64,000 nt of DNA, from positions 33,232,001-33,296,000 of the forward strand of contig CM060731.1 in assembly GCA_030704615.1 (NCBI GenBank), written 5' to 3'. This document shows, in pieces, positions 1 to 64,000 of the stretch. The position numbers and the translations under genes are program-made. Position 1 is the stretch's first letter; each line of letters begins with the position of its first letter. Below the pieces are notes generated by a model that had not been told where the DNA came from, did no database searches, and worked only from the letters and a program-made list of their open reading frames with translations. Origin of the DNA: Takakia lepidozioides (taxonomy: Eukaryota; Plantae; Bryophyta).

Positions 1-2697
1 GGTTGGTAAGTCCTGGCCGAAAGCTTGGTAAAGCAATCTAGAGGCCTCTCAGGAGGTTTGAACAAGGTCTTTGCCCGTTCCACAAAGAGTTGCCCAGTTG
101 AGGCTGGGATCATCCATGACGGCTGCATGCAGGAAGTCACGAGCTGGTCCCTTCATGCTCATCCTAAAGATCACCATCTTGAAATTCTTAGGCACTCCAT
201 TGATACTAGCAATGACCTCAAACATCTGAAGATGTCTATCAAAGTCTTCTCCCATGGTATATTCTGGATAAGGTTGAGTGGTCAGCTGGGAGATCAGATG
301 ACAAGGCAGGCTATGGTTGATGTGACCAGGGAGGACAGACCCATGAGGAGGGCAACAGGGAACTATGGGAGCAGTACTACCATGCACATATCCAACATTA
401 GATGCAAAATTATAACTCATACTATTATTGCTGGTTGATCCTGTAGCAGTTGAAGCTGACAGACGTGACGCCACCGTGCCCATGGGGAGAGCAGGTATTG
501 CCACACTTGGCTGAGCAGCAGGGTTAGTAGACTGCAAGTGGGTTTGTGGCATTCCACTCATGGGAAGAGTGGATGCCACTCCCACCGGTTGTGTTGACAC
601 AGATCTCTTATACTGCTAAGAGGGATATTGCTAGCATCCACGGACTGGCTAGAGACAAGATGTGGTGGCACCCCAGCCTGTGGAGCAGGGAGGGCCCCCA
701 CTGAATGGCCAGCGATGGTAGGAGTCGGAGCAGTAGACACCTAGAGGGCCCTTGCATCATGACACCCCCACCTTGAACAACACCATGCACGTTCAACACA
801 GGAAGATTGCCCACATGCATACCCAAATTTACAGGCAACAAGTTCCCTCCCCCGAGAGTGGGACTAGGGAAATTCACAACAGGCAGCACACTAGGACTCA
901 AGTTAGCAACCTGGGTCGGCATACTGCTCGTAGTAGCCCATACATCCGAACCAGACCCTTTGATCCCTTGGACATGAATAGGATGGGAGGGCAGACCGTT
1001 TGATTCCCGAGCCAGCATAGGCTCGGTTCGTCTAGCCACCAAGGCCTCATCACGCCGATCATAAACAGAAAGGCCCTCGAGGGTGGCTATCCCAGACCCC
1101 TCATCAACCAATGTAATACTAGTTGGGGACTCTACAACTGCTCCCATCGTCCCAACATTCAAAAATTCATCATCATTCACCATGAAATTACCTGCCTGCA
1201 GGTTGTCCGATCCCTCATTCACTTCCACTACATTTTCGGCGAGCGGCTCTCCTGAATTATTCATGGACCTCTGTCTTCCGGATCTCAACCAAGTAGTTCT
1301 AGAATCATCTAGCATACAAGAAACGAGGTTGGATTGGAGGCATAACCTTTAAGCAGCAGGGATATGGAGCGTGGGCCGAGCACTTAGCGAGCTGTCTTCT
1401 GGAACCCAAGTGGAACAATACACCAACCTCAGCACCTTGTGTGACTGTAACTCGTAGATCCCCAACGCCAACCACTCCCAACCGTCAGCTCCTTTAAGCC
1501 AAAAACCAACGCGGGTGGTGTCACCCTCTCTCCAGGTGCGCGAAACCACAGTCGAGTTTGAACAGTCACTCAATCTCTCAAACGCACTCGGACGAACCAC
1601 TCGCTGTGAAGCAAAGGTAGTACCCACACCCAAGACCACTAGATAAGTTGACTGCACTATCAAGGCCCCACCTTTCAGACCATCAATTAACTGTGAATAA
1701 GTAGGTGCCAAGGCGCAAGGCCGGAGCTGAAACCGTAGTGCCCTCAAGATCAAAGCCCCCGTGCCTTGTAACATTAATGACAACCAACTTCGCCCTACCA
1801 CACCAGGGCCATGATGAAGCTCCGCACTTCGAACACCAGAAAGAGGTAGATACAAGCCAACTTCCAACCAGGTCAATTCACGATGGTTCAGAAAACGCGA
1901 CTTGATCGTCCTGGATGGTAGACGCTCTTCGTTGCGTAGCTCAATTTCGTGCTTAGCAAGTTGTCTGGCTTTGGATACCACCGCACCAGGCTCAAGCAAA
2001 GGTCGCGTGAACATGGCCTCGTGATGACTGGTTAGTGCAGCAAGATCACCTACAACAGCTCTCTCTACACGCTCAAACCAAAGCTGATCTTCATCACATA
2101 TCTCACACAACACATCATCTACTTCCTGCGACAACTCAATATCTCTCTCCAACTCTGCTGCTTGTTGCCTACTTTCAAAATATTCAGGGCCTGGATCCAC
2201 AAAGTTGTCAAAATTATAGTATTCCGGGTCACAGCTATCTAGAGAGCTGTCAGACTTCTCAAACCTTGGCGACCACGCCTCTGCCTCCCCAGATTGTCAT
2301 AATCACTACCACCAGGAGAACCCAATGAAACAACAAGGGTTGGAACGCAAGTAGCATGATCATGAAGTGGCGATGCTAGCAAGGCAACACTACCAGGCCG
2401 CGCGCCGTTGGTAGTGTTAGCAACAGCAAGAATGTCAGCAGGGTGAGAAACAACAGGAGGAGCAACAATAACAACACCAGCAGAATGAGAAGCGGCAGCA
2501 GGGTCAGCCTCTACACTAGGATTAGCTTCGATAGCAAGTGCCACGCTAATTTGAAGAAATAGGCTCTCCCCCTCTCTGCGAGCTACACAAGAAAAGCAGC
2601 CATCCCCTGCAATCACACCCCAACGCACATCGTGAGACGGAAAAATCGCAGCAGTAGGAGAAAATATGGCAAAGCGAGGAGCCGCCATCGATAACAC
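1..2697 (-). mobile_element. Degenerate LTR-retrotransposon (Ty3/gypsy-like) gag region, truncated by the window edge
   Basis: Collinear frameshifted minus-strand ORFs (2239-2697, 1349-2200, 608-1315, 558-740, 49-600). They end in a retrotransposon Gag-like segment YPEYTMGEDFDRHLQMFEVIASINGVPKNFKMVIFRMSMKGPARDFLH..LNWATLC, preceded by a long low-complexity P/S/T/V-rich region. A possible LTR lies upstream (2700-3074; begins TGTGA on the minus strand, TATA-like GTATAAA). Confidence 0.55.
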
Positions 2698-3639
2698 GCA
2701 TTAGCGAACCACTTAGGCAGCAGGATGTAGAGCTGATCCCGCGAAAAGACCTAACTGATCCTGACAGTGCGGGCAGGATCCACCACGCCTAGAGTACCCG
2801 GCTTCCCTCCACCATAAAACAAGCCTAAAGCATATACTCCTTTCCTCTCAAGAAGCGAGGTTGCATAACAAAGGGGCGAGCGGAAAGAGCAAGCAACGCG
2901 CGAGAGGAGGATCAAACACACGAATCAGGCACTAAGCAGCTCTCATCCAAAGCTTGTACACCAAAATCACATATACACCAACACCTGGGTACACTGCCCT
3001 GACCTTGTGTCAGGGCGCCGTCTTTATACAAAAAGCCCTAGCCGTAGTGGCCCGCCGCGTGGCGAGGCATCACAGGCCAAAGCCCACGGCGCTGCCTTGT
3101 AAGTGCATTTCCATCCTGGAATGGTAAGAAAGTCTCAAACACGTTCTGTACATTTGCATGCTTCCTTCATGCTGATGCTCAACATGTCAATGCATAGAAA
3201 TGCTGAAGATGTAGCGTCATAGTGAGCAGGTGCTTACAGATGGTGATTTTGCCGGCGACGGGCGTTTCTGGGGAAGCGAGGGTGCAGGAGCTGGGTGGCG
3301 AAGGACATCTTTGCTAGAATCGCCAGTGTGCTCGCCCGCAGGGACACACAACAAATCCTCCTTGTCCTCTTCGTCGACGTACTGCCGTGCCTCATCGGCC
3401 ATTGTTTCTAGCCTTCCTTTGCGTCTGGGTGGTCCAGTGGGTAGTGGAGGTCAACGGCAAGCACGCTTTGGTTTTGGAGCAACAAGCCTGCAAGCCATGC
3501 CCCATGATCTGATGAAAGGCCAGGATCGAGCTACCTGCGAAAACTAACCCTAACCTTAATATTATTGTAACGGTTTAACGGCTTTATACGCCAAAAAAAT
3601 ATACTATGGATGTGTATCGCCGTTTTGGATGAAACGGGC

Positions 3640-3765
3640 TATTTTCCGGTTGAGCAAATATAGGGCTTTACAAGTTCAATCCACCATGGTATCACAAAGG
3701 TGTCCACCTTCTACCGGTCAAGAGACACCATAATTTGCGCTTCTTTTGGGGGGTGTCATATATCA
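3640..3765 (+). mobile_element. Degenerate copy of the tRNA-derived SINE at 4062
   Basis: Shares AAGGTGTCCACCTTC...GGTCAAG(A/T)GACAC..ATAA..GC..C..TT..GG.GG.GTCATA with 4144-4223; B-box remnant GTTCAATCC. Confidence 0.45.
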
Positions 3766-3890
3766 TTATTATGCCCAAACATCCCCCAAATACTGGAAAG
3801 TCTACGCACGCACAATAGGTGACTGATTGACCCAATGATCCCCTTTACATAGCTAGGTTGGCTAAAACATAGTTAGGATAATGGGTGGCA

Positions 3891-3975
3891 TCCAACATAC
3901 AACTACATGGCTTCGAACCCACAATTGTTCATAAGGTGGCCTTGTACCATACTAGCCAACAAACAATATGTTGGA
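3891..3975 (-). mobile_element. Short tRNA-like (pol III A/B box) repeat with inverted termini
   Basis: Minus strand TGGCTAGTATGG (A-box-like) and GGGTTCGAAGCC (B-box-like); bounded by the inverted pair TCCAACATA / TATGTTGGA. Confidence 0.3.
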
Positions 3976-4061
3976 TGTTTGAAGATGACAAATATTGAAT
4001 ATCTTAAAAACTATTATGAGCCTGAACATGTAAAAGATATTACCTCACTCTAGCATGACAA

Positions 4062-4235
4062 CCAGCATGTAGCCCAGTGGTAATGGGCACAATTCATCGT
4101 TGGATGTGGTTGTGGGTTCAAACCACCGTCTGGTATGTCATGAAGGTGTCCACCTTCCTGTTGGTAGTAGCCCTTCGGGGTCAAGTGACACCATAAGTTA
4201 TGCTCCCTTCCGGAGGCGTCATACTTTACTTTAGC
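4062..4235 (+). mobile_element. tRNA-derived SINE
   Basis: A box TAGCCCAGTGG, D-stem GCCC..GGGC, T-arm GTGGGTTCAAACCAC (B box), CCAG..CTGG acceptor remnant; degenerate anticodon arm; tRNA-unrelated body duplicated at ~3695-3760. Confidence 0.6.
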
Positions 4236-4752
4236 ACGACATCTTACAACAAACAGTTAAAAATAATGACATTTGAAAACCGCATTCCATCAAAACACAT
4301 AGAGAGGACTTTGGCCAAAGCTGAAATAAGTAATATCCACTTCATTTTCAGTTATTGCCCTTTGTTGGCCTGGCGGGCTCTATACTGATTACAGTAGTAG
4401 TATTGGGTTAGTATGTGGATGGTCTCAATAGAGGGTGATGCTACTAGATGGCTCGGTTGTTTTCAAGCTTGCATTTATTGGCCCTGCCCTTTTCTAAGGG
4501 TAGGGACTACGCATCAGTCTGGTGAATTGGCCCTTAACCTTATATCATGGGTTGTTCCCATGAAAGATATTGGAAACTTATATGTATTTAAAATGGGAAC
4601 ATGTCCATATGCAATCATTTGTGGCTGTGCGTATTGAGTGTTGCCAAAGTTGGTTGTTGGATGAAGTAACGTAAGCGTTACTGAATAAATTCCATTAACC
4701 GTCATTCCATTAAATTGAATTGAATTAAATAAATAAAAACCATGTGAATTGA

Positions 4753-5131
4753 GCCTCTCATTTTAAGATAATAGGGTCTTCAATGGGCACGTGCAATGTG
4801 GCCGGTGGGCCCCGCGCACGGACGCCCGGCTCCCCAGCACCCCGCCCGCCCCGCCCGCCGCTGTGCGCGGTCGACCAGCCGCGGGCGCGGCTGCAGCAAC
4901 CGCGCCCGCGCCCGCGCCCCCGTCCGCCACGCGGCTAGTCCCCCGCCCATGAGTCTGCTGGCTTCCAGTCTGCCCGCCAGTCCGGTGCTGGCCAGTCCGC
5001 TGCCCAGCAGTCTGCCAGTCCGCTAGTCTGCCAGTCTGCCCGCCAGTCCCCTGCCATCCAGTCCGCTGACGGCGCAGGATCGCCACCGTCCATTCCCATA
5101 ACCCATCCGAGCCCTCCATTTTTAGGGCTGC
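4753..5131 (+). repeat. MULE left terminal inverted repeat (~379 bp, GC-rich)
   Basis: Reverse complement of 16785-17137 with a few indels in the CAGTCYGC repeat block. Confidence 0.95.
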
Positions 5132-5275
5132 AATTCAAACCTGCATCCCTGCCGCCTGCCACTTGCCAGCAGCCGCGAACGTGCGCACTGTTCTCCTGGC
5201 ACGTTGTCGATTGTGTCTTGTACTGCGGCGCGTTTCTTGCATGTTCAGAAGCGTGTCCTTTGTACTGTATAGGGC

Positions 5276-8200
5276 ATGGACGTGGAAGCAAAACCCGATG
5301 ATATACTGATCACGGAAAACCCGCTTATACGGCCTCTTCGACAATGTTTGCAAACAGCAAAACCAGGACCCTTCAACAGGAAGGATCTCCATTGGAAGAG
5401 TGAGACGCAATATGGGTTTATGGGTGTGCGAGTGAATGTTGAAAAGGCCTGCATACCTTGGGATAGAGTTGGTGACTTCGTCCTGGGAGAGGAGAGTTTG
5501 GAGGACTACCCCACTCAGTTTTGGGTGAATGTCCATTCTAAAGTGGAACCCGGCTCGCGAAAAGCACCCAGAGCCAACACATTTCTGTCCAGTATTATGT
5601 GTGCACCATCCTCAGTCCTTTTGACGTTTCATTGCATGTCTGTTGCCATTTTTTGTTTCACGAGTTCTCTGATTTTATGCTTCCTCAAGTCGTTGGATAT
5701 CGATTTTAGAATTTTCTGTCCAGGTATCAATGCTGCTACGGTCCTGATGACAAGCGCACCAACAAGGCAATAGTGGAGGATCCAAAACAGAAGCGTGGAG
5801 GACCTCTTGTGGGTGCTGGAACATCTTGCCCTCATAAAGGCCCAAGGAGAAAGAAGTCGGAGTATGGAGAGTCTTACAAACGTGGTTGCCAATGCTGTTT
5901 CAAGGTCCAGCAATGCTATCTCGCCCCTGACATCTGTGTCCTCACGTACTACAACAACATGGAGCATACAGATGCGCAAGGGAAACCCTCGCATGGGAAG
6001 TCCGCAGAGTTCAGGAACACCCGCCACGCCTATGCACCACACATTAGCGAGGAATTGAAAGCCTGGGTCGTCGAGTGTTTGTGCCGAGGCCTGTCGGTCG
6101 CCCAAATCATGATGGAGCATAAAGAGCACGTGATGAACAACACCGGCTTGGGCGATGCATGGACCCGCGATGATTTCTTGTTGGAGCAAGATGTTCGCAA
6201 CCTTGCCGAGAAACGTGCGTGACAAACCTTCAAAAAGCACGCCGATGATGCAGAGAGTGTGCGCATGTGGAGAGACCAGAATCCTGCGTCGTTTTTTTCT
6301 ATCAAGAGGAGAAATTAGAGCCAACATTCGAGCATTTTGATGGAGATTTGACATTCACTATTGGCATACAGACTCCGTGGCAGAAACGACGAATGCTGGA
6401 ACTAGGACATGACCGTATCGTTGCATGTGATGCAACCTTTGGGACAAATCATGACAAGGTACTATTCGAACGATTCCATGGACTTGTACGAGCATGATAG
6501 CATAGTACCATGCAACATTCACATAATATTTGGTGTGCTGACCCTTTCTGTATGTTTAGGGTTGTGTACGTTGCGGAAGACCGAGAGGCAGACCCATTGT
6601 GAACCGCTACAGACCTCATCACTCTTATGAAGTCTTCTCGTGCAGAACTGAGCGGAATTTGCATGCTCTGACCATCTTACATTGTGCATTCCAACAGTTC
6701 CCATTGTACACGTTGATGGTCTTCGACGAGTGGTTGAACGGTATACCAGTTGCCTATATCCTATCCGCGAGGAATCGGACAAGAGACCTGGTTCCGTGGA
6801 TGAGAGCCTTGCGCGATTCACTCCTCGCAGATTTGCCGAGCTGGCGACCCAATGCCTTCATTGTGGACGATGCCGAAGCAGAAATCAACGCTATTCGGTA
6901 AGTCTGTTGGTCCACAGCACCGGTCCATTGTCGAGGTCCACTGCAACAGTCCATTGCTACAGTCCACTGGCAGACTCCTGTGGTGAAACCCGATGGCAGT
7001 TCGCTGGGCAAATCCACTGGTAGTCCGCTGTCAAGTCCGGTCATCAATCCCCTGTCAAGTCCGCTGGCAGTCCCCGGCAAGTCCACTCAGCAGTCCCTGG
7101 GGTCGGCCGTCCGCTTCCAAGTCCACTCGGCAGTCCGCTGTGGCAGTCCAATGGGGCAAACCGTTGATGCAGTCCGCTGCCCCAGTCCTAGCTAGGGGAA
7201 GTCCAATGGGGAAGTCCACTGGGTAGTCCAATAGGGTTATTCCAGCACATCAACGTCATGGCATTGTACTGTCCACTGGCCGAGTCCAGTGGCTCTGCCC
7301 GCTGATACAGGTCGCTGTTACAGTCCACTCCGGCAGTCCACCATTGCAGTCCGATCCCAAGACTCTAATGTGTACCATGTGTGTTGTGCAGAATTGTTTT
7401 TGAAGGAGTACTCATTTTCCTCTGCCTTTGGCATGTCCGCAAGGCATGGGTGAAGCAATCATGCAAGAAAACGAAGGATCCGGTGACCGCTGTAAACTTG
7501 TTGAAGGATATGGGAGACCTCATGTACTGTAGAGGGGGACCACGCAACGAGAAAAGAGCGCTTCGGTGGGTTGCAAGGAGAATCCGTCGTATGAGGTCAA
7601 AATACCCGAAAGGACATGAATTTCTTGACTATATCGAACAGTACTGGAAGCCCAAAATAGCAATGTGGTGTACAGCAGCCCGCCATGTCCCTCATGCGAG
7701 CCAAGACACAAACGCAAGCATTGAGGCATACCATGGAAATCTGAAGGCAAGACTTGCCATGGGGAAAGGCAAGATGAGTGGTCGTAGAGTGGACTGGCTT
7801 ATATGGGAACTCACTGGCCGTGTGCTAACACACTACTGGTACGCAATCCATTTGAAGACCCACGGGTTCATAAGAAATGACAAACACGAAAAGTACATAT
7901 CCAGTTCTATACTTGCGGCACGAGACATTCCTGCTGAGAGTGTTACTCTTCCCTTGGGTCCTGGTGAACCAGCCTACGTTCTCAGCAGCAACCACCCCGG
8001 CACAACATACATTGTTTACAATCCTGATTGCGATTGGGGTTGTTGCACGTGCCCATGGGCAATGAAGGGAAACTTATGCAAGCATCAGGTCCGTGTCCTG
8101 AAGATGCTTCACCCTGACCTGCAGGATGGCCTCCTTGTGCGCGCTTGTGGCACGGCGCTGGGAACCATTCATGGAGGATTACCTAACTTGCTCTTGGGCA

Positions 8201-8646
8201 ATGGTGCCGGCGGCAACGACGAATCCAATCAGTTCATGGAAAGACATCCTCCGGACGACTTCCCCTACGACGAGGCACCTCTGGAGGTCTCAGCCTCATT
8301 GGAACAAGAATTCGCGGACATACTTCGCATTGTAGGTGATGACAAATACCTGGAGGCACATGCCCGATCTGCTCTTCATATGTGCAGAGGGCAGCTCGTT
8401 GATATCCTGGCAAAAAGTGCGGCTGGAATGTTGCACCCTGCGGCAGCGAAGGCTTTCCGTCCTCTGAACGACAACAACAACATGTCTCTGAAAAGGAGAC
8501 GAGATTTTGTGGAGGCCTGGAAAACCCGGCCTAGGGTTTTGCGGAGAACCAGCAAGAGGGTGTCTGCACCTACACCTGCAGCACATATATACTCAAAAAT
8601 TCGCAAGGTTTCAGGTCGTGTAGATGTCACGAAGAAGACAATATAA
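5276..8646 (+). pseudogene. MULE transposase (DDE + SWIM zinc finger), 4 exons, disrupted
   Basis: Exons 5276-5598, 5724-6458, 6698-6897, 7392-8646 joined by GT-AG introns in consistent phase. Motifs: KRGCQCCF..YYNNMEH (WRKY/FAR1-like), CDATFGTN (D1), FIVDDA (D2), LCLWH (CxxH), DTNASIEAYH (E), SWIM CTCPWAMKGNLCKH. In-frame TGA at 6220-6222 and a frameshift in the T-run at ~6291-6298. Confidence 0.9.
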
Positions 8647-8856
8647 GTCTGCAATGCCTCGAAAAGAGACAAGGTTTCACGTCGTGTAGGTGTCACGGAG
8701 AAGACAATATAAGTCTGCAATTCCTCAAAAAGAGACAAGGTTTCATGTCGTGTAGGTGTCACAAAGAAGACAATATAAGTCTGCAATTCCTCGAAAAGAG
8801 ACAAGGTTTCATGTCGTGTACGTAACACAAAGAAGACAGTATAAGTCTGCAATTCT
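8605..8856 (+). repeat. 66-bp tandem repeat, ~3.8 copies, overlapping the transposase stop codon
   Basis: Unit AAGGTTTCA(G/C/T)GTCGTGTA...AAAAGAGAC starts at 8605, 8671, 8737, 8803. Confidence 0.9.
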
Positions 8857-9400
8857 TCTGGTAGCATTGTCCCTTTCTGAAATACAAGTCCGCAATGGAC
8901 TAATGCACAGTCTCCCAACGGACTCCTCTAGTTTCCCAACTGACTCCCACACAGTCTCCCAAGCATAGTCTCCCAACGGACTCACGCACAGTCTCCCAAC
9001 ACAGTCACAGTCAACAGACTGCAAGCGCCAGTAAGCCAGTCTGCTGATCAGTCTGCTGCCCACTCCAAAACTCTGCTCACCACACTTCCACCTCATCCCT
9101 GCAACTTATGCCAATCCAGCGTCCCAGCGGACTCATGGACATGGTGCCTCCCAGACTAGGTACCAGACCCAGCAGTCCTAGCCTCGGCAGCGTACTGCTC
9201 GCACATTCAAGCTCAGCAGACTCGGGTGCACAGTGCATGGAAAAATTGACACCATTGTGTCCATTGAGTTTAGTGACAACATTACAAAACATGCCAGCAC
9301 CCACAGTACACAAAAGTGCTCATCACCACTGGAATAGTAAGCGAAAAGACTCGCATTTTTTATTTCGGTACATAGACTTCACAGGACAAGTACATCATAC

Positions 9401-12400
9401 TCATGAGAGCAGTTTCTCTACATTGTCCAACCCCCGCACGATATACTGGGCACACTGCATTCGCTGCCCAAGTGCAAACTTGAAAGAAAACCAGTCCTTC
9501 GTGAAAGGTGTTCCTCTCTCTGGCTTTGCAGTCTTGGAGACATTTGCTCTGACTTTTACCCACTCATAAAACACTTGAATGAATGACATGACGTAAAAGC
9601 CACACTCCCAGCTGAATGGTTGCTGGGGCACATCAGGCGCGTGGAACTGAAATGCTTGGACAATCTCATGCCACTCTGGTGAGTCCATCGAGTACCCTAA
9701 GCACTGCGCATGAAGCTTCCGAATCCACCCTAGAACAAAGGGACATTTATGCAAGTCCCTGATAGAGTTCAGGTGAGTGTAACAGCCCTTGCGGAGGTCG
9801 ATGATACAAACACTCCAGTGCCCCCTGCAATGGTATCAAACAACATGGCGTCATTGCACAATCATGATGGGCAGACTCAGCAGACTGACACTCAGGAGAC
9901 CGACCACCCAGTCCACTGCACAAATACAAAGGTCAACTTAATCGCTCAGAGTCAAGACGACACTGCGAAACCAGACTATGACTCAGGAGACAGTCTCAGC
10001 AGACTCAGAAGAGTTCTTACTCGTCCCCAATTGGCACCAAAATGAAATGCACTCTTTCAAGTCCTTGCCCAGTCGTTCAGTGCTGAGGCAACCTTTCAAG
10101 ACCTCCAGAAGGCTTTCATGTTGCCCCACCCCCAATGACTTCAACACCGTCCACGTCGACGTTGGAAGAACAGCAATAGTGTTGGTGAACGCAGCCTCAA
10201 CCGACTTCTCATAGAATCGACACCACAGCTCCAGGAGTCTATCTGTGCACTCCGACTCAACCTTCTGGACCGCCTTTACGTCATCCGGCGACAGTCCGCA
10301 TTCAACCGTGGGTCCCCTTCAAAAAACATCAGCATGGAATTACCCGCCTTCACGTGCAGAGCATGTGCTTTGCCAAACCGAGCACCCATCCTGCACAGAG
10401 CAGACCATCCTTCTGGAAGCCTCATGTACTGAACAGACTGACGTCAACATGGTACCAAACACTCTACAGGCTGAACAATTCATCAGGCTGACAAGACTTA
10501 CCACAACAGACAATGATGAAACCAGCAGCAGACTGACCAGCGTACAGACTGACCAAAACAGACCGCAAAGCACTTAACGACAAAGACAGACGAGGAGACT
10601 GAGCACAGTACTCACCTGTGCTGCTCCAGGAAACGACCCACATCTTTGTCCATGTCCAAGGCCAGCTTGCGGTTCTTGTTCATAAAGACGTCAGACTTTT
10701 TCTTCGCCGGTCTCTTGGTACTCGGACCCTCCTCGACCTCCTCAGCATGGTCCACGACAGTCCGCTTCTTGGCTTTGCCTCTCCCCTGGGAAGCAGGGAC
10801 AGCTGTAGGCGGGCTGGATAGAGCAGACAAACGCAGCGCTGCCGCCCTACTTCGCAACAGAGGCTGGTCAGCAGGTTTGTTTACACTTGCTAGACCTGTC
10901 TTTGCAGCTTCGTGGGTCACATGCGTAGAACTGACCCGCGCATCGGGGGGCGTGCTCACCCCCACACCTTTGATGGTTGTCGATCCCACGTTTGCAGCAT
11001 GGGCGGAAGATGTCATGTCCTCAGAAGTAGACAGTCTGCCGACAGAGGGACGAACATCCTGTGAGGATACCGAGCAAAATGTCGAATTAGCCCAATTTCA
11101 CAATGTGCTAAAACATAAACAACAGTGCTGAAAGAGGAAATGGCACAACCTGCCCAAGGGGTGAGGGAGCAAACTCCATGTAATCCAGCGCTATACCAGA
11201 CGGTGTTTGCGCCGCATGTGGTTCCTTGTCAGTGTGTCTGCCAGCATGTTCAGTCTGTTGCTCAATGTGGGCAGTCTGCTCGGCCGCCGGTTCTTCGTCA
11301 GTCCTTTTGTCTGTGAACTGTGCAGTCTGCTGGCAACTCTGCGGTTCAGTCTCTTCCTCAATGTGGGCAATGTGCTCGGTGGCAGGTTGGTCGTCAGTCC
11401 TTCCCTCTGTGAAGTGTGCAGTGTGTTGGTCAGGCCGTGCAATCTGAACTGTGCAGTCAGAGCTGAGCTGTGCAGTCCGCCGCTCCGAGCCATCCTGGTC
11501 AGTCCTTCCATCTGTGACCTGTGCAGTCTGCTGGTTAGTCTGCGGTTCGGTCTGCTCATCAATGAAGACAGTATGCTGCCCCACCACAGGTTGCATGGCA
11601 GTCCTTCCATGTGTCCACTGTTCAGTGTGCTGGTCAGTCTGGTGGACAGCCGGCTGGGTGTTCGGATCTCCATGGACTTGGGAATCATCAAGAACATGTA
11701 TGGAAGACCCACCGGCAATTGCTTCCTCAGACTCTTTTGTAAGATCTATGATACGGTTTTGCGTTCCCAGATTGAGTTCGGTCATCACGTAAGACTCATC
11801 TATGGCTTTCGCCACTGAGCGCACGAAAACGGGACTAACCTGGAAGGTCATAGAAGGCAGGCCACGGGGAGCTGGATAAGAATGCTTTACTGGTGACCTG
11901 ATGACGTTGTCAGTGAATGTGCCTGGGGGGAAAGTGGACTCGGTCAAAACACTCATACTGGCAGATCCAAAAACATGTTGTTGGGAACTCAACAGAAATT
12001 CGTCCACAGGGTCCCGGTGAGGCCAGTGCATCCGAGTCTGTTGCACAATCCAGGGAACAGACTGACTGTTAGTCTCCTGGATAGTCTGCTCGGCCATATA
12101 CTGAGTGGGTTCACCAGTGTGCTGCACAGTCTGCTGAGGGGCAATCTGCTGGCTGGATTCGTCGGTCTGCTGTACAGTTTGCTGAGGGGCAGTCTGGTGG
12201 CCATGTTCGCTGGTCTGCTGCACAGTCGGCTGAGGGGCAGTCTGTTGGCCGGTCTGTTCTCCGGTCTGCTGCAAAGTTTGCAAAGTTCGCTGCCCGCTCA
12301 GTACTGTTTGCACATACTGAGTATGTGTGTGCGGGGCAGTCTGCAGGGAGTGATCCGGCGTATTACCCGAGATGGTCTGGTGCACATGCTTGGTCTCCAG

Positions 12401-13860
12401 CACTTGGGCAGTCTGCCCACATCTCTCGTGGGGAATATGTTGTTTGACATTATTGTGGCCAGTCTGCTGGACAGTCTCCCGAACTCCTTGTAAAGCCAGG
12501 ACAAGGTCCCTTGCACCTCTGGCAAAAGAGTCGAAAGCAGCCTGCACTTGCTTGTCTTCCAGAACAACTCGCCCTGCAACACATGTTTATGCAAATGTGA
12601 AATTGTAAAAAAGTTGGCAAAGAAATTGAGCTGAAACACGAAAGTTGCCCATAACATTTTACCTTCCAAGAGATTTCCCACGAGGCCAATGTCCTTGATT
12701 TGCCGGCACAGGCATGCTCCATCAAGATGAGCAATGGCGCCGATGCGGTCTTCAGTTGGGATCCCACACCATAGGACTTTGAAGACATTGGGATTCTGCA
12801 AAACAATGTCGAATATTGCTCGCTCCATTACCAATGCAATGCGTCATCCACCACAAACTTTTGTGAATGGTCTGTTCCATGGAGTAAGTCCATCCTCAAA
12901 CTATGCAGATCCTTCATCAACTTGTTGTATGAGCGAAAATTGCAAAATTGCATCCATCTGTGTTGTAGGAAGGAAGCTGCCATGCGCTCAAAGTCCTCCT
13001 CAGTCAATCCGAACAAGTGTTTTCTTCGCACCCCAAAGGTTGGATGTGCCATAGGCATATGTCTGAGGTCTTCAGGCCGTGGGTCATCCATGAGAATCAG
13101 CTGCACAAGTAGAGGCGGCGCATTTTGGTCGTTTGTGGCTTCAATGGCAACAGCAGAGGCGGCTTCTAGAACATGGTTGGCTTCCTCAATAGAAAACTCC
13201 ATGGAATAATGAAAGGGTACAAATGACCATCGGCGGTCCGCAACAATCCGGTGGAGCTCATTATGCCAATCCAAATGGGGATTAATTTCTCCCACCCTAA
13301 GCCGGGGAAGTGTGAGGTCTTCAGCTCCGGGTCGAATTACCGGTGATGGCGATCGCCAAACTACAAAAAGCGCCGTGCTATGTGAGAGAAAGGCAGTCTG
13401 TTGGTAAGTCTGCTGGTCCGCAGTCTGTTGGATGACAAGACTTCCCATTGGCATGGGCTGCATGATGGGCTCCTGGAGAAGAGTCTGTAGGATAACAGGC
13501 TGCTCGTTGGGAGTCTGCTCTGTTGGAGTCTGCTGGATGACAGGCTGCTGAACGGGAGTCTGCTGGATGACGGCCTGCTGAATGGGAGTCTGCTGGATGG
13601 CAGACTCGGCTGTCCCAGACGCATTCCCCCCCGACGCATCTTCAATATGTAATGCCGCTATAGCAGCAGATGACCCAGGATACTTCAATAATATGTACAC
13701 TCGCACGCGGTCCACTTCCGCATGCACTACAGTCGCTTGTAAAGGAGCATCATTGCTAGGTATCCGCCAAACCTAAATGGCCCTACGAATATAAACACGT
13801 TCATCCTGGTATACGGCAGAGAACTTCGACGTCAGGAACATGGACGTGGACTCTATATTC
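9401..13860 (-). pseudogene. Ulp1/C48 SUMO-protease-like multi-exon gene of the MULE with long Q/T-rich N-terminal region, degenerate
   Basis: C-terminal exons read ..RVHFILVPIGDE | GHWSVCIIDLRKGCYTHLNSIRDLHKC..APDVPQQPFSWECGFYVMSF (His, Asp, Gln oxyanion and Cys motifs of C48 peptidases). Upstream ORFs 10612-11016, 11108-12547, 12828-13727 have QQT repeats and an NLS-like KRPAKKK. Stops and frameshifts in the ~10020-10310 exon. The 5' exon structure is uncertain. Confidence 0.75.
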
Positions 13861-14137
13861 ACCTCATGCAGCGGACTGGACTCACAGACCAGCAGACTGT
13901 AACGTGTGTACGTAGGGTGGAGGCAACTAGTAAATTATACCAGTGGACTGGACCAGCGGACTGACAAACAGACTTAGTAAGTAATGCAGCGATATAAAAC
14001 AGACTAACTGACGAGCGGACTGAGCCAGCGGACTGAGGAGAGAACGCAGGGGACTGACCAGACTGAATAGGCAACGTGACCCCGATGATAGACTCAAAGA
14101 GCACAGAGAACAAACTGGGCGGTCAGACTGACCATTA

Positions 14138-15097
14138 CCTCCTCTACTTCATCATCGTCATCTTCATCTTCAAAGCAGTTCAACTAGTTCTGTTCCGCCT
14201 GTCGGATTAATGTGCATAGCAGACCTGACTGGGCAACTCTGTAGAAATAACGGAAGAAGTCAGGATCCCCAATTGGTGGGCACTCTGGTGGGAAAAGCCC
14301 AAAGTCAACAAGGCGCAATGTGCCAGGGCAAACTGACCCTTCAGTGCTCTACTGAGTTTTAGGTTTTGACCCTAAACCGATGGCATGGGTCGCGATATTT
14401 GTGTGAGTCTGCTGCCGAGTCTGGTCAGGCAAGTCAATGTCCACTAGACTTGTCACCCCTTCCAGGCCCTGAGCAGATTCACTTTCAGTATCAGTACTAA
14501 TGGTGTGGGTCTGCCGCCCAGGACGCGGTTCAGTCTGTTGCGTGGATTTTGCCCTTGCCTCGCGAGCAGACCTTGCAGCCTTTTTTTTTTTTGCCTCTCC
14601 TTTTTTTGGGCCCCATCACTCAGTTTACGTTTTCTGGGAGCGTCCATCGTTCCCTGCACTTGCAAATCCTCCATTGACGGGCCACCACAATGGACGCCAT
14701 ACCGTGCGCGCACTTCGTCTAATTCCAAAGTGCGGGGGTCAAGCACTGATCCGCGCAAGCGCATTGTGGCCTCTTTGACAATCGACATTTCTTTCAGTAT
14801 CGGCCAAGGCTTGAAATCCCGTGGAATCATTGCAACAGTCTCCTTGCAACCCGTGTCAACACAATGCCGATTTAGTTGGATTTTGTCCTTGATTACCTCT
14901 TCACAGAAGGGACAGAAGAGCTTGTCCTTCTACCAATTCGAGTTTTTGGGATTCCGGGCGCGGAGGTCTACAAATGCTTCCACTATTTTATGATCAAACT
15001 CGTCTGGTGAGTACCAGTACCTTTGCTCCTTCTTCAGTCTGGTTTGGTGCACAAAATCCAACCAGTCCGCTCCACCTTTTTCACAAGCATCCTCCAT
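14138..15097 (-). pseudogene. Zinc-finger/NLS coding segment inside the MULE (separate gene or first exons of the Ulp1 gene)
   Basis: MEDACEKGG..NW*KDKLFCPFCEEVIKDKIQLNRHCVDTGC..PRKRKLSDGAQKKERQKKKR read through one TAG at 14930-14932; acidic exon EDEDDDEVEE ending at a GT donor at ~14137. Confidence 0.5.
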
Positions 15098-16784
15098 CAC
15101 TGCAGAATGAAACGAAGGTGCAAGGACAATGAGCGACAAAGCGACAGATAGAAGTCCTATGAAAAGACTCACCCTAAGCAAGAAGAGGACACAGAATGGA
15201 TTGGAAACACCGCAGCAAGTGAGAACCTCACCGAGCCGATGAACTTCGAGTTGTTACGAAGGCGAGCGTGTTTGCGACGCTTCGCGGCTCACCGCGACTC
15301 TCCACACCTGGGGAAGAACGGTCGTCTTTCGTTACGGTGATGGAAACGCAAAGAGGAAAACAAAGCAGTGCAAAACTGTGCGAAGAAACAGGCGCGAAGA
15401 GAATGGAGAAAGTAGAAGTAGAAGGGGGAAAACGGGCATGGCACTGCCAACGTGGCGCGATTTCACAGGCGCGACCTATCTGCCGTCATCGCATTGAATA
15501 CGTCCACCGAACGAACGGATCGTACTAAATTCATCCACACTCCTTGCAAGTGCAACAGACTCATTTCCCATCGGGCCGAGAGTCCACCGGACCGCCAGTC
15601 CAGCGGACTATTCGCTTTGCTGAGGCGAAGCGGCTTCATATTGGAGGAACTTCCCTGCCAGCGGAATGAAGACAAAAGAGAGTAAGGGGAGAACAGGAAA
15701 GTCGAACACACCCATTGCAAATAGACTCGCGGCACAACAGACTGATGCATGCACAGTCCAACAGTCTGATATCCATAGAGGAGAACTATCCAGCAGACAG
15801 ACGTTTCGCCAGACTGGCGGGAGAACAAGCCAAAAGACTGACCGAAGGGAAAATAAGAAGTCAAACAGACTTAGTGCAACAGACTTCCGACACAACAGAC
15901 TGACAAATTCACAAGTGCAACAGACTGATATCCCAACAGACGGACTTCCAGCAGACCGCCTTCAAACTGACTGTTATGCACGCGATAAGGGGAATATCCG
16001 GAGCACTGACGGGCCAGCGGACCCACTGTGAACAGACTCGCGACACAACAGACCTCAAACATCCACGCGCATTTGCAGATTGTCTCAGACATCTCTCGTC
16101 GTGGCTCAGACATCTACATTCAGCAGGTGCGTGTGGATGTTTGAGGACCTTACGACTAGATGGTGTTCCGTGACGACTCGAATTGTTTTTTTGTGCTGCC
16201 ATCCCTTATATAATACCATGTGGATCCATCACAAAGCTGGGTTTCTTCAGATTCTCCACCCTTTTCCATAACTTATGCACGACGGATGCAAGCCGCTATA
16301 CTTGGTCACATAAACAGTCCCATCGTCCGATACGAAATCTGCAATACACGCCCCCATGTGCATACGCTTCCACCATTTTTGCAGCCCATGTTACCCATGG
16401 GTTCCTTTAACGAACTAACTTGTGAAGGCTCTCATGAGGGATGCAGTACGAAGGGGCTAAACGTATCATGACGGATCACAAGCATAGGACGTTATCGACG
16501 ACAGATGTCCGCATTTTCCATATTTATGACATAGAACCAAACCATGAAACGAAGGTTCCTGAAAGCACAACAAGAAGGCAAAAATAGTGGAAGCATATGC
16601 ACGATGGTGGCTGTAGTGCCCAGACAGTCCTCTCATGTTCAAGCACACGCTTCATCATCATCATGAACATCGCGCGCAAAAGAAGAACAATCGCGTGCAT
16701 GGAAACGCCTACCGCAACATCGGACAATAAACAACCGTCAAAAGAGAGCGGCCGGGATTTGGTGGGAAGATCATTGCCATTTTC

Positions 16785-17137
16785 GCAGCCCTAAAATTGG
16801 AGGGCTCGGATGGGTTATGGGAATGGACGGTGGCGATCCTGCGCCGTCAACGGACTGGATGGCGGGGGACTGGGCAGCGGACTGGCAGACTACTGGGCAG
16901 CGGACTGGCCAGCACCGGACTGGCAGACTGGAGGGCAGCGGACTCATGGGCGGGGGACTGGCCGCGCGGCGGACGGGGGCGCGGGCGCGGTTGCTGCAGC
17001 CGCGTCCGCGGCTGGGCGACCGCGCGCAGCGGCGGGCGGGGCGGGCGGGGTGCTGGGGAGCCGGGCGTCCGTGCGCGGGGCCCACCGGCCACATCGCACG
17101 TGCCCATTGAAGACCCTATTATCTTAAAATGAGAGGC
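16785..17137 (-). repeat. MULE right terminal inverted repeat (~353 bp)
   Basis: Inverted copy of 4753-5131. Confidence 0.95.
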
Positions 17138-18692
17138 GTGAATTGAGGTGTATATGTGGCGTAATTAAAATGATTGACAAGACATGCATACAAAGTTCAC
17201 ATTTATAAATGGAGTAATGTGGCAGATGTAATTTATATGTCTTTATATTAAAGGTTTTCACAATCGTCCTCAAACTGGTTATTATTAGATCATATTTGGA
17301 CAAAAAAATTAATATCTCCATGTAAATGTGGATCATCTAAAGCGTATTGGACAGATCACAAACTAATCTATTTAACTTTCAAACTTCTCGATTTTGTCAA
17401 TCATTTTATGTTCCGTGATAATTCATTATGAACAATTACATCATATTTAAACACACAACGTTTCATTTTAAAATAGAACATCATTCATAATCACTTCAAA
17501 ATTAAGATACAATATTATTAGCCATAACATCATTTCATAAAAATTTATATCAATAAAACAAAGGCAGGGCCTCCGTGTATCTCACACCTTGTTGGTAATG
17601 ATTGTGGTATGATGGATTCCTTGAAGCATTTGAAGATATGATTTTGGAGTGTATTGAGGTCATATTGGAGAGACTTGAGGCTGTGAATGGATTTCTCCAC
17701 GCACACTAATCTGATCCATCTAAGAAAAAAATCATTAGTGGTAATAACGAATGTCAGACTAAGTTTATTAAGGTCCATGAATGGTTCTCTATATTAACTA
17801 CATAAAATTAAAAAATTGCATACATCACAATCTTCCATTGTTTAGGATGAATTTAGGTGAAAAATTAAGAAAACAAAGTTCATATTATTCCAAAATAAAA
17901 TTATCAATAAAATGAGTTTTTTTAATTGTTTGACTATCAATAATAAAAAATAACTCTAGTGAGGGCACAAGGTCGCCTGGTTTGGCTGGGTTCAAAACCT
18001 CAAAAGGTGTATACTGGACCTCCCATTATTGTAGCAAACCAATGTGGGAAAAAAAGGTCATTGGTTTCAATGATCACCTTATTCTTTTGCCAAACGCCAA
18101 GGCTTTGGAGTTGGCCCGGTCACAAAACATTGGCAATAGTCTTTTTGGAACAAATTTGGGCAGAAGGAGTCAATGTCTTTTTATCTTTTCATTTTTTAAT
18201 CTTAAGTTTTTAGTCACTAGTAATGATGGTAGCCATGAGAATCATAATCCAAAAAAGGAATGGAAAAACAAACAAAATATGAAAGAAAAATTCAGCATTA
18301 ATAAGAGCATACCTTTAGCCTACCTTATTAATGCAAAAGATATCAATAGTATGTATTTCAAAAAAGCATGTAGATAAAAAGAGGGCAGTATGCAAAGAGA
18401 AAGCGTCTGGCAGTTCCAAGAATCTCTGAAAGAATTGCTTGGACAACTTTTCTTTTTCAGTTCCACAGGGAATTTGATTAACATCAAATTCATTAATTCT
18501 CCAACCACCATGATCCCACCAGATGCCTGTCACATCTGGTTGTTCTTGACTTAGTTCCCCAGGATGGTCGCCAAATGTCGAGCAACTTTTACTCACCCAT
18601 CCCTTCGCTATCCGAGGAAGGAACTCCAAGATAGAAGAGTTGGATATCTCTAAGCACTCAGCCCGCTCAGAACAATCAGTCATGACCTACAT

Positions 18693-19320
18693 CTAGTGTA
18701 TCATGGTAATGCTTTTTGTCTCAACTGTGGCACTAAAGATGATGATGTCATCAATGTAGCACCGGGCGAAGTCTAGCCCTGCAAGAATCCTATCCATGAC
18801 CCTCTGAAACTCTGTAGGAACATTCTTCAACCCAAATGGTAGGAAGCGCCATTGGTACAAACAATCCTTCCCATGCTGGTCAATCCCCCATAATGTCATC
18901 TTTTGCTTGTCAACCTCTTTGATTGGCAACTGGTGATAACTCAATCGTAAGTCTAATGTGCTAAACACCTTCGCATGCCAATGACATCAAAGATTTCTTC
19001 TAGAGTTGGCATGGCATATCTATCAGACTTAGTCTGACGGTTCACAGGACGATAGTCCTATACATCCTTCTTTCTGTCCAATTGCCATAGATATCATTCT
19101 TACCTTGCATCGCCATGACATACTCCCCGCCTGACAACTCCACGAATCCAGCTTCGAACAACTCCATAGTCCGTGACTGGATCAAAGACCTCTCCATGTC
19201 ACTATATCTGTAGGGCCTTCGAAAAATTGGCGTGTCACTTGTCAAATCAATACGAATCTCTAGGCCCTTCAAGCTCCCCCAATCCTTCAAACCGAAGGCA
19301 AGCAATTTCTATAAGCCCTT
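18693..19320 (-). pseudogene. gypsy reverse transcriptase fragment
   Basis: PIFRRPYRYSDMER..; YAMPTLEEIFD; FSTLDLRLSYHQL..LWGIDQHGKDCLYQWRFLPFGLKNVPTEFQRVMD..CYIDDIIIFS; several frameshifts. Confidence 0.92.
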
Positions 19321-19789
19321 AGAAATCACCGGATCCTCCGTCTCTCTCCTCCGGTGACTATAGGTCCAACATCCGGTTCCCAATTATCCTCAGTGACTAC
19401 AATCTTGGGTACACCAGGCTTGGAGGTAGGAGACGCATCATTTGGTTGCTAGATAGCAACTTCTTGGGCCTTGTCCGCCCACCCAGACTGTGGCGTAATT
19501 TGAGAATATCCTCAATCTCTTCAAAAACCTTAGCCACCTTGGCCTCCAACTGATCCTCAATGTATGGCTCTCCCCACTCCTCATATTGCTGCTTGAGAGA
19601 TCCAATGACTCTCTCTTTGCGCATCTCATCCCATATCTGCCATGTGTGTTTGCACCCCATGTTCTTGTGCTCGTCCCCACTCATAGCCTCCACCATCCCG
19701 GTTGGCAGAGATGGTGCAATATCCAATGGAAGTGCAGAAGTAGCCACCATGCTTGAAATCTCCATTGCTCAGCCATGCACAAGCCAATG

Positions 19790-21000
19790 ACCCATGTCAA
19801 ACAATTTAGATCCAGTGCTTGACCCAACACCTGACGTCGTGATGCATCTGACAGAGCTGACATAGCTATAGTGCCCGTAGCAAACCCCATTGCCCGCTCT
19901 CACTCATCCGCACTAGGCTCCACCAATTGCTGTAGCGTGTTGTCCCAAATCAATCCTGGACCATTGTCTTGAAAAGCATGAGACGAGGGAAAACTCATGA
20001 GTGTAGGCAATGCCGCACGTGGTTGCCCAACTCGATTGACCACCGCCAAAGGTGGACGATCATCATGTCGCACTCTCTGTGGTTGCCTCCCTTGGTCCAA
20101 AATGCCCTCAACCGTGAGGTTGGGTGACCGTTGAATGGAATCATAAGCTCTCTTGAGCAACTCTGGTGGTGTGGGATTGGTCCACCACAACCTAGGCCTA
20201 TGTGCCCGTGAACCCACTACAGCTGCATCCAACAATACAGCTGGTCCAATCCATGACTGGATCTGATGCACATTGGCCATAACCCTAGCCCGAAAATCCC
20301 CCATGAGAGGAACATTCTCCAGGATGTAAGCTGGAGGTTGCACTTGCCTTACCTGTAAATCACGCAACACTTGCAACATCTCCCAAAACAGATGCGATCG
20401 TGCATCATGCAAACCATTACCATGACCTGCGGGAGAATGTCCTTGGCAAGGCCACCCTCCTATCACCAAGTCAATGGGACCATGCCGATCCAAATCCTCC
20501 GCCCCCAGCATGGTAATGTCTGCTGACACGGCCTTTTGATACCCTTGAATTGCTGAGAGAGACAACAACTCGAGATACCGGTGTGTGAGCAAGATGATGT
20601 GACGCATGGAAATACGCCGAGCAATCTCATCCTTCTCCACATACAAGTACTTGTGTACTTTAATCCCTGCTTGCAACACTCCTGCAAGCCCAGTGTTCAT
20701 GCCTCCAAATAGGTCTAGCAAACAAATCCCTGAGTCGGGCGGATGCCAGGTGATGGGCACTGTGTCCAAAGAAGCTAACTGAGGTGGTCCAGGTGATGTC
20801 ATTGAACTCCCCTCACTCATCAATGGAAAGGCCTCATGCCCTGATTGGTGCACACACTTGTCTGCTATTCGCTGCAAATTCCCAACCGTACCCCACTGTA
20901 GAACATGCACAGGCACATGGAGAAAAAACTCAACCTTGTATGCCAATTGTTTGTCCTCATCAGATGGTGGCCTATCATCTGCATGGCTATGGCCCTCCAA
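19790..21000 (-). pseudogene. DNMT3-like C5 cytosine DNA methyltransferase domain embedded in the gypsy pol
   Basis: Motif I LLDLFGG, II YVEKD, III ADI, IV LVIGGWPCQ (catalytic Cys), VI YILENV, VIII RAHRPRLWWTN. After a single TGA at 19900-19902, motifs IX/X follow in frame: ERAMGF..SRRQVLGQALD. Motifs VIII-X resemble DNMT3 (AHRARYFWGN; ERVFGF; RQRLLGRSW). Confidence 0.92.
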
Positions 21001-21287
21001 GAGCTCACCACCCTAAGCCACCATCTCTGAGAATGCAGCCAATGTGGGCATCATGTTCATATGATCCATCCTATATTCCCAATAAACCGCACTATGAGCA
21101 GTGCACGTCGGCCATCCCCTGATTGCCATTCCGGCCTATAGGACGCCGTTTCCTCCCAAAAGTCCAGAATAAATCCCATTGGGTATAACACAGCCCCACC
21201 AACAAGCACATCATAGGACATTGCGTATGTAACAATGGCTTTAGCTCTCATGATTGAGCCGTCCGTAGGACGATCTGACTGCAATCG

Positions 21288-22038
21288 GACAGTTGCAGGG
21301 TTGAATGGACCAAAAATGACAGATCCTGCTCCATGAAAGTCCATGACCAAAAACAAAAAGTTGATGATACTATCCCAATTTTTTTTTAATGATAGATAAT
21401 GGTATACTGAACATATTTAGTAAAGAGTCCTACCCCAAATATAAAAGATATAATTCATTAAATATTTTAGTCTATTATTTAGAAAAATTATGAAAAAACT
21501 AAAAATTAGAGTTTACAAAAACATTTCAATATGACACCTAGCCATTGAAGATTATAGGTTTTTATACTTCTAGAAAAAAAATGACACCCAAAATCCAAAA
21601 AACAAGATGAGCTATGGACTTTTCAAAAAATGCCTATTTTTTTTGACATATATTAGTCCATATGAGTCAAATGACAAATGATTTTGCCACTTCAAATACA
21701 TATCTATGATGTGGACCAAAATGGCCCCCTTATGTCCAAATTTCAATGGAATTCACCAATGGCACATAGGAGAACTTGAGTCCATTGTAATTCCATTCAT
21801 TGCGGTAACAGTCCACAATGACGGTGTTCAAAAGTCCATAGCGGAGTCATTTCTTATCGGATTCATGATTAGAGAGTTGCTATGGGTACGTATTGAAGTT
21901 AGGAATCCTATGACATATATATTTTTTGGTTTTAATGAGTTAATTCAATTTCAATTGATGACACCATCAATTGCAGTCATCTAAAACTGTGCTGGTAACG
22001 TCCATTTTGGTCCAGTCAACCCTGCATTCACCCAATCG
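21288..22038. mobile_element. AT-rich MITE-like insertion splitting the gypsy protease
   Basis: Inverted repeats TGCAGGGTTGAATGGACCAAAA (21294-) / TTTTGGTCCAGTCAACCCTGCA (-22026). Direct repeat CAATCG at 21282-21287 and 22033-22038; removing the insert restores RHELFIRL|QSDRPT in frame. Confidence 0.8.
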
Positions 22039-22786
22039 AATGAAGAGCTCATGGCGTGTGATCCCTCGAGCCTTCTCTGAACCACCCAAAGATGTTTGAA
22101 TTTGGAAATGGCAAGGCTTCAAGTCCGCCTTAGTAAGACCCAAGCTTGCAATTGCTGCTCTCCATAACATCAATGGCTGTGCTCCTGAGTCCAACAAGAC
22201 CCGCAATGGCCTTTACCTCCTCGTGGTTGGGCCACCCAACTGAAACATTTCATCCTGATTGTCCACCAGGACTACTCCATGAGTCACCATGTTACGCTCG
22301 ATAGCTGGCCTAGCTGGCAACTCTTGCAACCGTGCAGCTGCCGCTTGCCATGGCGCAACTGTGGCTGTCTTTACCCTTGAATCCAGGGCATCCATACACT
22401 GCATCTTATCCGCTATCCCCGCAGATAGTGCCGATGCATCACCATTCTCACCGAGTCTAGCTGCTAGTCTGAACACAATAGCTGGTCGAATCCCCGACAT
22501 TGCAATGGTCATCGCACAAAATAATGGAGCTTGATAAACAGCCGTAGCCGCCCCCAACAGTGTACTTCTTGTACCTTGACTCCCAGTAATATCTACTGGC
22601 ATCCCCCAAGCCATGCCAACTCTCCCCAATGGCACTCTTGGCTCCATCTCTGACACACTTGGACGAGCCGGCACCATCGATGGTGTGGTTGGCACTGTCT
22701 TGGCTAATGTGAAAGATTAGAGAAGCCTTGTCTGTCGACTTGCTTCCCCTCTCTATGGATCAAAATCCACATCCGCTCCCCTTGGC

Positions 22787-24323
22787 TCAGGAGCACAAGT
22801 TGCTGCTCGAGTGACAATAGCTGCAGAGTCTACATGCAATGGCCCTGTAAGTGCGGCTCCACACATGAAGCCCAATCTGGTCTACTCTAGGCATATGAGG
22901 TTGTACTGCAAGTGGAGCTTGAACCTCAGGCCTTAGAGCTGGCGCAACATGAGTAGTGGCCATGGCAGCAAGATGTTGCTCTAGCTGGGCAAATCTATCC
23001 ACCATGCCTTGGTCATGACCTTGACCCTGACCCTGTGCTCCTTGGTTTTGGTTATGACCTCCACCACGACCTCTGCCTCCTCTACCTCTCTGAACTACAT
23101 TGCCTCGTCCTCGGCCACCATTGCTCCCTTGGAACTGGCCTGGCCATAGTTTAGGATGCAAGTCATAACAATGGGCCTCCTCATGCCCATACTTGCCACA
23201 ATGCCCACACTGTAATTGTGTAGGCTGTGCCTGTGTCGGCCTTTTGGCTCTCTTCGGGCAATCCTTCTTAACATGAGGTCCTCCACAATCCCAACAAGTC
23301 ACACCCGACTGTTGTTGGCTTGAGAATGAAGGAAGAGACCTCTGCATCTGAGATCCTCTCTCTCCTTCCCTGGGCTTCGCCTGAGCCCCCTTGTTGTCTT
23401 GAACACATTGGGGTAGTGGTTGTTGTTGGCTAGGAGCGCCACTTCGTTGTGTCTCCTTGCCAAACCCTACCATGACCACTCGTTCCTCCACCATATTGAG
23501 CTCTATCCCCTCTGCCAGCAAAAACACATTTGCTAAGGTATGTTGGTTCACTTGTAGGAGAGTTGCATCCCGCACCCTTCTCCTCAGCTCCTTGTCCAAT
23601 ATCCCATACCAGAATTGGACTGCCTGAGCTTCCGTAACCCCTGGGTTACATTTATCAAGCGCCTCATGCGAGTGTAAGCCTCCTCAAACTCTCAGTAGGC
23701 CTCCGTTGGAACTCTTGCAAGCTCCGCAACTTCTCTGTCCTTATCCCTTGGTAGTTTTTTTTTCAACTCCTCGAACAATTCCACAACTGTGTTAAAGGCA
23801 GACACGGGTGCTGGTGCTGCAGTAGGAGCTTGAGTGGATTTTCCAGCTCCTGTACCACTTGTCCCACTACTAGTGCTTGCAGTTGGACATGTTGGTGTAG
23901 TTGCTGGTGTCGCCGCTGCCCTTGTGCCTCTAGTGAGCTATGGATTGCGCATCTGCTGCAAGTCACACCAACTGCCAAACTCCTGTATGAAATCGTCTAG
24001 CTCGATGATGCCCACAGCTCCAGAGTACCTCCAAGGCCCCTTGGTAGCTCCATACATCTCATCCATCGTATCCCACAACAACGGCACGGAAATAGCTTGT
24101 ACCTGCAGCGTGGAGCCCTCAGAATCAGAATCAGAACCTTCCTCAGAAGACACAGAAGATGACCTGAAGATAAAGATGGCCTAAACCGTACTCCTTGTCT
24201 CGTGTACCCACTAATATCGATAGTGCTCGTACCGGCACTTCCCTCATCAACTACTGGCACTTCCGTGATGAAAACTCGCAACCACACCTGTTGTAAACCT
24301 GTCTCTAATCCCTCTTTCCACAA
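22787..24323 (-). pseudogene. gypsy gag with two zinc knuckles and RGG-rich tail
   Basis: ORFs 23997-24323, 23938-24153, 22787-23599; CX2CX3-4HX4C motifs; GGRGRG repeats; frameshifts and stops. Confidence 0.8.
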
Positions 24324-24529
24324 GGTAACCGGATAGAGAACCTGTTGTAGCTAATGGCTTAGACTACTAGGTTCATAACATAAACCTGTACCTGCACCTG
24401 CATCCATCCACCGCAAGCACTCCTATGGTCTGCTAGTCATCAACCCAGCCTCACCATAAGAGAACAATGATGGTCTGACTGGTCATCACCCCAGCCTCAC
24501 CTTTGACAACACGCTCTAGGATTGGCCGG

Positions 24530-27353
24530 TGATCAAATCCGGACCAACCTCCTATGAAAACAAGCGCCCACACAAAACTGACATGGCGCACAGTCAAGCA
24601 TGCAGGTGTGGAGAGGATCCAAACACAAGAAAATCAAACAGTAACTCCCCCACACCAAAAACACTCCACAATGTCGCTCCTGCAAGACACCCTAGCCCAA
24701 ACCCGGACTGACTCTTGCCTCCACCTACGGAAAGGTTTTGGCCTACAGAGAGGGTGGAAGACTACAAGGAAGAGAGACTAAAGAAATTCCTATCACATCA
24801 TGCTCTCATCCCACTACCCTATCTCCACATTCTCTTGCTTAAGCAATAGACAAGACCTTTCAAGGATCTCTCAAATAACTCTCTAAGAGCCCTCAAGATG
24901 TCTCTCAAACAATCTCACTAAGGTTCCCAAAGCTTGCACAATGGTACTCCAAACAGTACACCAAGGCCCCAAGAGCTTGCCAAATCTCGGTCCTCAAGGA
25001 CCCGAAATAGTCCTTCAAAAAGTCACCAAAGTCTCCTTAAGCTCACCACATATCGGCCTTCAAGGACCCCAAACAGCCCTCCAAACAGCCTTCCAAAGGC
25101 TCCAAAAACTTGCCAAATATTGGCCTTCAAAGACCCCGAATGGTCCTCCACATAGCCCTCCAAAGGCTCCAAAAACTTGCCAAAACTTGGCTTTCAAGAA
25201 CCGCAAATAGTCCTCCAAACAATCATCCAAATACCTCTTCAAGAGCTCTTCAAAGTGGCTTACAAAATATCCTCAAAGTGTCTTCCAAAAGCTCCTCAAA
25301 GGACCCCAAAGATCCCCCAAACAATCCTTCAAATGCCCTTGAAAATCCTCCAAAAGCCATATATTGTCCTTATATGTCACTATGTTCCCAGCCTACAATG
25401 ACCGTTCCTATCGGATAATTACCGTTTCTATTGGATAGTTACCGTTCCCATACTATAGTTACAGAACTTCCCAACCTATAGTGACAGTTCTCAACCTATA
25501 GTTACTGTTCCCATATTATAATTACTGTTCCCAACCTATAGTGACGGTTCCCAACCTATAGTTACTGTTCCCATACTATAGTGACCATTCCCATGAACAT
25601 GGGGTTTCATGTGCATTCCAAGCTAGGGTTTGGGCTTCCTTGAGCTTCATGTTTGCTCTCCTCAAGCATCCATGACTTCTATGAGATACCAAGGCAAACT
25701 ACCTCGATCTTCTTCACCTCAAGCCTCAACTAAGCCTGGTTCCATCTCACCTAACAATGCATTTGTCACACAACAAGCTTTACTTCTCTTTAGAGCTCAA
25801 GAATCAAGTTTTTTTTACCTCATTTGACAAGCAACGAAGTCTTGCACTCATTCATGTGTTCTTCTTTGGCCATGCACACACATGCTCCACTCTTGGCTTC
25901 TATGTGTTGTTTTTCCAAGCATCAATACATCTCCATCTTATGCAAAGAGGAATATTCAAGTCCTTTCACTTGCTACCTCAGGAGTCGTGCTCTCCTCAAG
26001 CTTAAGGTTGAAACCCCAACTCAAACATGTGTTCTACAAGTGTTTTTCCTTCACCTAAGTGGGAACCAACCCTTTTCCTTCCTTCTTGCTCTCCAACGCT
26101 TGAAAATAGAAGCCCCAATGGGCTAAAAACATGCTCCACATAAGCATCACCTCATACACAAAAGAATGAACTTGTTCCCTTCACCTTCTAGCTCTCCTCA
26201 AGCTTGAAGTTGGAAGCCGCATTTGGAAAGCATACTCCACATATGCGCCACTTGCTTGGTCAACCACTTGCTTCACCAAGAGCAATCCAAGAATTCATAG
26301 AACTAGCAAAAACACTCCCTTCTAGCGCCCTAGCTTGCTTGTTTTTCAACCAAATGAAACCCCACTTGGCTTCATTTCACACTTCTTAGCTTCTCTTGAG
26401 CTACTCAATGCTCCTCAAACTATCCTTGTTGTACTCCTTCTATGCAAGCATGTGCCACTCTTTGGCTTCTCTTTCATACCATGAACAACTAGAGCTTGCT
26501 CTTGAAACCCTAGTGTCAATCTTCTCCACACACAAGACGCTTCTCTTGTGATGCAAAAATTCTTTTCCAAACTCTCAAACCCTTGGTGCACAATAATGCT
26601 TCTACAAACCCTCAATGCATTCTTCTCACCATAGAAGCCACTTCCTTGGCAAATGATTGTCACAACACTTGAGATACAAGAGATGACGTTCCTTCTTTTC
26701 AAACTTTCAAACCTTTTGCTTCCACACACACAAGACTTTCTCCCTGCAATACTTGCAAAGTCTTGTAACTCAAAGAGCTATCTCCTTGAACTTTCCACCT
26801 CCTTGATGCAATGCAAACACACTCTCCCTTGCAACACCTTGCAAGCCTTGTGAGATACTTGAGTTTTTCCTAGCTCTCTCACTCCTTGGTGTACACCAAC
26901 ACAAGTGCTAAACTAATCCTTACACTCCGCATTCACAAGAATAAGGTCATCTTCTTGTAGTGATAATGAAAGTGAACTGCACAATGGAAACACTCCACTC
27001 ATGAATCCACTCAATCACATAAACTAAGTCAAGCCAAGGGCACCTTTGCTAAAGAAATCCACCCTACAAAGCCCTCACCACACTCCCTCTCAATACCTAG
27101 AGCTATGGAGGTGGGAGAGGCTCATGTTGGCTCAACTACAAGAAGATGAGCCCTCCTCAACCCTCACAAGGGGAAAACCCATCCCTATGTCCCAAGTGAG
27201 GCTTGACACCTCACTTGGCATATGAGACCAAATGAAGTCCCAAAACACAAAATATAAATATAATTATCTAAAATGTCCTAGTTAATTAGAAGTAGGTAAT
27301 TCTAGTTAACCATGACTAAAACCATGACAAAGTCAACGACCTGCACCTTTACA
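24530..27353 (-). mobile_element. Probable LTR/leader sequence of an LTR retrotransposon (may or may not belong to the DNMT-gypsy)
   Basis: Minus strand begins TGTAAAGGTGCAGGTCG at 27353 (LTR-type TG start); non-coding, strongly strand-skewed, with internal low-complexity CCAAA/CTCCAAA blocks. No second LTR copy in the window. Confidence 0.35.
25399..25593 (+). repeat. ~20-bp tandem repeat, ~9 copies
   Basis: Consensus ATAGTTACYGTTCCCAACCT / ATAGTTACTGTTCCCATACT repeated head-to-tail. Confidence 0.8.
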
Positions 27354-30300
27354 GTAAAGCCCAAAATCTCCATATGACATGTTATATGCATTTTGGCTAT
27401 AGCCACCCAAGTCTTGCAAGCGTGGCGTTGTGATTTCAGTAGCACCAAAGTCATCCAAAAACACAGGCAGAGAATCGTTCTTACCTTGGGACCTTGCCAA
27501 GGCCGCCTGGAGTCTATGACTAGTATTAAAATCACTCTAGAAATCAGGCCAAACCACGAAGCGCAGGAAATCGTTCATATCGTGGGAGAAGCCCATAGGG
27601 TCACCCTCCTCGTTACGATGACACCAACTGAGATTCTCAGCAGCCTGGCGTCGTCAGAGGTAACAAAATTTTGCAAAAGCAGGGAATGCATGCCAGTTGA
27701 CTCGCGCAAGATGTTTCAAGCACAACAGGTAATCCTTGTTCAGAGCACCCATGAGTTTTGCTACTTGCTCTGGGCTTGCTCCCAAATCCCTCGCCCATTG
27801 AGCTATGGTTTCACTTTGCAGACCTAATCTAGTAGGTGTTGGTGGAGGCAAGTCGTCTGAGCCCATATCGTATCTCCTAAGCCTACTCTCAACAAAGCAA
27901 GACACACTACATGGAGAAATTGAATGCTGCAGAGCTTCGGGAAACAATGCAAGTAAATGCTAGCGCCGAAACGAGGGACACAACAACATGAACCTACAGC
28001 ACTATGCAAGCGAATGCAAGCATGAAGCCAACATCAATGAAGGCGTAGGTGCCTCAAGGTATAAGGCGATGAAGGCTACCCGAAGCCAATAACACCAAAT
28101 GCCAGCGGCAAAAGGAAAGTGCACGACAAGGAGGGCATCTGCAACATGCGAGCAACAACGACAACCTGCATACACGGGGAATTCTCTTGCGCGGGACATA
28201 CACGACGCGAGACGAGGAGAGGAGAGAGCTCGCGGTATTCACGGAAGCAAAATATAGGAAACGGCAGGAGATGGACCCCCTCGGTTTTTGCCCTAAATTG
28301 CTAAGCCAGGTCGAACCATACATCTCTTCACTGCCCTAGATGAACATATATAAATCTTGGCAGATTTTGCCAAGCACTGAGAGAGAGATTAAAAAACAAC
28401 CAAAATCAAAAGCTCAAAAGGGGCTCAATGGGCCCCTCGGGGTTAAACAACAAAAGGTGGAATTTAATTCAAGGTGATTTCCAGGACATCGGTTGCAAAT
28501 TATGCCAACATATGCATATCTTGTAGACATATGTAAAATCAAAAGAGATCAGTTAGGAAAATTGGTTCCTAGTCTCATAGTCCGACTGTGAATACCACCG
28601 TTTCATAACCGTCTGCAAATCCAAAATCTTGCGTCTATTGACAACCGACTTATGCATCCATTATACGGTCCACCACAAAAAATGACTTAGATTTATCGTT
28701 TGAAGGTTGACTGTCCACCTTTCAAAGTGCAGGGCGTATTTTATGTTGTTTGCCCTCCAGATGACGACTACGGGTGTTAGATAAATGAAATATTAATTCT
28801 CAAGGATTACTCTAGGGACCTTGAAGGACCAGTGACCAGTGTGGTAATAATGATGATAGCTTGTTGCCGTTTCTTACAAATAAATAAATACAATTATTAT
28901 TATTATTATTTAAGAACATGGGTTATAACCCTGGAAATATATTAATAGGAAAAAGGAGATACAAGAGGAAAAAAAAGCCTCTGGGGCGTGAAGGCGTGAG
29001 ACACAAAGGGAACATCCCGGAGACTAACAAATAGAACGACATAGGCTACCCTAGAGGTCGCACTTTGGCCTCGACATAGGAGACGCACTTGGATACATCG
29101 GAGATCTTGCACTTGGGAAAGGTCTGCGATTCAAATGTCCAATGTCATCCAAGTCCAAGTGCATCAATATATGAAGCAACCCATATCTAATCATTTTTTT
29201 TTCACATAGCCTACGACCAACGGCAGAGGCTACCCTAGTATTGATGAAATAAGCAAATTGTTCATTCTCTTTTTTTCTTAAAAGAATTATTTTGGGGAAA
29301 AAAATAAAACCCCTGATTATACCATGAGACACACTCACCATAGTCAAGAGCCGTCTTTATATGGACCTTCACTCCAGGGTTTACTAATATATGCGTATAT
29401 GCCTTCTTGTTGCTATCACTTTCCTTAAAAACAAATTCTGAACTACTGGGACAAAGAACGTTTCTGGGATTTGAGCTCAGATACGTAATTATGTATAGTT
29501 CATTATAAAAAAAGAAGCTACATCGTAGTGGGAAGGGCATTAGTTATTGTGAAAAGTGAAGTGGATTATTACCGACAAGAAGTTGCAGTAAATGTTATAG
29601 TAGTGGCGCTATAATGCTCTAAAAGACCGTGTACCTTGGTCTGGGTACCGGCCGTCTCTTACTCGTTGCGATCCCTGTTGGTGAGGGATTCGGAGGTAGG
29701 TCAGCGATGAATTGAATTATAGATTGCACTGCGCCCTTGTAATTTGGCGTCCATTTCTCAAATCTGAGGTGTTAGATTGAGAGCGTGTGGGGGGTGGGAG
29801 GGAGGCGAAGTTGGATGTTATTTCAGACTTTAGTTCTTTGCATTGGACTTGTTTTTTCTCGGCCTCTCTCCCCGCTTCTGTATCTCGGCATGGAAGGTTC
29901 TTGGAAGAGGAAGGAGGAGAAATGTAGGCGGGGTTTGTGCACTTAATGAAGCATATGTCCGGTCACGTGCTTGTGTGGAATCTGCCTCCCATGGTTTCTC
30001 TTTTGTTTATGCAAGCAAAGCAGAGGAATATGAACGCATGACGCTGTGTTCTTGTATTAGAGTTGTCGGACTCTCGTCTCCTTTCAGGGATTGATACATT
30101 CGTCACGAGCACATCCCAGGTTTCCGGCAGCTTAATCTCTCTTTCTTAAAATCTCAAAGGCCTGCATTAACCTCAGATTGCATGGATGGCACTACTTGTC
30201 CTTTGGTGAAGAGACTCAGAATTTTCGCTATATCACAATTCGATGCCTACTCGCGAAGCCCGATGGAACTACAAAGTTTGAACTGTGATAAAAATGTGGC

Positions 30301-30446
30301 AATGTCGTGTCACTGAGCTGACTTGGAGGCTTTGTATGATGGAGATGATACCATCTGTTTCCGAAGGTGTTGTCGTCCCTCGTTCTCCCTATCTGTATTA
30401 CGTCAATACGCGGTGGTCTTCTTGAACAGCAAGCCAGAAGACAGCG

Positions 30447-33400
30447 ATGTCCTTAGACCAGCCTACATGGAAAGTGCCGGAAGAAGCAGTGCTGGGGTTG
30501 TTGGAGCTGGAGAGGGATATGTGTGGTGGTGGAGATTTCAATCCTTACCTCCAAGACTTGCATGCCAGAGGCCAGGCCCAATGCACCACTGTGTGGACTA
30601 GAGGAACTATTGCTTATCGCTGCCGAAATTGCCAAATCAATGATTCCAGGTTAGCTCCTTCTTGTTGTTGACAGTATTACGAGTACTGGCGTGGAGCATC
30701 CCATGGTATCCATCTCGAAGCCTGGTAGTAGTTATAGCTATGCATGGATTTTATTTGTCTTGTTGGTGGTATAAGAGTCCTAATTCTGAACACGCTTGGT
30801 AAATACAGAATTATCCTGGGGTGGTTGTGAGTAAAGTCAATGTCTCTGGTGCCGACCAATTTCTCATACGTGCGTTGTCGGACTATCGCCTATACGCGCT
30901 AGTGCACAATTGAGCCTGTGATTGGCAGCTCCGACATTGTTTGGCTTGCGCTGTGGAGCATATAGATGGAAGGGGAAATTAATTCACAGTGTATGTCACT
31001 CGCTAGGGCTGTTGGCTTATGTGCTAGAAATGGAGGCCAGTTATGGAAGCTTTTTAAAACGTGGAAATTTGGACGAAATTTCCAGTAGGTACCCTACAAT
31101 TAGTGCTAGCAACGCCAATGTAGCCACCAGCGTTCGCACAGGACTTTTTGTGTAGGCTAGCCATCTTTGAAGCCTCCAAGATTGGATTCTATAGCAGTCA
31201 TACCTGGCCTTGAGGTTTGTGCGTTAAGAAGCCACAGAAAGTCAGCAACTGGACAAACTTGTGGTGGAATTGCAGCGCCTGGCGATAAGATGGTCAGCTT
31301 CACTGTGACATGGTCGTAGAAAAATATTTAGGGCAATCAAGAGGATCTTTGGTGTTAGGTCCAAATGCCATCTCACTACAGTCCTGAGGGCTGGATGCAT
31401 GCCTTGTGTATCAGTTAGTGTTCTTTTACCAGGTAGATGGTAATTGGAGGTGAATTTGATTCAGAAATGTTGTCTTGAAGACTGCATAGGTACCCCTTAC
31501 TGATGAGTTAGAAGTTTGTCGGAAACTGCCATGTCCAACTGAGAATGGGAGTCCCTGGCAGATGAAGAGAACATGGAAAACATACATAGAGGTGTTAGAG
31601 GGCTGGACATGTGGTCCTGAAGACATACTTTGGTGCAATAGGAGTCGCAACTTCTCTTCCAGTGTGTGAACATTGATGTGGATCCATGTCTTTGAGCTCA
31701 ACATGGCATACTTCCTTGGGTTCTAAGTCATGTAGTTGAGGATTAAGACTTTAGTTGGGGGAATGTAATCAGCCAGCTGACAAGTGGTATTGGGTTATAA
31801 GAGGAGGCCTACCACTAAAGAAGGAAGGATCCCCTTGAGCTATCTCCGAATGTGAAGTCTGTAATGCTCAATCATCAAGGCAGTCTGCAAGGATATTGTA
31901 GGTGGGTCTGAAAGTTTGGACCACAACCTTTCATACAAACTTGAGTGTAGTTAAGATGCTTCTAGTTGGTGAACTGCTGTCCCAGCCAGACCCTGAACCT
32001 AACACTATAACTCAAAGGGACAACTGATAATTAAATTCCTTGGAAGCTACTGTAGCTGGGAAGACTGCTGCCAGTGTGGAGGTCTACAGTGGTGGAAGAA
32101 CAAGCCCTTGGCAAGGGCAATGATTGCTCTTATTACACTTAGCTCCAGTGAAGGCCTGGGTCCAGGGCCGTGGGTGAATGATTTGGTAAGCCCCAGCTCA
32201 AGTCTCATTAGCTTGGCTGGAGGGTCATACTTCTCACATGTGGATGTGGTTTGCTCAAAATTGGGACTGTCAACAACAATCGTTCTGGAGTCTATCATGC
32301 AACTGTACCTGAGGATCACTATAGGTTTGTTTATTTTTGAAGGCAATGGAAACCTTAAGCATTGTGTGGGGACCTAATGAAGGGAAACACATCATTTTCT
32401 GCATGCTTTGGACTGACCCTCTGCTGAAGAGCAGCCTCACCCTCAAGATAAGTGAGGGACTCAAGATAAGTGAGGGACTGCTTCTTCCAGGTATCAGGCC
32501 AAAGGATTTGCTTCATCCTAACTGAACTGCTTGGTCGTTGTGGTGATTTTGAGCGCAGTGCCATATGTGTAAACTGTTTCCAGGCCGGCAAGCACCAGTC
32601 GCATGAGTATGGTAGGGTTTCCTTCAATCTGCTCAAACATTTTTTCATAAGTCACTTTCATGTCAAGTGAGAGTGCAGGTTATTGCAAACCTTAAGGCAT
32701 ATTTGCAGTGCCATTGCATTCTCAGGACTGACATTGAGTGGCAGTGTATTCTAGACTTGGATGGGAGTGGAAACAGATTGTTTGGCTCTTGCAGCAGGGA
32801 GGTTTAACGGATTTTAAACTATTCCAGTGGTTGTGAAAAAAGAGTCTCTTGGATGGTCAGCAACTGCACTTACTGTCTTGCTGTGAACGGCCTCACTTCA
32901 CCAATATAATCAGTTTCTTGAATGTGCGTCTTATCATCCATTCGAGAGGATATTGCGGGTGGTAGGTCCAGATCCAAGTTTTTGTCCCTTACAATGGCAG
33001 CCGTACGACCCCACGTTGAATGTTGCATGTGTGTTTGGGATGCAGTTATGTATCACAGTGAATCGGGAGGGTGTTGCGACTGTGGGGATCGAGATGCTTG
33101 GAAAGAGGAAGGGTAAACACCAACTTTGTGTTGGATCTATTCCATTCCTCTGCATCTCAAATCAAGAGTCAATCCCAAGCAGGGAGTCTTAGTTTTCTTC
33201 AAGCACTCTGTTGTTGAGGTTCATTTGTGAATTGTTAAAATAATCCATGGGGCTCGTATCTAGAGAAGAAGACAATGAAGATTCTGTAAAGCATTAGAAT
33301 ACTGATTGACCTTCCCTGTGAATGTTGGCTATGAAATACTGTAGGGCCCAGTCCCGTGTGATACTAACCCTCCTGGAGCTGGTATGGTCAAAATGGGGAC

Positions 33401-36400
33401 TACACCTGTGGTGGAATCTGAGTCTTTTTTCTAGCATAACGGGTATACCAGCTCCTACATAAGTGCTCAATTGGAGTGTCATTGGTGTTGCCTGAGTGCT
33501 GTGACAATTTTGGGAATTGTCATTTTCCTGGGTCCACTGACACTTTAGAGTCAGACATAACATCAATGTACATAACAACAGTTGCCGTTGCCTATAGATA
33601 CTGCAGGAACTATGACAGAACTGAGTTGGAGAATCTTTGTCGTCAACTGTATTCAATTGTGATCAATTGTGATGTCTGAAAATGATGGTACCATTCTACC
33701 ATTCTACATGGTACTACTGCCATTCAGAGTGATGACCGCTCTACAGAGAGCAAAGGAGAAGATATCTATGACATTCACGGGAGCCCTACAGTAGAGCTAC
33801 AACAGAGAACCGAAAAGAGGTGGAGAAAAGGAAGTAAGACAAAAATTACTCATGGCCAAAGGGCCCAAGGGACACAAGTGGAACGTACAGGACCATGGAA
33901 ATGAAAAGGTTGTGTGGGGGTATTGGTCCATAATTTTGATCTGGGTCTAGCCCAATATCAGGAATTCTCAAAACATTTCCAATTTCCAGGGAAAATACAC
34001 AAGTTAAGAGAGAAGAAAGAGACCTTGGAGCAGTTCCTAAAGGGATGGTTTCATGGTGATTTTTATCTGACTGCCTGTATTGGTCTGTGATTTCTCTGTA
34101 AGGTTGCATACGTAGTCTGCCATTTAAAAAAAAATAAAAAATGTTATTTTGAATTTTAAAATTATAAAGGGGAACACCTGGGAGCGACAGCTCACAAATC
34201 AGGCCCCTTCATAGTGAGAGGAGAAAATAACCTCTTTCACAGTAACCTCGCCGTGAAGGCTTTCCGATGCGACACCTGTGGAGGGAAGGGGGAGAAATAC
34301 CACACCTGTCAAGTAGCAGGATTTGACCCCAGAATCATCTGGGTGGCACTCCGTGCACATACCAACTGAGCTACTGACTGTTGGTACTTAGCCCAGGTTA
34401 CTTAGCTAACTGCTGTCTGAATTTTGCAGATTCTGCAAAGAACACCAAAGCTTCAATGTTCAGAGGGAGTCTGTGTCACCTCACCTGCTGGTCACCACAC
34501 AATCTGCAGGTGAAGTTCAGCTATTTCATTGTCAATGAGCACAATGGTCAACCAGTATAGCATGTGTTAACTTTTATGTATTGAATGCTCGAATCTAAAT
34601 GTTTGTAGGTTTGGGATGGAGAGGGCTTTTTTGTCTGAAACTGAACTTGATCATCAAAAGGAGAGTCGAAAGAAAGATAGCAGTTGGGAGGCGGTGACCC
34701 GAAATTACGTCATTTTTCCCCTTACAAGGATGAATAGCAGCAATACAAATAGAATGCTGTTGTCCAGGAATGCATGCAGAAAATGTTTTGAAGGCCACCT
34801 TCCCTGTGTTGTTGTCTAAGTCAGTATTGGGTTTGTTGACTGCAAGGTTAATGCTACGTTTGACTAACTTGTTGTGCTGGTTCTTCAGTGGGCTGGGTCC
34901 TGCGGCAGCTGTCTATCTGGGTTTATACAATATGGGAAATAAAAGTGGAGGATCCGTCACTCCTTGTGGTGAACGAGGTGAAGATTTCCCTTGTGTTGGT
35001 TACCTGGTTACAGAAGGTGAGCTTTGTAGCACCAGGAACTTACGTGACCTTCCTATGTTTTAAGTGTGTCCAAAACACACCCTCAGCCAGTGCTGCCCTG
35101 TTGTGACCAACATTACAGGCTATAAAGGCAGTATCACAGAGTGAGAGATTTAATGTTCAAACCACTGTACCTCCCTTATCCTTGTCTGCAGCTTTATAGC
35201 TTCTCTCCTCGTTTCTTCTCAACTGCGTACAGGTATGTGCAGTTGATGCTCTTCGCGACATTGTGTGTGAAGAAGTATTATGCAAAAGTTTGAATCAAGC
35301 TCAAGCAAGTAAGAACACGGTGAGCCCTCTTGCCCGAAGTGGCACATACTATTGTGCAGCAGGATTAGATGAAACTTGCAGTTTCGAGAATTTCTCCAGA
35401 CTGACCATTTTGGAAGGTACAACCAAGTCTTATGTTGTGTATATGTCCAGTGATATCAGCATCTCATTGTGCAGAATCCTTGCTTCATGTGTAGAATAAA
35501 CTACTGTAGATGGAACCCCCTTGACATATATTGTAGTGATGATATCTTTGGAATGTCCCAATAGCATGATCAAGTGTGAGGTCTGCCATTGCTCTTCACG
35601 TTGGTACTGGAGTGTTATGAATCAAAGGTTTCGAGACAGCCTTCAAATGCCTGGGGAGCTAGAGGGTCATGATGTTAAGCTTCAGCTGGTTCCTGCAAGG
35701 ATTTTGTTCTAGTTATTGATTGAGCCAATCTTTATACAATTGTTTGGATTGTTTTGATTGTGTTGACATTGATACGGTGGTGGTAAGATGAAGAATTTTG
35801 AGGTTTTATATTTTTTGTTGTTTGCAGAATAAAGGCAGGAGGTCACCGTTAGATGTTTTCCTAGAGACACTTCCTAGGATGCCAGAAGATCTCATGGAAG
35901 GGGTAATGTTCTGCCTCACTTTTCTAATCTGCCTTGTCTCGTTCTTACTATGCTTCGACTCCCAAGAACATGCAATTTTGTTGTCACATGTATTTGTTGT
36001 TTTCTCCGCCATGCATTGCATATATTCAACTCATGTGGGAATGGTTACTTGGTAACATCATCGGCATAATAATACTACTAAACACCCCACAATATGCACT
36101 GCCAGTCATGGGTCTGCTTGCAGGGAGTCTGAACATGTTAAAGTAGCTGATTGGAGTCTTGGTCCCCAGAGATTGATCAAGCACCATAGAAACTCTTGCA
36201 ATTCTGAACCCCAGGAGTTGGAGTGGAAACACCACAGAGAGAACTCAAAATGGAGATCATGATAAGATCTCTAAAAGTTTCTTTGGAGGAAACTTGGGCA
36301 TGACCTAAGGTAATAGGTGAAAACTCTACGTGTATAGAGATATCATAGGCATTGATGTCCAGGGAGCTCTTTTCAGATCAACTGCTTTTTTTGTATGCAA

Positions 36401-39400
36401 AAGTGGAGATGGGAAAATTGGTGGTCTTCATATATAACTTCTGCTCTGGACTACCATGCAGGCCTTTGGATAAATTGGTCTCATTTGAGCTCCCCAGTGA
36501 GTGCATATCTCTTGCACCAATATCTGTGATCTGTAACAATCCTTCCCCGTAAGTGCATTTGTTAACGGAAGGTAATTGCACAGATGTTGCCAGCCATATC
36601 AGTAGTCCGGGCTGATTGGATGTGGCCCGTTGTGAGGTTATTTGTTTCTTAGCGACATACTGTGAAGACTTTCATGAAATTTCATTTATCATTTCTGGCT
36701 TGTTGTCCTCAATTGTGCAGGAGACAACTTTTTTCTTGCAGATGCTGTATAACTGTGACTTCAAAGCTAAGTTCTCGCGAGAGATTACAGGCCACTATTC
36801 AAATATGATCATGCTCGTTGTTGAAAATCAACATCTATTGGACGCATATAAGGCTCTTGATTCTAGCCTAGACAGAGGTATGTCCTGGGGTTATCAGAAG
36901 CAGCCAAATAGGCTCATTCATTTATCTCTACGTCATACTCTTACCAGCTGGCATGTGAGGGATGAGATTTGGATTTGGTGACGTTGCTTGCTTGGCTTGA
37001 TGTGTCATATCTTGTCATGTTGTTCCTTCAGAGAGGCAAGGGGAAGTGTTAGGAGTGGTTCTTAGGAATCAAGACAACCGGATTATCAGTGTCTTCCAAT
37101 GCACTTTAATAAATGGATTTGTTTAATTTTAGGTCTGTCTTAATGTGTGTGGCATAAAGGAAGCTGTTGCTTCACATCTATCTTGAAATCTACAACAATC
37201 TCCTTTCCCAGTGCAGTGGAGCCAGGGAACTCACTATTTTTTCATGGACATATGGTTGCTTTCTTGCAGTGATGGTGCAATTATTCAATGTCCCAGAGAG
37301 CACGTTGATTTTAATACAGGAGGACGAGTTGCTTGAATGTTTTATTCGTGTGTGTCACAGAGTCCTTCAACTGTGTCTCGGAAGGTAACATTTTGAGCCT
37401 GATACAGTGTTCAGTAGATTGACTCCAATGATGAACTGGTGGGCGGGCCATAGGATGCACCTTCATAAAGGACTAATTGCCTGTGTAGTGTTCTGTTGAT
37501 AAGAAAAGCATGTCTACAGATTTTGAATGGTTAGCCTGGGTGTTGGTCAGTACCTGTGGGATTCCATGAACAAGGGTTTTGTCGGTGTTTGCTACAGTGT
37601 AGCGTAGTTTGAGTTCCTCATTCAAAATCCTGCCACTTCCATTGTGCTTCTTTGATTGATGAATTGGGAGTTGTATAGGGAGTTTGATCAACAGAAGAGC
37701 GATTGGTTGTTGTGAGAAATAGGTCCCATAAAAATCACCAACCTACTTGTCAAAAGTCAAGCAATTGTCAAGTGTCGAGCAATTGAGTACGTTGAATTGG
37801 GAAACACCTGTTCAATGGAAGAAGATTCAAGGGTTGGTGCAAGAACAGCTTCTGTTGCAATACTACACAATGATATATAATACAAAGAGCTTCCTCCTGA
37901 GACACTTTTTGTCTGTTTTGTGTCCCAGCAACGCCGTCACTGTGGATCTGCGCCACCCCGCTATTGTAGGCAAGGTTGGTGCTTCTGCATTTACCTGCAC
38001 TGTCTTATGACTTCAAAACATAATAGACCTTTTTCAAGAGGGCTCATGCTTCTAATTTTATAGTTGTGGGCATCGTCAAGGTTGCTGACATCAATGTTTC
38101 TGTTATTCACTTCAAGAAGTGGCCAGTCCTGTTACTACTAGTAACAAGTTTCATTTTAGAGAGGGCAGATATTTTTGGGTATATTTGGGGTATGGTATTT
38201 CATTAATTCATATTCAACACCAAGGCTGAAATTTTCGACTGTTGAACTGTATTCGCTGGAACCAGGAGCAGTAAAAGTGTCCATGGATCACCTCAATTGG
38301 TGCTCTGATCTTCTGTGGTCTTCTGAAACATCAGAGTTATTCTAATTTATTGTTCTGCAGCATCACATCATTACCTACACTGATAAGTTGTGCACAAAAT
38401 TATGTGGGATAGTTGAAATGTCCTTTGTGGGGAATCTTTTCTTGGAGAGATCGCGTTTAACCTCATTGTCGTGGTTTTCTCCTTGACGTCAACGCTACCA
38501 TTGAAGACTATTTTTGTCAATCAAGTGTCCTGATTACAGATCCAGACTAGTGTAGTAGAAAATGAATAGTTTGGCCATGGTGTGGCAAGGTCATAATTGG
38601 CACGGTTTGTTAGGTCTATTTGAGGCCTCAAGGAGACTTGCGCTTAATTGTCGCACATGCAAAAGTGGCAGTCTATGTGCTCAGCGAGCGACAGGATGTG
38701 TTTAAGGAGATTCTGACTGTTCTTAGCTATCTACAGGTTTGTACATCATGTCCTTGAAGGGTATTTGCAACCTGTTGCTGTTTACTCAAACTTGAAGTAG
38801 CATGATTGTTGGTTGTTATTTCATGTTAGAATGTTTTGATGCTGGTGAAACATGGTCGAGGCTGTCAATGTCTCTATAAGAGCAGCTGCAAGTGCGGAAG
38901 GGTGAAATGTCCAAAGTAGGCACTGTGGCTGTATTCCAAGGTCTATTTATCCTGTAGTTTCTGCTTCCTGCTGTATTGTTTTAGTTGTTTAAATGTTGGC
39001 ATATTAGTTAAAAAATCTCCACGAGGAGATTCCTTTTTGTTTAAGAATTACAATTGAGAGAAACTTATGGTTTGTGGGAGCGTCTACTGGTGTGTGGTGC
39101 AGCCTTCTTTGTCAAAATCTGATCCACTTGGGGTATAAATGCGCAGTGGATGAACCCCTACTCCCGTTCACTTGTTGTGGATTTTGAGGAGAACACGGCA
39201 TGGACACTTGCGATTCAACTAGAGGTCTGCACAACTAAAGAATTTTCTTGACATCTCTTGTACTAATTGATGGAAGATGGACCCAGCTATTAGTATAATT
39301 CCACACAGCTCTAGAAATTGCTATCCAAAGTATCTTTTGGTACACACATACTTGGCTGAGGGAAGGAGCTCATTGTACATTTTGTGGATGCAGATGAATA

Positions 39401-42400
39401 CTATGGCCATTGTTTTCCAGCTGATTGGACGATGCTTTTCTACTTATCAAGGTTTGGATGAGTTGGTGAAAGAAGCCTTGGTTGGGGCTGGCAATCTCAC
39501 TTTGGACAGTTTGAAAAACTACCTAGGGAAGGTGAGTAGTCCAATCTGGTGTCTCTCTTTCCACGTGGCATGTGGTGGTTCTCTACTCTGGTGAAGAGCT
39601 GCATAGAGTATGCATTATCACAAGCGGCCATCTAGATGTTTTTTGGGGCCTACATTGCTTTCTTGGTTGGCCTCGATATTCCTACAGTTGAGCTGAGGAT
39701 GACAGGACCAAGGTCAAGGTCAACAGTACATTGGCATATTTCAGATTTTATTTTCTGATCACTGAAATTGGAGGGTTTTCCAAGCGATGGAACTCAGTAA
39801 GGAGCTGATAAGATACTAAGGAAAGGGACACTGATTTGAATGTGAATCAACCTGCTGACTCAAAATATGTGGAGTTTTTGGAGTAGGTAATGCTAGCAGT
39901 TCTTTCTTTTGGCATTTGTGTCTTTTGAATTTTGGTGTCCTCCTTGCAGTCAAATGCCAACTCTTCTCTATATTACTGACATTGATGCAACCCTGCAAGA
40001 ATTTGAAAACCCGCAAACCTCAACTCGAGCATGCTCAGTGAAGAAAGACTCAGTTTTGTACCGTCTAAAACTGTTTGGGTGGCTAAGGCCTTTATAACGA
40101 AACGCTAAGAGACTGATCTTCTGGGGCAGTGTGGGGTTATATGCAGGTTTGTCTTTTGGACTCAGTGGGTGTAGTCTCACTCCATATCCCTCTACACAGG
40201 ACTCTTAGTGCTATAATTGCAAAGCTTGTGCTGCTACCTTGGGACCAGGCCAACAATGGGTTCCTGTCAAGTTTGAGATTCGACTATACTGAAGATCAGG
40301 TATGACAGTGACAATGTTCTATGCTAGACCTGAATGTACAGTTGATATGGTTCTAACCATCCCAACAATCTTTTGTGGTCTCCATCAAAGCTAAGAGTCT
40401 AAGAGACCTTCCAAGTTTTGATTTGATTGCATCCTCCATGCAAATCACCCTGACCAAAACCGGTTGACTGCAACTAATCGAAGCATTGCCACGGCCATCT
40501 TCACCCTCCTGCCATTATAGTTGGGGAATGTTATTGGGGAGGAATTAGCAGAAAACACAAAGTGTCCCCCGACCCAAATGCCATACACTTCACCTGCTCT
40601 GGCTGTCTCATATAACTGGTTGATTTGCAGAAGCAGTTCTGATCCGCATTTTTGACAACCACTACTGTAGCTTATTGCAGAGCATGTGGAACTTTCTAGT
40701 TACTTGAAGAAGTTTAATTTGGGACCCTTGTTGGTGGGATCCTATGCCTTCATTAGGGAGAGTCTCCCTCTATCCTTCATTCTTTCAGGCACCCTTTACC
40801 AACTTTGAAAGTCTCGAGGCTGAGCCAAAAGCCCAGGCCCTCCTGAGGCCTAGTTTTTGGGCAAATCACACACAGCAGATTGATGCTTGTGTGAAGGGAT
40901 TTCTAGAGGATATCTGGAAAACCCGGATTAATTCTTTATATGGAGGTAAGTCTTACTACCAACGTCAGCCCCTGACAGAGGTAGGTTCTGTCCCTTTTGT
41001 TCCCGCTCAAACTGGGCGCGGGGTCAATGGCCACAAGGCTACGGCAAACAACGTCTTATGAGTACAATCTTTCAGGCACCCTTACATTTGTGTGTGACTC
41101 GACAGGTGCTAGCTCTAATGGAGCATCCATTACACATTGCTGTGTGGATGGCACAGGTATGTAGCATTTGCCTGTTCTCCTGAGAGGCCTCTCATATTCC
41201 AGTGTAGCCTTCACCACATGTGCAGGTAGGTGCTGTTTGAAGTATAGGATTCATTGTAGGAGTGGAATATGAGATTGTTCTGTATCAGGTCTTGATGGTT
41301 ATTGTTGTTCCTGCTTAAGCTGAATTAGCATATGATCTTGAAGGTTTTTGCAAGAATGTATTTCCTCCAATGTGCAAGGGGTAAAGTGAAATTTGTTTAT
41401 TCCTGATGAGAATATTCATTCTTCATGGGCCTCTAGGGGCCTTGTGTGTGGAACTTACCTGATAATGAACCAAGAGGCTGCTAAGGCTTTTGACAGTCTT
41501 GCACCTGTGGTCTTTGTGGCATTATGGGGCTAGATTCGAGCTGGTGAATGGCGGGGTAATTCTGAAGACTTCAGCCGCCTCGAGCTCATCTATCGAGGGA
41601 GCTTTTGGCATGACCAGTGCGTATATTGCATATATACATACATAGCAGATGTAGTTCAGGCATTCCATTATGACTGCAAATCTTTTGTGATCTATTGAGA
41701 CTATCCATGGATCATGGCACGAACATGCATGACGCTGACATTACTGCCATACCTAGAGAGAAGACTACCTATAACACTTGCTACAGATCCATTCATTGTG
41801 TTTTCATCTTTTGTAGAGAGGAGTCCCAGCTTCTTTAAACTCACTGAAAATCTTTCAAGTAATCTATTACCACATAAACAACATCTTTGACAGCTCGTTT
41901 AAGCTGGCACTTGGCCCTTTCAGCGTGTATGGCAATGTCAAGTATGCTACCCTGCTTGGGCTAGCCTATTCAATAGGTTATGCAAGGCAAGTCTTCATAC
42001 AGGGTAAGGGCTTCCATAGTAGAACTTAGTTGCCACGTGGAACTTTATGCATTCTACCTATAGTTGCTTGATTGTTTGAGCAACTGTGGAGATGGAGATG
42101 TTTGAGCCTCCAGGTTGGAAAGTCTCTAAAACCTCACCCACAAAGATTTTCTTGGAAACATTCCAAGTTTATGCCTGCATGAAATAGGTGAAATCGAAAT
42201 TGTTAGCTCAATGAATCGAAGAGCACCACCTTCATAATTATCCCTTTATTTTGTGCTAGAGGCATTGAAATCAATGTGGTTAGTACTCATTGTGTCTCAG
42301 ATTATGCTTGTTGATTGATCACATTTGTTATGGAAGCATAGCTTCCGTCTTCTCCTGAAAATAGTTTGACGCACATCATTGACACATTTGTCTTATTGCT

Positions 42401-45400
42401 CACAAGTGTTTGCTAGGTGAGCTCTAATGCAGAGAGATTTCTGTTATTTATGACACACAGCCTCAGGTCGCTCTGTGCTAGAACTAGTTACATCACCGAG
42501 AAGGTTGAAGTCTAACTTTCATGACCAAATATGGAAGTGATGTGGCCGAGTTCTTTTGGAACGAGATGATTTTTAAACAGGTTTGTCTTGAGGAGCGGCA
42601 GTTACACAAATAGGATTTAGACATAAGTTGGAAGACCCATATCCTGGAGTTTACCTGAGTTGCTTACATGTCATGAATTGTGGATGAGAAGGTATACCCT
42701 CCGTGACAATACTATCAGCTATTCAGCTTATATGAGTGCTGAAAGTGCCATGTATGTGAGAGAGAGAGGATGTACCCATAAGATGTTGTTTCCTGTAGCC
42801 TTATTGCCACAGACCTGTTGCACTTTGGGTGTAACAAAGAGAGAATATACTCGTAAGACGTTGTTTGCCGTAGCTTTGTGGCCATTAACCCCATGCCCAG
42901 TTTGGGCAGAAAAATAGGGAACTGATGTGTGTGAGCTGCCCAGCAATTAGACCCCCACATGGCCAGGAATTTAGGCTCAGCCTCATGATTTTCAAAGTTG
43001 GTGAACAGCTGTGTGGGGACAATGTTCTTGATGTTTCTGAAGAGGGTCACTTTCTGGTGAGAATATCCCGGACAATGTATCAGAAAGTGGATATTGTCTC
43101 CAGGCTGCTCGGCATAGGTGGTCCTCGCGTTGCAGGTTTTCCCATCTACCAGTCTCTATCCATAGATTGTGGGAGCCCACCCTGAACTGCCCCAATGCCC
43201 CTTAAGAGGGAGGAGATAGAGGCGGCGAAAGGTAATTGGGCCGCAAGACTATCATCACGGAGAACCAAGAATGTCTCTCGATAGAAATGGAGTTTTGTTG
43301 TGAGATTGGTAGCTTCCAAGTTCTCCCGACATGTAGTTCCGTAAGTTCCCTTCTAATGAGGGTGAGAATGAAATGAAATGAAATGGTGCTTTATAACGTC
43401 CGCGGAAAGCTCATAGAGCTTATGGGACAAAATGGAAGGAAGAACATGAGAGAAAATACGAAAACCAGAGTCAGAGAAAAGAACTATTGTTCGAGTGATT
43501 GTCTTAGGGTGAATGCCTCGTGCAGGTAGGCTGCCAAACATTTCTGATCCTCATAGTGGAAGACTTCAGTGAGAGATTGGGTTCCACGGAATAGACAATG
43601 GAATCTCCCACGGATCTCATAGTATAGGGGGCAATAGAAGAAGAAGTGTTCTTCAGTTTCAATTTCCTGGCTGCGCCCTGTGCAAGCAGGACATAGGCGG
43701 TCCTCCCGCTGCAGGTTTTCTCATCTGCCAGTCTCTATCCGTAGGTTGTGGGAGCCCACCCTGAACCGCCCCAAAGCCCTCAGGAGAGAAGGAGATAAAG
43801 AGGCCGAAAGGTAATTGGGCCGCAAGATTCTATCATCCCGGAGAACCAAGAATGTTTCTCGATAGAAATGGAGCTTTGTTGTGAGGTTGGGTAACTTCCA
43901 AGTTCTCCTGACATGTAACTCCATGAGCTCCTTTCTAATGAGTTGGTGAGAGAAATGAAATGAAATTGTACACCACATCATCCTCCTGAAGCTCAAAGAG
44001 CTTATGGGAGAGGGGCCACAAGCAGCCTGAAAGCAACTCTAGCTCAAGGTATTGTCTAAGAGTAACCCTTCATGCAGGTAAGCTGCCAAGCATTTCTGAT
44101 CCTCGTAATGGAAGACCTTCATGACAGATTGGGTATCCCTGAATAGAGAGTTGAATCTACCACATATCTCACAGTATATAGGTCAGTGAAAGAAGATATT
44201 CTTCACTTTCAATTTCCCTGTAGTTGCCAGTGCAAGCCAGGCATAGTCGGTCGTCACGTTGCAGTTTTACCCCTATCCGTCTTGATCCGAAGACTGTGGG
44301 GGCCCACCCTGAACCGCCCAGTGCCCTCAGAAATGAGGGAGATAGAGCTGCAGACGGGTAATTAGGCACAATATCCTATCATCACAGATAAACAATAACG
44401 TCTCCTGATAGTAGTGCAGTTTTGTTTTTAAGTGGCTGGTTTCCATGTCTGCCTTACATGCAGTTCCATAAGTTCTCTTCCCCATGGGGAGAGAATGTAC
44501 TCATAAGACGTTGTTTGCCGTAGTCTTGTGGCCATTGACCCCGCGCCCAGTTTGAGCGGAAACAAAAGGGACAGAAAACCTACCTCTGTCAGGGGCTGAC
44601 GTTGGTAGTAAGACTTACCTTCATATATAGAATTAATCCGGGTTTTCCAGATATCCTCTAGAAATCCCTTCACACAAGCATCAATCTGCTGTGTGTGATT
44701 TGCCCAAAAACTAGGCCTCAGAACGGCCTGGGCTTTTGGCTCAGCCTCGAGACTTTCAAAGTTGGTAACTGTATACCCCATGGGGAGAGATTGTACTCAT
44801 AAGACGTTGTTTGCCGTAGCCTTGTGGCCATTGACCCCGCGCCCAGTTTGAGCGGGAACAAAAGGGACAGAACCTACCTCTGTCAGGGGCTGACGTTGGT
44901 AGTAAGACTTACCTCCATATAAAGAATTAATCCGGGTTTTCCAGATATCCTCTAGAAATCCCTTCACACAAGCATCAATCTGCTGTGTGTGATTTGCCCA
45001 AAAACTAGGCCTCAGGAGGGCCTGGGCTTTTGGCTCAGCCTCGAGACTTTCAAAGTTGGTAAACAGGGGTACAGGCACAATTCCCTTAATAGATTTGAAG
45101 AGAGCGTCTCTTTGGTGAGAGAACCCTGGACAGTGTATCAGAAAATGAATACTGTCTTCAGATTGCCCACACAACGGGCAATTGCAATCTCCCTTTCCTC
45201 TCTGCTTCTGTTTGCTGTTCAAAGGTAGGCTTCCTGCCCTGAGTTTAAATTTCAGTCTAGTGCCGAGAGTGGGTAGACCCTTGAGGTCATCCAAGATGTC
45301 CTCCCCCATGTCACAGACTGGAACTTTAGTGAGCCCCAGAGCTTTGCCCTTGCCAGTTTGAACAACTTTCCGGATATGTGCATCCCAATTACAATTGGAG

Positions 45401-48400
45401 GAGAACTCAACGCCCAGGTAAGTGTAGGAAGGGAGGACCGGGATCTCTTGGCTACCCCACTGTCACTTAAGATCACTTCCTCCCTCTCCTCTGTCGTTGA
45501 ATGCTACCACTGCACATTTGCTGACATTAGCCTCTAGCCTCCAAAGATCAAAGTATCTCTTCGCGCAATCAATCAACTCCTGGAGATTGGTTGGAGTCTC
45601 CCCTATGCCTGCGAAGTCATCCGCAAACATAAGGGCTGGTATGGTGGTATCACCCACCCTTAACCCAAATCCCTCACTTTCCACATCCTCGAGGAGTTGA
45701 TTGATGAAAACATTGAAGAGCAGAGGGGAGAGAGTACATCCTTGAGCTACACCTTGGTCTATGTCAAAGAAGTTGGACTTCTGTCCGTTAACAGTGACAC
45801 AGCTTTTGGTGTGAGCATACAAGTTGTGGACAACTCTCCACATCTTTCCCTTGATCCCACAAGACCAGAGGCGGAACCATAGGCCATCTCTCCACACTGT
45901 GTCATAAGCCTTTTTGACATCCAGGAAAAAGACATAAGTGGGTTTCCCTTCTTTTTTCCTTCCCTGGATAATCTGGCTTAGAGTGAAGATATGATCCACA
46001 CAGCCCCTGTTTCGCCGAAAGCCAGCTTGGCCTTCGTGGAAACAACCTCTAGACTCCAGATCAACCTCGAGACGAGTACTTATAACTCTGCAGAATGTGA
46101 GTTTCAAAGGTTTTGACAATGTCAACCGATGAAGTCACCACTGCACCTTTAGTAGTCTTGAGCGCTTGTACTTGCTGACCGTTTTTCGGCTTGTACAAAC
46201 GTTGAAGGGCCAACCAGAATTTCTTGTCATTACCACCATGGTGGTTTGAGTTTATTTCACTGTATAACTTGTCCCAGTATAATTTCTTCTGAGACCTAAC
46301 AAGCTGATTGATATCTTTACGGAGCTGGTAGTACCTCGCCCACAATTCTCTGTTGGTTTCCAAATTGCAGCACTCTTTATAGAGGGCTCGTCTCTCAGCT
46401 ATCTTGAGTTTAATCTCATTAGTCCACCAATTAACTGCTCTACCGCAGACAGTTAGTTTCCTCCCAATGATCTTGTCAGCCACGGAGGAAACGAAACTCT
46501 CCCAAGAGTCCACTGCTCGACTTCATTTCTTGCGTTAACAGAGCGTGACTGAAGTTCTTGGAGCGATTGGACAAAATGAGGGAGAGCCTCTTGCAAGGCC
46601 TGGACGTACTCAGCCTTGACCTCCTCATTGTGGAATTTTTCTATGTGCCACTTCCGAATCGAACGTTTCACAGATCTCTTGGTGGTGGGAAAACACCTTT
46701 TGATCTCAGTCCAAACCAGGAAGTGGTCAGAGGTACCAATATCAGTTCTGTCGATCAACACATTGGCACACTGGGGGAACAAAATTTTGTCCATTATGAT
46801 ATAGTCCACAATGGAACGTTCCCCAGTTTGGGATTTCTCACGAGTCCACTGCACTTGGTCACCACTTGTCCTGTTATTCAAGGTCAAAAGCTGAAGCTCT
46901 TCTAGACAGTTAATTAACCGTCTGCCATTAGAATTCAGCTCGTCCTCACCAAAAGGTCCAATGATATCGTCCTGATGGATCCCTTTGCCACCCGGGCATT
47001 GAAGTCCCCCAATAGTACCACCTGACCTTTGGCAAGGAACGAAGCACAGTCCAGCTTTACATCTTCGAAGGCCTTGTCTGCGTCAGCACTAAGGGTCCCC
47101 TCTGTGGGCATGTAAACACAACCAACAAAGAGGTCCTTTGTACTCATGCCGCCCTTCAAATTCAGTTTTAGCCAGATACTATGCTCGTACCTCAAACCCT
47201 TGTTGATAATTTCACAATTGTCAAACAAGAAATCACGGACAAAGAATCCGACCCCTTTTTGACCGCGTTTGGCAGAGGCTGCCTTGAGAGTACACATCTT
47301 ACCTGCCCATTTATAACCAATGACATCTCCAACCAGTTTATCCGACGTTTCCCATGTTTCTTGCCCAGCACAGATATGAACATCATTAGTCCGAAGAACT
47401 TGTCCCACTTCAAGTTGTTTCCTTTGGTTGGTCAACCCTGAGAAGTTGAAAGTGGCCAGCCGCAAGCCAGCCCTTTGCGTGTGAATTTTGTCGTCTAGGT
47501 AGCTTGTGATTGCTCCTGGACGGCCAACCATTCTGCAAAGGGGGGACAGTTACCCCATGTGTAGATTTTGCTCGTCTTGTGTAAACTTTGAGAATTGGTA
47601 AACCATTCAGGGTACCAAATCTTTCAGTTACACGACGCACAGGCTCCGCACACATAGGGGCAGATTGTCCGTCAGACTGCTTGGGGACACTTACCCCGTG
47701 TATAGATTTTGCTCGTCTTGTGTAGACTTTGAGGATTGGTAAACCATTTAGAGTGCCAAATCCTTCAGTTACACGACGTTCAGGCTCTGCACACTTAGGG
47801 ACAGATTGTCCATCTGACGGCTTGGGACAATTACCCCGTGTATAGAATTTGTTCGTCTTGTGTAAACCTTGAGGATTGGTAAACCATTCAGAGTACCAAA
47901 TCCTTCAGATTCAGGATGTTCAGGTTCCGTACACTTAGGGGCATCTTGTCTTTCTGGCTGTTTGGATTCAACCTCATCCAGAGCATCAAACCGATTAGAA
48001 ACTCTCAAGTTGAAGTTGTTGCCCTTGGTTGTCTTCCTAGAGCGCCCCATTGAATCACCAATGTCTAAGACCGCTCTCCAGCCAGTCAAGGGACGAACTT
48101 CTTTGAGATTGAATTGATGCGGGACTCTATTAGAAGCACTTTTGGTCATTGCAACCTTCAACGTACCCCTGTTATCAAGTCTCGAGATGGTACCATTAGC
48201 CATGAAATCCAAGCCTAAGCTAGAGCATGTAGTTTTAAAGGACACATCGTCCATCCTGGGATTCACCCCAAAAACTACACATGAGGAGAGAGATTGAAAT
48301 GGGCTGGTTGTTTCTTCATATAGTCGAATAGTTTGTTCCTGATCTCCATGCTATTGGCCCTGATACTATCTTGGAGTAGTATTTCAGCCTGTTGATTCTT

Positions 48401-51400
48401 TTTGGATTATATTACAATTTTCTCAAAACATTGCAAGTCCTTCTCAGGATCCATGAAAACTTTTCTTGTTGAATGGAATATTTAAGGTACTGTAGTCGTA
48501 AGTGGTTGGATTTTGGGACTAGGATCATTGTATCAACAAAGTGAAGTGGGACGTTCATCCAGTTGGACATCAGACGTGGTATTATGGAGTGGGCTTTTGA
48601 TCGAAGATACGCGTATCCAGTCTGTTGGAGTTAGTAATACTGTTTTGATCACAGATCGATGGACATGGACATACTGCTGCTGCAATTTTGTGCTGTTGCT
48701 CGGGAGAATATGGAACATACAATATTCATGCGGATGGCAGAACGCTTTGATGTACTCCCTTTATGCCCAGTCAAAGCTTTACTAGATCTGGGGGGACCAT
48801 GACGGGATAAACATTCAATGATTCCAAATAGGGTCTGAAAGGGAGATGCTGTTGTCTGGAAATTGTGTAGAGTACGATGACAAGCTGTATTGTATAGCAG
48901 AGAGGCAGATGATATAAGTCAATGTATGTCGCCCTTATTTGTGTGGGCTGCATTGGAGCAGCAGAAATACATTCAGATTGGTTCTGTGTGCGAGCTGTCC
49001 AGATACCTCGAGGAGAGCCCCCAGGCTATGTGTGAATCTTATCAAAGATTATTTTTAGTTATATTCTAAATTGGAGTGCTGTCTGTCGGTATAGATCATG
49101 TCCTTGGTTTCTTCTTGGGCAGACTCATAAAGAGGTGATGTTCACAACATTACTGTTTGGGTGGACAGCTGCTGAATATGGTGACCACACCCTTGTGTGG
49201 TGAAAAGATGCAACGTCTGTGTCCTTCAGAGATCTCCCTCTTGCAAGATCTCTTGCGGTTGATTTTGTTGGTACACCTTTCGTGCCATTGTTTTTCCTAA
49301 ATTTAAGCATAATACAGCTTCTTGACTCTCATATATACTAAGGGAATGCAGATTGCACTGCCTTCTTGCCCTGATCTGTGCTTCCACCAACCCTCTTTTG
49401 CGTTGCCTTTCTCTGCTCGAGAGAAAGGCAACGCACCTGCACGAGGCCTTCACCCTTGGACAATCGCTAGAACATTAATTGTTATTCTTGGTTTCTGGAT
49501 TTGTTCCTCTCTCATGTTTTCTTCCATTTTGTCCCATAAGCTCTATGAGCTTTCCGTGGACGTTATAAAGCACTATTTCATTTCATTTCTGCTCTTCCCC
49601 CCTATGGAAACCTGAAAATGAGTTGTTCTGTGTCTACCTGCTTGTTGACCTTCTGATGAATCATATTTGATTGCCGATGACTGCCGATTTTTTATTTTTC
49701 GTCTTTTTGTGTAGGTTGTTCGCGAGCGTCGTAACACTGGAATGACTGAGGTGAGATTTGCTATCCTAATAGATTTTATTCTCAAAAGCATACACTAGTA
49801 GGGGGCCTGTTTTTTGCTGATGGTGCTTTGGCCTGCAGCTAAATGTTGGCTACAATGTGCTTGCCTGAACCTGTCCAGAAGGAGTGTCTGCGCTATGATG
49901 TGATTCAATGGTTGTGTGTGCGCGACCAAACCTACTCTCAGGTGGGGGTGGCTCTAGAAAGCGGTACACCTTCCAGATTTCTTCTCTATGTAGGACGGTT
50001 CTCGGTTATGAAACTGCTAGATTTTCTGCGTTTGTGTGGTGCCCATGGAGACCTTTAATACGTCAAAACCTCCTCCTTTGATGCCACATTCTATGTGGCG
50101 GTTTTATTTTGTGTGGGCACAATTTCACAATTGTATGCTGGTTGTACCCTGTGTACAAACCCCTGTGTTTAGCATTCTCATGGACAGTGGAATTGTCTTG
50201 GTATGTTGAATGTTAGCTCTGCCGGGCACTCAGTGCAATTCCAGTGGATCATAAGAAACTTAATGACATGCTGGATGAGGTGGCACTCTTCCATGACCCT
50301 AAGGTACATCTTCAACAACTCCCTTTGCATGATCACTCCCCCTAGCCTGCTTCTATCTTTTTCTTATTTTGGCCAGCGTTTGTGACCTCCATTTTCTTTC
50401 TCGCAAGGAAAGGTGCAGGCACCCCAGAACTTATACACCAAAATGCTTTTTGCCAGCCTTGTGTTATCTGCTTCCTTGTGTTCCTTTCAGTGTTCTGTAA
50501 GCTGTGGGAGCTTCTTACAAAGTTTTCTGCAATGTAATCCAGTTGAAGTCTTAAGATTTTCTGATTTTGTCTGTGAACATGTTCCCAAAACATTGGGGAA
50601 CAGAAGCACAATGTTAGTGGCCAGGCATTTCCTTGTTGCTGCTTGCCTCTTTTCCATTAAAGTCAAAGACACTTCTTGTACGGTCACCAAATCTGAAATC
50701 TTGCAGCCAAGGATTTGTCAGTAATAGGTTGGTCTTATCCTGTGATAGCAGCTACAGGAGCGAGGATTCTACCGGCTGAGGGCCGAGTGTTGGGAGGAGT
50801 TTGATCCCTTATTCGCTCATTTCTATGCAAATGAGCTGGAGGATGCTCAGGTATGCTCATGTATTCTTCTTAGTCTCCATGTGGACGGCAAACAACATGT
50901 TATGAGTACATTCGTTCTGTAGAGGTTTAAGATTTTTCCTTCATTTTTCATTCTCTTTCTTGGTTTCCTACCTTGTCCCATGGGCCCTCAGGGCCCCCTG
51001 TGAATGTTATATACTTTGATATCTTTTCAGTGAATGGACAAGAAACAATTAGATTCTGTACCGATTCCTCTTCATGTAGCCTCGGCAATGACAAGAGTTA
51101 GTTACAAACAGCAGAAGCCACAAAGTCAATCCTAGGACACAGGCCCTCCACAGGTCCAAATTAGAAATGACGAAGGCAAGCCTCCAGTATTAACCATAAG
51201 TCTTAGTGCCCTCACCAAATATGTTTGGTCTGGAAGACCTAACCAAATCCTGTCTCCCTATCCCAGCAAGTAGAGACAGTACTTTCCTTTTCCTCTTTCC
51301 TTCTCCTTCCTGTCTGTTGGGATGTGGTGGAATTGCTACTGTCTGTTTAGGAGTTACTGCTGCAACCAGAAGTGTCTGGTATCTTACCTGCATGAGGCAT

Positions 51401-54400
51401 GTCTTCAGGAAATGTTTGTCAAATTTTGATGTGGTTGCTTGTTGTTCTACTTTAGATGGTGGGTCCTTGTGGATGTAATCATGTTTCTTTCCTGTCTACA
51501 TGATGCGGCTATTTTCTGAGAATGTTATAAATCACTATTTCATTTTACATGATTTCTTTTTCCTATTTTGTCATTGCCCTGGGGGCCGAGGTTAGAAATA
51601 GTTTCCTCTTCTCTCCCTGCTCCAAGTTGATTTGTGTAGCTGGTTTGTTGAATGACAAGGATAATTTTGGAGCCTCTGCCTACAAAAGACACTCGCATAT
51701 CCTGTCGATATCATAGTATGCAGAACAGACCAATTCAAAGTAATTGGGTTTGCCTACTGGATTTTCCCAAAATTCAAGTGGCCCACTCATCGTTTGGAGC
51801 TGAGGATAAATCGCAAGTTGAAACGACCATCAATTTATTCCAGGGCATCGTACCCAATGAATATGTGGAGAGTTGGAAGGAGAGAGTGCTTACATATCCC
51901 CTGAAATTGTAAGCCTTGGATGGAAGGCCTGGGAATCATTTTCCTGTAAGCCAGTCCATGCTCTCTCTCCCTGTGGGCCTGCTGAAAATTCCTAGATTCT
52001 TTCTTCTATACTTCTTCTTTCGTGGAAAAGGGCAGGAAGATTGGACAAACTGTATACAGAAGCCTCTCTCTTTTGGGTTTTCGTTTTCCCTTTCCCTTGT
52101 AGTTCTTCTTGTGCCAAAGGCCTCTGTACCTCTTTTTGTATCATATCCAACCCTCAGCCTGTAGCTTGAACATGTTGCGCAATGTATAAATGCTCTGGGG
52201 GAAAGTTTTCAAATCATTGCAATTGCTGTCAAGTATTCTTTGTCTATTTGTGGTCCTCTGTGAATGAGATCTGGCTCTTTCCTTCTTAGCAGAGCGACAC
52301 ACACTTTTTAATGGCAGCCGGATTCTCAAAGTGGCTTTGATGGATTTCCGGCATGCCTTTCCTGCCTTTCAAGTCTTTAGGTATGGCAATTGCCTCCAGA
52401 GAAAATTGGTTTGATCATAGGTTTGTACTTTGCAGTGGTGGAACAACAAAGTGTTCTTGTGGTAAGGGTTATGCCATGTAAGTTGAAAGGCATGTTGTTG
52501 TTCGCTAGTGACTAACTTCTACATACATTTGTCTGTTTATTTCGTGCAGGAGAGAGCGGTGAGCGTCGGAAAATTGCGGCACTATTGGCGGATCCAAGTG
52601 CCTCGTAAGAAGGCTCAGCCACCATATCATCGCCTTGCTAATCTCCTCCACACGCAGGTTCTTTTTCATCATCCTGAGCTACAAAAATATGATAGTGGTC
52701 CTTAGTGGGACTTCCTGGAGTCTGAGTGGTGATGCCCCACACTTGGCTGTAAAGTATTTCAACATCCTACATGCTGACCCTGTGCTGCTCTTGAGGCAAG
52801 GAAAGTTGCTCTGGACATTTTATTCACATGAAGAAGGATGTTGGGGAGGTCAGGCATGCCATCAGCTTTTATGGAATGTGTTCTTACATGTGACCACGCT
52901 GATCACGGAGGAATCGAATGCAACAGCTGCTGAGGCACTTGGAGTTACAGCCTTACAAATGATGGGAATAATTCTTTCTGATCTACGGTACCTCCACTTA
53001 ATCTGCACTTGCTCTCTTGCCTCAATGCGAGTAGTTGTGCATTTAGCGGGTCATATTTAGTGTGATTCTCATGAAGAATTGACGTTTTGATTTTGTAGGG
53101 AGGAGCCGTTGAAGCTTCAAAAACTGCAGAGCTGGCAAGCATGCTCTTCATCAACGTTGGCTTCAAATGACATCATTATTAATGTTTATTTGAAGCCCTA
53201 CATTCATCCAGAAACAGGCGTCGTGGAGTGGGGTAGAGCCAACGCAGCAGCCCCAAGCATCTATCAGTTGCTCTTGGAGTTGCAACAAGTTAAAGATAAT
53301 CCTCGTAAGTTGAATATCGAGAAGTCAAGGCTAGCTTGTTTGAGCTGTACCTTGGCACCTGGGCCTGTTATTTTTACTGCAGTGTGTTTGTGCGTCTAAT
53401 TTCTCCTGCGATCAGTCAGACCGATACTCTGTGAAAATGTGGAATGGGTTTGTGTAGAAAATGACTTTCTGGTGAGTGTTGAGGAGTAGTGAATGCTCAG
53501 TGGCAGGGCACAGTCCTCTTTTCCTTGATTTAGGCCGGTGAATATTCATGTGATTGGACCTCCGTCTCCTGGGTGTGTTGTATACTGCAGGACTGGTGGA
53601 CTCTGTTGACCATGTACTAGACCTACTATCCGCATTCTCCACCACCACTTGTTTTGGGGCTGAGCTGAGTGGCAGACAGAAGCAGGTTTCCGTTAAAGCA
53701 CAGGTTTGTTAATCATGTTTACCAATCAAACATAATGTACACTGTCCTCAGGATTGACTAGAAGTTCTTGTGATGTGGTTGTGGTCAAATTGCATGTGGT
53801 TGTTGGGCATTGAAGCTTCATTGTATGTTTATTACAGAATTGCAGAGTTTAGATGACAGTGTATAGAACAGTGAAATTGAGGTCAATTTCCCTAGTCAGA
53901 CAATTCTTTTCTGATTTTGGTTCTGTTATTCAAATTTCCAGGCTCGTTCTGTTACAGGGGAGGATGAACTGCACAGATTCAAGAAACAACGACAGGAAGC
54001 TATTCTTGCTGAATTTGCTGCCAGGTACAGCCTCTGTTTGGGCACTCTTAGAAATTGTTTTGGTTTGTTGTTGATTATACATGCGACACAGCAATCCTTT
54101 TGCTTGTGAAATGTAGGTGACAGTTTAGCCAAGGTTAAATGCGGAAGACTTGTTCCCTCGGATGAGAGTTATGTGAAAGGTCACCTTGTGCAGCTGCCCA
54201 TACCATTTGGATGTGTCGCTCAAATGACTTTTGGACATGGAACGGACTGCATGTGCCTAACCATGTGGTGTAGTTGAAAGAGATTGGCTAAACTCTGGAT
54301 TTCACTGTTGGTTGTAAGGTGGAAGAGAGATGCGCTTACAAAATGGCTCTTGTTGTTAGAAGTTGCATTCAAATTATCTGTTGAATCTGGATGTTGCAAC

Positions 54401-57400
54401 AGGCAAAAAGCTTTCCTGGAGTACCAGCACGACAGTGATGATGATGCCAGTGCACTGGAAGGATCACATGCAGCATGTCAAATAAGTGAGACACGTGCAA
54501 CATCTAACTCAGCAGTTGTGTCCCCTTCAACAACAAGCTCAACAACAACAAACTCAACAGACGTGTCCCCTATGTTCGAAGACAAGAGCATCCTCCTGGG
54601 CCAGGCACATGAGTGTGCTTTCTGTAGGAGCAAGGTATTTTGTCCTCATTGCCTTTGGTTCTTATTACAATCCTCCTCCTTACCTGCTCCATGTTGCTTT
54701 CCCAATGGTTCATGCATGCGAACAATCTCTCAGGTGGTGCCCCAGGATCCCCCCCCATGGAAGTTCTTGTTGTTAATGAGGCACCTCGTCACAGGGCTAT
54801 ATTGGGAGGTTTTAGATGTGGTCTTCTTGCTGTTCTGCTTTATTCTATGTTACCTCATGGACATTGTAAAGTCATTCGATTGAGTCTGATCAATGTGGGA
54901 CACACCTGTCCTGTCTGTGCTGCCCAGGAGGCACCAAGAGTACCCAATGTTTCGTTCTTCTTCTTTCTTTCTTCTTTCTCTTCTTTTATTGCCCTCTATA
55001 CTATAAGATCCGTGGGAGATGCAACTGTCTATTCCGTGGAGCCCAATCTCTCACTGAAGTCTTTTATTATGAGGATCAGAAATGCTTGGCAGCTTGTCTG
55101 CATGAGGCCTTGGCCCTTAGGCAATCTGTCGAGCAGTAGTTGCTTGTGGGCTGCTTTTGGCTGTGGTTTTCTCTCTTCTTTCTTGTTTTTCCCTTTTGTT
55201 CCATGAGCTCTTTAAGCTTTCCGCGGACATTATAAAGTACCATTCATTTCATTTGACCATGCCTTTGTACCTCTCTGCCAAGTCCTCCACACCCCACGTG
55301 AGGACTTAGGTCACCTTTCACCATTTTCGCACGATTAAGACGGACAGAATCACACATCTCATGAGGCTAGGATTTGTTATTTGTATCCCCTGTGCTAGAT
55401 ACAAGGAGATCAGTAGCAGGTAATGCTGACTCTTTAGAGATTCCTCATCCTTGGGGGAGGCCTTCAGTTGTGAGGACACGAGGTGCTTACAGCTTACTGG
55501 ACGGAGACGCTCCATCTCTGATTGTTGCTTGGATTGTGATACATTCTGTTAGTTTCCTCTCGTAGTTCTACACAGTCCGATAGACCTTCTCAGCAACCCA
55601 TGAGCGAAGTAGATTTTTCTTCATATTAATGAAGGAATCAGAAGGAATCAGATCAGAAATGCTTGGCAGCTTACCTGCAGGAGGCATTCACCCTTAGACA
55701 ATCACTCGAACAATAGTTCTTATCTCTATCTCTGGTTTCCTGTTTTCTCTCACTACTGTTTGGGGCAGTAGTGGCCATGGAACTGGATGATTGGGCTGAG
55801 TCCTCTCGCATTCGTGCTGAGGGACAGGCTGGTTTCCGTCGCAACCGATCCACTATTGACCACATCTTCACTCTTGAGGTTATGGTGGAAAGTGCACGCT
55901 ATGACAAAAGAATGGTCTATGTTTGCTTCGTGGACTTTCACAAAGCCTTTGATTCAGTTCCTCAGGACCTTCTCTTCCAACGGCTCCATAGAGTGGAAGT
56001 CCCTCCAGACATCCTTTGTGCCATCTCTTCTATGTATGAGATTGTCACTGGCATGGTCAACGTCGCTGGTGAATTCTCAGCCGAGATCCACAGCAACATT
56101 GGAGTCAAACAGCTGCCTTTCACCTACCCTGTTCGGGATCTACATTGACACCTTGGAGAATTACATATCAAAAAACCATGGGGTTGGGGTACCATTGGAT
56201 GGGGGACCAACAAATCAGATCTCCTCTACGCTGATGATGTTGCCCTTTTGGCACAATCCCCGGTCTTCCTGCAATGCCATCTCAAAATTTTGGAACAGTT
56301 CTGCAAAGACTATGGGATGGTCAATCTTAGCAAGACCAAGATCATGGTCTTCAATGGCCAGGCTGATCGTAGATTCATCTTCAACCAGCAGGAAATTGAG
56401 ATTGTGAAATCATACCAGTACCTGGGTCTGGTTATCCACTCCCCCAAGTTTCACTTTGCAGCCACTGCCTTGGACAGATTGACTAAAGGTAAGGCGGCCT
56501 CCGTCCGCCTTCAGGCCAAATGCAAGCAAATACATCTGCGTCATCCCCCAACCAAAAAGTGGCTGTTTGACACCGTCGTCAGCCCTGCTACCATCTATGG
56601 TTGTGAGTTCTGGGCACCTGGTGTCCCTGTCTCCTGGTGGGAAAAGAATTTGGAACCATTACAGTCATCTCCAAGCAATGCTTGGCGCCAGGTGCACAAC
56701 TCCATCTCAGATCCTAGGTGCAGAGTTCGCATGTGTACCATTGCAATCCGAGGCCCTCTTCCGGCTTACAATCTTTCTCCATAGATTACAGGCCCTTCCA
56801 CCCAAGGGGCTTGTGGCAAGGGCCCTCACAACATCTATGAGGCTCAAAGCTGCAGGTTTCAGGAACTCCTGGTATGCTCGAGTGGACAGTTTATTTCAAC
56901 GTAACGGACTTTCTACTGCTTTCCTATTACCAATGAATCCAGATGAGGTGGACATCACATCCAGACATGACTGCAACAGACTCATTAGGAGAGAGCTTAT
57001 GGAATTACATGTCAAGAGAACTTGGAAGCTACCCACCCAATCTCACGACAAAGCTCCACTTCTATCGAGAGACATTCTTGGTACTCCGCGATGATAGAAT
57101 CTTGAGACCAAATTACCTTTCAGCATCCTTATCTCCTTCCCTCCTGAGGGCATTGGGGCGGTTCAGGGTGGGTTCCCACAACCTACGGATAGAGACTGGC
57201 AGATGGGAAAACCTGCAACGGGAGGACCGCCTATGTCCAGCTTGCATAGGGCGCAGCGAGGAAATGGAAACTGAAAAACACTTCTTCTACTGCCCTCTAT
57301 ACTACGAGATCCGTGGGAGATTCCACTGTTTATTCAGTGGAACCCAAACTCTCACTGATGTCTTCCACTATGAGGATCAAAAATGCTTGGCAGCCTACCT

Positions 57401-60400
57401 CATGAGGCCTTCACCCTTAGACAATCGCTACAACATTAATTGTGGTTTCTGGATTTGTTCCTCTCTCATGTTTTCTTCCATTTTGTCCCATGAGCTCTAT
57501 GAGCTTTCCGCGGACGTTATAAGCACCATTTCATTTCATTTCATTTCATTTCATTTCTCTCATGTTTTTCTTTCCATTTTGTCCCTTAAGCTCTATGAGC
57601 TTTCCACAGACGTTATAAAGCACCATTTCATTTCATTTCTTTCTGTCTTTGCGCCTTAGTGGATAATATATGATCTCTTCACTTCACTGCAAAACGGTTC
57701 TGGTTTGAAATGCTTGGCAGCTACGTTCACCAGGCACTCATGTCTCCATGAATTGAGTCGTGGAGATTTCTAATTCCTTCGTTTCTTTGCTGAGTCTTTC
57801 CATGTGTTAAATCAGTTCTCTCTTGTCATTTTTTTGTTTTACATGTACCTATGGGCCATTATTGCCTCCTGTGGATGTTATAAAATTGCTTTTCTCTGTC
57901 CCCTTCAGGCTTGTCCAGGTCTCCCCATGAACATAGTACATTTCTTTCATGTAATGTCTTTGTTCATGTCTTGTCTCATTTTGGCAGTGCTAGTTTGAGT
58001 TCTTTTCTGTTCTTCGCTCAAATCGTGGAAGATGAGTGGACTTGTTTTGTTATGTAGTGTGCACTTTAGGAGGTCCATGTGCAGCTGGTCCCTCTAACTG
58101 TGAGTGTGGCTTGACAAACAGTGTGATGGGATTGCGTCTCCGACAGGCTGGATCGCCCTGGTGCAGCGGTACAATGTACCAAGCCTCGTAATGCGCCAAG
58201 GAGAGGAGGTCATCAGTTTGGATGAGGCTGAGGCTCTTCCAATTGGTGCTTCCCCTATACAAGGCAGTGGAAGGGGTGATATGGGCGTTTGTGAGACAAA
58301 GCAGTTAGTTACTTTCATGAATGGGTCAGGTTTGCGGGAAGAGTTTTGCCTGGATAACTGTCCAACTGAGCATGTTCGATGCTGTGGCCACCAGGTAGTA
58401 CTGTGTGTGTGGGGGGGTGTGTTTGTGTTGGAGAGAGGAGTATTTGGCACACATGTGTTCCTTTCTGGTTCATGCAAATGTGGAAGATAAATGTTGATAT
58501 ATTGACAGTATAACGGAAGTGATTACTTCTTAACAAGGTTGGATTTGTGCTAAAGTCTCAGAGCAGGGGCCCATCAATATGAGAAGTTGTAGCAGTGTTG
58601 GAACTGAAATGGTTTTCTACAAGCAATGCCAGTCACCATTGTATCTTTCCATTGTGTTAAGTTTCTTCATAGGAGGTCTTTTCTCTGGAGGAAGTGTATC
58701 ATATTTTGGAGCTCTCACACGCTGATGTGCATTCCCTTGGATATCTTTGTAGATGCATGTAGCATGCTTCCAACGTTATGCTGGTTCTCTTCTTAAACGG
58801 CACTTTGGCTTCTCTACTTATGAAGGTAGTTATGAAGCGTGACTGTTTGACGATTTTGCACCGACTCATTGCTAGTTTTGCTCCTGCCTTACGTCTGCCA
58901 CAGTACAGAACAGTTTGATGTGCAAGGGAACATATTAGGTGTGATGTCCTGTTTTCTTTCTGTATGTTTCCTGTGTTTCTATCCTTCATCAGGTTGTTCA
59001 TGATATCTGTCTGATCATAGATTTCTTAGGCCACATAATTGTTTTCATATAACCTTGTCTACCTTCGTAGAATTCAACTTTATCAAGACCAGCATGACTA
59101 TATTCCTTGAGTCCCTAGTACAGCACAGAATTATTATGTAGTTAACACTTGGCATAATCATCCTAGCAATCTCACAGATGCCCACCTACCAGGCATTGCT
59201 GTTGAGAGACTAATGACAGCAATGCCTTACTGGTGAAGCTGTTGTGATTGGATTCTGGGTGGTCAGGAAAAGGTATCATAGACCTCTCAAAAATGGACTT
59301 CCTCTGCCCAATCTGTCGCCGCCTAGCAAATGTGTTACTACCCCATGTGGATGCCTCAATCCTGAAGATGACAGATACACAAGTGGAGGGAAAGGAGGTG
59401 GACGAATCAGGGAAAAATTGGGAAAGTTTCTGGCAACTTCATCAGATTCTAGCAGAAGCAATTGAGCTTTTTGCTCGTCAGGTATCTACAGCTCCTTGTG
59501 CTTTCTGTGCTTAATCCTGTACGGTGGTGTCCAATAAACAAGTCCTTAGAGTCTGTGATTTGCGCCATGATAAAGAGTTAGATCTTTCAAGACCTTCGAA
59601 CCAATAGGTCATTTTTATTTGTTGACCTAAACAAATCGGTCTACCTCCGTTTGCCTTTAAATTTTCATTACGTTTTCTGTCCATGGAGCAGAGTTTAAGG
59701 GTGAGAAGCAACTTTCCTCAAGAACCGGAAATGGAGGGCCTGTCAAGCTGCTGGGTGAGTGCAAAGGCACCCTTGGAAGAAATGAAATGAAATGAAATGG
59801 TGCTTTGTCCGCGGAAAGCTCATAGAGCTTATGGGACAAAATGGAAAGAAAAACATGAGAAAGAGGACAAGGCTTTTAAAGCTTTGTTTTTTCCTAACTT
59901 CAAATTCGTGAGATGTTTTGATATCTGCTGTGCAATGCAGGCATTGGTTGCATGTATAGGGGGTTTTGCAGATTGCTGAACGGTCTGATTTTGTTTGATG
60001 ATTAAGCAGTCCTAATTTTAATCCACTTTTTCTTCTTTTTTGAGTGGTACAGGTTGTCGCTCACTTGTTTGGCTTGCCCTCCTTTTCTCTTGAGCCATGA
60101 GAGAAGTGAATAGTAAGAAAGCTGTGTCTGAACTCTTCAGAAGTTACACAAAGAAAAGGATTTGATGGAAGTCATCAAAAGCAAGAAAATTGCAAAATGG
60201 CAAAATAACTCCCCAAACAAACTGGTGCGCCCGTCCAGGTGCTTTGGGAGGTGCTTGCAGCAAATATAATCCACACCGAAGTGGAGACGAGGGAAGATTT
60301 GACGGAAGTTGCATCATCTTCCACTGCGCCAATTCAGCTTGCTGATGAGCACATGTGGGGAGGAGACCCAGCCCATTGGATAGCCCTACGGGAGCTGGGC

Positions 60401-62577
60401 AAATTGGCGATGCTTGCCAATACAATGTGTTGTGGAGGTGGGTGGTCTGCGTTTGCTGCTTTGAGAGGAGACTGTCTTGTACAGTGTTCTGGTCAGGTGC
60501 TTAAAAGCTTACTGCAATTCACTTCCTGTCTTATCATGTCACACTTGCCTTGCCCTGTCTGTTTTATGTTAAGCCTTAGCACTTATCCAAGGAGATATGT
60601 TGAGCATGACATTTTGTATGAAATTTGAGAAACTAGCCTCTTTCTTTGGGAGCAAAGGAATGTTTCAAATGAGGTTTCTCCAACAGACTTCCAACACTGA
60701 GAAACTAGCCTCTCTCTGTGGGATCTCTATGGTTTTAAGTGAAGTTTCCACAACCAACAAACACTGGATCCTACCACATGCTGGTCAGAGATGGAGTGCC
60801 TCATGCAGGTAGGTGCTTAGCACTTGGGAGACATCTCATCTTCTGTGAAGAGCAAAAACATGACTGCATAAGTGGTGACACTGGACACTATTTTGAGCTC
60901 ACAACCGAACTCCATGGATATGTCCGTAGGCTATCAGCTGGGATAACATGGGCTAGCATGAGAGTCAGACAATCATCTTTCCAGTTGTACCAGTCCAGCA
61001 AAGTGTACGTTTACTCTAAGATCACAAGTCTTTATGCTCCATTGCAGCACAAGGAAGGCAGTCGATGACCTCATTGCTACAACATGAGCTCAAAGTGTTG
61101 AGGGACCACATCTGCAATCAGCAAGAGGATGGACTCCTTATTACCAGTCAGGATGTATCATGGAACCCTGTGCAGGACAGGTTTCTGCTTGACGCTAGTA
61201 GTGACCTATGGTCAACCTTTCAAGACATTTTTGGCTCGCAGCTGCAAGGAGCTGGTGAGAAAGCGGAGGACAAAGATAGTGAGGATGTTGAGGTGAACTG
61301 TGAACAGGACAGGACTTCACAAAGGGGAGTGTTGGATGGGGTGAATACAAGTGGTTTGCCAACTGCCTGCAGGGAGGCATCAAGAATTGAAGATGTTTCT
61401 CTCTGGCCTATGCCATCTATGCAGGAAGCAAGGGGCATGGCCAGTGGTAATAAAGCCGGACAACTGGATGAGACTGCAGGCAAGCTAAGGCAGGGCATAT
61501 TTCCCTCGCAGCACGCAGGTGATGATGTATCGATGGAGGAAGTATGTAGTGAGTGTGATGAGGAAGACACTGAGTTTGATAGGCCTGCAGCAAGGGTTGA
61601 TGTGAATGGTCCAAATACAAGTGGCTCACTGACTGCCAATAGGGAGGAAACAAGAAATGAAGATGATACAACTCAGCCATCCAACAGACCTCCCATGTCA
61701 TCCTTGCATGGAGCAAGGGGGATGGCCAGCAACAGGGCACCAGCTGATGAGACTGTAGGCAAGCTTGGGTGTGCCCTAGTGGGAGGGTTGGCCCCATTGC
61801 AAGTCACACTGGAGGAGGAGGTTTGCAGTGAGGACAGTGAGGAAGGCTATGAAATTGAGAGGCCTGCTGCAGCAAGGGCCGTTGTGAGTGATTCAAATAC
61901 AAGTGATCCAATTGCTGACACTGAGGAAACAAAACACATAATTCTCTGGCCCTCTAACACACCTCCCATGCCGTCCATGCAGGGAGCACAAGATATGGCT
62001 ATGACTGATAGGGTGGATGAGGCTACGGGTAAACTGATTTGTGAGCCATTGCCTTCTCAGTGCAAGGCTGATAGGGTTTCAAAGAAGGGCAGCCAAAGAG
62101 AGATGGTGAAGGACTTAAAGGAGTGGACTTCAAAGATTTTGAAGGATGGTTTGCTTGCAGCTGACCCATTTGGGCTTCTTATTGTGCTCTTACTTGTGAG
62201 TACTGCTCTTGTGTTCGATGTATTTGCTTATCACTATCCAAAAGCAGGTAAAAGAGAAAAAGTAAGTGAATTTTTGATGTCTGCATCTCAATACCACTTC
62301 TGAGTAAATCTTAGACCTTTGTCGTTATATTGAGTTGTCTCTCTGAGTTTAAAGACCTGGCATTTTGTCACACTTGTTCGGTTGGTCCAGGCATTTCAGG
62401 GGTTGCCCAAGCTCCAGCAGATTCTATCCATGGTGAAGATTGCCTACATAGTCGCGGTCACCCAGACATCAACAGCATGTGAGAAACTATTAGCGAAATT
62501 GCTGGACCAAGACAAGTGCCTTAAATCTGTCATCCAGGAGGCATGCCTTCCCTTCCTGCGTAGGGCAGCTATGCTGG
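30447..62577 (+). CDS. UBR-box/RING E3 ubiquitin ligase (N-recognin, UBR/PRT6 family), multi-exon, continues beyond the window; true start may lie further upstream
   Basis: The UBR box is spliced in phase from 30447-30649, 32559-32611, 33046-33112, 34430-34509: CTTVWTRGTIAYRCRNCQINDSSAICVNCFQAGKHQSHEYVMYHSESGGCCDCGDRDAWKEEGFCKEH. Further exons: 35828-35902, ~36721-36877, ~37270-37384 (MVQLFNVP), ~38614, ~39148 (WMNP), ~39394, 41106-41156 (MEHPLHIAVWMAQ), 41534-41616 (GEWRGN), 48655- (DMDILLLQ), ~49879 (YDVIQWLCVRDQTYSQ, winged helix), ~50752 (GFYRLRAECWEEFDPLFAHF), ~52550, ~52854, ~53958 (KQRQEAILAEFAAR), ~54402 (ECAFC), ~58100-58394 (RCCGHQ), ~58753 (MHVACF), ~59268 (FLCPICRRLANVLLP, RING), ~60239, ~61048-62207, ~62391-62577 (PFLRRAAML). 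Confidence 0.9.
34160..34385 (-). mobile_element. tRNA-derived SINE in UBR intron 3
   Basis: Minus strand A box TAGCTCAGTTGG (34373-34362) and B box GGGTCAAATCC, followed by an unrelated body and an A/T-rich tail. Confidence 0.6.
40797..41067 (+). mobile_element. 5'-truncated LINE family A copy (271 bp) with 16-bp TSD
   Basis: TSD TCTTTCAGGCACCCTT at 40781-40796 and 41068-41083; essentially identical to the 3' end of the long element (44790-45062, opposite strand). Confidence 0.93.
42720..43090 (-). mobile_element. Diverged LINE family A 3' fragments
   Basis: Encodes ..LFTNFENHEAEPK..AQTGHGVNGHKATANNVL followed by a second partial KATGNNIL end. Confidence 0.75.
43090..44480 (-). mobile_element. 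Head-to-tail array of three 5'-truncated RTEX-like (family B) copies
   Basis: Three units, each starting near RELMELHV and containing ALGRFRVGSHNLRIETGRW; (GAAAT)n tails at ~43368-43384 and ~43951-43966. Confidence 0.85.
44481..44768 (-). mobile_element. 5'-truncated LINE family A copy, tandem to the long element
   Basis: Near-identical duplicate of 44790-45062. Confidence 0.9.
44790..48280 (-). mobile_element. LINE family A (APE endonuclease + RT + C-terminal CCHC), internally deleted and frameshifted
   Basis: APE motifs LATFNFSGL, AGQETW, VYMPT, LLGDFNARV, SIVDYI, TSDHFLV (46453-47531). RT motifs QAGFR, FLDVKKAYDTV, GVAQGCTLSPLLF, MFADD (45463-46125). C-terminal CPLCGQSEDSIHFLIHC (44797-45309). 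ORF1-like remnant 47769-48266. Confidence 0.92.
47542..47940 (-). repeat. ~141-bp tandem repeat x3 in the LINE A ORF1/ORF2 junction
   Basis: TACCCC(A/G)TG anchor at 47551, 47692, 47832; each unit encodes FGTLNGLPILKVYTRR. Confidence 0.85.
49430..49590 (+). mobile_element. Short RTEX-like family B 3' end
   Basis: CCCATAAGCTCTATGAGCTTTCC..GACGTTATAAAGCAC + (CATTT)n. Confidence 0.8.
54950..55255 (+). mobile_element. 5'-truncated RTEX-like family B copy
   Basis: Matches 57280-57550, including the 3' hairpin and CATTT tail. Confidence 0.8.
55753..57553 (+). mobile_element. RTEX-like non-LTR retrotransposon (family B), 5'-truncated, frameshifted, nested in an older copy of itself
   Basis: RT QAGFRRNRSTIDHIF, FVDFHKAFDSV, GVKQ..LSPTLFGIYID, LLYADD; C-terminal RFRVGSHNLRIETGRW..CPAC..ETEKHFFYC; (CATTT)n tail. 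TSD TTTCTCTCA at 55744-55752 and 57554-57562; flanks 55655-55752 and 57554-57640 are the two halves of one family-B 3' end. Confidence 0.9.
59778..59870 (-). mobile_element. Minimal RTEX-like family B 3' end
   Basis: (GAAAT)n + GCGGAAAGCTCATAGAGCTTATGGGACAAAATGG. Confidence 0.8.
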
Positions 62578-62954
62578 TACATTTCTCTCCCTCTGGACAT
62601 TATACGTTGCTACATTATACATTATCACTGCTTTCTTCTATTTTCTTTCTCTCACTTTTTTCACTTGTGTCCCCTAGCTGGTTTGGCCTCTCATATGTCA
62701 TTCATGCTTTTGCTTGAGACCTAACTCTTTGGGCCTACGAAGTTCCGTTTTTTCTTCTTCTGTCTTTCTGGCTTTTCAAAACCAATGTCTGATGTTAAAA
62801 TATCTCTCCCAGACTTCTGGGACATAATAAACTCCTTATCCTTGTGAAGCTTGGGCTCTTTGGCACAGCAGACATGGTGAGTTCCTTTTTTTTTCTTCTT
62901 TCGATTTGTGTTTGTGGTCCCTCTCTCTTTCTTGTGTCTTTCTTCCTCTAGAAG

Positions 62955-63340
62955 AAAGAACACTTCTTCTTCTATTGCCCTCTATACTACGAGATCCGTG
63001 GGAGATTCCACTGTTTATTCCATGGAACCCAATCTCTCACTGAAGTCTTCCACTATGTGGATCAGAAATGCTTGGCAGCATACCTGCACGAGGCCATCAC
63101 CCTTAGACAATCACTCGAACAATAGTTCTTATCTTGGCTTTGGTTTTGTTTCCTCTCTCATGTTTTCTTCCATTTTGTCCCATAAGCTCTATGAGCTTTC
63201 TGCGGACGTTATAAAGCACCATTTCATTTCATTTCATTTCCTCTTGTCCCATAACCACTTTGGGCCTCCCGCGGACGTTATAAAGTACCATTTCATTTCA
63301 TTTCCCGTTTTTTGTCCCATAAGCTCTTTGAGCTTTCTGA
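62955..63340 (+). mobile_element. 5'-truncated RTEX-like family B copy with duplicated 3' ends
   Basis: Matches the family B 3' region; CATTT tails at ~63220 and ~63290. Confidence 0.85.
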
Positions 63341-63719
63341 GGCATCACTTCATGTATCCTGAGATGGTCATTTGTTTGTTCTACCCTGTCCCATGGGCCC
63401 TCATGGCCCTCTGTGGACGTTACTTTCTTGTCTTCCTGTCTCTATCTGCTTTACAAGTTGGCAATGTGCTGGTCTTCAACAGACCACAAGCCCATATGTT
63501 GGATCACCACTTCTTCCCTCTGGGATAGAAATAGAATTGCAGAATCCTTCAGATATCTGGCAATGCTGTTGACAGACTGAGCAAGGGTTCAGCTGTGTCT
63601 CCTGTCCTAGAAACAGTAGCAAAAAATCTAGAAAGAAAAAAAGGAAAAATGCAGTACATCCAGGAGAGGCCGAAAGGGTGTACAGGACCGTAGAACCATT
63701 TACATGCCAAACATTGCAG

Positions 63720-64000
63720 GACGATGGAGTACCTCATGCAGATAGGCTGCTAAGCACTTTGGGTCCCATAGCTGAACGCCCTCATAGAAATGAAATGATA
63801 TGGTACTTTATAACGTCCGTGGAGAGAGAGGAGAAAAGAAGAAAGAAAATGAAATGAAATAAAATGGTGCTCCAAAAAGAAATGAAAAGAAATGATACTT
63901 TATAACGTCCGTGGAGAGCTCACAGAGCTGATGGGACAAAAGGGAAAACAGGAAAGAAGAGACAAAACCATAGCCAAAAGCAGCCCAAAAGCAACTACTG
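63720..64000 (-). mobile_element. RTEX-like family B 3' fragments, minus strand
   Basis: GAAATGAAATG..TTTATAACGTCCGTGGAGAGCTCACAGAGCTGATGGGAC. Confidence 0.75.

Follow-up and report, generated by a model that had tools for sequence, protein, structure and literature searches.

A 64,000-nucleotide stretch of the Takakia lepidozioides genome, referred to here as the window, hosts a defunct copy of a Ty3/gypsy-type retrotransposon. The element has a high copy number and, judging from its sequence and that of its relatives, is a member of a family carrying its own DNMT3-like cytosine methyltransferase and not a one-off capture. We think it rather probable that the first open reading frame (ORF1) of this element joined Gag, protease and methyltransferase and ended at a likely leaky UAG-CAR-YYA stop ahead of reverse transcriptase (RT), RNase H and integrase, and that in intact copies the methyltransferase would be made at the level of Gag and would likely methylate the element's own cDNA inside the particle. 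Being dead, the window copy matters only as a witness to its family. The methyltransferase-bearing kind is already known from Klebsormidium (2018), and the land-plant range and the leaky stop are additions to it. We found no published description of either in the openly available full texts searched.

The element lies on the minus strand and reads Gag, two zinc knuckles, a protease with a 743-bp insert within it, a DNMT3-like methyltransferase with one stop, and a truncated RT. Gag, protease and RT follow the Ty3/gypsy order, and RNase H and integrase have been lost from this copy. The decayed Gag (23138-24066) aligns by tblastn with residues 1-42, 146-172 and 187-360 of the Marchantia protein P0042 at 47-78% identity, and its real start is probably some 150 nt farther upstream than 24066. 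Two CCHC zinc knuckles were located by motif at 23296-23258 and 23209-23168. They are followed by the Gag-protease linker and the N-terminal half of the aspartic protease (22033-22836; PF13650, E 1.4e-5; P0042 residues 439-694, 44% identity), with the motif LLDSGAQ (DSG) at 22197-22177, and by the C-terminal half of the protease (21081-21289; P0042 residues 691-761, 61%). Downstream of the methyltransferase come the C-terminal tail of the first frame (19452-19752), which resembles the ORF1 tails of relatives, and the beginning of the second frame, composed of a linker and RT (18706-19448; residues 695-886 of the related gene model P0008, 52-84% identity). The RT ends right after YIDD (18758-18747) and the remaining RT, RNase H and integrase are gone. 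Pfam matches on the element include Asp_protease_2 (E 1e-5) and RVT_1 (E 4e-15).

The initial annotation had described a C5 methyltransferase with named motifs between protease and RT on the same strand, unpermuted and free of PWWP or ADD modules, and had proposed PF00145 as a check. All of this is borne out. The domain (19753-20775, minus strand) matches DNA_methylase (PF00145, E 9e-13) and carries motifs I to X, which a motif search placed as ICLLDLFGG (20727-20701), YVEKD (20643-20629), GGWPCQG (20460-20440), ILENV (20325-20311), HRPRLWW (20202-20182), a stop plus ERAMGF (19908-19882, with a premature TGA at 19902-19900) and LGQALD (19827-19810). FxG, PC, ENV and RxR are thus all present in the unpermuted order of DNMT3-type enzymes, and Pfam returned no PWWP/ADD-type targeting modules in the domain. 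A sequence search of the PDB ranked DNMT3A first (E 1e-10), ahead of a bacterial enzyme (2e-5) and DRM2 (6e-4). All 40 of the Foldseek matches listed are DNMT3 entries (top E 2e-11, TM 0.43), obtained with a model of mean pLDDT 58 that ends at the premature TGA and has low confidence over its last 110 residues. By these comparisons DNMT3 resembles the domain more than DRM, DNMT1 or the bacterial methyltransferases do. It shares the catalytic fold of land-plant host DNMT3 and DRM, DNMT3A being the best solved match, but differs from both host enzymes in having neither introns nor accessory domains and in being fixed in a retroelement frame, and its motif order is unpermuted, unlike that of DRM.

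That this copy is dead, as first annotated from the TGA in the methyltransferase, the insert in the protease and the truncated RT, is reinforced by several further stops and frame changes in gag, linkers and RT. The insert (21290-22032) is AT-rich, non-autonomous and MITE-like, has inverted ends of about 25 bp and is flanked by a target duplication of 8 bp (21282-21289 and 22033-22040, 7 of 8 bases matching). It is specific to this copy, as contigs from three of the four runs compared (X1, X5 and X7) join across it; X7, only guessed to be RNA, yields contigs about 85% like the window and does not cover 19420-19790. The ORF1 tail is damaged by an indel (near 19748) and by a deletion near 19500, the latter visible as a dip in contig depth and loose ends. 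Because of this deletion the frame cannot be traced from methyltransferase to stop inside the window copy, and the deletion also accounts for an apparent frame offset near 19530. A -1 frameshift at G-GTT-TTT near 19530 was considered and rejected: the -1 frame stops at once, and the contigs list no majority difference there. The methyltransferase domain of the window is CG-poor (0.40-0.48), and CpG-specific decay was not seen among the best-supported differences listed, where 4 of 31 transitions fall in CG context, fewer than the background.

The junction between methyltransferase and RT modifies one part of the initial description. The methyltransferase had been placed inside pol, and it is indeed an integral domain between protease and RT; however, an in-frame TAG (19451-19449) parts it from RT, and so the two do not share one open frame. 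Likewise, the single gag-PR-DNMT-RT-RH-INT frame that had been envisaged exists in two algal-side clusters only, whereas in the clade of the window the frame ends after the methyltransferase. The TAG is followed by CAA CCA (19443-19451, minus strand), which fits the tobacco mosaic virus (TMV)-type context UAG-CAR-YYA, and shares its reading frame with the first RT motifs. This context occurs at only 4 of the 1440 TAGs of the window, the junction TAG included. At the same junction a relative, L007, has TAG CAA TCA, which also fits, and a matching context followed by an in-frame ORF is what characterizes type I readthrough sites. The two lineages, 50% identical in the methyltransferase, differ in their linkers and both show the six-base context; these are the only two lineages in which it was read in DNA, Marchantia, Calypogeia and Sphagnum contributing protein ends. 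The residues before the window stop (EVAI) resemble the ORF1 ends of relatives (EVAV, EEVS, EGVA and DVAK), and the contigs list no difference from the window at a share of at least 50% for 19420-19559. We identified 37 proteins with Gag, protease and complete methyltransferase, many of them near-copies within a few families, and 26 of these end 52-168 residues past the domain, without RT. Seven continue into RT, six from the two algal-side clusters and one a Marchantia gene model, which shows that the leaky stop is not universal. A TAG separating methyltransferase from RT appears to be common in the family.

L007 has both frames open and displays the arrangement that the window copy has lost. 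Its ORF1 (Gag, protease and methyltransferase) is followed, after the TAG, by 1047 in-frame codons for RT, RNase H, integrase and a PHD finger, which is the full Ty3/gypsy order with integrase last; the contig is circularised and its repeats are collapsed. The first methionine of its second frame is codon 117, beyond the conserved N-terminal stretch of RT. Identity between window and L007 is 0.60, 0.67 and 0.36 at the three codon positions. The coding parts of L007 are barely depleted in CG (observed/expected 0.73-0.84), which argues weakly against heavy CG self-methylation in every cycle. L007 is the one true relative of two loci returned by a genome scan for relatives' DNA, and scans of metagenome and viral contigs with a single protein or an alignment added only six distant loci (27-45% over short stretches).

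The proposed extension of such elements to land plants holds. Proteins of Marchantia, Calypogeia and Sphagnum have the same layout, with 65-67% identity to the window in the domain. The upper value is that of P0042, with which the window is collinear across the whole ORF1 (tblastn). Marchantia polymorpha has several full-length Gag-protease-methyltransferase frames of 1278-1281 amino acids, annotated as hypothetical (for example Mp4g09160, Mp5g06330 and MpVg00370), and more distant relatives with this layout occur in Closterium and Klebsormidium. The catalytic cysteine is kept in 158 of 158 aligned rows, the glutamate of ENV in 159 of 160 and the RxR residues in 156 of 159 and 155 of 158. Across ten compared pairs the methyltransferase is at least as conserved as Gag and protease, with a single exception (P0008 and L007, a tie with protease). 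These data support a domain conserved as under purifying selection.

The RT tree, made up only of methyltransferase-bearing relatives, agrees with the methyltransferase tree, which was midpoint-rooted without a host DNMT3 outgroup. The latter holds 161 of 205 rows, after removal of domains shorter than 280 or longer than 420 residues and of rows at least 88% identical to a kept row, and groups the window and K. nitens P0299 in one 54-row clade (SH-aLRT 98), the relation to Klebsormidium elements for which such phylogenies had been suggested. P0316, labelled type A by rule, falls among type B rows, and no RT was found in it. Three circumstances named at the outset as refuting the idea did not materialize: relatives carry the domain, which speaks against a one-off capture; its nearly invariant catalytic residues do not suggest neutral evolution; and a processed host DNMT3 inserted later is contradicted by the lack of a target duplication of its own, by collinearity with P0042 and by the agreement of the two trees.

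Methyltransferase-carrying elements had, as the initial annotation noted, been reported from dinoflagellates and Klebsormidium. Among known systems the nearest is the Klebsormidium nitens element KnitGypsy-Dnmt3 (de Mendoza et al. 2018, PMC5890265), likewise of Gypsy type with an intronless, unpermuted DNMT3-like domain. P0299 (GAQ93235.1), which we infer to be a copy of it, encodes Gag, knuckle, protease and methyltransferase, the last following the protease just as in the window, but the window domain is only 35% identical to that of the K. nitens element. The close kin of the window are liverworts and Sphagnum, and neither Marchantia nor Sphagnum is mentioned in the text and readable supplements of that report. 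Its authors place the KnitGypsy-Dnmt3 methyltransferase in one ORF with RT and RNase H, whereas the window and L007 have a readthrough-type stop in between; P0299 itself likewise stops 12 residues past the domain. SymbioDIRS-Dnmt3 and SymbioLINE-Dnmt of Symbiodinium are also retrotransposon-borne C5 methyltransferases, but belong to other classes (tyrosine recombinase or LINE) and are described as independent captures; the SymbioDIRS-Dnmt3 enzymes methylate CG de novo in yeast (PMC5890265). The EpiLTRs of Cymbomonas and Euglena are LTR elements with a methyltransferase, in their case DNMT4-related and accompanied by a chromodomain and an adenine methylase (bioRxiv 10.64898/2026.05.21.726589); that preprint cites 'streptophytes (Gypsy-DNMT3)' as previously described, in wording that does not list land plants. 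The stop and its six-base context are identical to those of type I sites of the TMV type, with a polymerase downstream in both cases; readthrough has been demonstrated for RNA-virus replicases, whereas here it is predicted from the sequence (PMC2754532). In stable Arabidopsis lines UAG-CAR-YYA gives 6-10% readthrough (PMC2754532), and a leaky stop splitting gag from pol has been called rare among LTR retrotransposons (PMC3441728).

In the mechanism that we favor, ribosomes would occasionally read through the UAG-CAR-YYA stop, with a frequency, judging from TMV, of roughly 5-10%, to produce RT, RNase H and integrase. The methyltransferase ends the Gag-protease frame ahead of the likely leaky stop and so would be produced in amounts matching Gag and about ten times those of RT and integrase. 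The element's protease would then free it, many copies may be packaged per particle, and the cDNA would be methylated de novo before integration, such that insertions arrive pre-marked. The de novo CG methylation by dinoflagellate retrotransposon Dnmt3 domains in yeast speaks for this, and the absence of methylation with the Klebsormidium domain in yeast, a result that its authors called inconclusive, speaks against it (PMC5890265).

The predicted tenfold excess would suit either such a per-particle role or one in trans. With the same anatomy and leaky stop, the methyltransferase might act mainly in the nucleus, where it would methylate host chromatin or copies already integrated, whether to curb its own family in a self-limiting way or to reshape the regions of insertion. 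Output at Gag level would go far beyond the need of one cDNA per particle, the integrase of intact relatives bears a PHD finger of the chromatin-reader type, and uncontrolled trans activity and slowed transposition have been raised as options (PMC5890265). Even so, we consider a trans role unlikely, since the domain has no PWWP/ADD-type targeting modules and the K. nitens methylome is plant-like despite the presence of such elements there. Moreover, domains fused to Gag in retroelements are expected to be packaged.

Less probable still is that the domain was retained for another substrate or role, such as methylation of the RNA genome or of RNA-DNA hybrids, or structural binding of nucleic acids in the particle. 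The lack of methylation by the Klebsormidium domain in yeast would fit this (PMC5890265). The small CG loss in L007 points the same way, as does motif IV, where the proline is found in only 75 of 158 rows and distant members often have ECQ or DCQ instead of PCQ. Against this, every residue of the C5 DNA mechanism is retained, PCQ is present in 15 of 15 bryophyte-clade rows, and the nearest sequences and folds are DNMT3 enzymes rather than RNA methylases. Finally, the stop could be real and the second frame reached by splicing, frameshifting or internal initiation, with an incidental CARYYA match, as suggested by the Marchantia and Sphagnum gene models that bridge the junction (P0008, P0013 and P0031), by the G-GTT-TTT run at about 19531-19525 and by the bypass without CARYYA in Candida Tca2 and Verticillium VdLTRE5 (PMC3441728), but this is very improbable given that the joins differ in place per model, as if the predictor had dodged the stop, that the six-base context recurs in two lineages whose linkers differ, and that the second frame of L007 is exactly in frame.

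A broader proposal, which we put forward only tentatively, starts from an ancient streptophyte lineage with an intact-looking ORF1 in Marchantia and very high copy number here: the leaky stop would supply DNMT3 at capsid level, making the particle a methylation chamber, and the surplus might add to the host's de novo methylome beside MpDNMT3 and CMT. If true, a transposon-encoded writer of methylation would act in land-plant hosts. Bryophyte methylome studies may be missing unannotated candidate writers. The role of retrotransposon-borne methyltransferases has been a question since 2018, partly because Symbiodinium and Klebsormidium are difficult hosts to work with. Marchantia polymorpha offers genetics and methylation mutants, and with its full-length frames makes function directly testable.

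The borders of the window copy are less sharply defined. A very high-copy piece (18440-18706), with the top summed contig depth of the stretch and single-copy flank below 18440, closes the repetitive stretch and may be the 3' terminal region of the element or part of another element. It has no twin in the 5' region of the window, which would fit DIRS-like split repeats and equally a foreign fragment. The repetitive 5' region (24553-27300), with 67-bp and 20-bp tandem arrays (D2 and D13), could represent an LTR or the leader of the element; repetitive depth extends to about 27300 and single-copy contigs start at 27303. In the truncated copy we found neither paired LTRs nor a primer-binding site, polypurine tract or target duplication of the element, and the downstream non-coding part of L007 gave no alignment to the window ends above shuffles. 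A conserved leader hairpin (24514-24552, minus strand) lies about 300 nt upstream of gag and matches the L007 leader in 27 of 29 nt (E 2e-5). The stem-loop into which the leader folds is the same in the window (z -1.6) and in L007 (z -2.8), and the palindromic hexamer in its loop is a possible signal for RNA dimerisation or packaging.

Read on the minus strand from 5' to 3', the translated element comprises a Gag-like region, two CCHC knuckles and a protease that carries LLDSGAQ and is broken by an AT-rich interruption; past the second part of the protease come a C5 methyltransferase and the first portion of a reverse transcriptase (RT). Pfam detects the protease (1e-5) and RVT_1 (4e-15), and it confirms DNA_methylase (PF00145, E 9e-13), as the initial annotation had expected; every methylase motif that it had named is in place. 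Its description of the enzyme as DNMT3-like rather than DRM also holds, as the nearest solved structures by sequence are DNMT3A/B/C (1e-10, versus 6e-4 for DRM2), which also rank best by fold when a partial model of modest confidence is compared (E 2e-11). The copy is dead. The three lesions previously proposed are all visible, namely a TGA in motif IX of the methylase, a 743 bp insert in the protease (bounded by inverted ends and by an 8-bp duplication, 7 of whose 8 positions agree) and the loss of all sequence beyond the YIDD of RT. Several further stops and frame changes and a deletion near 19500 add to the damage. Contigs from other copies skip the insert.

The same arrangement recurs in bryophytes. 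A search for longer proteins returned 34 matches, 17 of them with an organism name (14 Marchantia polymorpha, one Calypogeia fissa and two Sphagnum), while proteins of similar length gave 99 matches; of the 13 with a name, one is from Closterium and 12 are from bryophytes, among which M. paleacea, Riccia sorocarpa and S. tenellum are further species. Vascular plants are absent from these organism-named matches (17 of 34 and 13 of 99). The Marchantia protein P0042 (1281 aa) aligns to the window from Gag right through the methylase. Full-length frames of this kind occur in Marchantia (for example Mp4g09160, Mp5g06330 and MpVg00370), Calypogeia and Sphagnum. When representatives clustered at 50% identity were searched with a profile, 486 reached E 1e-30 or better, and the domain order of 342 retrieved proteins fell into two layouts, with the methylase either after the protease (type A) or between RNase H and integrase (type B). 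The Klebsormidium nitens and Closterium records belong to type A. Within the DNMT domain, the window is 67% identical to Marchantia, 50% to L007 (a relative element known as DNA), 37-38% to Closterium and 35% to Klebsormidium. A midpoint-rooted DNMT tree of 161 rows, built without a host outgroup, unites type A in a group of 54 rows (SH-aLRT 98) and places the window, along with Marchantia and Calypogeia rows, in a group of 17 (99). In the RT tree (58 rows), ten type A RTs and the window form one group (0.95), with Marchantia as the window's nearest neighbour. Since both trees group type A with the window, the methylase has descended with the element. Judged from these sequence comparisons, the methylase-bearing element is a family and not an accidental capture: the one-off event that the initial annotation had allowed for does not fit a layout shared by Marchantia, Calypogeia, Sphagnum, Closterium and Klebsormidium proteins. 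The suggested extension to embryophytes is borne out as well, and does not depend on the window's host because organism-named bryophyte proteins show the same layout. That the window's element is so near to those of liverworts and Sphagnum makes it likely that the host is a land plant, probably a bryophyte.

Type B is a larger second gypsy group with a related DNMT and a single RT-RH-DNMT-INT-PHD frame (P0029, P0094, P0282 and about 85 other proteins), and makes its own 107-row clade in the DNMT tree. Of eight records looked up, only one names an organism, the chlorophyte Scenedesmus sp. PABB004, and our literature search found no published description of this layout. L007 (L007:1-9285, CADCWO010000201.1) is a complete-looking eukaryotic retrotransposon, assembled as circular with a 127-nt overlap. 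The contig was deposited as part of a cyanobacterial genome bin, where it is very likely a contaminant.

The catalytic residues are nearly invariant. The catalytic Cys is kept in 158 of 158 aligned rows, the Glu of ENV in 159 of 160, and the two arginines of motif VIII in 156 of 159 and 155 of 158. Between P0042 and a Calypogeia-like protein, identity is 79% in the methylase, 71% in the protease, 74-78% in Gag and 50-54% in the linkers; against the distant protein P0204 the corresponding values are 42%, 24%, 16% and 12-19%. Window and L007 are least identical at the third codon position (0.60, 0.67 and 0.36 at positions 1, 2 and 3). Neutral evolution does not account for these data, and the pattern, drawn from conservation and codon-position identities rather than dN/dS, is that expected of long purifying selection on the catalytic domain.

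The methylase had been placed directly between protease and RT. Strand and order are as described, but methylase and RT do not share one uninterrupted frame, as a TAG splits them in both the window and L007. Among 37 proteins with Gag, protease and whole methylase, which come from few families and are not independent rows, 26 stop 52-168 residues past the methylase without RT, three stop within 27 residues, one carries a long extension that lacks RT, and seven run into RT (six from two clusters and one Marchantia gene model). In the window frame with the first RT motifs, the single stop between the deletion and the RT start is the TAG at 19451-19449, preceded by EVAI, which the first-frame ends of relatives resemble (EVAV, EEVS, EGVA, DVAK), and followed by CAA CCA. 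For the contigs aligned on 19420-19790, no difference reaching a 50% share is listed across 19420-19559, even though coverage of the bin with the stop is deep in three runs from two samples. In L007, an open Gag-PR-DNMT frame ends at TAG CAA TCA and 1047 open codons of RT-RH-INT-PHD follow in the same frame. Both sites fit UAG-CAR-YYA, the TMV readthrough signal, for which 6-10% readthrough is reported in stable Arabidopsis lines (PMC2754532); the CAR-YYA context occurs at 4 of the 1440 TAGs in the window. Because the flanking linkers of window and L007 are unlike, the shared six bases look selected. The two elements also have in common a 29-nt leader hairpin (27 of 29 nt identical). The stop lies within a small predicted hairpin in both (window 19445-19460, minus strand; L007:3480-3492), and predicted structure just downstream is strong in L007 (z -4.5) and not in the window (z -0.5). 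All six rows of the Klebsormidium-side clade (P0299, P0269, P0302, P0267, P0321 and P0335) end 9-13 residues past the methylase. These elements, too, may thus have their frame interrupted after the DNMT.

Given the observed anatomy, spread, conservation and stop with its context, we favor, with some reservation, a model in cis. Most ribosomes would stop after Gag-PR-DNMT, with about one in ten reading on into RT-RH-INT; the element protease would release the methylase inside the particle where, concentrated alongside new double-stranded cDNA, it would methylate this cDNA before integration. Three observations count against the cis model: the domain from Klebsormidium showed no activity in yeast, a result that its authors called inconclusive (PMC5890265), L007 is barely CG-depleted (0.73-0.84), and the stop context is known from DNA of two lineages only. 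That the methylase acts in trans on chromatin seems unlikely, and a non-DNA or structural role even more so. Least probable is another route past the stop into the second frame, whose first Met in L007 is at codon 117, beyond the conserved N-terminal stretch of RT.

Elements of this kind are already known from K. nitens, where KnitGypsy-Dnmt3 (PMC5890265) is homologous to the window element and works alike. Its authors describe DNMT in one ORF with RT and RNase H, whereas a readthrough-type stop lies between them in the window family, which moreover reaches liverworts and mosses; neither Marchantia nor Sphagnum appears in the available text of the KnitGypsy-Dnmt3 paper. In their accessible portions, a 2025 article (PMC12344493) and a 2026 preprint (bioRxiv 10.64898/2026.05.21.726589) cite the elements as 'streptophyte' and do not name land plants, and those of PMC6317226, PMC11982613, PMC9940879, PMC12885004 and bioRxiv 2021.02.12.428880 hold nothing on such DNMT-carrying elements. 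Our literature search, whose scope excluded most subscription journals, found neither a land-plant report nor the leaky stop.

Contigs from one run are identical to the window's unique flanks at a depth of about 50-63. In the same run the summed depth over the methylase region is 60,000-78,000, which is not a copy number and can be read only as a highly repetitive family, methylase included, of hundreds to about a thousand copies. The repetitive stretch spans about 18440 to 27300; its most repetitive piece is 18440-18706, from which 40 contigs run on otherwise than the window copy.

Elsewhere in the window lies a 12.4-kb element (4753-17137) that is probably a Mutator-like DNA transposon; its long terminal inverted repeats are 94-96% alike, and it contains a piece of Ulp1 protease (9404-9835). 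A short high-copy repeat (28677-29578) lies just upstream of a plus-strand host gene of more than 32 kb (30440-62700), with a UBR-box first exon, for which our search found no homologue, a PRT6 C-terminal match and transposon-filled introns. Inside this gene are two decayed LINE-type elements with endonuclease and RT matches (44400-48350, minus strand; 55700-57650, plus strand), whose 3' ends have several shorter dispersed copies.
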